Assembly (NCBI GenBank): GCA_040954595.2 | Contig: CM082593.2 | Coordinates: 11,111,477 to 11,175,476, forward strand | DNA: 64,000 bases | Direction of reading: 5' to 3' | From: Balanoglossus misakiensis | Taxonomy: Eukaryota; Animalia; Hemichordata | In this document: positions 1-64,000 of the stretch, in pieces | How the letters are laid out: the number at the start of each line of letters is the position of its first letter | How positions within the stretch are numbered: the first letter of the stretch is position 1 | Program-made: the position numbers and the translations under genes | The notes under the pieces: model-generated | What the model was told of the DNA's origin: nothing | Database searches by the model: none | The model's input: only the letters and a program-made list of their open reading frames with translations

Positions 1-422
1 GCATGCAAAATAAAATAATACTGTACCGGGGGTGAGCCTACTTTCTTTCCATACAGATACACGTATATGTTGGTTAAGGTATGTGACAAACAGTTTTCAT
101 GTAACAGCCAGTGATGCTGACCATAAAACCAGCGCAGCTGATGCTTTCATCTACAATTTGCAACATGGACGTTTGTGTCTCTGCATGTGTCGTGCATGTT
201 ACTGCTGAACAAAAAAGATATGCGGGCACCACAGGCTGGCGAAAGCGGTGCTCACGTGCTCTGCAAGCTGATGTTGTCACTAAATTGGCAAAGTATTGTA
301 CACATGGAGGAGTTTCTTGAGCTGTCTGTTGTATAAATGTCGGTTGTGAGTACATTATTTTTTATTTTATTTTAATAATTTTCAAAGCCCCTATGATTGA
401 AGCATATTATTACGACTCATCC

Positions 423-512
423 GTTCATCATTCATTCATTCATTCATTCATTCATTCATTCATTCATTCATTCATTCATTCATTCATTCATTCATTCATC
501 CATTCAGTCAGT
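423..512 (+). repeat. (TCAT)n microsatellite, probably inside a Helentron-associated/DINE-like element starting near 380
   Basis: About 18 TTCA units follow ttttcaaagcccctatgattgaagc...; family assignment is inference from the layout. Confidence 0.8.
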
Positions 513-896
513 CACTGTACCAATTGAAGACGCCCTTGTATAGGAGAATTTAGCTATGTACTGACTGTCTTTTCATTTTTTCTTCATCCTATAGAATCTA
601 CCGACCTGGTCGCTGTCAATAACAATTCAACTCCTTAAACATCCTGTGTGTGTGAAGTCTATGAACACTGGCCATGCATTTCAATTCAAGGACAAAATGA
701 ATGCGCAATATTTCGTTTTATCGAGAGTAATGTGCAGTGATTAAATTTGCTAGGGCTCTCTTAGCAGATTTGGAGTTAGTCATTTTGGTAGAAACTTTTC
801 GAGATGGGAAATCTTTGGTCATCTAACCAAGTTATTTGTATTTTTGTTATATAAGACAGAGTCATTTCTATATCATAGATGCAAGTTTAATTTATA

Positions 897-972
897 ACAT
901 GAATTTGAATAAAATATTTTTTTTAAATATCACCACATGAATTTGAATAAAATATTTTTTTTAAATATCACC
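897..972. repeat. 38-bp exact tandem duplication
   Basis: acatgaatttgaataaaatattttttttaaatatcacc occurs twice in tandem. Confidence 0.9.
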
Positions 973-3004
973 AGATTGAAATCTTTGGAAGTTTGCACTT
1001 AGAGGGATGGCATGGCAGTTTTCCACTGTTCATATTACAAAGAATTTGGCGTCACGTGTAGATTTCATGAGTGTTCGAGTTTTGCTCTTCCCAGCCTCGT
1101 ACCCACAATCCTCTGATACTTACACTTACGTCAGTTCTATAACCGCTGACCCACTAGATTCTCCTTATGAATTGCCCAAATTATTTTTTGGTATAGTTTT
1201 GATAGTTAGTGCACGGAAACTTTTGATCGATTCACGAAATTCAAAATATGTTACATCACAAACCTCATAAAAAGGAGGCTAGAGTAGCCTGTTTGTTTTC
1301 AGGTAATTTTACAATTACCTCAATTACCTTTTTTGGAGGGAGGGGGTTAAGAAAACATACAGATTGAAATAACAAGGAAGTGGTATATCAAACCGAAACC
1401 TTATCTCAATCGTGATTCTAGAGTGTTTCCATGTCATGTGACATCCACAAAAATGTGGTATTATCTTGAAAAGAGTCCCGATTTCCCAAACTGGTTTTGC
1501 GAATGTACTTCACTTTGGAGCAATGCATGAGTACATTCGTAGAAAGATATTGCTCCACTATTTACTGACACTCCTCTTGTACTGCAAATATTACTGCATT
1601 CTGTCAGGGCAAGACAAAAGACACAGCAGAACTGCCAGAATTAAAACAGACAACTGGCAATTTCAATAAAACATGTAATAACAAATATATGTAACATTGA
1701 ATGAGGTGTCCATACAGCTTGGTCATTTAAAGACCTCCAGTCATTGTGACAATGCATAAATATTTATGTACACCATATTAAAAATTAGTTCAGGCATACC
1801 TTATACATGTATGTTTTTGACTGACCATATCCTCAGCACGCCCTTTTTTTCAAAAAGACTATCATTATTCTCTGCCAGGCAGAGAGTTGCCGCTTTCTTG
1901 TTAACAATAATATACTATTATAACATTGCATAGATTCCTGTTTGTTTCTGTCCATATCTCACAAACTGTGGTGTGCATACTGTTGAAATGACCTCAAGAA
2001 GAAAATGCCAAATGGAAAAATATTTGACATACTAACCTGTATGATAATGTTATACGGTACAATATATTTAACGGTTCCAATCCAATGTTGAGAACTAACA
2101 AAACAATTTGAGCAGAATTCATTTAAAATTAATTGCAGTTCCGTTTCACCGCATTTCATAGGATGCTGGCTAAAATTCATACTATGGTGGATTACCTGTT
2201 ATGCATTTCTTTCCCTATTTCGTCTGGCAGATTTGAGTTTGACAAGCTGTCATTTTCCTTTCAGCTCCGCAAAATTGATGGATTTACTTTGACAGCACAC
2301 AGACTGTCCATTTGTCATCGGAGATACAAGCAGCATCAGTTGCTGAACAGCTTGCAGCAGTGTTGGAAAAGAGTACACAACACTAACTTGCAAGAGTGCT
2401 TTGGCCCTTTCTTCACACTGTCCGAAACTTGTTGTGTTACATCATTGCTTAATGAATAAGAAATACACAGGTATTTAGCGTTCTATTCAATACCTACAAT
2501 AGATAAAAGGGTGTCGGTCTGTATGCGACAATCTTCAATGTTCTTATGAGCACAAGGCTTTATTCAGGGAACGTTTTACAGTAAGAATTATATGATATAA
2601 ACTGAATAAGTTTGTTGTCTGTCAACTCTTCTGTCTTTGTCTTACCGATACGGTTCTAACCGCAAACACTGAGGCTTCTCTGCTCGTACACAGTATAAAT
2701 CAATGGATGATAAAATGCGCCCTCTTTTGGTGAACTCTTCCTACCGCCCGACCTTCTACCTTACATTAAGGCATGTAGGGCGGTCAGGTAGATGGCAGTG
2801 TATTGCAAGCGTCTCTTGCATATTTTTTTCCGCCAGGAATGGCATACATTCGTTTTTGGCGACACCACAACTGCTGGAACTTCTCGAAAAATTGAGAGCC
2901 GGATTTCATAAATGCTCATGTTTTCCGAAGGGCTGAAAGAAGATCCAGAGTGGAATATTTAAATTTGCCTGTGGCAGACATCATAGTGGCTGCCAGTTAT
3001 TCTA

Positions 3005-3190
3005 TTTCTTGTGCAAGAGATAGTATCTTGTTCCAGCGAGATGTTTTCTCGTGTGCACGAGAAACATGCTATCTCGTGCATATCTCGTGCGCACGAGAAA
3101 ATTGCGAGCGCACTCGTGTTCACGAGAAAATATCACATGAACACGTAAGTCGTGCGCACGAGATAAAAAAATGTGCCCTGTAGTCTTTCT
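3005..3190. mobile_element. MITE-like fragment built of palindromic CTCGTGCGCACGAG subrepeats
   Basis: Five or more variants of tctcgtg(c/t)gcacgaga within 180 bp. Confidence 0.55.
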
Positions 3191-3700
3191 TAGGACATGG
3201 TAGCGTGACGTCGCATTGTAATTAACGGACGATCTTGGAAATTCGGCTATTAATGGTGAATGGACTTTCGCCTCCTTCGAACAACAACAGAGACTGACGT
3301 CGCAACAATGACAGAAAAAGTGAAGCAAATGGCCGACAAAACGAAGAGAATCGGAAAACGGGCAGGATCCTCGGCACAGACATCTGGGAATAATACCACC
3401 ACATCAAATAGAACGACGAGTAGTGCAGGACAAACCGCCACCAGTGACTATGACAACAAGTCTGAAGGCGATGCTGGCGAACCCTTGCACAATACAACTA
3501 CAGTCCTACAGAGAAATGCAGCCCAGCGCCACTCAAGATTTTCCATTCCTGGTCTGGCAGCAGCCAAAATATGTTGTTGTTTTTTCTCTTAGAAGCGACC
3601 TCAGTCTGAGCTGCATGAGAATAAACTGTAGGTTGGGAATACAACAAAAAAAACACGCAGTCGCTGCGAGTAGTATAGGTTGGAGCCGTAGCACTCTCAT

Positions 3701-4200
3701 TTGGGGAGGAGGAGCTGAGGAGGAGCTGAGGAGGAGCTGAGGAGGAGGCGGAGGAGCTGAGGAGGAGCTGAGGAGGAGCTGAGGAGGAGGCGGAGGAGGA
3801 GGAGCTGAGGAGGAGGCGGAGGAGCTGAGGAGGAGGAGCTGAGGAGGAGGCGGAGGAGCTGAGGAGGAGCTGAGGAGGAGCTGAGGAGGAGCTGAGGAGG
3901 AGGCGGAGGAGGAGGAGCTGAGGAGGAGGCGGAGGAGGAGGAGGAGGAGGAGGAGGAGGAGGAGGAGGAGCTGAGGAGGAGGAGCTGAGGAGGAGGAGCT
4001 GAGGAGGAGGAGCTGAGGAGGAGGAGCTGAGGAGCTGAGGAGGAGGAGGAGGAGGAGGAGGAGCCGTAGCACTCGGATTTGGGGAGGAGGAGGAGCTGAG
4101 GAGGAGGAGCTGAGGAGGAGGAGCTGAGGAGGAAGAGGAGGAAGTGGAGGTGATGTTGGGAGGAGGCAGAGGAGGCAGTGGAGGTGATGTTGGGAGGAGG
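3701..4200 (+). repeat. GA-rich (GAG)n/GAGGAGCT simple repeat in the subterminal part of the left arm
   Basis: Directly visible. The motif gagccgtagcactc..atttgggga occurs at about 3683 and 4061. Confidence 0.95.
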
Positions 4201-4369
4201 TGATGAGAGGCGAAGAAGGCCTATCACCCATCACCAAGTTCGATTGTGACCCGAGTAGCGACCCGAGTAGCTGCCGCTGACGTCATCCCATTCTAGTTCG
4301 CATGCGCATAAGCGTAACCCGGGAGATTTCAAACGAACGATACTAGCGTAGCAACCCATGTAAACAAAT

Positions 4370-6025
4370 ATGGCGACTGAGTTCGAAGATTTCTTGTTTT
4401 TGCGTACTTTTTTTGAGGATTTTGATGAATCTTTAGATTCTGCGGCAGTTTGGCAACTCCGAATAAATACTGCCATCATTGCCTCTCTGAGCTGTTTATT
4501 TTTGCGCCGAAAATACGTCCCGAAGATACAAAATTTTGCCGAAGATATCGTACCTCAGTATTCTTTGCAAGATTTTTGCATCCATTTCCGTATTTGCAAA
4601 GATATCTTCACGTTTGTTCTGGGGCGCATCGCCCACAAACTGGCAATAGAACAATGCGGTGGCCGCCCTCAAGTGCCTCCAGAAAAACAACTATTGGTAT
4701 GGATTTGGTACATGGTAAACCAGGAATCCATCAGAGAAGTTGGTCACATTTTCAATCTCTCCAAATCCACAGTCCATTCAACAGTAAAGCGTGTCACAAA
4801 AGCTATCATTGCTGTGATGAAAGATGTAAGTACATTGTAAAGTACATTTTCTAGATTATCTTCATGGATTATTTTTGAATACAAATATATTTTTACATTT
4901 CAATAATATACAGTTGGTGATGCATAATTTCAAGCTCTGTTTAATTATTGCTATCAAAGAACATATTAAAGGGGACAGTTAAAAATTATCCTTTAGCATT
5001 TTCTTTTAGTATTATGGTTCTCTGTGTCAACATTTTTTTTTCTACTGCACTCTGTATAGCAAGCTGAAATGTCCAATATTATGTTTGTCATAATTGTAGG
5101 TATGTGTAAAAATTATTGTTGACTAATGACTTATCAATATTTGTAGGTTATCAGGTGGCCAACACAAGAGCGACAGAGGGAGATTTCACAGAGTTTTCAG
5201 CTTGATTGTGGTTTACCAGGTATAGTGGGCATTATTGATGGCACTCACATTAGACTGGCTGGTTGTATTGGTGGAGCTCAAGATTATATCAATAGGAAAG
5301 GTTATCCATCCATGCAACTTCAGGTAAGAAAATTCATTTTTTAATTTTATAGAGAAAAATTTATATCTTCCATCATGACATGTGTCATTCTTGAATTTAA
5401 AAAATAAAACCTGTTGAAATGTTGGTTAGTCTCTGCCATTGAGAATTTTATCAAGTTACATAAATGTAGGAGATTCTTGACAAAAAGTGTCCTTTTTTTT
5501 CAGGTCATTGTTGATGATAATCTATTAATCACCAATGCATACACTGGATGGCCTGGTTGTACACACGATGCCCGTGTCCTTCGAAATTCTTCCCTGTACA
5601 CAAGACTGGAGACTAATGAAGTAACTATGGGTCCTGGGAGATACATCATTGGTGATTCTGCATACCCTTTGAGAGAATGGCTTATCACTCCCTTCAGAGA
5701 CAATGGATTTTTAACCATTCAGCAGCGCAGGTTCAATCGCGTCTTTTCATCCTGCCGTCAAAATGTTGAACGATCAATTGGGCATTTAAAGGGTCGTGTT
5801 AGGAGGCTCAGAGAATTGCCTATGCATAGTCCTGAAGATGTGTGTGAGACTATAATTTCTGGCTGTATTCTTCACAATCTACGTATTATCCATCATGATG
5901 ATGTGGAAAACTATATTGATTTAGATCCACAGCATATTGATGATCCAAACCAATATCCAAATGTTCATGTGAATGCACCTGGGGGTATTGCCAGAAGACA
6001 GCAACTCATGAATCATTTACATTAA
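4370..6025 (+). CDS. PIF/Harbinger DDE transposase (HARBI1-like nuclease), 3 exons 4370-4825, 5147-5323, 5504-6025, 384 aa, intact
   Basis: GT-AG phase-0 introns. The spliced product has an HTH region (ESIREVGHIFNLSKSTVHSTV) and the motifs VIRWP, GIIDGTHI, DYINRKGY, GWPGCTHDARV, IGDSAYPL, RQNVERSIGHLKGR and CILHNL typical of Harbinger transposases. Confidence 0.95.
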
Positions 6026-6976
6026 GAGTGTCAACATCATTAGGTATCTTAATGGATTGCCTTTCACACATGAAAATGAAACCTTTTTCTTGATTTAGTT
6101 ATAAAAATAAGTTATGCACTGGGATAAATGTTTTTTTATCATCTTGTTATGCATATTGTGTATTTGAAGTGTTAAGTGTGACTCTGGACATGAAATATTT
6201 ATTGATTAAAATATATATGGTTAAGTCGACACTGAAGGATTCAAAGCCTGACTTTCTATTGCTGGTAACATTTTAAATGTACAATCTTACCTGGATAAAA
6301 AAAAAACACACTTTATGTTTGTATATGATATAATAATTTATTGTAAAGGTTCAAATGTTTTTTAAAGATAAAGAATTCACTTTTATCCATCAATAATAAT
6401 AATAGAATAAATATTATAGACAATAAATACATTCATAAGTTATGCAATAATTACTTAATAAATAAAGAGTATCAATATATTAACTATAAACATTGAAAAT
6501 GACTTTGCATTTTTACGTTTGTTTTTCATAAGTTATGATGTAATAATTTCTAGTAATAAATAAAAAGTATCACATATTATTAACTATAAACATTGGTAAT
6601 GACTTTTGAATTTTTACATTTGTTTTTAAAGTTCAACGTCTTCATACATATAATACATACATACCATACATACATAAATGCCAACAGCAATGCTAATAAA
6701 TTATTTGAGATTTTCAAAATATTTTTTAAGGTTATCATGTGTACATGGAATAATTCTGATTAAAAATTGAGTTTGTCAAATAAAAAAAAAAATCATCACG
6801 AACATGTAGTATGAACATATAACACTCCAATAAAATTTTAACAATTGTCCAGAAATTCAGATACTTCTACAACTATAACAGTATCAATGAAAACGTTTAG
6901 TAACAATTAACTTTATGAAATATTTCATTTAGATAAAACATTTTTGAATTTTGTCAAATTTATTATACGGTAATCT

Positions 6977-7843
6977 TTAGTTCTTATTGACAGACTGCTC
7001 GTATAAATCCAACATTCTATCCATTCTTCTCATTTTCTCTGTATGTTGTTTTTCCATCATCCCAAACAAATCATCATTTTTATTTTCCATTTGTGTAATT
7101 GCAGCCATCAATTTATCTTGTGGGGATACTCTGTCGGATATTTTGTTTCTTTTTCTGTGTGTACGTGGTGTTGCATGTGTGTCAGATGTGCTTGGTGTTG
7201 CATGTGTGTCAGATGTGCTTGGTGTTGCATGTGTGTCAGATGTGCTTGGTGTTATCTCTGTAGGTTCTGTAGTTGTCATTTCTGTTGTTGTTTCTGTCAC
7301 TGTGTCTGTGTTATTTTTACTTTTGTCGGTCGTCAAATCAAGCGAATCCATCGTACATGTGGGCTGTGTCGATTCCTTCATCCCATATAAATTATCAAAC
7401 TCATTGAAATGTCGACATGTTTTCCTTTCTGCTCCAGTTTTCTTTCGGTTATCAATCACTTCCATATAATTTTTTTTAAATTTTTCCATTTATCCCTTGC
7501 CTGTGTGACAGACACAGAAACCCCCGCCTCTCCCTTTTAGACACAATGGACTGCCACAACTTCTCATGTCTAACACTAGTTTTAAATAAATCTTCCATGT
7601 CAGACCTCAACACTACAAGTAAATTTTCTTCTCTATCATTCCAAATGTGAATTCTAGCTACGTTTTCTGTGCTGTGTGATGTTGTTCCTGCTTTACTTCG
7701 TTCATGTGGTTGCTGAGTGTTTGTGTTCTTTTCACCTTGTCCTTGACTGCTTTGGTTCTGGTCGAGGTCTTGTACCTTTTCCTTTTGTTTTCCGTTGTGT
7801 GCTGCAATAGCTTGTGAAATGATAGCTTGTTTGATGTTAGAGT
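6977..7843 (-). pseudogene. Harbinger Myb/SANT-like (trihelix) DNA-binding gene, last exon only, two frameshifts
   Basis: Acceptor ttaacag precedes 7843. Reads WNDREENLLVVLRSDMEDLF...HEKLWQSIVSK / GEAGVSVSVTQARDKWKNLKK / NYMEVIDNRKKTGAERKTCRHFNEFDNLYG across three frames. Convergent with the transposase, with a C-terminal coiled-coil-like tail and a 27-bp x3 repeat (TPSTSDTHA). Confidence 0.85.
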
Positions 7844-8091
7844 CTGTTAAATATAAGAATGGGTATAGTCAAGACAAGTTTATTTCTATTTGCTCACCAA
7901 AACATGATTCTATCAGATTAATTACTGTTGAACTTGAATCCTTAGTACATAAAACCAAAAATGAAATTATTTAATTATAGTTCAGCTTTGTAGAGATATT
8001 TAGACATTTTACCACTTTTAGATGACCAACACAGAAAATATTTGTTTATAAACATAAGTGACGTGAGCGGACAATGCCTTAGACACACAGT

Positions 8092-8133
8092 CCCTAACCC
8101 TAACCCTAACCCCTAACCCTAACCCTAAGCCTA
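8092..8133 (-). repeat. Interstitial telomere-like (CCCTAA)n tract
   Basis: About 7 CCCTAA units, mirrored as TTAGGG at 11844-11885. Confidence 0.9.
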
Positions 8134-8149
8134 AAAGTGCATATAAATT

Positions 8150-9778
8150 GACGTAGGGGGGGGGGGTAAATTAGTCTTGTAAAATACTGTCTCTCTGAAT
8201 GTATACCTAGAACAACAGGGAAGTATTTGGTATCAAAAGAAAGCTTAATAAACAAGCTTTCCATTAATTACAAAATTAAAGTGATATGACAAATCATGAC
8301 ATCATAGTGACGTCATAAGTCAAAATACCCTTACGAAAATGATGTTCTGTTCACCTATAATTTGTATAAATGTGAGGTTTTGCAAAACACGTCTCTGAGC
8401 AATTGTACTGATGAAAACTGTGATGTGTTTGGTATCAACAGAAAGCTGATTGAGTAAAGTATCTAATTATTGCAAAATATTGATATAATAATCAATTACG
8501 TCATCATTACGTCATACTTCCAAGTACCCTTACCAATTAGTGACTATGATGACAAGTTATTACCCTAGGAGATAGGTGCCTTTAAAAAAAAAAAATTGGT
8601 AAGGAAGGTTTGTGAAGTCCATTCTATGTAAAAAATGGTGCTGATTCCAAAAAAGGCAGTCTTATTGACCCCACCCAAGACAAAATTGCCATTTTGGCAC
8701 TTTTTAACCCAAAAAAGGTCATTTTTAGAAAACACTAAAAACACACTGTTTTCGTCACATTCGAAGATCTGATGACATATGATATGCCTATTCTATGTAA
8801 AATTTGGTTGATATTACGAAAAAGGCAGTCTAACTGACCCCACCCAAGACAAAATTGCCGTTTTGGCACTTTTTAACCCAAAAAACGTCATTTTTAGACA
8901 AAACTGAAAACACACTCTTCTCTTCATATTGATTGATTTGATGATATATGGAAAGTCAATTCTATGTGTAAAATGGTGACTATAAAACATAAAGCAGTCT
9001 TTTTGACCCCAATCAATACAAAAATGCCATTTTTGGCCATATTTTTGAGGTCAAATAAGGTCATTTTTACAAAAAAAAACTAAAAACAAACTGTTTTCTT
9101 CATATTCAGAGATCTGATTATGTATGAAAAGTCCATTCTGTGTATAAAAAATCTGATTGACCCCATTCTAGTCAAATGTGCCATTTTTGCCACTTTTTGC
9201 CCCAAAAATGTCATTTTTAGAAAACACTCAAAACTTATATATTTTCTTCACTTTCGGAGATCTGATAATGTATTGTATACCCACCTTGTGTAAAATTTGG
9301 TAGGTATTCAAAAAAGTAGGTTTATTGGCGCCACTCAAGATTAAAGTGCGTTTTTTGGCAAGTTTTTGCCCAAAAAGGCCATTTTAAGAAATAAGCAAAC
9401 GTTTTTTTCTTTGTATTTGGAAATTTGATCATGTATGAAAAGTCCATTTATTGAAAAATTGCTGTTGACTCTAGAAAAAGCAATCTTATTGATCTCAATG
9501 AAGATGAAAATACTTTTTGCCCAAAAAGGGTCATTTTTAGAAAATACTAAAAACAAGCTATTTGTTTCCCTTTGGTGATCTAATAATAAATAAAAGTCCA
9601 TTCTATCTTAAAATTAGCGATTTTTCCAAAAAAGCACTCTTACTGACTCCACAGAGGGAAAAAATGCCATTTTGGCCACTTTGCTCAAAAAAGGTAACTG
9701 TTTGAAAACTTCTTTCTTTATTTTTCAGATCTTATGATGTACGGAGAAGGTCCATTTTTGTTGAATGGGAGCCGATTC

Positions 9779-9827
<49 letters not shown>

Positions 9828-11825
9828 TTCAGCCCTACAAAATTGTCATTTTGGCCATTTTTGGTCAAAAAGGTCATTTCAAGAAAAAATGAAAAACAAG
9901 CTGTTTTCTTCGTATTTAAATGTTTGATTATGAATGGAAAGTCCATTTTTTGCAAAAAATATGCTGATACCAACGCAACAGTCTTATTAAGACCCCACTC
10001 AATACAAAATTGCCACTAAGCCATCTTCTAGTCAACAATTGTCTTTTTTCAGAAAACAAAATAATTGGTGTTTTTTGCCTTTTGAGTTTTGATGTTATAT
10101 TTGCATATTTAAAATGTCATACCATATGATATCAGTTGAATTGATGATATTGAAAGGCAGAGTTGCCACAATTTGGCACATTTAGCCCAAAATGGAACTC
10201 AACAATAAAACGAGACGATCCATGTATTGACACTGTATACTATAAGTCGGTTATACATGGTATAAATTTTTTATGTACATCTATACCAGCTCCGGATAGA
10301 TTTTTGACATTTATCCTCTTCGTTCTGAATACAAAATCAGAAATTATATTATATCATGATACCTCCGTCATTTTGATTGGACACGGGTGCAATCCCACGA
10401 TGCTAAATACTCAATAGAGCTAAAACTGGCCCCTGAACTAGCACACAACGGGAAAATGTGGGTTTAAACCTAATAATTATAATAAAAACTCTTAAATTCC
10501 TTGACGTTTCAATTTGGAGATGCTCTAAGTGAATATTTGGGACTTTGCCATGTGCAGTGCCTGTCTTTTTGTCGCCTGTATCATGTTTAATGCTTGGTCC
10601 TGGGCGACGTGTTTAGATTCATCGATGCGACTTTGGTTCAATTCGTATAACTTCTTTTACTGTCGTTGCTGTGTCATCATCATTATGAGTTCAATTTGGG
10701 CTATCTCCAAATGCAAACATTTTTTTCTCTAGAAAATGTTTAAAATGATAAATTTGTCTTAAATAGGTCTTTTTAGGCAATAAATTACCAAAAACGCAAT
10801 TTTGACTAGAATGGGGTCAATCAGATTTTTTATACACAGAATGAACTTTTCATACATAATCAGATCTCTGAATATGAAGAAAACAGTTTGTTTTTAGTTT
10901 TTTTTTGTAAAAATGACCTTATTTGACCTCAAAAATATGGCCAAAAATGGCATTTTTGTATTGATTGGGGTCAAAAAGACTGCTTTATGTTTTATAGTCA
11001 CCATTTTACACATATAATTGACTGTCCATATATCATCAAATCAATCAATATGAAGAGAAGAGTGTGTTTTCAGTTTTGTCTAAAAATGACGTTTTTTGGG
11101 TTAAAAAGTGCCAAAACGGCAATTTTGTCTTGGGTGGGGTCAGTTAGACTGCCTTTTTCGTAATATCAACCAAATTTTACATAGAATAGGCATATCATAT
11201 GTCATCAGATCTTCGAATGTGACGAAAACAGTGTGTTTTTAGTGTTTTCTAAAAATGACCTTTTTTGGGTTAAAAAGTGCCAAAATGGCAATTTTGTCTT
11301 GGGTGGGGTCAATAAGACTGCCTTTTTTGGAATCAGCACCATTTTTTACATAGAATGGACTTCACAAACCTTCCTTACCAATTTTGTTTTTTTAAAGACA
11401 CCTATCTCCTAGGGTAATAACTTGTCATCATAGTCACTAATTGGTAAGGGTACTTGGAAGTATGACGTAATGATGACGTAATTGATTATTATATCAATAT
11501 TTTGCAATAATTAGATACTTTACTCAATCAGCTTTCTGTTGATACCAAACACATCACAGTTTTCATCAGTACAATTGCTCAGAGACGTGTTTTGCAAAAC
11601 CTCACATTTATACAAATTATAGGTGAACAGAACATCATTTTCGTAAGGGTATTTTGACTTATGACGTCACTATGATGTCATGATTTGTCATATCACTTTA
11701 ATTTTGTAATTAATGGAAAGCTTGTTTATTAAGCTTTCTTTTGATACCAAATACTTCCCTGTTGTTCTAGGTATACATTCAGAGAGACAGTATTTTACAA
11801 GACTAATTTACCCCCCCCCCCTACG
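8150..11825. repeat. Central AT-rich repeat with G11/C11 boundaries and degenerate ~160-170-bp subrepeats; contains the 1.6-kb non-palindromic spacer 9177-10800
   Basis: aagtccattctatgtaaaa...cagtcttattgacccc...gccattttggc...gtcatttttagaaaa recurs about 9 times between 8600 and 10090. No coding signal. Confidence 0.7.
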
Positions 11826-11843
11826 TCAATTTATATGCACTTT

Positions 11844-11885
11844 TAGGCTTAGGGTTAGGGTTAGGGGTTAGGGTTAGGGTTAGGG
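11844..11885 (+). repeat. Interstitial telomere-like (TTAGGG)n tract
   Basis: Mirror of 8092-8133. Confidence 0.9.
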
Positions 11886-12133
11886 ACTGTGTGTCTAAGG
11901 CATTGTCCGCTCACGTCACTTATGTTTATAAACAAATATTTTCTGTGTTGGTCATCTAAAAGTGGTAAAATGTCTAAATATCACTACAAAGCTGAACTAT
12001 AATTAAATAATTTCATTTTTGGTTTTATGTACTAAGGATTCAAGTTCAACAGTAATTAATCTGATAGAATCATGTTTTGGTGAGCAAATAGAAATAAACT
12101 TGTCTTGACTATACCCATTCTTATATTTAACAG

Positions 12134-13000
12134 ACTCTAACATCAAACAAGCTATCATTTCACAAGCTATTGCAGCACACAACGGAAAACAAAAGGAAAA
12201 GGTACAAGACCTCGACCAGAACCAAAGCAGTCAAGGACAAGGTGAAAAGAACACAAACACTCAGCAACCACATGAACGAAGTAAAGCAGGAACAACATCA
12301 CACAGCACAGAAAACGTAGCTAGAATTCACATTTGGAATGATAGAGAAGAAAATTTACTTGTAGTGTTGAGGTCTGACATGGAAGATTTATTTAAAACTA
12401 GTGTTAGACATGAGAAGTTGTGGCAGTCCATTGTGTCTAAAAGGGAGAGGCGGGGGTTTCTGTGTCTGTCACACAGGCAAGGGATAAATGGAAAAATTTA
12501 AAAAAAATTATATGGAAGTGATTGATAACCGAAAGAAAACTGGAGCAGAAAGGAAAACATGTCGACATTTCAATGAGTTTGATAATTTATATGGGATGAA
12601 GGAATCGACACAGCCCACATGTACGATGGATTCGCTTGATTTGACGACCGACAAAAGTAAAAATAACACAGACACAGTGACAGAAACAACAACAGAAATG
12701 ACGACTACAGAACCTACAGAGATAACACCAAGCACATCTGACACACATGCAACACCAAGCACATCTGACACACATGCAACACCAAGCACATCTGACACAC
12801 ATGCAACACCACGTACACACAGAAAAAGAAACAAAATATCCGACAGAGTATCCCCACAAGATAAATTGATGGCTGCAATTACACAAATGGAAAATAAAAA
12901 TGATGATTTGTTTGGGATGATGGAAAAACAACATACAGAGAAAATGAGAAGAATGGATAGAATGTTGGATTTATACGAGCAGTCTGTCAATATGAACTAA
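12134..13000 (+). pseudogene. Second copy of the Harbinger Myb/SANT-like gene, same two frameshifts
   Basis: Mirror of 6977-7843, with frame breaks near 12440 and 12500. Confidence 0.85.
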
Positions 13001-13948
13001 AGATTACCGTATAATAAATTTGACAAAATTCAAAAATGTTTTATCTAAATGAAATATTTCATAAAGTTAATTGTTACTAAACGTTTTCATTGATACTGTT
13101 ATAGTTGTAGAAGTATCTGAATTTCTGGACAATTGTTAAAATTTTATTGGAGTGTTATATGTTCATACTACATGTTCGTGATGATTTTTTTTTATTTGAC
13201 AAACTCAATTTTTAATCAGAATTATTCCATGTACACATGATAACCTTAAAAAATATTTTGAAAATCTCAAATAATTTATTAGCATTGCTGTTGGCATTTA
13301 TGTATGTATGGTATGTATGTATTATATGTATGAAGACGTTGAACTTTAAAAACAAATGTAAAAATTCAAAAGTCATTACCAATGTTTATAGTTAATAATA
13401 TGTGATACTTTTTATTTATTACTAGAAATTATTACATCATAACTTATGAAAAACAAACGTAAAAATGCAAAGTCATTTTCAATGTTTATAGTTAATATAT
13501 TGATACTCTTTATTTATTAAGTAATTATTGCATAACTTATGAATGTATTTATTGTCTATAATATTTATTCTATTATTATTATTGATGGATAAAAGTGAAT
13601 TCTTTATCTTTAAAAAACATTTGAACCTTTACAATAAATTATTATATCATATACAAACATAAAGTGTGTTTTTTTTTATCCAGGTAAGATTGTACATTTA
13701 AAATGTTACCAGCAATAGAAAGTCAGGCTTTGAATCCTTCAGTGTCGACTTAACCATATATATTTTAATCAATAAATATTTCATGTCCAGAGTCACACTT
13801 AACACTTCAAATACACAATATGCATAACAAGATGATAAAAAAACATTTATCCCAGTGCATAACTTATTTTTATAACTAAATCAAGAAAAAGGTTTCATTT
13901 TCATGTGTGAAAGGCAATCCATTAAGATACCTAATGATGTTGACACTC

Positions 13949-15604
13949 TTAATGTAAATGATTCATGAGTTGCTGTCTTCTGGCAATACCCCCAGGTGCA
14001 TTCACATGAACATTTGGATATTGGTTTGGATCATCAATATGCTGTGGATCTAAATCAATATAGTTTTCCACATCATCATGATGGATAATACGTAAATTGT
14101 GAAGAATACAGCCAGAAATTATAGTCTCACACACATCTTCAGGACTATGCATAGGCAATTCTCTGAGCCTCCTAACACGACCCTTTAAATGCCCAATTGA
14201 TCGTTCAACATTTTGACGGCAGGATGAAAAGACGCGATTGAACCTGCGCTGCTGAATGGTTAAAAATCCATTGTCTCTGAAGGGAGTGATAAGCCATTCT
14301 CTCAAAGGGTATGCAGAATCACCAATGATGTATCTCCCAGGACCCATAGTTACTTCATTAGTCTCCAGTCTTGTGTACAGGGAAGAATTTCGAAGGACAC
14401 GGGCATCATGTGTACAACCAGGCCATCCAGTGTATGCATTGGTGATTAATAGATTATCATCAACAATGACCTGAAAAAAAGGACACTTTTTGTCAAGAAT
14501 CTCCTACATTTATGTAACTTGATAAAATTCTCAATGGCAGAGACTAACCAACATTTCAACAGGTTTTATTTTTTAAATTCAAGAATGACACATGTCATGA
14601 TGGAAGATATAAATTTTTCTCTATAAAATTAAAAATGAATTTTCTTACCTGAAGTTGCATGGATGGATAACCTTTCCTATTTATATATAGTCTTGAGCTC
14701 CACCAATACAACCAGCCAGTCTAATGTGAGTGCCATCAATAATGCCCACTATACCTGGTAAACCACAATCAAGCTGAAAACTCTGTGAAATCTCCCTCTG
14801 TCGCTCTTGTGTTGGCCACCTGATAACCTACAAATATTGATAAGTCATTTTTCAACATTAATTTTTACACATACCTGCAATTATGACAAACATAATATTG
14901 GACATTTCAGCTTGCTATACAGAGTGCAGTAGAAAAAAAAATGTTGACACAGAGAACCATAATACTAAAAGAAAATGCTAAAGGATAATTTTTAACTGTC
15001 CCCTTTAATATGTTCTTTGATAGCAATAATTAAACAGAGCTTGAAATTATGCATCACCAACTGTATATTATTGAAATGTAAAAATATATTTGTATTCAAA
15101 AATAATCCATGAAGATAATCTAGAAAATGTACTTTACAATGTACTTACATCTTTCATCACAGCAATGATAGCTTTTGTGACACGCTTTACTGTTGAATGG
15201 ACTGTGGATTTGGAGAGATTGAAAATGTGACCAACTTCTCTGATGGATTCCTGGTTTACCATGTACCAAATCCATACCAATAGTTGTTTTTCTGGAGGCA
15301 CTTGAGGGCGGCCACCGCATTGTTCTATTGCCAGTTTGTGGGCGATGCGCCCCAGAACAAACGTGAAGATATCTTTGCAAATACGGAAATGGATGCAAAA
15401 ATCTTGCAAAGAATACTGAGGTACGATATCTTCGGCAAAATTTTGTATCTTCGGGACGTATTTTCGGCGCAAAAATAAACAGCTCAGAGAGGCAATGATG
15501 GCAGTATTTATTCGGAGTTGCCAAACTGCCGCAGAATCTAAAGATTCATCAAAATCCTCAAAAAAAGTACGCAAAAACAAGAAATCTTCGAACTCAGTCG
15601 CCAT
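13949..15604 (-). pseudogene. Second Harbinger transposase copy (exons 15604-15149, 14827-14649, 14470-13949), frameshifted in exon 2
   Basis: Exon 2 is 179 nt versus 177 nt in the left copy. It reads GAC TAT ATA TAA where the left copy has GAT TAT ATC AAT (about 14680-14690). Confidence 0.88.
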
Positions 15605-15774
15605 ATTTGTTTACATGGGTTGCTACGCTAGTATCGTTCGTTTGAAATCTCCCGGGTTACGCTTATGCGCATGCGAACTAGAATGGGATGACGTCAGCGG
15701 CAGCTACTCGGGTCGCTACTCGGGTCACAATCGAACTTGGTGATGGGTGATAGGCCTTCTTCGCCTCTCATCAC

Positions 15775-16252
15775 CTCCTCCCAACATCACCTCCACTGCC
15801 TCCTCTGCCTCCTCCCAACATCACCTCCACTTCCTCCTCTTCCTCCTCAGCTCCTCCTCCTCAGCTCCTCCTCCTCAGCTCCTCCTCCTCCCCAAATCCG
15901 AGTGCTACGGCTCCTCCTCCTCCTCCTCCTCCTCCTCAGCTCCTCAGCTCCTCCTCCTCAGCTCCTCCTCCTCAGCTCCTCCTCCTCAGCTCCTCCTCCT
16001 CAGCTCCTCCTCCTCCTCCTCCTCCTCCTCCTCCTCCTCCTCCTCCGCCTCCTCCTCAGCTCCTCCTCCTCCGCCTCCTCCTCAGCTCCTCCTCAGCTCC
16101 TCCTCAGCTCCTCCGCCTCCTCCTCAGCTCCTCCTCCTCAGCTCCTCCGCCTCCTCCTCAGCTCCTCCTCCTCCGCCTCCTCCTCAGCTCCTCCTCAGCT
16201 CCTCCTCAGCTCCTCCGCCTCCTCCTCAGCTCCTCCTCAGCTCCTCCTCCCC
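15775..16252 (-). repeat. CT-rich simple repeat, mirror of 3701-4200 with a different unit order and length
   Basis: Directly visible. Confidence 0.95.
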
Positions 16253-16814
16253 AAATGAGAGTGCTACGGCTCCAACCTATACTACTGCTGCGGTCAACAC
16301 GTAGCTATTAGTTTCGGTTTTATGTTCGCTACAGCTCGGAAACCAAAATGTGGTACAACTTCAAGCTACATAAACTGGAAAGCATAGTACGTGCAGAGCA
16401 GACCATGGTGACGAAAGCAGGTATTCTAGGTCGTAAGATAAAAACACGGCGCTAGAAAAACAGTCATCAAAAGTTGCACGTGTTCCCCGGCCAAAAATAA
16501 TGTAATTGTTGGCGCACAGAAAGTCCAGTCGATAAACGTTTACGCTATAGAAACTCACTCTCTCAGCAAAAGTCTGACACCCTCGTCAATGACAAAACGC
16601 AAACCGAGCTGGGTATGATCAAGTCAAACATAGGGCCAATCCCCACTCTGTGTTTTATTATTTTCCACATACGATGGTTCTAAATAAAAATGTACCTATT
16701 TGAAATGCTTACCGAGGTAAGATCATTGAAAGTTTTCAAACGTTGATGACAAATGTATAACTGATTTTTTACAAATGAATAATCGCGCACTTGCATGTTA
16801 TTTTCTCTATACCA

Positions 16815-17070
16815 GACACCGCGCGCGCGCCGTTGGCAAAAAAAAAAACGCGGAAAATTATTGAGCATGCGCAGTCGATACTTCACATTGTAAACAAGAT
16901 GGCGTCGCTGCCTATGCTTCTCGACCGCTGTCGCCTGACTATGTCGGCAAAGAAGAGACGAATTTAACCATGCAACGCCATATCGGAAGACAGAATGATC
17001 GCGAGATGAAACCGGGCTATCCAACGATTAGGCAGCCATGTTGACTGATTGGTATGTCGCCGAAGTAATT
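16815..17070 (+). promoter_or_regulatory. CpG-rich promoter-like island
   Basis: CGCGCGCGCG, NRF1-like GCATGCGCA and YY1-like CAAGATGGCG cluster in otherwise AT-rich DNA. No linked coding exon was identified. Confidence 0.35.
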
Positions 17071-17567
17071 ATTTGCCATTGATTTGTTTACCAGAAACGG
17101 TTTGCCTTTGGAACACATTTGGCCTCACCGAAATTGATTTCAGAGGTTTTTTCCCAAAAACTAATGACGTTCGTTTTCACCTGAGTGCGAGGATGGATTG
17201 AAGGGACACAAGCTTTTGTAGCCACCAATATTTTGACACTCTTTATATCAATGTTGAGCTGGCATATTTGCTCCAATATGATGTAGTGTACCTGTTGCAT
17301 TGAAATGAAGCTGTAATAATATTCCAGTGCAATCTAGTCCTTTGGGTTAATAGGAAAACGAGGTCAATAAATGACAGGTTTATTTAAATACAGGATATAT
17401 TTATCACAAGCACTTATGCATATGTATGAGATACTTATTTATTTTTAATTTATTTTTTATTTTTTATTTATTTTGTACGTTCAGGTAATCATATGGATTT
17501 GTATGGAATCACATACACATTAATTGAAGACTATCATATCACAGAAGTCGAGCCGCCAGATGTGTAA

Positions 17568-18305
17568 GGTAACCATTTAGGTTTCATGACTAAGTTTGTT
17601 TAAGAATTCATAAAGCTACCCAATGAATGAATTTCCTTAAAATTTCACAAATGTGACAGAGTTTGCAGTTGTGCAAGAAAGTGTGTATTATTCACATAAG
17701 AATTGTTTCGTATGCATTTTTCTGATGGCAATGCATTTGACTGTAAACAAATATGGATGTCAGTTAGTAGTGCTATTTTGTCAGTGAAATGGCTTCATCA
17801 TCATCCCTCCAACCAAAGTTGAAACAGAGTTGCAAATATTGCACAGCTTGAAATCATAAAATGTTGCAAAATTGAACCAACCCTTTGGTCAACGATTATG
17901 TTCTTACAGCTATTATTAGAACCAGACAGTCTCAGGGAACAAGAGACATGGGCCTGATTTGCAAGTTGAGTTAGAACTGCCTTTGCCTGCCCACGGACGC
18001 CCCAATTTCAGCAAAAATTATTGCATTAAAATATGAGTATGGAGAACTATGCTCTGTGTTTCTTTTGTTAGCTTACATAGCTGTTGTCATTCTAGTTTTT
18101 CCTCCGTCCTGTGAGCAGAGTTTCAGTTGCGAAAACCGACAGTTCTCAAAGTACAAAAGTACACCTAAATTGCCTCGGTGATGAGCATGCAGAATTTATC
18201 TGATGCTTCTTACTGGCAGAAGGACCCCACCAGTTGCAGATTGTGAATTCCATGGCACAAGGGAATTTACGCTTTGCGTTCAAATATAAATAATTAAATC
18301 CTGTA
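17568..18305. repeat. Left arm of a ~740-bp inverted repeat (partner 25993-26735)
   Basis: For example ctggcagaaggaccccaccagttgcagattg (about 18213) is reverse-complemented near 26055-26084. Confidence 0.9.
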
Positions 18306-18902
18306 AAATTATTCTATATGTTATTTATTGATGATTCAAAAGTGTTATGACTGATTGTGTTAGAGTACCTGTATTCCATATAAGCATGCTGTCAGTGCAC
18401 ATCCGATTGATAACAATTTCACATTTTTAAAAATTTGCTTCTCTGAATAATTATGAATACATAAAACTTCATATGATATAAATTGATAAACATTAAACCC
18501 CGATGCGTGGTATAAAAGACCCCCCAAATCAGTGGCGAATCTTAATACCGTTTGACTGACAACAGACAACACCAACGATCTTGGCTCTATGAAAATCGGC
18601 CCAAACAGATCCAAGCATAAAGAATTACACCACACAACGACAGTGGTTGGCTTTATAAACACACACAACATAAAGTTATCGATGAAAAAGTACACGAGCT
18701 TTTGAAACAACGATGATTTTGGGAGAAATCTGGTTTCAGTGCTTTTCAGAAGCATCCCTGGGAAACAATAACCACGCCATTCAAACAGCTGTCAATCGCA
18801 TAGAGGTGTAAAGTGTTCAATTATTTTCTATGTACATGAGATCAATTACACAGTTATTATGCACGACGACCACTCCCAAATAAACAACTGTACAAACACA
18901 CG

Positions 18903-19800
18903 TTAATCCGAACCCCAGTACTTTCCGCACCGGGGTTTAAGGCCTAATGCTAGTGTCACAACATTGATTACCAGACCGTTTCCCTCTGTATGTATGTATG
19001 TATGTATGTATGTATGTATGTATGTATGTATGTATGTATGTATGTATGCAGCCATGTATGCATGTGTTTGTGTGTGTGTGTACATGTGTGTATGCATGTT
19101 ACATGTATATATGGATGTATGTCTGCCCTGATCCAAAACATGAAACCACGCTTTTTTTATTTTGGTGTGTAGATGGGATTTTGCTTAAATGAAGTTGTCA
19201 TTGCAAAAATACGCAAATAACCTGTGAAATATGTGGAATTGATCAAAACTCAACAACTGGTTAGACTGCTTTGAACATTTGTATGCATGTAGGTAATGTC
19301 ATCATACCTGATATACTTTGAGTTTATATCGTGAATTGTCTATTTTTTATGCAATTATTTTGTCTTGTTTTACCATTTGAAAAAAAATCTTTTCCTCTTA
19401 AAGAGATTGGCTGATTTCTTTAGAATTTAGTATGACACTTCCGGTAGGTGATCTTAGTTGGTTTTGTTTAAATTGTCGCAGAATTTGTAATCTGTCATTT
19501 TTGGTCAAAATTCATTTTCTGAGAAACTCCTTAGATTGCTTTTAAATTTTGGTATGCTTGTTCCAAGAGGTAACCCAAGTAATGTTGTATATCATTTTGG
19601 TGAAATTTACATATTGTGGTCTTGGGGCAATTTTTGCAATTTGTATTCTTTGAAACTACTAGTCAGATTGCTTTCAACTTTGGGAGGCGTGGTGATTGAA
19701 GTAGATATTATACAATTTGTTGATAGTTGGATAGATGTGGTTTGAGGCAGTTTTTGTCATTGTTGAATGTTGTTTTCCCTAAAATACTTGTCTGGTTCCT
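18903..19800 (+). mobile_element. Helentron-associated/DINE-like non-autonomous element with (GTAT)n
   Basis: 5' hairpin aacccc...ggggtt, then (TGTA)n at 18987-19048, then subrepeats (tagtcagattgctttcaa) also seen at 25270-25640. The 3' end is uncertain. Confidence 0.55.
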
Positions 19801-20059
19801 TTGAAATGTTCTTACAGTAGGTCATATCTGCTTGCCAATGTCACATGATTTTTCCCATGAACACAGACATACCTAATTTTGTGTAATCCCCAGATGGGAC
19901 CACAGTGTGTAATAACCTGACCAACAGTGACTAGTATATCCTGTGTGTTATACAGTACTTCTCACAAGGTTGAAGTACATGTAGACTGTTGATGATTTTT
20001 TGCGATTCTTCAGAAACTTACAATACAGAGTCTAATGTGGTAACGTCCATGGTCACATT

Positions 20060-21555
20060 AGTCCTGTTTCAAAATGACCTACATTACACGTCCTATACAC
20101 ATGTTTTGCATGTTATGATTGGTTTATCCGCTTCTCTTAGGTCCACTTGCGGCACGCTGATTGGAGGGACCTTGTAGGTTAGGTCTTATTATTATGTATT
20201 ATTCACTAGACCTTGTAGGTTAGGTCTTATTACTATGCATTTTTCGCTTTACAGCTCCCTGATTGGTTAACGTGTCAGTCTGGTCCCCCATGTGTTCACT
20301 GCCTCATAATACAGGACCTTGTAGGTTAGGTCATATTAATATGTATTTATTCACCATACAGCTCCCTGATTGGTTAACGTGTCAGTCTGGTCTCCCAGTG
20401 TTCACTGCCTCATTGTGAAATGTCCCATGTGCTTCCTGGCTAGCGTTGTGGTAACACATTATTCGGTATGTCCGCAGATCATTCATTAATTTTCTGAGAA
20501 ATAGCCTGACTGATACTATCTCCAACATAAACTGCACCCTGGAAAGATTAAATGATTTTTAGATGGACTTTGAAAATCTGATTAACACATCTAAGCATTT
20601 TTGCTAACAGTTGTATATTTTCTTAAATCACCCTCCTACTTCTCATCATCAATATTATTATTGTTGTTTTACTATTTTAAAGTAAATTTGTTTTGACGTA
20701 GATGTTGTGAAAAGGAGTACGTTGTCCGTTTATACATTCGTATATTGTTTTCATAAAAATGGAACTATGACGGTGCAGCTTCATGAAAGAAGTACAATAA
20801 AAGTAATCATACCTGTAAAGCAACTAATGAGGTATCCCAATTAAAGAAATGCAATGCTATTCTAAACAGTTCTATTGTAAGATATTTTTGGTTTACTCGA
20901 ATGAATAGCACACACTTCGTATTCAGCCAGGTGTTACACGAAGTGATGCGCTGAAAAGCATTACGTAACAAAACACTAGCCCATTTCAACAAACCGCCAC
21001 TGGAAATAAAATAAAAAAATTCTCCTGGCAATTTTTATTTCGAGTATCTAGTTCACAGTATCACAAAAAAATGCCATGAATAGTGAAGGAAATGTTAAAT
21101 CCAATCATTATATGAGTGCCTTTCTTTATACACTGGGATCGAGCTTCGACAACGCGCAGGCAGCATGCCAGACAGAATACGACAACTGTATTCAGAAAGT
21201 ACAAAAGACTTTGCATAACGAGGCAGTGAAAATTGGAGACCTACACATTAACCAATCAGGGAGCTGACAATTGAATAAATGCATGTTAATAAGACCTAAC
21301 CTACAAGGTCCTGCATAATGAGGCAGTGAACACTGGAGGACCAGACCTACACATTAACCAATCAGGGAGCTGTAAAGTGAATAATACATAGTAATAAGAC
21401 CTAACCTACAAGGTCTAGTGAATAATACATAATAATAAGACCTAACACATAAGGTCCCTCCAATCACCGTGCCTCAAGTGGACCTAAGATTACCAGATGG
21501 ACCAATCACAGATGTCGGTACATATGTCATGGACCTGACTTATGAAACAGGACCG
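20060..21555. mobile_element. Foldback/MITE with long, internally repetitive TIRs
   Basis: 20135-20414 is the reverse complement of about 21215-21490. Subrepeats gaccttgtaggttaggtcttatta x3 and cagctccctgattggttaa x2 occur per arm, with weaker similarity further out. Confidence 0.75.
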
Positions 21556-22094
21556 TTCAGAACTACCTAGTCTATGCCCGGCAGTGTTCTGTCCGCTTTG
21601 CTTCCAAAACTAATGTCTGGCCTCACTCATGCCACTTGCCCAATAAACTAATACCCCTTGCTGGGAATTATGATGTAACTAGCGTCGCTTTGAAGCCTAT
21701 CACATTACTGAACAGTGTTGATTTGGTGTAAGATTATAGTGAAGGCAGGGCTTATTACATTGAAAATGCTACCCAACCTTAATTACACGTATGTATATCC
21801 TTTGTCTAATCATTGGAAAAACAATGTACATGTACCAAAGACTAAGTAGCTATTTGAAGGTGAATCGCAAGTGGGCACTTTTATTACTTAACCTCAAGCA
21901 GTCGGTTAGCTACCGTATACTAAGACAAACATTCCTGGTGTAATTAACATCACTGTCATTAGTAATATCTATCTCCAATGAGTATCAGTTCTGCCTTTAT
22001 GTTATTTTAAGTCAATTGTCAAGGTTCATGTACATATATTACAGCTTAACTGTCTTGTCAAAAACTTACGCATGTACATGTACCTAATTCTAGG

Positions 22095-23298
22095 CTTACC
22101 TGTAGGGTTAGAGATACAGTGTTTTATATTAATATGCATTAATATGAAACTAAAATTTGATGGTTAATTTAAGACCCCCCTGAGCAATGGTAACCTCGTT
22201 AAATATGTGCATATCTAATTCTAGGCTATTCAGCTGAAGTAGAAACCTGGACATGGACAACTTCGGGGTCAAAATCTTTTGACAAACATTTGTGTGATCT
22301 TGGGTAAACTTTGACCTACATTCCTATATTTTAGCATCCGGAGCAGATACAACCTTGACACTTGGAGTGATGGAACTATTTGATTGAGTATTATGTCTTG
22401 CCTCATTAATTATGTACTTACCTAATGCCAGCCTAACCAATAGGGCTGGAAGTCTGGCTTTTTGGACATGATAAATTTGAGATCAACATTTTTCTACAGC
22501 AGCCAGCCTTCTCTTAAAAAGAATGGACAATATAAAGGCTTTGATGGTATACTGAACTTTTGACTCCCTCCCTGAGACTGTGTGCCAATGACGGGATAGC
22601 CTACTCAGCGTTGGGTAGATCCTAAGAAGGCCTCAGCCAGGCATCAAATACAAAAAGCGGAAATCCAAGCTTTAATGGTGGGTTACATCGTTAACTTCCC
22701 TGCAGAGCTGATTTCTCAGACTGTGAGCCAATGACGGGTAAAGCCCCTAGGTAGGGGCCACCTAAGACAGGCCGGTCATGCTTTAATCACAAAGAAGGGC
22801 AAGTTTAGTCTTACCACAACTTTGTCTGCTGTATATGCTTCATAAAGATTGCAGAGTATTTTGAGAATACATTGTGTTAAGGCAGTGTGACCAGCTAAAA
22901 AGTACTGGCAAACACAGCCAATGTGTAATGAAAAACATCTAATTTGGCTGAATAAAAGACATAAAACACAGCAAAAGCACTGTGACTAGCTGAGACATAA
23001 TACTCCATTATGCAGTTCCATCACTCCAAGTGTCAAGGATGTATCTGTGCCGGATGCCAAGATATAGGAATGTAGGTCAAAGTTTACCCAAGATCACCCA
23101 ACATTTTGTCAAAAGATTTTGACCCCAAAGTTGTCCATGTCCAGGTTTCTACCGCAACTGGATAGCCTAGAATTAGATATGTACATATTTAATGAGGTTA
23201 CCATGGATCAAGGCAGTCCTAAGTAAACCATCAAATTTTTAGTTTCATGTTAATTCATGTTAATATAAAACGCTGTATCTCTAACCCACTGGTATGCC
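22095..23298. repeat. ~290-bp inverted repeat (22095-22385 / 23005-23298) made of a Helentron-like subrepeat
   Basis: For example cttgggtaaactttgacctacattcctatat versus atataggaatgtaggtcaaagtttacccaag. Confidence 0.85.
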
Positions 23299-23539
23299 AT
23301 TCTTTGTTTCATGCTACCCAATATGGGTAAGTAGGTAAAAAGTCACCCTAGGCCATTTGAAATTTTGCTGAAAAAATCTCGTCTCTTACATATGTACATT
23401 TGGTAAAAGGGAAATTTTAATCACGGAGTAGAACATATTCATAAAAATAGCGTCAAGGACACTGTGGTCCCATTTGAGGATTATGCGGAAACAGTGACAC
23501 ACCAGAATAAAAATTACAGGTGACATTGCAAGCAGATCT

Positions 23540-24290
23540 GCAAGCAGCAATAGCGGGCCCAAGCCAACATAGCACATAGCAACATAGCAATAAGCATATC
23601 TGCTCTGGATGCCAAGATATGGAAAAGTAGGTCAAAGGTCACCTGAGGTTATGTAAAATTTGGGCAAGAAATTTTGACCATATACTGGTCCATGTTCAAC
23701 GAAAATCAAACCTATAGCCCTATTGGTTAGCCTGGAATTAGGTATGCACATAATTAATGAGATATGCAGGTGTCACAGATGACCCCAAATTTTGGCTTTT
23801 CAATTTTAGTCCCAACCCTCCAAACGCCAAGTCTGTACCTGCTCTGGATGCCAAGATATGGTAAAGTAGGTCAAAGGTCACCTGAGGTCATGCAAAATTT
23901 GGGCAAGAAATGTTGACCCTATACTGGTCCATGTTCAACAAAAACCAAACCTATAGCCCTAATGGTTAGCCTGGAATTAGGTATGCACATAATTAATGAG
24001 ATATGCAGGTGTCACAGGTGACCCCCAATTTTGGCTTTTCAATTTAAGTCCCAACCCTCCAATCGCCAAGTCTGTACCTGCTCTGGATGCCGAGATATAG
24101 GAAAGTAGGTCAAAGGTCACCTGAGGTCACCCAAAATTTGGGCAAGAAATTTTGACCCTATACTGGTCCATGTCCCACAAGAACGAAACCTCTAGCCCTA
24201 TTAGTTAGCCCGGAATTAGGTATGCACATAATTAATGTGTTAAGAAGGTGTTACAGGTGAGCCCAAAATTTTGCCTTTTATTTTGGCTCC
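23540..24290 (-). mobile_element. Helentron-like non-autonomous element with three 240-bp tandem units
   Basis: End motif gcaagcagcaatagcgggcccaagc. Units begin ctgctctggatgccaagatatgg at about 23600, 23838 and 24078. Same family as 49330-51245. Confidence 0.65.
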
Positions 24291-24479
24291 ATTGTGCTCA
24301 CTGACCAATAGACAGTCACTGTACAGGACTATTGCACAGACCAGAATTCCACAATAAGACGTGGACATAGCTTAACCATAGAGGTATAAGTAAAGGTATA
24401 AATTTAATAAAAAGACTAAAAAATTCATAAAAAATAAAACATCCATGATATTAACTTAACACTTACAGGTCGATGTGAG

Positions 24480-24820
24480 GTTGACATATGGTACATGCTT
24501 ACCAATTTTTAAAGCAATCTGACGAGTAGTTGTTGACTTTCAGAGTTTTGATAAATTTCACATTTTCCCAGCTAATTTGCATATTTTTGGGCCTGGCAAC
24601 TTCGTTTGGACAAACTCCCATCTACAGCCCAGCCTGCACCTACACACCAAATATTGAGGTGATACGCGCAGCGGTTTTCAAGTTTTTGATGTGGACGGAC
24701 ATACAGACATACATCCATACATCCATCCATCCATCCATCCATCCATCCATCCATACATACATACAGACGCAACCGATCCCATAAGGTCCCATGGTATACA
24801 TGCCTATACCAATGGGACCT
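24480..24820 (-). mobile_element. Helentron-associated/DINE-like element: terminal hairpin plus (GTAT/GGAT)n
   Basis: Hairpin aggtcccatggtata...tataccaatgggacct at 24784-24820, adjacent to a microsatellite at 24698-24766. Confidence 0.6.
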
Positions 24821-25992
24821 AAAAAATATTTGAGGGAAAGAAGGAAGTTTTTCATAGCTTTGGTGCGTCAAATAGTAGAGAGGTTCCCTTGTTATCCTTA
24901 GACTCAAACTCAGAGTTTCCAATCTTTCAGTATTTTCATGATATTACTTTCCATCTTAGATTTGTTCATCTAAACAAACTGACTGATAGGTATACATGAA
25001 CATTTTATTGACTAATGAATGTGCCTGTATGTTGCAATTTAAAGAAGTCAGATATTAAACGAGCGCCACACCTGTTTTAATCAGCCTCCATATGGAGGGT
25101 ACACATCGCAGAGAGATGACAAACCCCATGCAAATTCAAGTAATATGGCTCAATGGTGCTGATTTTAAAGGATAGGTGGATGATTTGAAAAATGTTATTG
25201 TGGAAAAAGATGTGTAAAATTTGGCAGCTTGTGAGGCTTTAATTGTAAAATCTTTGAAATGTGTTTTACTCTTTAGGTCCAATTTTGTATATGTCAATAT
25301 ACCATTGGGACCAATGTGAAATTGTTCTAAACTCAGAAACTCAAGAAGGTACTGGTCAGATTGCTTTAGAAATTGGTGTGTATTTATGTTATTGAGACTT
25401 TATACAGATTTTATTTTTCATTTTTGAAGTATATTTTTGGGGTGATTTTGGTCGTCATATACTCAGAAACCTCTACCCACATTTTTTTTAAAATTTGGTT
25501 TGCATGTTCTTAGGTGTGATTTTATGACAATTTAACAAACCCAGTGATGGAAGTGACAATATTGTTTTTTTTTTTTTTTGGCAATTTCTGCCATTTTTGT
25601 CTGATTGCTTTGCAATTTAGTTTGCAGTTTCTAGGGAATTCTTACTGTGGTGCACAAAATTCACAAAGGTGATTTACTATCCTCATGCGCTTTGTTGAAC
25701 TGGCACCCTGTTGCAAAACAGACATTACAACACTCTTTGAATTGAATTCATAGCTACCAATTTTTCGGGGGTGTAGCACCTTTTTTATGCCTAAAACTTT
25801 GATCGAGAACTTCAAATTAAATGCAACCCTCCAAATATTTGCAATATTTCAGGTATAATGATTTAATTTTAAAGCATAAATTTTGATGTATTCATAATCA
25901 TTAAGAGAAACACATTTTGAAAATAGAATATTAATCACACTAGCAGTCATAATACTTTTGAATCATCACTAAAGAACATATAGAAAAATTAA

Positions 25993-26735
25993 ACAGGTTT
26001 TAATTATTTATATTTGAACGCAAAGCGTAAATTCCCTTGTGCCATGGAATTGACAATCTGCAACTGGTGGGGTCCTTCTGCCAGTAAAAAGCATCAGATA
26101 AATTCTGCATGCTCATCACCGAGGCAATTTAGGTGTACTTTTGTACTTTGAGAACTGTCGGTTTTCGCAACTGAAACTATGTTCACAGGACAGAGGAAAA
26201 ACTAGAATGACAACAGCTATGTAAGCTAACAAAAGGAACACAGAGCATAGTTCTCCATACTCACATTTTAATGCAATAATTTTTGCTGAAACTGGGGCGT
26301 CCGTGGGCAGGCAAAGGCAGTTCTAACTCGACTTGCAAATAAGGCCCATGTCTCTTGTTCGCTGAGATTGTCTGGTTCTAATAATAGCTGTAAGAACTTG
26401 ATCATTGACCGAACTGTTGGTTCAATTTTGCAACATTTTATGATTTCAAGCTGTGCAATATTTGCAACTCAGTTTCAACTTTGGTTGGAGGGATGATGAT
26501 GAAGCCATTTCACTGACAAAATAGCGCTACTGACTGATGTCAATGTTTGTTTACAGTCGAATGCATTGCCATCATAAAAATACATGTGAGAAATTTCTTA
26601 TGTGTATGATACACACTTTTGTGCATGACTGCAAACTCTGTTACAGTTGTGAAATTCTAAGGGTTGAATTCATTGGGTAGAATTCATGTTTTTTGGATTC
26701 TTAAACAACCAGTCACGAAAGCTAAGTGGTTACCT
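25993..26735. repeat. Right arm of the ~740-bp inverted repeat (partner 17568-18305)
   Basis: Reverse-complement match read directly. Confidence 0.9.
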
Positions 26736-27149
26736 CAGAGAAACTGTGTTAAATTTGGTCATCAATTGCTTTAAATCACACAAGACATTCCCAGAGCTAA
26801 AGTTACTGCAGCAGTCAGTTTCAACTCAGCTTGCAAATTGGGATCATGTCTTGTGTTCATCGAGACTGTCTGTAGTCGAGTTGACAGTCCTATGGGGTCA
26901 ATGATGAACCTACAAATGTTCTTTCCAATGAAATTGTTATAAATCTAATATTCAGGATTTGCATTCATACCTTAAACAATATAACTGTATTGCAAATATG
27001 GCAACTCTTCTAAGTTACATTGGAACACCTTCTCGCCACTGTTTGTGCCAAAATGGTGAATAAGCTTTCATTTTCAAGCCTTAACATAGGCACCCAAAAC
27101 AAGACAACAGCATTGCAAATATGGCATTTTTTGTTCAACTCTTCTCATT

Positions 27150-27797
27150 TGCATAGTCCAAAATGGCCGCCAAACTCCACTAACATGTAAATTTCCTATG
27201 GTCGTCTTAAATAGCGTGTAGTATCGCATTTGAAGGGTTTTCATCAATATGGGTACCTAAAACAATTTCAACGTGGTTGACATTGCAATGTTAGACAGCT
27301 GTTCTAATTTGCATAATCTAGAATGGCCGACAAACTTCTCTAACATGTAAATTTACTATGGTTGTCTTTAATAGTGTGTAATATCGCATTTGCAGGGTTT
27401 TCATCAATATGGGTACCTAAAACAATTTCAACGTCGTTGACATGGCAATATTAGACAGCTGTTCTAATTTGCATAATCCAAAATGGCCACCAAACTCTTC
27501 TTAAATGTAAATTTCCCTGTTTTGTCTTATATGGTGCCTAAAATCGCATTTGCAGGGTTTTCATCAATATGGGTAACTAAAACAATTTCAGCATGGTTGA
27601 CATGGCAATATTAGACAACTGTTCTAATTTGCATAATCCAAAATGGCTGACAAACTTCTCTAACATGTAAATTTCCCTGGTTTGTCTTATATGGTGTGTA
27701 ATATCGCATTTTCACGGTTTTAATTAATATGGGTACCTAAAACAATTTCAACGTGGTTGACATGGCAATATTAGACAACTGTTCTAATTTGCATAAT
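27150..27797. repeat. 160-bp tandem repeat, about 4 copies
   Basis: tttgcata(a/g)tc..aatggc recurs at about 27151, 27311, 27471 and 27631, with a partial unit at 27791. Confidence 0.9.
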
Positions 27798-28406
27798 TCG
27801 AACACCTGCTGGATAATTTAATTTTTGCCCTTCTTGTCCCATGATTATATGTGTAATATCTCATTTTCAATGTGTTTACATGTATATATGCAGAATCCAT
27901 TTCAAACTAAGTGGGCATATTGTAGCGCCAATCTTATTTCTTAATCCGCACCACAGAACTGATGCAAGGTTTAGGACTGGAAATGTATGTGGCCATTGGC
28001 CGACACCCCGGGCGAGAGGTCTCCAATTATTTTCAGCACGTAGTGTGCTTCCCGGTTGATAACATCAATATGTGTAAATGCCAAAAACCCGACCTATTGT
28101 AATACCAGTCAAATTTTCTTTTTCATTTACCATTTTTCTCTTGCATATGAAGGTTTTTCTTAAAGAGTACATACCCATATACATTTGTATGGGAGCACAC
28201 ATCCCCATCCCCTGCCAACAATAATTGGACAACTTTATTCTTCTTATACTTCTTTTTAGTCTAAACATTCATATAGAGAAGGCAACATGTTCTTGAAGCT
28301 GCTGACTATGGAAATATGATGAAGTACATTTTCCTAGTTGTACATGTACAGTATGATAGGCCCAATGTACCAATTGGAGATGTGTGCCTTACAGGCAACA
28401 TACATG

Positions 28407-31400
28407 TAGCTCTGCATGGGCTGGTTAATCAATGTTGACGCAAAGGTTGACCCTACCAAACACTCAAAATTAATGGGCACGACACTGGCCACTAGCTCTG
28501 CATGGCCTGGTTAATCAATGTTGACGCAAAGGTTGACCCCACCAAACACTCAAAATTGATGGGCACGACACTGGCCACTAGCTCTGCATGGCCTGGTTAA
28601 TCAATGTTGACGCAAAGGTTGACCCCACCAAACACTCAAAATTGATGGGCACGACACTGGCCACTAGCTCTGCATGGCCTGGTTAATCAATGTTGACGCA
28701 AAGGTTGACCCCACCAAACACTCAAAATTGATGGGCACGACACTGGCCACTAGCTCTGCATGGCCTGGTTAATCAATGTTGACGCAAAGGTTGACCCCAC
28801 CAAACACTCAAAATTGATGGGCACGACACTGGCCACTAGCTCTGCATGGCCTGGTTAATCAATGTTGACGCAAAGGTTGACCCCACCAAACACTCAAAAT
28901 TGATGGGCACGACACTGGCCACTAGCTCTGCATGGCCTGGTTAATCAATGTTGACGCAAAGGTTGACCCCACCAAACACTCAAAATTGATGGGCACGACA
29001 CTGGCCACTAGCTCTGCATGGCCTGGTTAATCAATGTTGACGCAAAGGTTGACCCCACCAAACACTCAAAATTGATGGGCACGACACTGGCCACTAGCTC
29101 TGCATGGCCTGGTTAATCAATGTTGACGCAAAGGTTGACCCCACCAAACACTCAAAATTGATGGGCACGACACTGGCCACTAGCTCTGCATGGCCTGGTT
29201 AATCAATGTTGACGCAAAGGTTGACCCCACCAAACACTCAAAATTAATGGGCACGACACTGGCCACTAGCTCTGCATGGCCTGGTTAATCAATGTTGACG
29301 CAAAGGTTGACCCCACCAAACACTCAAAATTGATGGGCACGACACTGGCCACTAGCTCTGCATGGCCTGGCTAATCAAGGTTGACGCAAAGGTTGACCCC
29401 ACCAAACACTCAAAATTGATGGGCACGACACTGGCCCCTAGCTCTGCATGGCCTGGCTAATCAAGGTTGACGCAAAGGTTGACCCCACCAAACACTCAAA
29501 ATTAATGGGCACGACACTGGCCACTAGCTCTGCATGGCCTGGTTAATCAATGTTGACGCAAAGGTTGACCCCACCAAACACTCAAAATTGATGGGCACGA
29601 CACTGGCCACTAGCTCTGCATGGCCTGGTTAATCAATGTTGACGCAAAGGTTGACCCCACCAAACACTCAAAATTGATGGGCACGACACTGGCCACTAGC
29701 TCTGCATGGCCTGGTTAATCAATGTTGACGCAAAGGTTGACCCCACCAAACACTCAAAATTGATGGGCACAACACTGGCCACTAGCTCTGCATGGCCTGG
29801 TTAATCAATGTTGACGCAAAGGTTGACCCCACCAAACACTCAAAATTGATGGGCACGACACTGGCCACTAGCTCTGCATGGCCTGGTTAATCAATGTTGA
29901 CGCAAAGGTTGACCCCACCAAACACTCAAAATTGATGGGCACGACACTGGCCACTAGCTCTGCATGGCCTGGTTAATCAATGTTGACGCAAAGGTTGACC
30001 CCACCAAACACTCAAAATTGATGGGCACGACACTGGCCACTAGCTCTGCATGGCCTGGTTAATCAATGTTGACGCAAAGGTTGACCCCACCAAACACTCA
30101 AAATTGATGGGCACGACACTGGCCACTAGCTCTGCATGGCCTGGTTAATCAATGTTGACGCAAAGGTTGACCCCACCAAACACTCAAAATTAATGGGCAC
30201 GACACTGGCCACTAGCTCTGCATGGCCTGGTTAATCAATGTTGACGCAAAGGTTGACCCCACCAAACACTCAAAATTGATGGGCACGACACTGGCCACTA
30301 GCTCTGCATGGCCTGGTTAATCAATGTTGACGCAAAGGTTGACCCCACCAAATACTCAAAATTGATGGGCACGACACTGGCCACTAGCTCTGCATGGCCT
30401 GGTTAATCAATGTTGACGCAAAGGTTGACCCCACCAAATACTCAAAATTGATGGGCACAACACTGGCCCCTAGCTCTGCATGGCCTGGCTAATCAAGGTT
30501 GACGCAAAGGTTGACCCCACCAAACACTCAAAATTAATGGGCGCGACACTGGCCACTAGCTCTGGCCTGGCTAATCAATGTTGACGCAAAGGTTGACCCC
30601 ACCAAACACTCAAAATTGATGGGCACGACACTGGCCACTAGCTCTGGCCTGGCTAATCAAGGTTGACGCAAGGGTTGACCCCACCAAACACTCAAAATTA
30701 ATGGGCGCAACACTGGCCACTAAGCTCTGGCCTGGCTAATCAATGTTGACGCAGGGGTTGACCCCACCAAACACTCATAATTGATGGGCACGACACTGGC
30801 CACTAGCTCTGGCCTGGCTAATCAAGGTTGACGCAAGGGTTGACCCCACCAAACACTCAAAATTTATGGGCACGACACTGGCCACTAAGCTCTGGCCTGG
30901 TTAATCAATGTTGACGCAAAGGTTGACCCCACCAAACACTCAAAATTAATGGGCACGACACTGGCCACTAAGCTCTGGCCTGGTTAATCAATGTTGACGC
31001 AAAGGTTGACCCCACCAAACAAAATTAATGGGCACGACACTGGCCACTAAGCTCTGGCCTGGTTAATCAATGTTGACGCAAAGGTTGACCCCACCAAACA
31101 CTCAAAATTAATGGGCACGACACTGGCCACTAGCTCTGCATGGCCTGGTTTATCAATGTTGACGCAAAGGTTGACCCCACCAAACACTCAAAATTGATGG
31201 GCACGACACTGGCCACTAGCTCTGCATGGCCTGGTTAATCAATGTTGACGCAAAGGTTGACCCCACCAAACACTCAAAATTAATGGGCACGACACTGGCC
31301 ACTAGCTCTGCATGGCCTGGTTAATCAATGTTGACGCAAAGGTTGACCCCACCAAACACTCAAAATTAATGGGCACGACACTGGCCACTAGCTCTGCATG

Positions 31401-34090
31401 GCCTGGTTTATCAATGTTGACGCAAAGGTTGACCCCACCAAACACTCAAAATTGATGGGCACGACACTGGCCACTAGCTCTGCATGGCCTGGTTAATCAA
31501 TGTTGACGCAAAGGTTGACCCCACCAAACACTCAAAATTAATGGGCACGACACTGGCCACTAGCTCTGCATGGCCTGGTTTATCAATGTTGACGCAAAGG
31601 TTGACCCCACCAAACACTCAAAATTGATGGGCACGACACTGGCCACTAGCTCTGCATGGCCTGGTTAATCCAGGTTGACGCAAGGGTTAACCCCACCAAA
31701 CACTCAAAATTAATGGGCGCGACACTGGCCACTAAGCTCTGGCCTGGCTAATCAATGTTGACGCAGGGGTTGACCCCACCAAACACTCATAATTGATGGG
31801 CACGACACTGGCCACTAGCTCTGGCCTGGCTAATCAAGGTTGACGCAAGGGTTGACCCCACCAAACACTCAAAATTTATGGGCACGACACTGGCCACTAA
31901 GCTCTGGCCTGGTTAATCAATGTTGACGCAAAGGTTGACCCCACCAAACACTCAAAATTAATGGGCACGACACTGGCCACTAGCTCTGCATGGCCTGGTT
32001 TATCAATGTTGACGCAAAGGTTGACCCCACCAAACACTCAAAATTGATGGGCACGACACTGGCCACTAGCTCTGCATGGCCTGGTTAATCAATGTTGACG
32101 CAAAGGTTGACCCCACCAAACACTCAAAATTAATGGGCACAACACTGGCCACTAGCTCTGCATGGCCTGGTTAATCAATGTTGACGCAAAGGTTGACCCC
32201 ACCAAACACTCAAAATTAATGGGCACGACACTGGCCACTAGCTCTGCATGGCCTGGTTAATCAATGTTGACGCAAAGGTTGACCCCACCAAACACTCAAA
32301 ATTGATGGGCACGACACTGGCCACTAGCTCTGCATGGCCTGATTAATCAATGTTGACGCAAAGGTTGACCCCACCAAACACTCATAATTGAAGGGCACGA
32401 CACTGGCCACTAGCTCTGGCCTGGCTAATCAAGGTTGACGCAAGGGTTGACCCCACCAAACACTCAAAATTGATGGGCGCGACACTCGCCACTAGCTCTG
32501 GCCTGGCTAATCAATGTTGACGCAAGGGTTGACCCCACCAAACACTCAAAATTGATGGGCGCGACACTGGCCACTAGCTCTGGCCTGGCTAATCAATGTT
32601 GACGCAAGGGTTGACCCCACCAAACACTCAAAATTAATGGGCGCGACACTGGCCACTAGCTCTGGCCTGGCTAATCAATGTTGACGCAAGGGTTGACCCC
32701 ACCAAACACTCAAAATTGATGGGCACGACACTGGCCACTAGCTCTGGCGTGGCTAATCAAGGTTGACGCAAAGGTTGACCCCACCAAACACTCAAAATTG
32801 ATGGGCGCGACACTGGCCCCTAGCTCTGGCCTGGCTAATCCAGGTTGACGCAAGGGTTAACCCCACCAAACACTCAAAATTAATGGGCGCGACACTGGCC
32901 ACTAAGCTCTGGCCTGGCTAATCAATGTTGACGCAGGGGTTGACCCCACCAAACACTCACAATTGATGGGCACGACACTGGCCACTAGCTCTGGCCTGGC
33001 TAATCAAGGTTGACGCAAGGGTTGACCCCACCAAACACTCAAAATTTATGGGCACGACACTGGCCACTAAGCTCTGGCCTGGTTAATCAATGTTGACGCA
33101 AAGGTTGACCCCACCAAACACTCAAAATTAATGGGCACGACACTGGCCACTAAGCTCTGGCCTGGTTAATCAATGTTGACGCAAAGGTTGACCCCACCAA
33201 ACACTCAAAATTAATGGGCACGACACTGGCCACTAAGCTCTGGCCTGGTTAATCAATGTTGACGCAAAGGTTGACCCCACCAAACACACAAAATTAATGG
33301 GCACGACACTGGCCACTAGCTCTGCATGGCCTGGTTTATCAATGTTGACGCAAAGGTTGACCCCACCAAACACTCAAAATTGATGAGCACGACACTGGCC
33401 ACTAGCTCTGCATGGCCTGATTAATCAATGTTGACGCAAAGGTTGACCCCACCAAACACTCAAAATTAATGGGCACGACACTGGCCACTAGCTCTGCATG
33501 GCCTGGTTAATCAATGTTGACGCAAAGGTTGACCCCACCAAACACTCAAAATTAATGGGCACGACACTGGCCACTAGCTCTGCATGGCCTGGTTTATCAA
33601 TGTTGACGCAAAGGTTGACCCCACCAAACACTCAAAATTGATGGGCACGACACTGGCCACTAGCTCTGCATGGCCTGGTTAATCAATGTTGACGCAAAGG
33701 TTGACCCCACCAAACACTCAAAATTAATGGGCACGACACTGGCCACTAGCTCTGCATGGCCTGGTTTATCAATGTTGACGCAAAGGTTGACCCCACCAAA
33801 CACTCAAAATTGATGGGCACGACACTGGCCACTAGCTCTGCATGGCCTGGTTAATCAATGTTGACGCAAAGGTTGACCCCACCAAACACTCAAAATTAAT
33901 GGGCACAACACTGGCCACTAGCTCTGCATGGCCTGGTTAATCAATGTTGACGCAAAGGTTGACCCCACCAAACACTCAAAATTAATGGGCACGACACTGG
34001 CCACTAGCTCTGCATGGCCTGGTTAATCAATGTTGACGCAAAGGTTGACCCCACCAAACACTCAAAATTAATGGGCACGACACTGGCCAC
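28407..34090. repeat. Satellite array, 86-bp unit (82/83-bp variants), about 66 copies
   Basis: Unit tagctctgcatggcctggttaatcaatgttgacgcaaaggttgaccccaccaaacactcaaaattgatgggcacgacactggccac; period 28407 to 28493. Confidence 0.98.
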
Positions 34091-34649
34091 TACATGTATT
34101 TGTGATATTTTACATGGTTAACCACGCCTTGAGAAAAGTAATTATAAGAGAACTTTGTTTCCAAAGTTAGGGGAGAATAATCTAACGGGAGATGGGAGTA
34201 CCTCAGGCTACTGAGCTCGTTCCCTTCCTCATGTACTTTGCTGGGCGTATTTGATGTACTATAATAATTCCGGACAATAAATGAACGTAAATCAGATACG
34301 TTTCTCCGTGGATCACGGTTCTCGTCAGAGCCCGTTACCTCATCGCTACAGATTCCCCGATGCATGAACAATCATGAGAAACCAGCGGTAATACAAGTGT
34401 CACGATTGAGTTTTAACGATCATAGATCTTGTTTATGATTACGTAAGAAGTCATTCACTTATATGGTTTTAGTCCAGTATTGACATTGGTACTTGACCCA
34501 GAGTAAACAAGATTGTGTAATTGATACATGTCAGAACGAGATAGAGATATCACGCGCTAAGTTCATGTTTAAGAAATATCAAGATGACGTGTTCCTTTTA
34601 TGACTTAATACTTGACTAACGTATTAATAAGGTGTGGTGAAATTTGAGA

Positions 34650-35275
34650 TCACACATTTATCACCGGAGATCCGTGATGGGAGTCAACGAGCATGGATCG
34701 AGTCGTGTAATTCTTACGTGTGACCAGTAATAAACCAGAACTTTGTGTTACTCGGAAAACTTCTTGCAAGTCTCTGTCTACGAAAGATTTACGATCTGCC
34801 GGGTACCTCTCTCGGACTTTATGAATATGTTGGGTGGAGAAGGAGATGGAGAGAATGTACGCCGTCAGCTTTCGGACGTGGCTGATTCCCAACAGAAGCC
34901 GATGAGGTAAACGTCCGGAGGACGACCGGCCGTAACAACAAACTGCATGAATTAAAGTTCAACAATCCTTAGAAGACAGGAACGTCAGAGGTTGAATCTT
35001 GATGGGAAAAGGCGAGGTATCGCTGGTTATCATCGGCGTACTGATGAAATTGTAGGATGTGGGGACGAATCGGTTTACTATAAAGTTGGGCTATATAAAT
35101 GGTGAACAACAGAGGGGCAGTGGCACCCCGTATACGAGAGGTGACTGTGAACTTGCAGTGTTTTCGATGATTACAGTTTGATATCTATATTGAAGGTAAG
35201 ATGTAAACCATGTTAGTACTGTGTCTGAGATGCCAAGGTTCGATAGTCTACAAAGAAGTATCCTGTGATGCAAAT
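34650..35275 (-). mobile_element. Decayed LINE (L2/CR1-group) ORF2 reverse-transcriptase fragment
   Basis: HHRILLCRLSNLGISDTVLTWFTSYLQYRYQTVII...YGVP, then HQYADDNQRYLAFS (about 35010-35046) after frame breaks. Confidence 0.85.
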
Positions 35276-37897
35276 GTACAACTGAAGAAAAAAGGAATCA
35301 CAAATCTTAAAACTAAGATGCCGTTAAGAATTAAATTTCGCGAAAAGGAAGTGACGAAATACGTACATTTTCAGGTGCTCTACAACAAGTAGTCTCCCTA
35401 TCATCCCTATTGGAGCATGCAGCTAAAATTTACCATGACGTCATTGATTCTACGCGAACGTTTTTCTAATGGCGATAAACATATTTTGTATAAATTGTGC
35501 TCAAACGCCCGTGAATCTCACTCGCAAAAATTCACAAGTGGCGCATACAACACTAGGAAGAAAATTGTTTAGCAGTCTATAGAGTTTGTGACCTGAGATT
35601 TGGAAGTAAAAGTTAAACTTAAAAGTTGAGACAGAAGTGATTGAAGAGTAAAGAAACTTTTGAAGTGTTAAGAAAGTTATCGCATTCCTGATGAAAAGAA
35701 AAGAAAATACAATACATTCATTGTTTTAAGGAACACAAGGAAGACAAGTACTATGCAATCAGAGTATGCATGGATCATTCATCTAAAAATATATCTCCGC
35801 GTCTTTTGGCGGGTAAAAATAAAATGCTGGAACGGTCTTTTGGATGGCGGACTATTTGTGTCCTTCTTGTCCTCAGAACGCAAGTGGTCGAGTAGGTTTA
35901 TTTCATTAAATTCTTATATTCTCAGTTGCTACCATAAATACCCAGTGTTCGTGTCGATGTATCTGGACGTCAGCACGATTCCATATATGTACCTCTCAGT
36001 ATTAGCCAAGCGAGTTATCCCCATCGATAGAGTTTAATTCCCCGTTACATTCCCAACACCAATCCTCCCGCGTGACATTGAGGTTGAAGGTATACAAGCC
36101 TTAGGAATCATGCAACCATCCAGAAAGTGTAATAAATTTTGAAGCTATGATGTGAGTTTTCAGTTCGTTTCTTCTTTTGATTTGTTGATGTAACATTGTG
36201 CGTGTTAAATAAAAGATAAAAAAATGTACAGCAATGACGTCACAAAATTCACTGGTATTGATAAAGCTATATTATAACCTATATTATATGTGTTAAATAC
36301 TACCGTATCTCATTATTGCAGTATTTCGTGCTTTAACACAAAATACGCGAATAGGGTTTAATACAAAACTAAATGACACAATTTCTGTTTCTTTGCCAAA
36401 ATTCTTAATCACAAGATCAACCCATCCTTACGCCTCTACTCTATTGCTAAGAGAAACCAGCGTCCGTAACATGCATTGTGAAACCCCTCAACAACATGCA
36501 TGTCAACACTTCATTTTTTCTCCAGCATTGTCAGTTTGGTACCCTGACAACTCACGGGGCATCATGGGACAATATTAAAGCTGATTCAGTGTTTATGTGC
36601 ATAAAACACACGGCGGTGGAAACATTCGTTTTAAATTATTGTGGACGCGCGCACGCCCTTGTCTGTGTACAGGTACTTGATGCTTGTCTACAGTCACGTG
36701 AAACGCTGTTGGTAGTACCCTAGAAGATAGATATCTTTAATCAGAACTTTGGTAAGGAAGGTTTGAGAAGTCCATTCTATGTAAAGAAAGTTTAAGAAGT
36801 GTGTTACCAAAGGGTGTGGGGGTGGCTGGGGGTCATCAATATATCACTCTGCATCACGTTCACAGAAAAGGTCGCGACACGCCCACAAATTCACTCACGA
36901 CTTGCGTCACCGGTTACAGGAGTTCGTACAAAAGTGTGGTTTATGCACATTTACACTGAATCAGTTTTTTTGGCCCATGATGCCCATGGGCCAATACATG
37001 CCACGATGCCTCCAGAATGATGATGGCAATGATGGTGATGATGATGATTGTGGTGGTGGTGGTGGTGGTGATTGAGCTTTAATTTCCCTTTCTTCCTGTC
37101 TAACCACTTCCTCTCTCACCTTCACTTATTCGGTCTCTCCCCTCCCCTTCTGTCAAAGTCCTCCCCTCATTCCCTTTCCATCCTGACATTCTCATTTCCG
37201 CCCTCTTGCTTTTCTTCTCCTTTCTCACATTCCTTTTCTCACCTCTCTCCCCCCCCCCTCCGTAACATGTTATGTAATATATAAAGTAAAAAAGTCCAAA
37301 GCATGATGTTATCACAGATGACATTTGGAATGTATTATTGTACTATCTGGTTTAATTTCAAACATAGTGGAGTTATTTATTGGCCAGTATTTAAGCATGT
37401 TTAAAGAAGTCAAACAGCATAATAGGCACATTTCATATCAAACAAAATTGACCAAATAAGCTCAAAAGAAGATTTGAACAATTTGTCCCTTTAAGTAATG
37501 TTCAATATTGGATTTACACTTGTGATTGTATGTCATCTCCCTTTTGTTAGAAACCTCACAGTCATATAATAAACAGGTGACCTGACAATCATTTGAAATA
37601 CCAAACTTCGGCAGCTATTCCAGTTTGGTCCAAAAACCTAATTTTAACTGGCACCTCAACTTTAGGACTATTATGGATGTTGCTGAAACTTGAAGTGGGC
37701 TGCTTGTGAAGAGGAAGACGTGGAGTGTCTCTCAGACAACGCTGCGCTCAGTCAGAGATAAAGTCAAAATATGGATTTGACTTGCAACAGTAATTTGTTA
37801 GTTAAGTCAAATTCAACTTAAATCTGTCTCTTTGGGTCAGTCTTAACGGGTGTAGCATGCTGGAAGGGTGTGCTTACCCATTTCCGACACCTAGTAC

Positions 37898-38347
37898 CAC
37901 AGGGGGCTGCAAACATGAAAGTTATAAATGGCGAAGTACGTTCCATTCTGCGTTTTCCCAACCTGTCTTATCATTTGCTAATCCAGAATAAAAGCTATCC
38001 ATTTCCCATTAATCACCTGCTAACGACTTAATCTGTGTGCCCCATCCACGGATTAAGTTAATAAAGTAAACATCGGTCAGCGAGTACTGGGTATTCTCTT
38101 ACCAAGTGAGAACTGACCGATGTTTACTTAATCCACTAAATCCGTGGATGGGGCACACAGATTAAGTCGTTAGCAGGTGCTTAATGGGAAATGCAATAGT
38201 TTGTATTCTGGATTAGCAACTGCTAAGACAGGTGGAGGTAACACAGAAAAATAAACAAGCACAAAGACTGTTCATCAATTAATGTTTATTGGGGGAAAAT
38301 GCAGGAACTCCGCCATTTATAACTTTCATGTTTGCAGCCCCCCTGTG
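37898..38347. mobile_element. 450-bp foldback MITE
   Basis: cacagggggctgcaaacatgaaagttataaatggcg is mirrored at the right end, and inner arms 37965-38082 / 38113-38232 are also inverted. Confidence 0.85.
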
Positions 38348-39986
38348 CGAGTACTACCACTTAGCAGTGGTTCAAGATGATCCTGTTGAAATTGTAAGTT
38401 TTTCTCTTATTTCTTTTTTGAACCTGGACCTGGTAATTAGCTTAGCCTGAGTAATATTGATTATTGGACCTGGTTTGATGTCTTATTATAACAACTACAG
38501 AAGAATCTCTGGACACAGTGAAATACAATCCAGGGTTATGGTAATGACTGACAAATTGTCAGTTTAAAAAAGTAGACAAAGAACTCAGTTAAATATTATA
38601 ATAAAAATATGCTTTTAATATAAGGAAAAGGTACAATTGATATACTTGTAATTAAAACATAAATATAATGATGAAATTCTTCAACTGTTCTGTAGTTGCA
38701 CCAGTATTTGTATAAGCTAAAAATGTTGACTTCTGGCAGGACAACTCAAACAAATATTAAACTTATTTATAGTACTTCCACTTCATGACTTTGTTCAAAA
38801 ATTTCCCAAACTTATTTCATTGTTGATGAGTTGTCACCTCCGAACAACACAAAAAGGAACAGTTTGTATAAAAAAGTAATTTTGCATGAATCTTAAACAT
38901 ACATGCACAAGTTGAGTGAATAACACAATATAATCATATTCTACAATGAATTACAATATCAAGATTAAGGGTTTCACATATGACATTACATTGCTACATT
39001 TTATATACATGAATTTAATTTGAAAAATTTCCATTGATCTATAACACCATGAATAATATAAAAATATGCGAATAAATACTTTGAATTATTATATATACAT
39101 GTCAGGTCTCAAAGTGAGTAACTATATTTCCATTCACCTATGAACTGGTTATTAACCAAATGAAATGATAGGATCTTTTATTTTGAGGATCTTATAATTG
39201 TGATCATACACATCCATATTCCAAAATTCGCATGCCAAACAAATATCAGATTTATACGGCCAGTTGTAAAGACAGTACAAGGGGCAAAAAAATTGATAAT
39301 AGTTAATCATCATCTCCCTTCTTTTACAGTCTTGGAGAATGGTGACGGTTGAAGTCAAATTAAAGAAAAATATCAAGAAAAATATCAAAATTTGAAGCAC
39401 TAATTCAGGAGGATATATATCATCGGGAGGTAGTCACTGAATATATTGAGAGAAATAATTCATAATCTATGCATTTGGATGAAAAGACCTTCTACCTGAT
39501 CAAGTTAAGGATAAATGCTGCCTTGTATGAATACAGAAGCAAGTCAGCATGCAAAGGGAGAGCTGAATTGGTACACTGTTAAATTTGTCCTCCAAATTCA
39601 ACAAAAATATGTTGTTGTTTAGGAATTCTCGTATTATCATATCTTTATCATTACACAATACCTTATAATAAGTCATAACAAATTTTTAAGGAAAATTCTT
39701 TAAAATATGTAAAATATATAGCCTTATAACCAACATACTTTAAAGATGATTATTTATGATCATTTCATTCAGATGTTGCTAAGAGTGTAATAATAAAGAT
39801 CTGTTTCACTCCAACCAATTTAATGTGCGCTTATCACAGTACTGTCGTCTGACAAAGCATAACTATTATTGTTATCATTTATGGGATTATACCAAGCTTA
39901 TCACAGTACTGTGTCAACTCACAAAATGAAAACCATTCTAGTTATCATTTGAATTATACCATACATGTACACACAGAGATGGCACA

Positions 39987-42900
39987 TTAGAAGTATCTGT
40001 CTCCGTGACTCTCATGAAATAGTTCATTTCTACTCTTAAGAGGCCTTGGTCTCCATTCCTCACTTCCACTGGCACTACCACTGTCGCCACTATACATGGG
40101 ATTGTAGTGATAGATTTCTCTGAAGGCTTCCTCATCTTCCACACTTTTCCCTGCCTTGCTATCAACATCATCTGTATCATCAAACCAATGGATATCCATA
40201 GTTGCCTCTTGTTCTTCCCAGCCTGGATGTTTCTTTCCTCCAAGAGCACACCTGAATGTCAAATAGTTGAACATCATCAATGTGGGATTTGTTGTGATGT
40301 TGTTACTACTGTAGAATAACGCAGGTGGTTGTTGGACACTTTGCGGTCTGGTCGCGTGACTTTGCCTTGTTAGCCGCCATGCATGTTGAACGCAAATTAT
40401 ACCATGATGCCCTGCAGTTACCCTATACGCTAATAGGTCTATGCATGAACTCTTTGAATAAATTTGCTTCCACGATACAGATGAGATTATTTTTCACGTT
40501 GCCTCATGCATGTATGGAAAGATACAGGTAAATTCCCAGTTTTCTGATGGGCAACATTTCTACAGCTGTCTCGATTCTACTCTGGTAGTACTAAATAACT
40601 TACCGTTGGTACATGAGTAACATTATTACACCAAGCACTAACACAGCCGCTAAACCTCCCGCAACACCACCAATGATGACAGCTGGAGGAATCTGTAAGA
40701 GTTTAAATATTTCTATTTGTCACGGGGGCGATATGCTACGATAAAAGCAAGAAAACCATTCATTATGATGCTTAACTATTGTAAAATGGTTAGTTGACCA
40801 AAAATCTAGTTATACTGCAGATGTTGCAGTTTCACCATTTTCACAAATATTTTCAAGACAACGTAAACTGTAATCATGTAGATCAAACAAATGTGTAAAC
40901 TTTAGTGAATATTGTTTTTCAATCTTGAGTTATTAAAAGACAAAGAAATGTATACACACCTTTAACTTGCATTGGTATTCTCTGGCGGCAAGTTTCACCT
41001 TGATATTCATCAGTACATTCACAAACAGGATTGCCATCACTGTCCTTGATGCAAACAGCATTGTTTGAGCAGAACCCTTCACATTTATCTAGACACAAGA
41101 ATAAAATCACATCACATTATTCTACCTGACGAACCATTTGTATTAGACAAGAACTAAACCCACTTGCAGATTCATTTCTTACAAACGGAATGGAAGTTGT
41201 GTGCTGTCGAACGTTGATTCACTATATATCCACATGTACCGGGTGAATAACATAAACAGTGTCTTGTATCAAACATAATTAATGGAAAAAGGGCAGCAAG
41301 AGAGATACTAAATCAACAGTAGTGTCTACGTTTTAGCTGTACATATTTCTGTTGACATTTCAGTTGTAGATAGTTACATACCTGTACAAGTTATTCCATC
41401 ACCAGTGAAACCAGTTTTGCAAGTGCATTCATATCCTGGTACAAGATTCCTGCAAGTGGCATTTGGGTGACAGTCATCCAGACCAAGACGACATTCATGT
41501 GCATCTAGAAAACAAAAATTCTTGCAATGTCTTTAACTGACCACCAAATAAAACTATGGGATCTTCATACATATCACCAGTTAAAGGTATACGGTCACCT
41601 ATGGAAAATTAGCTATAGTTACCATGGCAAAAGGAGATCTAGCCAATCACAGATTTTCAGTGGGTGGCACATGCAAAAAAGAGCGCCACCATATGTTCTT
41701 TAGAACTCTCATATACTCCATTTCAGCCATATATGGGCGTTTGTAAATTGGAGGTGACTGTATACCTTTAAGTTAGATGACTACCCAGATGCAGTGCATG
41801 GTTATCACATTCCATAGCCTAACATGTAGAATTCTGAGAAAACAGTATTACAATATTGTTATTTCCGTGAAATTTTCAGAAAAGGTGTTAAAAGAGGAGC
41901 ATTATTAAATTATATAAAAATATTGGATCACACAACATATCAAATGATACTCTAAATAAAGAAGAAAATTTCTTATAATGAAGTGTTTGTGTCAGATTGA
42001 ACAGTTAAGGTTGATCTCCACAAGCACTTCATGCATGTTATCAGTTCTATGATTATGAAAAATTTATTCCTACCATCACATTCTGTTTCATATAGGGCAC
42101 CCTCTCTGCCTGTAGTGTAGCCAGTTGGGCATGGTTGACAAGCATCCTGGTTGAATTCAAAGTTATATGTTCCAACAGGGCATTTCTCACATCTATAGGA
42201 CTCCTGATTCAAGTACCAACCAACATTGCAGTAAGCTGTTGATGGAATGGAAAAAGAGCATAGAATAAAATTGGAGGACTATCATTATTCTGAACAACTG
42301 AGGCACAATAATACAACCTTCAGTTCAGTACAGTTGAGATACAACATGAAAAGTTGTATACATAATACTTACAAACATTACAATCTTCACTTAAGGTTGA
42401 ACCGACTGTTCTTGTGGTGAAGCCAAATGGGCACGGCATACAAGATGGCTGAAGTTCAGCATTTGATTGATAGGTTCCCATGGGACACGACTCACAAGAC
42501 CCATTGACACTAAGTTGGACTCCCACTGATTTACATACCTCTGTAATTGAGAAGATTAATTTTTTGATATTCACGATTATCTGCTTTTCACTCACGTGAA
42601 TTTGTTAAACTGTTGAATATGTTACATATCTGGCGGTTCTAAAGTAAAAACCTACTCGGAAAAAAGTTTACTGGATGCCGAAATATTGCTTGCCTGTCAC
42701 TTACAAATGATAACGCCATGGGTACGTCACATGGCCAGATCATGTGATTGATAGTCAAGAATAGCAAATAACACAAGTACCTACCCTGACATTGTGACTC
42801 ATCAGTAGCTCCTTCAACTAATGTAAGCATTCCCTTTGGGCAAGTATTACACACAAACTTTCCTTCTTCTGATTGCCAGAATCCAATGGGGCAGCTTTGG

Positions 42901-45900
42901 CACTGAGAAGTCCCGTTGTCAAAGTAGTGACTAACATCGCACCTCTCTGCAATAGACATCATTGTTGAAAAATTATTTTTTCAACCAAAGAGATGAACAT
43001 TCCAATTGTCATTCTTTCCATATTGGATCACACCACAATAATTTGATATATACGTCACAATTCCCGGCAAGGGGTATGGGGTTTTATCGGGCCAGTGGCA
43101 TGAGTGAGGCTAGACGCTAGTTTTGGAAGCAAAGCGGACAAAATACGGCTAGATACTAGGCTATGGCTGTGGACGAGGAGGAGATATTGCCTTCTGTTAT
43201 ACATACCAAAACACTGCAAGATGGATAATGATCTCTTTCCCCTAGTGACTCCATTATTTGGACAGGCATTGCATGCTGTTTGTCCTTCAAGGGGTTGATA
43301 ATATCCAATTGCACAAGGATGGCACTGACTCAGCTCAGTGTCATGGTACGACCCTTCAGGACACAATACTGTGGAAATACAAAATGTTGAAGGCAGATGT
43401 ATACATTGTTCATGTACTGATCATTATGCATTAATGGTTTAAAACACAACTACAATTGTAACACACAGCATTCATTTTGGCCAGTTTTTCACTCTTGTGT
43501 CTACAAGTGGGATTGCAGTTGTGTGTGGTTGAATGTTGATTCACTATATATCCACATGTAGAATAACATTAACTGTGTCTTCTATCAAACATAATCAATG
43601 GAAAAAGGGCAGCGAGAAAGAGACTTTGTCCCTCCTTGGTATGAGCATATCAAATCAATTATTTCCTTATATCACCTCTTGGTTGGGTTGTATTTACCAC
43701 TCACACTTGTCTTTAATTTGTACACTGCGACTCACAACCACACTCGCAGCAATACGCCCCACCTAACAGGTCATATCAGGCGATATAAACATATTAACAT
43801 CTACACCTTTTTATAATATTAATTTTGGACACAGTTTTAATCCTTTCACCACCATGGTTCAGTCCAAACCAATTGTTTTCTATTGTAAGGTTTGACCTCT
43901 ATAGAGGAAACTGGGAGTGAAAGGGTTAAAGTACATAACAACTGAGGAGTATAGGCACTCACCACATTCTTCTCCAACAAGAACACTACCATTGGAACAG
44001 AATATTGTACTTTCAACTTGTAATGTCTCAGCGTCGACCGAATATTCAGCTGTATCAAAAGGACCATTCTTGACTGCATCTTCAATAACTACAGCTGCAG
44101 CATCAGCAGAGCTAATGGATAAAACAACAGGCAAAAAATTCTTACATATGCCACATTACAATACCAACCAGAAGTGTGTACTGTAAACTGAGTTGTTTTC
44201 ACGACAGGAAATTTTCGCGATATTAAAAGAGGCGACTGTTACGTGAGGACGAATTTTCGAGTTCTCGTATTTCACTAACTGCATCATTATCTCCAAAAAC
44301 ATTTTACACAACTTTTTATTTTAACGTTTTTTTGACCAGCACATGTTTTGCAGAAATTTACTGCTCGCGAAAATAACACGTTTTGCAGTATATTTCGAAT
44401 GCATGAATCTTTAGAATACAGGATGCCGCAACATGAAGGAAGGTGGGCAGAAATGATGGGGTTGCCAAAAACTGAAAATGTTTGAGTGTTAAGACACAAA
44501 ATAATTTGTTTTCACTTGCATGAATGGAATATTTTGCAATAATGCAAACACCAGCTGTATAGGGAATACAGAGCTGGTCCTCACACAGCCTGGGATCAGT
44601 ACCCTAGACATGTCACCAAAGTCATTTCAATAGAACAGAAGGGGAATGAAATACTCGAAAAATAACAATTACTACTCACGCATTGGTTGTGAAACTGAAC
44701 TGAACCACAAGCTGAGTATCAGCCTGTCTCTTTCTTCGGTTTGAGGCGCCGCAGGTTATTTCAAGGTCATCAAAGTTGCATTCACCGCCACAAATACCAA
44801 ACAAATCATTCAGATAGTTGATAGTGTTCATAAAACTGATCCTCAATTGCTGGATGACACCATTGTTACATGTACCAGCCTGTGAATTGTATGACACGCC
44901 ACAATTCACTCCACGTTGAGTCTTCCCAGGAGCTGCAGTAGAACAATACAAACAAACAAATTTTGTTAAAGATGCAATTTTCAATCTAGCGAACGATGTA
45001 TTGACTTAGACTGCGAAACCGCTTAGCCAATCAGGAAAGTTACAGCTGCTTACCCAGAACAAAATATTAAGAAAATAGCTCAAATGTACTGGAGCTTTAT
45101 ATTGGGGTAAGCAGATATGATGTTAACAAATTATCTACCTGTAATCACAACCTTGACATACTGTAAAGCAAGAATTTGCATTACTCATATTTCTGTTTTC
45201 ATTTATAACTAAAAGAAAATTGTCTCAATGCTGGAATACCCCCTCTCACAACTCTCTCTCTTTGGAGAATTTTCTGAATGTGCATGTGCAACCTGATTAT
45301 ATTTCTTTACTGATACCAAATCATTTTTTTCTCACCTGAACATCCAGGGAAGGTGAATTCCTCGTCTGGATTCTCAGGATTAAAAGATCCTTCACTATGG
45401 CAGAGATAGTAAGGTGCTTGCAAACTTGTATCCTGGTAAACAATCCACCTGACAGAACACACCCGACTCAAACTCATTACAGATGGAAATACCTTTAACT
45501 GGTGGTGCTGGCTTTTCACAATCAAATGATGTAAAAGAAAGGAGAACACAGTTTATTTGTCTATATATATATTTTTAATTTTATTTCATCTATCATCCAA
45601 CAGGCAAATACTACCCAAATGTCTGTGTCTCATATATCATCCAACAGGCAAATACTACCCAAATGTCCAGGTCTAGGTAACGAACCCACAACCCTAGCAA
45701 CTAGGGCACAATGCCTCTTTTACCAGGTTCACACAGGGTAAAATTTGAGACACTATTTGCCAGTGCTAACCACAGAGCATTAATCCTTTGAGTCATGTTG
45801 TGTCCACACACACAAAGTTTATGTATGGGCGCTGAGGCTCGGCCCCATAGACAATGGGTTGCGGAGAGGTGTTAATCCTTACACCGGCTCAGGTCTGGCT

Positions 45901-48900
45901 GGCAGAGCCGTCTAAAATCTGAGACGTTTCAGGACCACTTACACCGTCCACACATGTTTTTTTAAGACAGTATCAATTCTGAGATGCTTCAGAACTGTCT
46001 TAATGGTGTATGTGTGACACCCATATTTATTACACAGTCAAATCTTTTAAACAGAACACCAACACATTAACATGTTTCTATGTAAAAGGGACTAGGAAAA
46101 GCTGTTGGTTGAAGAGAGGTTTCCCGATTAGACAGGGTTTGTTTTAGACGGGTTTGAGTGTCCTTGTATGTTCTGAATGATGTTGTTATAATTTTTGATA
46201 GTTACATAGGGACAAAAGTGATAATGATGCAATCATATTACTGTAAAACGGCAAATTTTCCCAAACTTCGTCAAAAAAGAAGAAGAAAATAAAGTCGCAT
46301 AAAATGTTTTTCAGAGATAACAGAGTAGTTAGTAAAATACTAGAATGCGGAAATTTAATTCTCGTGTCACAGTTGCCTCTTTTGATATATTGCAAAATAT
46401 TTTCTGTCACGAAAATGTCCCGTTTTACAGTATGTGACAAGACATAACAAGGGGTAGAGATGACAATTTGTCAAGATATTAATTAATTTGTAAAGTTTAT
46501 GTATGAATGATAAAAAAATTCACTCACGCAGTACATAGAGTAAAAAGTTGCACTGTGCATTGTTGCCAGCTGTATCTGAAGCAACATAGCTGATCTGGTA
46601 GGTTCCCCAGGAAAAGGTGTCACCTGTAAGAACAAAATTATGCACATCATTACAGGCATGGGTGCTAAAGCCAAAATAGCTTCCGTTTCTTGAATGTTTT
46701 TCATGATTTTCTTTTCAAACTTAGAATGGTCCATTTAAGTGAGCTATCTGGTGGGTATACACAGGCATATTATCAACTCCTGATTGTGACTGTACATATA
46801 AACATGAACAAGATATGTATACTAAACAGATATGGTGCCGCACACGTTTATTCAACTGCCCATTGTAAGAGAACACAACATTTGTGGTATGGGTATCCCC
46901 AGTAGTAGTGGAGAATATTAAGTACTTTACTGATTAAAGGCCTTGCTCAACAGTTGGTCAAATCTTTTGTTTCCAATAAACAATTACGTGCAAACACAAA
47001 TGCTTTCGAGTTTTAACTTCATTGTACTGCCCTGGGATCGAGGAAAGGGCCTATAAACATATGGTAATAGTATCAGCAATTAAGGCTTTAATACTTGGAA
47101 GCAAGATCATCTGTCGCACATAGGATGTGCTAGCCATATATGAGTAACGGCCACAAGAATAAACTGTACCAGTATGCTTCATACTGACCATAATCTTAGG
47201 AAAGTTGTCTCAGCTTGTTGGTTTATGTTTAGATCAACTCCCCACCCCACCCCGATAAAAAAAACTTAGTTAGTGTGAATGTTATATATTATCTATAATC
47301 AGAAATGATATTTTATAGGAAACTTACCCATTGTGTAGGTTTGTGTCACATTGGCAATGGCGACATCATCTGTAAATATAGGCTCCTGCCATACTCCTGT
47401 TGTCAAGCTATTAGGACTAATTATACGGGTCGTATTGGGACAGTAAATGACTTCAGGAGCGTGTTTATCTGAAGAAAAAAAAATGAAAGAATAACAAATG
47501 TTTGTAAATTAAACAACTGGTCCACACCCCCTATGCATACACTGGTACATTTAGGTAAATGCACTACTAGATGTTAATATCTGTCACATATTCATGAGAA
47601 ATCCAGATATTGTTAAGTGCTTGTTTTCTGATACATGTGAATAGACTAGATCACTGTCAAGAAACACTACAAGATAGGACAGGAGTCATGAGATGGTATC
47701 CATAGGCATAATAACTGATATGATCAATTACACTCATGATAAGCCTAGTTCTTGGAACAGCAGAAACTGATGATGATGATGGTGATGATGATGACGATGA
47801 TGATGATGATGGTGGTGGTGGTGGTGGTGATGATGATTATGATGATGATGATGGTGATGGTGGTTGTGAATAGTATCATTACATTCAGTGTTAAATACAT
47901 GTACGGTAGAAACAAAAAGAGTGAGCGATACAGGCATGGGCAGATGATGATTCCCTATACTTCCTAAAGTAGGGAGATTGCAGGCTGTGTGATTGGAGTA
48001 CAACACACAGCAGCTAGGGGCTGGTGAATGTACACAGGAAAAACTACTCAAAATTTCACACAGTTTTCCCTGGACAGACACAACATTACAAGGAGAGCTG
48101 TGTTAAAGTAAGGATTTAGGATTAATCAACTCTGTGAATATGACCCAATTTCTCCTCGTCAGATTATGCATAAAATTGTTTGATAGTAATGAATAAGGCT
48201 ATTTACCAACAGGTGTGCATGGTGAACCAGAGTAACCAATTGGGCACCTGGTACTTCCACAAGCTGATGGCTGGATTTTGACCACACTACCCAATAACTC
48301 TTGATCCATTTCAACCCACATGACATGATTGCCAAGTGGACTTTGTGAACAGTTCAAAGCCAGACTCTGGATTTCAACAGGAGTCAATACATAATCGTAT
48401 ACATTCATCTGTGTAACATCACCATGGAAGCTAAAATAGTTGTCAAGGAGTCCATTTTCGTCATAGCTTTGACCAAGAATTACCATACAGCTGTTGAAAA
48501 ACAAGAGAATAATGAATTCATTAAAAGTGCTGGTAAGAAGTTGTCAAAAATAAACTGTGAAAATCAGTATCGTTCCGCATAAGTTTGAATTTGAAAGTGC
48601 CACGAAGATAGCTTTGCTGATGTCCATAGTTTGCTCCCTTGATTTTTTTGGCCAGTTTTGTTGTAAGTCGCAACATGTTATGATGATATTGTATTGTCAT
48701 GTAGGAGTAAGACAAGCTACCTAGCAGATAAGTTATAAACAAGATAACTGCTTCACAAATAAATGGTTCACTTCTCTTGAGGCTTGGGAAAACTTGACAG
48801 TATAGGAAAATATAGAATTTTAACATGTGATGATGACAATTTTCTATGGCTTTGTAGGAGTTAAAAATGTTCGGAGTTCCACTAGCAACTTACTTTTCTG

Positions 48901-49094
48901 AGTCATCGATACCTGTCCAGGATGGAAGGGGTGATGTTACTGCAACACCATTCAAGTAAACTGCCACAATGCCTTCTTCAATTACCATGACAACATTATG
49001 CCACGAGTTGTCATCAACTGATACGGTTACACCATTTGTACTGACAGATAGACTTCTGTCCAGGACAAGAAGGGTACTATCAACTTGGGTTAAG
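39987..49094 (-). CDS. 3' portion of a SVEP1/uninflatable-like single-pass membrane protein: pentraxin/LamG, HYR, sushi, SEA-like (RRKR), 4 GCC/ephrin-receptor-like Cys repeats, EGF-Ca, EGF, TM, NPxY tail
   Basis: GT-AG exons: 49094-48894, 48490-48207, 47468-47328, 46623-46528, (45528-45336 damaged), 44932-44680, 44111-43963, 43368-43207, 42946-42785, 42540-42373, 42235-42074, 41504-41382, 41088-~40960, 40692-40604, 40251-39987. Motifs: WHNVVMV...VYLNG, VILGQ, DKHAPEVIYCP...WQEPIFTD, FSWGTYQISYVASDTAGNNAQCNF, CxxCPxGxYQ...CxxCP x4, DAHEC...CHPNATC, VIIGGVAGGLAAVLVLGVIMLL, YNPMY. The 5' exons were not found in this window. Confidence 0.88.
41585..41767. mobile_element. Non-autonomous DNA transposon (Kolobok-like) in an intron
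   Basis: TIR AGGTATACGGTCACCT / AGGTGACTGTATACCT with TTAA on both sides. Confidence 0.8.
44179..44390. mobile_element. MITE with TA-CTGTAAA...TTTGCAG-TA ends
   Basis: Imperfect TIR tactgtaaactgagttgttttcacga / tcgcgaaaataacacgttttgcagta. Confidence 0.65.
45336..45528 (-). pseudogene. Decayed sushi-like exon of the membrane-protein gene
   Basis: Acceptor reads ttttacAT instead of AG. Length is 193 nt. FDCEKPAPPVKGISIC...CLPGYKFA and APYYLCHSEGSF...FPGCS lie in different frames. Confidence 0.75.
46239..46432. mobile_element. MITE related to 44179-44390
   Basis: TIR tactgtaaaacggcaaattttc / gaaaatgtcccgttttacagta. Confidence 0.7.
47768..47865 (+). repeat. (TGA/TGG)n intronic microsatellite
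   Basis: Directly visible; it explains the poly-His and poly-Met ORFs in the track. Confidence 0.95.
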
Positions 49095-49329
49095 CTGCCA
49101 AGAAATTCAAAACAGAGATTAGACATAAATCGGTGCATCAGCTGGTACTTTTGGGAAATTATCACACTTTTTTCAAACTGCACCACCTTTAGCCCATACA
49201 GAAGTATGCACTGAACTATGTACAAGTATTATGAACCCTAAGTATGAGTGCATATGCAAGTTTAAACCAGACAAATAATAAATCTTCGCCGCAAAGGAAT
49301 ATGGTCGCCACCGTGAGAAAATGCAAAAT

Positions 49330-51245
49330 ACAATTAAAGTTGCAAGCAGCGTTGGCGGGGCACAAGCGGTTCCCATGGTAACAAGCAAATGCCAAGGCTG
49401 TATCTGCTGTGGATACCAAGATATTGGAAAGTAGGTCAAAGGTCACCTGAGGTCACCCCAAATTTGGGCAAAAAAATCAGACCCCATACTAGTCTAGGTC
49501 CAACAAAAACCAAACACCTAGCTCTATTGGTTCGCCTAGAATTAGGTATGCGCATAATTAATGAGGTCTTGTGTAAGACTCCATATCTGCTCCATCGGCC
49601 CTCCAAAAGCCAGGACTCTAACTGCTGTGGATGCTGAGATATGGGAAATTAGATCAAAGGTCATCCAAGGTCACCCAAAATTTGGGCATAAAATTTTGAC
49701 CCCAGCGTGGGCCATGTCCAACTAAAACCAGACCTCTAGCCCTATTGGTTAGCCTGGAATTAGATATGCAGAAAAATGATGTTTCAGAAATAGGTCAAGG
49801 GTCATTGCCAAAATTACCAAAATAGTTGTGTCATGTCCTGGCAGCATTGGTACCCATGTCCACAAAATTCATGACTGTGGTGCTTTTACAAGAGGAGGTA
49901 TGGGGATATGCATATATAATTAGTTGTTTTAAAACTGGGTCAAAGGTCATGTCAAAATTGCCCCGAAAAATTGTAACAACTTCCGGTCATATGATGACTC
50001 ATATCCAAAAAAAAGAATTTACGTGCTGTCAACATTTTGGCTACAAAACAGAATTTTCATTTTTCAATGGTTTTCCGAAAATCCAACATGGCCGCCATAA
50101 TGATCGACCAATCACAGTGCGCTTCGCAAACTTGATAAACATAGGTTAGGTGACCACATACCCCGAATCCTGTGACTTGGCAATCGCTGGTTCTGGAGAA
50201 GAAGATTTTTAAAGTTTTAAGTAGTTTTTCAGAAAAACAATTGTAGCAAAATGATGGACAGAAGGTAGGCTACCTGCACACCAAATTTGAACTCGATCGG
50301 CCCAGTAGTTTTTGAGAAGGACTCGTTTAACGATTGTCAGGAAATGCAATATGGCCGCCAGGTCACGTGACTAATTAAATATTCACGAGCCACTGCACGT
50401 CTACTCATTGGCCCCTATCACCCTACCAAGTTTCAGCCCCCAAGGTGCAGCGGTTTTCAAGATCTACCTGGCCGAATTTCTCGGAAGAAGAAGAAGAAGA
50501 AGAAGAATTAAAGCTGCGAGCAGCATTGTTGGGCCCAAGCGCTGATCTTGAATTATATATGCACAGTATGAATGAGAAGAAACAGAATTTTCTATCGGAT
50601 GTATTATCTCATGACATAACAAGGATGTGTGTATTTTTGCTGCTGAAATAGGGTGAAGTAGGTCAAAGGTCACCTGAGGTCACCCAACATTTGGGCAATT
50701 TTTTTTTACCCATACTTTTGACCCCAGAGTGGGCCATGTCCAACAAAAACCAAAACTCTAGCTCTATTGGTTCGCCTGTAATTAGGTATGTGCATAATTA
50801 ATGAGGTCAGCAGAGGTCAAAGGGGTCATGAAAAGTAGCAAAATATTTTGATCACACACTAATCCACATTCATCAAAAACCAAACCCCTATAGGTTAGCC
50901 TGGAATTAGATATGCAGAAATAGCAGAAATAATAACGCGTGATAATTAGGTCAAAGGTCATGTGAAAAATCGCCAAAAAATTGTTATATATTTTGGTCAC
51001 ATGACGATTGATATCCATAAAAAGAATTTGTATGCTATCAATTTTTGGACTAGAAAAAGGAATTTCAATTTTTCTCTGTTTTTTACAAAATCCAATATGG
51101 CCGCCATAATCTTCGACCAATCACAATGCTCTTTGCAAACTTGATAGACATCAGTGTAGTGACCATACTCCCCGAATCTTGCGACTCAGTCATCGCTCGT
51201 TCTGGAGAAGAAGATTTTTGGAGTTTAACTATGGTTTTACAAAAA
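49330..51245 (-). mobile_element. Two tandem Helentron-like non-autonomous units
   Basis: End motif attaaag(t/c)tgc(a/g)agcagc...ggg(g/c)c(a/c)caagc at about 49333 and 50507, (GAA)n at 50486-50506, and subrepeats gtaggtcaaaggtcacctgaggtcaccc shared with 23600-24290. Confidence 0.65.
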
Positions 51246-51582
51246 AACAATAAACCCGCTGTACCTCCGCATGTCTCCACAAGAGCTAGGAGCTCAAAAT
51301 CGAACGGACGCAGACCAGCGGTCTGTCAGGTGTAGTAACCGTAACACCAATAAAGGTAGGTTTTCATTGATTCTAATAGGTCTCCGTTCATCAACATTTC
51401 AAATATTCTCCATAATCCAGTAGTTGCCACTGTACTTGAATGAAATATTTCCTTTCAAACTTCCAAATGGTAACCGAATCTCAAATCGCAAATCTTTCCA
51501 TTTTAATAACGAAGTCGGATGCCGAAATTACCAACTCACTTTTTCTATCGGACTCCATCATTCTAATACTTTACTTCAATGT

Positions 51583-51963
51583 TCAAAAATTGTGTAAAAC
51601 AATATCCACTCTCAATCTATATTTCAGGTTTAACGGCGTAATGGCATCCCCGGCCTTTGCTCTATCATAGAGGCAAATGGTATTATCTCTTCCAGTGGAA
51701 AAGTTGCGGAGCTGTACGTATTCTCCCTTCTGTAATCTGTTCAGCCACTTCGGATTTTCTTTCCAGAATTTAAGTTCCAGAACGTTGCCATCGTGCTGCA
51801 TACAAGGCACGCTAAACAGTTTCCCGTTGGCGGAATTCCGGATCTCGACATCCTCCATGACGCGCAATTTCACAGCCATGCCTTGGCTGGTTGCAGATGA
51901 TGGAGCTAAGGTATGTAACAATCGCACCCCGAAACGCCTGGGCCCTTTTTTGTGTGTAGTCAT
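51583..51963 (-). CDS. Exon-sized ORF of a putative OB-fold (RPA-like ssDNA-binding) gene, probably a transposon-borne fragment
   Basis: AVKLRVMEDVEIRNSANGKLFSVPCMQHDGNVLELKFWKE...LQKGEYVQLRNFSTG shows an OB-like beta-strand pattern. Copies with stop codons lie at 61130-61366 and 63167-63404. The fold is inference. Confidence 0.45.
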   Translation of the reverse strand: MTTHKKGPRRFGVRLLHTLAPSSATSQGMAVKLRVMEDVEIRNSANGKLFSVPCMQHDGNVLELKFWKENPKWLNRLQKGEYVQLRNFSTGRDNTICLYDRAKAGDAITPLNLKYRLRVDIVLHNF

Positions 51964-54275
51964 TATGGGTATGTTAACCTCCCATGTCCTACATTTTTAG
52001 AAATTTAGTATACAAAACTGGATGACCGATTATGTTTTAGAGACCTTTCCCGAATCCACCTGAAGCCCAGTCGGAATGTCTTGGGATGTAACCTAAATTC
52101 AATATGGCCGCCTCCATGCGTTCACTTGCATTTGAAAATACGTTGATTTTATCGTCGATTAGCGGTGTTTATTCTCAGTATCAATTTAAACGCGGCACTC
52201 GCTCACAAGTCATATTCTAGAAAGAAAGAAAAAATGATAGTTTCGAGTACAGATTACATGTATTTTAAAACGAGGTTTGGTAACAATGGTATCACTACTA
52301 AATGACTTACAATCGATGTTTTTAATTGTCTTTGCACCACAGTATGAATCCGGTGATGGTAAATCGCATTCAACTTAGAAGGCATGGAGAAAGCGCAACT
52401 GATGGTAACTGGGATGCCAAACTGAAACTTTTGGGAGAGAAAACCTTGCCATGTATGGACGTGGGTGTCACAGTTAAACTTGGGTTAAATACTACAGCGA
52501 CAACCGAAGTCCCGTTGAGATATGATATGTGGTAGTGCATGTCCACATGAGTGCCGTGTACTAGCCTCTCTCTCTGTAAATCCATCCAGGCTACTGCTTT
52601 CTGTACATTGGAGAGAAATGAGAACAAGATGGTTAAATCATATTTTGTATAAGTTGGTGTTGATGAAAATAAGATGCATGTGAATTGTAGGACTGAAATG
52701 TTTCTGTAATGAATACTAAATTAAAAGTTCACAACTTGCATGCAGATAGTAAGTGCTGGGGAAGTTGCAGGGTGGAGATTGCTTTGGTTTAGTTAACTTA
52801 CTCAATCTTTGTGACTGTTGCATTTCTTGATTGATAGAGTAGTGTACATGCATTGGCAGGTTTTCTAATATGGCCTCCTCTGTACCCAAGGTCTGGCATA
52901 AGGTGGGACACTGTAAGTATTTGCCGTCTGACACAGAAGATGCCACTTCTAGAAAAAAATAAAAAGGACAGAATGTGATTGGTAAGACACAGAGACGTGA
53001 ACATGTACACAAAATGATAGGAAATTGGTGGAAGCAAGTACTGCAGTTAATACTTACTCATCTATGTCTATTCCCTCAAATATCCCTTCTACCATATCAT
53101 CACCATTTGGTTCTTTTAACACCTTAGGGAAAAATTGAGAGTTACATTAGAAGCACCGACAATAGGAGGGGTGGGGGGTAAGGTTTGCAGAGAACAGGTT
53201 TTTTTTATGAACATTTGTGAAAATCAGAAATTAGTGACATGTAGGATTTCAATTTTATGATGTAACATTGTTTTCTTTTCAACATCAGTTCTCTGAGTAA
53301 AAAGATGGCCATGTAAATTTTCTCTAAGTTTGTTAGAGAAATAAAGTACATGTACAACTTTAGTGTTTCACTAATTGAGTTTCAGTGTTCTTGTATTGTC
53401 TCCTTTGCCCCATGTCAACCTCAAAGTAAATATCAAATTTGCCATTTTTGACTTATTTGTCCTTGTAGTGGGCCACATAGCATTTTAGTGCAACTTATGA
53501 AAATCTGAAGAACCAAATGCCTAATTTACCCACTCTGCACAGATTTATTTCAATGGTACTGACTTGATGATCGGTATAGCGCCCTCTGTGGTAGGGGGTG
53601 GGGGTTAACCTAGCCTTTATATGTTTATCCCTGTCCGGTTCCATTCCAATTGTATCTATGGTAACCTTATTATCAGCAGTAAATGCCACAATTGTAAAAC
53701 AGCAATAATTTTAGTATCAAGCACTCTGTGGAATTAAATATACCCTGTGTATTCTTTGTTTCCCATTAGTAATCATGCAACTTTGCCATTTTGGGCCTTC
53801 TGATTTGCTGTATGTGCTCACTAGTCCTTCCCAACGTCTCTGAATTAGAAGGCCATTGTCATTTGTATAGTGTAGACACATTTCATTTTAGTACAACTGA
53901 TGAAAGTCTCGTGAAAAACCAAATGCTTAATTTACCCACTGTGCAAAGATTATCTGAATGATATTGTGTTGATCGTCATATAGTATAGCGCCCTCTGCGA
54001 TAGTATTTGGATGATTGTGCCAGGGAGAAGGGGGTACTGAGGGAGCAGATGCAGATGACAGCAAGGCATATCCACTGAACAATGAGACGGTACGTGTTGT
54101 CAGCATTCAGGGAGAGTAAAAAGGGGAGCGCAAGAGACCAGGATGAAGAGACGAGCAGTATTGCATCATCTGTGGAAAAAAATGCCAAGAGAAGGTAAGT
54201 GTGGAAGACAAGCACTTAAGGGTTATAAACAAATGTTTTTTTGTGGACAGTTTTAGTATCAAGCATTGTGGAATT

Positions 54276-54313
54276 AAATATACACAGTGTGTGTTGTGTG
54301 TTAGATAGGTACA

Positions 54314-54347
<34 letters not shown>

Positions 54348-54503
54348 CATACATACATACATACATACATACATGCATGCATACATAGATACATAGATAC
54401 ATACATACATACATACATACATACATACATACATACATACATACATACATACATACATGCATGCATGTACCTATCTAACACACAACACACACTGTGTATA
54501 TTT
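54276..54503. repeat. (ACAT)n microsatellite enclosed by a perfect 39-bp inverted repeat
   Basis: 54276-54314 is the exact reverse complement of 54465-54503. Confidence 0.92.
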
Positions 54504-56916
54504 GTTGGGCATTTTGGTTTTCTACCACATATCTCAGTAGTTTCCATGCCATAGTGACTCTTCAGTTTTACATAATGATATCCAATATAACCCAATCTAC
54601 TATTAATGCGATTTTTTTTTCATTTTGATTGTGGAAATGGTTAAAAATGAAAAACATCTGAATTTGTACTTTAATAAATATAAGCTATATAGTATTTTAA
54701 AATGGTCATAAATTTATGTTAACATGGCAAAACATGTTTTAGTGTTTATGTATACTTGTTTAATATAGAGAAATAATTGTACAAATAAAATGACAACTTA
54801 CTTTTGCTTTTAAAAATAATTAAAAATGGTAATGTTTCTTGAGATATACCAGGGTTTCTAGAATATAGAGGGCGCTGGCACGGGAACATTTGATGGTTGT
54901 CCCCAATACAACATTCTGGTATCATGTTTTATCATCTGTGGACATTTGGCGGCGAAATCCAACAGGATGTGCATAACATCCCGAGAAGGTCTTCTCGTTG
55001 TATTGCTTCTTGAGATATTGAAACTGTCTTGAATCCCAACGCGAATGTGATGGTGATGCGTATGTTGTTGCACGTAGTCACATCCGAAAACGAATCAAGT
55101 GCTCTTGTTGTTCAGCAGCTGAATATAGGTTAGTGGGATATGTGTATATTCTCGTGGTTATTTTTAAATGAGTATAAATGACAGAATCGGTGGTTTGAAC
55201 GTGTAAGAGTTGATGGTATTGGTTATGTAGTTGTGTTTTATCCAATGGTAGTGTGATTTTAATTGTGTATGAGGCGATGGCAGTTTTGTCAGGCTTTTTT
55301 ATTTTCGTGTCGAGCGACATCCAATATGGCGGTTGTCGTTATATACTGAAAGAGTGTCGTTTGTATGCATGTTTTGGCAAATTGTATATATGTTAAGATG
55401 GTGAAGTTTGCTTGAAGGAATAGAAACATCAGAGGCTGGGTACATCGGAGTTTCTATTTCATTCCATACAAATTGAAATTAAGCTTATTTTTGGAGTGTA
55501 TACAGGTACATATGATTATTTAGAAACGGTTTTAGGCAAGCGAATCTGCTGAATTCGGGCGATCGGTCTTGTATCGTGTGTATGAAACGTACAAGCAGTG
55601 GTAGGATATTATTTTGGGATGTGTACTTCAATAGTTTCCATGTCTCTTATATGTATTTGTCAAAAAATAAACAGTAGTAAAAATGGATTGTATTTTCCAT
55701 TATTTTTTCTGTTAATATTGTATGTTTACATGACCAAAAGCCTTAAGGTTTTCATTGGAATTTATATCAGGGTAATCAATTTGTTTTTGATAATTATTTG
55801 CTTCAAATATGGAACAATCTGTGTGAGTACATAACAGAAACATTGCTAGATAATTTGACATTTGAATTGTTCGTAAGAATGTGAGGACAAGCATAGAATT
55901 GGCCAAATTATGCTGGTGACCACTCTGTTTAGTGTGTATGCTTTCTATAGTCGTGACAGGCATGTTAAAAACATAGACAATGAAATCTGGTTGGAGCATG
56001 AAAAGTAGAGTTGACTTGTTAACATATTTTGATGCCATGAAACCATTTTGTGGACAGGACAATTTATGTGACCAAGAATTGATTTTCTGAATATCACAAG
56101 GTTGATAGTGAATTCATTGTAATTTGTTGTCCTGTTTAAGTAGTGGGGTTATTGTAAAAATCATCATTCGCTATCTTGTACTTGGAGTGATGTCATCTCG
56201 ACATTGATACATTATGGCTATTGAGAGGTGTGTGTTATGCAGGCAAGTGTATATCTTGATGTACTTGTTTAAATACACAATTATACTTAATGATTTAATT
56301 TAAAAGTTTTGTTTATTTTCTTGACAGTTTTGGCTACCAAAGAGTTCTCAAGGTGAGTGTTGGTGTACATCAGTGCAAAGTATCATGTACAAACTAAGAG
56401 ATCAACACACTCAAATGTGTATTGTGTCGTGTACGAATTAGTTTCGTAAATCATTTGTAGATAACGTGTTTAGTTTTGTGGTAAGTGACACTGAGGTTTC
56501 AGATCGGATAGGATGATTGTCCAGTGCCATGCATTGTGTGTTAACATGTGAAAGCACTAGCCTAATTTGTTTGAAATTTGGTATTCAGGGATGATGTAAG
56601 AAAAAATAATTTTAACAGTTCATAGAATCAGTGTTTATTAATACTTCAAAAAGGTATGTGACTTGAATGTGTGCAGTACATCATTGTGCTATGTGGTGTT
56701 AACACCATTGAATAGTGCCATTACTTACAGCAATCTTACAGCAATGGCTTCAGTAAAACATTGAGTATGATTTGTGTGATTCCTGATACCCCTGTCTTGT
56801 CATTTGTGATGTTTTACTGTGTACTTTTTGAAATAAAGAAACTGGTGTGTTAGTTGAATATGTCAGTGAGTGAATGTGCAATTGGACAGTGTGTTGGCAG
56901 TTAGTGGAGATAAAAA

Positions 56917-56990
56917 ATCCTCATGGTGTAATGGTTAACACACTTGTCACTTTGTGATAAGAGATCCAGGTTCGATTCCTGGTGGGGATG
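56917..56990 (+). tRNA. tRNA-like gene (Gln-TTG-like) with a 9-nt anticodon loop; could be a pseudogene or SINE head
   Basis: ATCCTCA TG GTGT AATGGTTA ACAC A CTTGT CACTTTGTG ATAAG AGAT CCAGG TTCGATT CCTGG TGGGGAT G: all four stems pair, and A and B boxes are present. Confidence 0.7.
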
Positions 56991-57160
56991 ATGAAAAAAA
57001 GAGTCCATTAGCTGTGTGTTTGAGTATGAGTGTAATATATGTATGTACGTATTTATGCATGTATGTATGTAGCCAGCAAACATACAAAACATATTGTGTA
57101 TATTCAATTCCATACAGTGTTTGATAATAAATATGTTGCTGTTTTACAATTTGGCATTCA

Positions 57161-58830
57161 CTGCTGATAATTAGGTTTCCATAGATACAAGCGGAATGCA
57201 ATAGAAGAGGGATAACCATATACATGTATAGAAAAGGTAGGTTACCCCTTCCCCTATAATCCAAATACTACCACAGAGGGTGCTATACTATATGATCATC
57301 AACTGAGTATCATTCAAATACTCTGTGCACAGTGGGTAAATACACATTTGTTTTTTTTAGGAGACTTTCATCAGTTGCAGTAAAATACAACGTGACTACA
57401 CTATATACACCAATGAGAATGGCCATGTAATTCAGAGAGTGCTTGATATTAAAACTGTTTCATAGTTGTGGCCTTTACTGCTGATAATTAGGATACCATA
57501 GATACAAGCCCAATGCAACATGACAGGGATAAACATATGCAAAGACAAGATTTAACCCCACCTCCATAATCAAAATACTACCACAGAGGGCGCTATACTA
57601 TATGACCATCAACTGAGTATCATTCAAATACTCTGTGCACAGTGGGTAAAGACACATTTGGTTTTTTAGGAGACTTTCATCAGTTGTAGTAAAATACAAC
57701 GTGACTACACTATATACACCAATGAGAATGGCCATGTAATTCAGAGAGTGCTTGATATTAAAACTGTTTCATAGTTGTGGCCTTTACTGCTGATAATTAG
57801 GTTACCATAGATACAAGCCCAATGCAACATGACAGGGATAAACATATGCAAAGACAAGATTAAACCCCACCTCCATAATCAAAATACTACAGCAGAGGGC
57901 GCTATACTATATGACCATCAACTGAGTATCATTCAAATACTCTGTGCACAGTGGGTAAAGACACATTTGTTTTTTTAGGAGACTTTCATCAGTTGCAGTA
58001 AAATACAACGTGACTACACTATATACACCAATGAGAATGGCCGTGTAATTCAGAGAGTGCTTGATATTAAAACTGTTTCATAGTTGTGGCCTTTACTGCT
58101 GATAATTAGGTTACCATAGATACAAGCCCACTGCAACAGGACAGGGATAAACATATGCAAAGACAAGATTTAACCCCACCTCCATAATCAAAATACTACC
58201 ACAGAGGGCGCTATACTATATGACCATCAACTGAGTATCATTCAAATACTCTGTGCACAGTGGGTAAAGACACATTTGGTTTTTTAGGAGACTTTCATCA
58301 GTTGTAGTAAAATACAACGTGACTACACTATATACACCAATGAGAATGGCCATGTAATTCAGAGAGTGCTTGATATTAAAACTGTTTCATAGTTGTGGCC
58401 TTTACTGCTGATAATTAGGTTACCATAGATACAAGCCCAATGCAACATGACAGGGATAAACATATGCAAAGACAAGATTTAACCCCACCTCCATAATCAA
58501 AATACTACCACAGAGGGCGCTATACTATATGACCATCAACTGAGTATCATTCAAATACTCTGTGCACAGTGGGTAAAGACACATTTGGTTTTTTAGGAGA
58601 CTTTCACCAGTTGCAGTAAAATACAACGTGACTACACTATATGCACCAATGAGAATGGCCGTGTAATTCAGAGTGCTTGATATTAAAACTGTTTCAAAGC
58701 TGTGGCCTTTACTGCTGATAATTAGGTTACCATAGATACAAGTGGAATGGAACCGGACAGGGATAAACATACAAAGGCTAGGTTACCCCCCCCCCCCAAA
58801 TACTACCACAGAGGGCGCTATACTGATCAT
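57161..58830. repeat. 309-bp tandem repeat, about 5.3 copies
   Basis: ctgctgataattagg recurs at about 57161, 57478, 57787, 58096, 58405 and 58712. An inverted relative lies at 53500-54030. Confidence 0.93.
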
Positions 58831-59598
58831 CAAGTCTGTACCATTGAAATAAATCTGTGCAGAGTGGGTAAATTGGGCATTTGGTTCTTCAGATTTTCAT
58901 AAGTTGCACTAAAATGCTATGTGGCCCACTACAAGGACAAATAAGTCAAAAATGGCAAATTTGACGTTTACTTTGAGGTTGGCATGGGGCAAACGAGACA
59001 ATACAAGAACACTGAAACTCAATTAGTGAAACACTAAAGTTGTACTTTATTTCTCTAACAAACTTAGAGAAAATTTACATGGCCATCTTTTTACTCAGAG
59101 ACCTGATGTTGAATAGAAATGTGGTAGTGCAGGTCCACATGAGTGCCGTGTACTAGCCTCTCTCTCTGCAAATCCATCCACAACTTGCATGCAGATAGTG
59201 GGAGTCTGATGTAAGCAACTACTGCAGTTACAGTCAGGACGTAAGTGGGATAATTAAACAGCAGGGGATCATGCAATGCAAACAATTGAACTGGCCAGTA
59301 ACGTTTGAATTGCTCATTTGCATACAGTTTTTCAACTTTTTTCACAACGAAAGTTAAGCAACTAGCAACCCATTTCTGACAATTATTTCACCCCAGGCAC
59401 ATTACTGGTACTATGAGTGTACTACATGTGATTTTTCATGAAGTTTTATCGAGAAGAATTTCTTTACTTCCACTGACAAAATTGTGATCTCGAAATTCAA
59501 AGTGACCTTGAAGTTACAAAAAAAAAAATATCAGCCATACCCACACAAAAATTAACCCCCTCAGGTTTTAGAAACATTATTAAACTCCTCTATTCATA

Positions 59599-62500
59599 AT
59601 TTTGACATGAATATATCCATGCCGAGAGTCAAGGACCACAATTTACTGTGCCATAGGTCAGTCCTGAGAAGTCAGTCAGCGTGAATAGTGTATAGACTCC
59701 GTATGTAATATGCTAATGAGAGATAACGACACGTTGAAAAGGAAGCCATTACGTCATGGGTTAACATGCGTTGACCTACTTCAATGCATACACATATGGC
59801 AAACACGGCTGTACTCGTCGATGGCGAAGGCAATTTTTACACCGTCATTACTCCACAACGGAGCGGCTCACACTATTATAATTTCACGGTAACTTAGTTC
59901 AATATCTTCCTAACCTACCCAATTTTTTTCAAGACAAGAAATCTTTGCCGAGAGTCAAGGACCACAATTTAAACCAACATACCGAAACTGTCTTTCTCGG
60001 GAAAGCGTCGTTAAAACTTCACGAAAAATCATCCTATCATTGACTATGGTGTTTCATACACGTCTTAGAAAAATGGGTGCACTACGATCACTTGTAGTAC
60101 CGAAAATCTCCGTTTGAAAATTTTTCGAACTGGCCGTAACTGCCACTCAGCGACTTTCACATTCAAATAGATCTCTTTGATCTCACCGCCGTAATTACCC
60201 CACTTACGTCCTGACTGGTTAATACTTACAAAGTGTATTACCTCCAACACCCCATGGACGGTATCATGTCATCACCAGTAGCTATAGGTTGTTTTAACAC
60301 CTTGAGAGAAAAAAATGGATTGTTACTGATAGATTACAAAGCACTGACAATACAAGAGGGGGAGGGGTAAGGTTTGTTGAGAGCAGTTGTTTTTTGCTAA
60401 ACATTAGTGAAAATATGAAATTATTGACATGTAGGATTTCAATTTTATGATGTAAGAGTATTTTATAATATCTCACCGGGACTTCAGTTGTCGCTGTAGT
60501 ATTTAACCCAAGTTTAACTGTGCCAACCACGTCCATGCATGGCAAGGTTTTCTCTCCCAAAAGTTTCAGTTTGGTATCCCAGTTACCATCAGTTGCACTT
60601 ACTCCACGCCTTCTAAGTTGAATGCGATTTACCATCACATGATTCATACTGTGGTGCAAAGACAATTAAAAACATCGATTGTAAGTCATTTAGTAGTGAT
60701 ACCATTGTGACCAAACCTCGTTTTAAAATACATGTAATCCGTACTCGAAACTATCATTTTTTTCTTTCTAGAATATTAGAACGCGCTCAAAAATAAAAAT
60801 GCGACCTGTAAGCGAGTGCCGCGTTTCAATTGGTACTGACGATAAACACCGCCACTCGGAGATAAAATCAACGTTTTTTTTTAATGCAAGTGAACGCATG
60901 GAGGCGGCCATATTGAATTTAGGTTACATCCCAAGACATTCCGACTGGGCTTCAGGTGGATTCGGGAAAGGTCTCTAAAACATAATCGGTCATCCAATTT
61001 TGTATACTAAATTTCTAAAAATGTAGGACATGGGAGGTTAACATACCCACAATGACTACACACAAAAAAGGGCCCAGGCGTTTCGGGGTGCGATTGTTAC
61101 GTACCTTAGCTCCATCATCTGCAACCATGCAGCCAAGGAGTGGCAGTGAAATTGTGCCTCATTGAGGATACAGTCTAGATCCGGAATTCAGCCAACGGCA
61201 AACTGTTTAGCGTGCCTTGTATGCAGCAGGATGGCAACGTTCTGGAACTTAAATTCTGGAAAGAAAATCCGAAATAGCTGAACAGATAACAGAAGAGAGA
61301 ATACATACAGCTCCGCAACTTTTCCACTGGAAGATATAATACCATTTGCCTCTATGATAGAGCAAAGGTATGTTATAATCGCACCCCGAAACTTATCGGA
61401 AGGTCTTCGGATGTAATCCAATATGGCAGCCTCCATGCGATCACGTACATTGAAAATCCATTGATTTCATCGCCGATTACCGATGTTTATCGTCAATACC
61501 GATTCAAACGCGGCACTCGTTTACAAGTCGCATTTATTTTCGATCGCGTTCCAATATTTTAAACAAACTAGATTACTGATAAAAATGCTCAAAATTTTTC
61601 CTCCAAATGCCACCTTTACGGATTCAGTCACACAACATTTTGACATGAATATATCCATGCCGAGAGTCAAGGACCACAATTTACTGTGCCATAGGTCAGT
61701 CCTGAGAAGTCAGTCAGCGTGAATAGTGTATAGACTCCGTATGTAATATGCTAATGAGAGATAACGACACGTTGAAAAGGAAGCCATTACGTCATGGGTT
61801 AACATGCGTTGACCTACTTCAATGCATACACATATGGCAAACACGGCTGTACTCGTCGATGGCGAAGGCAATTTTTACACCGTCATTACTCCACAACGGA
61901 GCGGCTCACATTATTATAATTTCACGGTAACTTAGTTCAATATCTTCCTAACCTACCCAATTTTTTTCAAGACAAGAAATCTTTGCCGAGAGTCAAGGAC
62001 CACAATTTAAACCAACATACCGAAACTGTCTTTCTCGGGAAAGCGTCGTTAAAACTTCACGAAAAATCATCCTATCATTGACTATGGTGTTTCATACACG
62101 TCTTAGAAAAATGGGTGCACTACGATCACTTGTAGTACCGAAAATCTCCGTTTGAAAATTTTTCGAACTGGCCGTAACTGCCACTCAGCGACTTTCACAT
62201 TCAAATAGATCTCTTTGATCTCACCGCCGTAATTACCCCACTTACGTCCTGACTGGTTAATACTTACAAAGTGTATTACCTCCAACACCCCATGGACGGT
62301 ATCATGTCATCACCAGTAGCTATAGGTTGTTTTAACACCTTGAGAGATAAAAATGGATTGTTACTGATAGATTACAAAGCACTGACAATACAAGAGGGGG
62401 AGGGGTAAGGTTTGTTGAGAGCAGTTGTTTTTTGCTAAACATTAGTGAAAATATGAAATTATTGACATGTAGGATTTCAATTTTATGATGTAAGAGTATT

Positions 62501-63673
62501 TTATAATATCTCACCGGGACTTCAGTTGTCGCTGTAGTATTTAACCCAAGTTTAACTGTGCCAACCACGTCCATGCATGGCAAGGTTTTCTCTCCCAAAA
62601 GTTTCAGTTTGGTATCCCAGTTACCATCAGTTGCACTTACTCCACGCCTTCTAAGTTGAATGCGATTTACCATCACATGATTCATACTGTGGTGCAAAGA
62701 CAATTAAAAACATCGATTGTAAGTCATTTAGTAGTGATACCATTGTGACCAAACCTCGTTTTAAAATACATGTAATCCGTACTCGAAACTATCATTTTTT
62801 TCTTTCTAGAATATTAGAACGCGCTCAAAAATAAAAATGCGACCTGTAAGCGAGTGCCGCGTTTCAATTGGTACTGACGATAAACACCGCCACTCGGAGA
62901 TAAAATCAACGTTTTTTTTAATGCAAGTGAACGCATGGAGGCGGCCATATTGAATTTAGGTTACATCCCAAGACATTCCGACTGGGCTTCAGGTGGATTC
63001 GGGAAAGGTCTCTAAAACATAATCGGTCATCCAATTTTGTATACTAAATTTCTAAAAATGTAGGACATGGGAGGTTAACATACCCACAATGACTACACAC
63101 AAAAAAGGGCCCAGGCGTTTCGGGGTGCGATTGTTACGTACCTTAGCTCCATCATCTGCAACCATGCAGCCAAGGAGTGGCAGTGAAATTGTGCCTCATT
63201 GAGGATACAGTCTAGATCCGGAATTCAGCCAACGGCAAACTGTTTAGCGTGCCTTGTATGCAGCAGGATGGCAACGTTCTGGAACTTAAATTCTGGAAAG
63301 AAAATCCGAAATAGCTGAACAGATAACAGAAGAGAGAATACATACAGCTCCGCAACTTTTCCACTGGAAGATATAATACCATTTGCCTCTATGATAGAGC
63401 AAAGGTATGTTATAATCGCACCCCGAAACTTATCGGAAGGTCTTCGGATGTAATCCAATATGGCAGCCTCCATGCGATCACGTACATTGAAAATCCATTG
63501 ATTTCATCGCCGATTACCGATGTTTATCGTCAATACCGATTCAAACGCGGCACTCGTTTACAAGTCGCATTTATTTTCGATCGCGTTCCAATATTTTAAA
63601 CAAACTAGATTACTGATAAAAATGCTCAAAATTTTTCCTCCAAATGCCACCTTTACGGATTCAGTCACACAAC
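59599..63673. repeat. Near-identical 2038-bp tandem duplication
   Basis: ORF pairs are offset by 2037-2038 (59710/61748, 60065/62103, 60294/62332, 61188/63225). Confidence 0.95.
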
Positions 63674-63701
63674 TTACAGACTACGCCAAACTTTTTTCCA
63701 G

Positions 63702-63842
63702 ATCATACCTTGCGGGCGAAAAGCGATGGATATACCTGAAAAATTTGTAACAGAATTGTATCATCCGCCACAAATAATGATATCAGAAGTCGAGATATCT
63801 CCACAGAAGAAGAGGGTGTGCGTTGTAGGAAAAGTCCATGAT
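63702..63842 (+). CDS. Phase-0 exon of the putative OB-fold gene (linker plus start of a second OB-like domain)
   Basis: ttttttccag|IIPCGRKAMDIPEKFVTELYHPPQIMISEVEISPQKKRVCVVGKVHD|gtgagt. It is in phase with the upstream exon ending LYDRAK|gtatgt at 63404. Confidence 0.5.
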
Positions 63843-64000
63843 GTGAGTACTGTCAAATGTTGCACAAATAGCCGTTAAACCTGAAATATAGATTGAAAGT
63901 GGATATTGTTTTACACAATTTTTGAACATTGAAGTAAAGTATTAGAATGATGGAATCCGATAAAAAAAGTGAGTTGGTAATTTCGGCATCCGACTTCGTT

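Follow-up and report, generated by a model that had tools for sequence, protein, structure and literature searches.

What kind of element is a 12.6-kb palindrome that ends like a Polinton/Maverick and carries PIF/Harbinger genes in both arms, and how could such arms have arisen? The locus lies in the window, by which we mean the whole 64,000-nucleotide stretch of Balanoglossus misakiensis DNA that was analysed. The palindromic unit measures 12,618 bp, 87% of which is taken up by its two arms, and is laid out as follows, together with the two copies of the target-site duplication (TSD) that flank it:

3663-3668, + strand: left TSD copy, GCTGCG, a direct repeat just outside the arm
3669-9176, + strand: left arm, 5,508 nt, starting AGTAGT (self-BLAST and global alignment)
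9177-10800, unstranded: unpaired spacer, 1,624 nt, with a run of 44 A residues at 9780-9823
10801-16286, - strand: right arm, 5,486 nt, terminating ACTACT (self-BLAST)
16287-16292, + strand: right TSD copy, GCTGCG, a direct repeat just outside the arm

The 12.6-kb palindrome is confirmed as real. Self-BLAST returned a single inverted match of 5.55 kb at 98.96% identity, and in a global alignment the two arms differ by 16 substitutions along 5,508 nt (0.29%) and by 8 indel events, of which a GGA array accounts for three; this bears out the near-identical inverted arms described in the initial annotation. From its terminus, one arm leads through the Harbinger genes to the border of a central repeat; its mirror image makes up the other. 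Six of the 16 substitutions fall in a patch at 5097-5290 (clustering p ~0.002 by simulation); outside it, the successive arm segments carry 0/549, 0/879, 2/1,636, 3/1,106 and 5/1,094. Beyond 9176 and 10801 the spacer ends stay inverted-homologous for ~85 nt at roughly 70% identity. An Rfam scan of 3000-17500 gave no matches, and the ORF in the left flank (3260-3589) was without a homologue among longer proteins. Two further long inverted pairs occur within the window. A search for Polinton relics in two neighbouring inverted-repeat units produced no matches in the 32 of 44 frames scanned.

When the boundary at the outer ends was slid from -8 to +11, no direct repeat exceeded 4 nt except GCTGCG, which is located exactly at the limits of symmetry, AGTAGT and ACTACT, as had been claimed. 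The chance of a 6-mer direct repeat at a fixed boundary is 2.7e-4, that of a start with (AGT)2//(ACT)2 or (AG)3//(CT)3, the two end motifs common among Mavericks, is ~5e-4, and the joint chance of the 6-mer and either motif is 1.4e-7. Both the 6-bp duplication and the end motif are of the Polinton/Maverick type; in the available part of PMC8097293 this motif is the most frequent one at vertebrate Maverick ends and TSDs are 6 bp, and the initial description of the ends as Maverick-type is supported. The same is true of the claim that they are unlike PIF/Harbinger ends: the groups quoted from PMC4482050 have short TIRs of 11-61 bp and TSDs that follow the rules TTA/TAA, CWG or ANT by group, rules that the outer ends break, there being no such 3-bp duplication at the symmetric outer boundary. 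The outermost part of the arm is:

3669-4217, + strand: terminal segment made up of the (AGT)2 motif, 36 unique bases and a purine-rich GGA/GAGCT array (inner boundary approximate)

Of the 549 nt of this segment, 305 are G and 150 are A; it has a sub-terminal motif duplicated within it (at 3682 and 4060), and differs between the arms by three indels and no substitutions. No hairpin was detected within the first 62 bases of the unit (z 0.62). A 26-nt terminus query found no match in metagenome contigs; in viral contigs a 20-nt pattern matched once, inside a phage gene on the opposite strand, and a 16-nt pattern matched 20 times, never over more than 23 nt. We attribute these short viral matches to chance, as they were internal and none extended past 23 nt.

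With regard to gene content, Pfam (E <= 0.001) matched two of the 60 stop-to-stop frames of at least 45 aa in 3669-10800 (left arm and spacer): one to DDE_Tnp_4 and two related DDE families, the other to Myb_DNA-bind_4. None of the 60 matched pPolB, integrase, ATPase, protease or capsid, in agreement with the earlier statement that the unit holds no Polinton gene. The Harbinger-derived features are:

4218-4369, + strand: presumed Harbinger 5' region (boundary inferred)
4370-6025, + strand: PIF/Harbinger transposase, exons 4370-4825, 5147-5323 and 5504-6025
6977-7844, - strand: probable Myb/SANT partner gene, exon 2 alone, with two frameshifts near 7470-7530
12133-13000, + strand: second Myb copy, sharing both frameshifts and the loss of exon 1
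13949-15604, - strand: second transposase copy, exon 2 frameshifted (179 nt vs 177)

The left transposase has an open frame of 152+59+173 = 384 codons with GT-AG introns, is 75-87% identical by exon to a 384-aa protein of Ptychodera flava, and matches PF13359 with an E of 1e-25; the 384-codon model matches P0001. Its near-invariant residue 338 is substituted in both arms. The Myb frame matches PF13837 with an E of 5e-4, which is under the curated cut-off, and its homologue P0121 has PF13837; homologue residues 1-39 (exon 1) are missing throughout the window. The Harbinger pair had been described as the sole gene cargo of the arms, and both genes are indeed found in each arm, but they are damaged rather than intact: the Myb gene is truncated and frameshifted in both arms and the right transposase is frameshifted. 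Several contigs start at ~4236, and the onset at 4218 resembles the TIRs of some related Harbingers. No partner end for this TIR-like start was found within the arm, and no inverted repeat scoring at least 11, as a short Harbinger TIR pair might, was found between 3601-4369 and 7851-10800. Next to the presumed inner Harbinger ends, the bases repeat in inverted and not in direct orientation. On our reading, the Harbinger genes ride along as passengers that could not have moved the unit unaided.

Relatives of the transposase were collected from metagenome contigs, where alignment kept 80 loci at 27-48% identity; blastn of loci L001-L101 against the window returned only short transposase-exon stretches and one 23-nt chance match. 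A flanking inverted repeat was present in 22 of the 40 loci checked, the longest being 62 bp, and none in these 40 started with AGTAGT. Twelve of the 40 were tested for TSDs; the sole 6-nt repeat reported, at L081, was rejected as a TSD since it is the TIR's own self-complementary start. A TAA duplication is present at relative L010. In viral contigs, none of 15 pattern matches to transposase relatives was confirmed. Lineus longissimus has a related 5-protein cluster with two same-contig pairs of near-consecutive accessions (XP_064635180/182 and XP_064630792/802). That twinned transposase copies characterise the clade was suggested by one of four clusters; none of 10 other clusters had them, and the idea is kept as a lead.

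The inner part of the unit has a different character:

8083-11894, unstranded: central non-coding repeat (outer boundaries approximate)

It contains telomere-like (CCCTAA)7 at 8092-8134 and (TTAGGG)7 at 11843-11885, and degenerate 169-bp units, about nine at 8621-10058 and three and a part, inverted, at 10770-11356. With such units in both orientations, a non-coding middle and no Pfam match, its build is of the foldback type. We compared 4220-10830 with read-derived contigs from X1 and X2, about 75 in 100 of which were covered and which together represent one sample, possibly the source of the window itself. X1 depth came to 145-638 for those Harbinger bins that had contig cover, to 1,335-5,440 for the spacer and to 9,290-43,714 for 8198-9302, these being depth sums, not copy numbers, which tandem units inflate in the central repeat. 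Depth rises sharply near 8100, and contigs end at 8080-8082 (8083-8141 was skipped in the comparison). The centre, ~8083-11894, behaves as a separate repeat that is far more abundant than the Harbinger part. Its mirrored flanks mask any TSD of its own.

The same comparison bears on the origin of the arms. Contigs differ from the window at 25 listed sites in 4220-8082 (155 further rows lie beyond this listing); at 21 of these the window letter is found in both arms, and the arms resemble each other more than they do the family's main contigs. Because these letters are shared, it is likely that one arm is a copy of the other, which fits the TIR expansion over the Harbinger that the initial annotation had proposed; the derivation of the arms from one another is what stands of that proposal, copying during replication and copying in the chromosome being indistinguishable here. 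Exact symmetry stops within an older, diverged inverted repeat, and the inverted homology past the arm ends probably predates the arms. In one X1 contig, 9137 is linked to 10820 in opposite orientation (depth 403; the shorter side has 33 letters), and the inner fold is therefore present in read-derived contigs too. For three of the six patch substitutions the right-arm letter occurs in an X1 contig, an indication that the left arm has exchanged a patch with another copy.

We lean towards the reading that the unit is a non-autonomous Polinton/Maverick derivative, its TIR likely extended by arm copying and its integration likely carried out in trans by a Polinton integrase. The palindrome, the 6-bp TSD, the end motif and the lack of Polinton genes are retained here from the original proposal of a non-autonomous Maverick, with the corrections that the Harbinger cargo is damaged and that the centre is a distinct high-copy repeat. 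The link to Polintons consists of the length of the TSD and the six bases at the terminus, from one insertion. The viral and metagenome contigs searched yielded no autonomous element with this terminus, and arms of 5.5 kb count against the link, lying far outside the 46-1,447 bp of intact vertebrate Mavericks. A plausible scenario starts from an ancestor whose terminus was of ordinary length, ~550 bp, and which acquired a Harbinger near one end; the abundant foldback-like repeat then broke the first intron of the Myb gene. Once a single strand was displaced, pairing of the older inverted repeat may have followed, and synthesis from it would have copied the entire left part, taking the place of the right part and of any Polinton genes and yielding two identical origins and integrase sites. 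The product would then have integrated in one piece at a site that is CpG-rich and promoter-like. Copy-back has precedents in adenovirus and linear plasmids.

Other histories must be weighed against this. The ends could be of Polinton type and the long arms a one-off local structure, made after integration, when recombination or gene conversion between short TIRs spread the Harbinger part to the opposite side within the chromosome. This would also retain the TSD; Galileo TIRs lengthen by recruiting internal sequence, according to the text available from PMC3573991; the substitution patch, with its three right-arm letters in X1, is in keeping with conversion; and the two additional inverted pairs in the window indicate that such structures are common here. 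We nevertheless consider it unlikely, though with a real chance of being correct, as it requires a single 5.5-kb conversion that also erased all original internal sequence, and divergence is low over the whole arm, as expected if the arms were identical at a recent insertion of the unit. It is improbable that another enzyme producing 6-bp TSDs, such as a hAT-type or integrase-like transposase, inserted the unit and that AGTAGT is coincidental: hAT TSDs are 5-8 bp in the portion of PMC4482050 at hand, and the Pfam scan of 3669-10800 found no Polinton sequence, but that scan found no other transposase either, and the motif at the start has the low chance given above.

It is very improbable that two inverted Harbinger copies form a composite transposon moved by the encoded transposase. 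The left transposase frame is open and the Lineus longissimus pairs offer a parallel; on the other hand, the outer ends match no TIR or TSD rule quoted for PHIS in PMC4482050, the relatives checked have inverted repeats of at most 62 bp and none with the AGTAGT start, the inner Harbinger is flanked by inverted rather than direct repeats, the Myb partner is broken, and ten other clusters lack a near-consecutive pair. An assembly fold-back artefact is hardly credible, even though no listed contig spans 4220-10830, given that the flanks are unique and differ from side to side, the TSD is exact, the spacer leaves 1.6 kb unpaired, the arms differ by 16 substitutions and a read-derived contig contains the inner junction.

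Polinton replication is modelled rather than shown. If it proceeds by protein-primed strand displacement through panhandle intermediates, a palindrome that lacks genes and has both ends perfect is what one would expect it to produce. This unit, if found at several loci, would be in vivo evidence that Polintons replicate in this way and can be mobilised in trans; it would also offer DNA transposons a concrete route for riding virus-like elements. We raise as a speculation with a small chance of being right that there is a mobile family of gene-less, almost entirely palindromic copy-back Polinton genomes, which would parasitise Polinton replication and integration in the manner of defective interfering viral genomes, double near-end sequence, and in this way amplify the genes of cut-and-paste transposons and perhaps ferry them from locus to locus or among marine invertebrate hosts. 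Homology-based annotation would miss such elements or mislabel them as Harbingers. As a single locus, the unit is an extreme yet explicable rearrangement.

There is partial precedent for the unit in several known systems. Vertebrate Mavericks, as covered by the available text of PMC8097293, share its (AGT)2//(ACT)2 ends and 6-bp TSD and are 12,723-24,620 bp long, the unit being close to the lower end of that range; they differ in having TIRs of 46-1,447 bp, as opposed to 5.5 kb and 87% of the unit here, and no core gene is present here. More generally, Polinton TIRs measure from tens to ~1,500 bp (~2 kb in butterflies), whereas the TIRs of the unit, though present, are 5.5 kb. Nematode Mavericks (bioRxiv 10.1101/2022.07.12.499685, in part) resemble it in having intron-containing cargo adjoining the left TIR, but that cargo is single-copy, host-like and beside an integrase, with no palindrome in the portion available. 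PIF/Harbinger elements (PHIS; PMC4482050, as excerpted) share the convergent pair of a DDE_Tnp_4 transposase and a Myb/SANT gene, the latter probable in the unit, whereas the unit has no short TIR pair or 3-bp TSD, a truncated and frameshifted Myb gene and different outer ends. Galileo and Foldback elements (PMC3573991, passages quoted) are similar in their long, internally repetitive TIRs, in TIR extension from internal sequence and in a modular build like that of the unit's centre; Galileo, however, has a P-family transposase, and the recruited segments quoted are non-coding spacer, not whole genes. Butterfly polintons, as described in the accessible part of bioRxiv 10.1101/2025.02.07.637071, have TE cargo, polB loss and gene-bearing TIRs of ~2 kb, and so share with the unit a transposon inside a polinton-type element, missing polB and genes duplicated in TIRs. 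They keep other polinton genes, their cargo, of LINE or LTR type, is not placed within TIRs in that description, and their mobility is shown by several insertions, as against one insertion here with a DNA transposon duplicated in the arms. Since TE cargo, loss of polB and 2-kb gene-bearing TIRs have already been reported in polintons, the unit is best regarded as an extreme variant of these.

Self-comparison of the window returned the palindrome as a single inverted match of 5.55 kb, and the near-identical inverted arms described in the initial annotation were borne out: 16 substitutions and 8 indel events separate the two, which together make up 10,994 of the 12,618 bases. The palindrome is real and young, and it is an extreme variant. 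Its parts are as follows.

3669-9176: left arm
Outermost ~550 bases of the arm: terminal sequence, 36 unique bases followed by a GGA array, rich in purines, that contains one internal duplication
From about 8083 inward: run of telomere-like hexamers, and degenerate units of 169 bp
9177-10800: spacer, into which the 169-bp units run on up to 10058, inverted again from 10770
10801-16286: right arm, inverted

As had also been claimed, symmetry starts with AGTAGT and finishes with ACTACT, and GCTGCG is directly repeated immediately outside both ends; at the other boundaries from -8 to +11 no direct repeat longer than 4 nt was found. The chance probability of the 6-mer is 2.7e-4, and jointly with either common Maverick end motif it is 1.4e-7. 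No notable hairpin formed in the first 62 bases. The commonest vertebrate Maverick end is reported as (AGT)2//(ACT)2, with TSDs of 6 bp and TIRs 46-1,447 bp long (PMC8097293), whereas PIF/Harbinger (PHIS) groups are described with short TIRs and TSDs of the 3-bp type (PMC4482050, PMC3014272), none of which fits the outer ends here. In 40 of the 80 related metagenomic Harbinger loci that were checked for flanking inverted repeats, one was present at 22 (longest 62 bp), in no case beginning with AGTAGT; these relatives are distant and their contigs short. The outer ends thus work like Polinton ends. There was no true match to the terminus in the viral or metagenome contigs searched. By end type the element is a candidate Polinton, one with a TIR beyond the length range known for vertebrate Mavericks and with no Polinton core genes.

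CpG observed/expected is 1.0 and 1.3 in the two flanks, versus 0.5 in 34100-49000; the flanks thus look like a promoter region, and the element may sit in one. A start-like context of the kind preceding the transposase ATG occurs at 16890-16910, in CpG-rich sequence ~600 bases right of the insertion. The window also holds the following.

17567-26735: another long inverted pair, 17567-18360 / 25937-26735 (91%), with ends AGGTAACC…GGTTACCT; it encloses two further nested pairs (20116-20424 / 21207-21508 and 22093-22398 / 22993-23298), an obvious TSD is absent, and the frames searched had no Pfam match
28407-34092: satellite array, 67 copies of an 86-bp unit, 96% matches
About 40000-49300, minus strand: host-gene exons with pentraxin and ephrin-receptor-like domains, presumably SVEP1-like
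51508-64000: third inverted structure, running off the end of the window; 51508-54015 pairs with 57078-64000 at 74-98%, and the structure contains tandem units of 309 bp and a direct duplication of 2,038 bp (59599-61636 / 61637-63673, 99.85%)

Only 2 of the 60 frames in 3669-10800 had Pfam matches, both to Harbinger parts, in agreement with the claimed absence of Polinton core genes. The claim of a Harbinger pair in both arms was right in that both genes are present, but the Myb gene is frameshifted and incomplete and the right-arm transposase is frameshifted (in exon 2); the left-arm frame is open. Among named proteins the nearest are those of the hemichordate Ptychodera flava, which makes a related invertebrate the probable host of this animal DNA. 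The three transposase exons (152, 59 and 173 codons) equal the 384-aa P. flava protein in total length, with 75-87% identity by exon. Residue 338, at a position conserved in at least 90% of 17 aligned relatives, is substituted in both arms. The Myb gene, convergent to the transposase, matches residues 40-309 of P0121, a PF13837-bearing homologue of the Myb/SANT partner; this match is split over three frames, which implies two frameshifts, identical in both arms. Residues 1-39 had no match anywhere in the window, and no inverted repeat pairing the regions upstream of the two genes was found. Since mobilisation is reported to require both proteins (PMC2836001), the pair is not autonomous. Among five near-identical transposases of Lineus longissimus (the P0014 cluster), two pairs each share a contig and have RefSeq numbers that nearly follow on from one another; they may be twin copies like those of the palindrome. 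No such pairs were seen in ten other clusters.

The listed part of a comparison with sequencing-run contigs gave 25 variant sites in 4220-8082; the full table, which covers the entire stretch compared, has 155 further rows. At 21 of the 25 sites the arms agree with each other and differ from the contigs; at the other 4 the right arm has the contig letter. Together with the Myb lesions common to both arms, this shows copying of one arm from the other, or homogenisation of both, rather than independent insertion of two family members. Six of the 16 arm substitutions fall within 194 bases at 5097-5290 (p about 0.002; two are synonymous, in exon 2), which suggests a later patch exchanged with another family copy.

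Exact symmetry stops inside a 169-bp unit and ~70% inverted homology extends ~85 bases further; the young arms therefore end within an older inverted repeat. Summed depth in X1 contigs was 145-638 in those Harbinger bins that had cover, rose to 1,335-5,440 across the spacer and reached 9,290-43,714 over 8198-9302; these sums are not copy numbers, and tandem units inflate those of the centre. X2 gave the same contrast from 8419 on, which points to the centre being a separate, much more abundant repeat. Among those listed, the shallowest long contigs had depths of 13.7 (X1) and 88 (X2), while long Harbinger pieces went up to 335 and 1,713, figures that suggest very roughly twenty Harbinger copies. 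One X1 contig (contig 3; 1,496 letters) was placed over 7224-8082 only, with 633 letters unplaced among the 32 of 1,779 pieces listed in a comparison that leaves out 8083-8141, a hint that other Harbinger copies may continue differently past 8082. In X4 and X5 (one sample of another study, under a second organism label), central-repeat pieces occurred at 8142-9315 at a depth of about 3, and some of them show 1-3 differences across 150-325 bases; they are either trace DNA or a shared repeat.

We favor, with moderate confidence in the whole as the likeliest account, a scenario in which a Polinton-type unit would have acquired a Harbinger near one end and the central repeat would have interrupted the Myb gene. 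The central inverted repeat, paired on a displaced strand, could then have primed synthesis of a second copy of the left part. The resulting palindrome, identical at its two ends, would have been inserted by an integrase supplied in trans. Precedents are the repair of adenovirus ends via embedded inverted repeats and the palindromic derivatives of yeast linear plasmids; our searches found no literature tied to either.

The main rival, which we regard as possible, has the same copying take place within the chromosome, for which the extension of its TIRs by Galileo offers a parallel (PMC3573991). The remaining explanations all fit worse: insertion by another 6-bp integrase is unlikely, and composite transposition driven by Harbinger seems quite improbable. 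An assembly artefact is scarcely credible; the inner fold also occurs outside the assembly, in one X1 contig (depth 403) that connects 9137 with 10820 on opposite strands. X1 and X2 are a single sample, possibly the source of the window.

Repbase includes non-autonomous Polintons. Among the literature titles and abstract openings that our searches listed, none described a gene-less Polinton-type unit consisting mostly of TIR with duplicated transposon genes; the supplements of the Maverick paper and of the preprints may include longer TIRs. There is precedent for individual features: nematode Mavericks in which intron-containing cargo adjoins the left TIR (10.1101/2022.07.12.499685) and gene-depleted virophage and PLV remnants that retain TIRs and TSDs (10.64898/2026.07.28.741278) have been reported, with further context in PMC6431247, 10.1101/2024.01.15.575659 and PMC10294476. 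Polintons with TIRs of about 2 kb containing duplicated genes are likewise known, and polintons that lack polB and carry a LINE or LTR element are reported to have remained mobile (10.1101/2025.02.07.637071).
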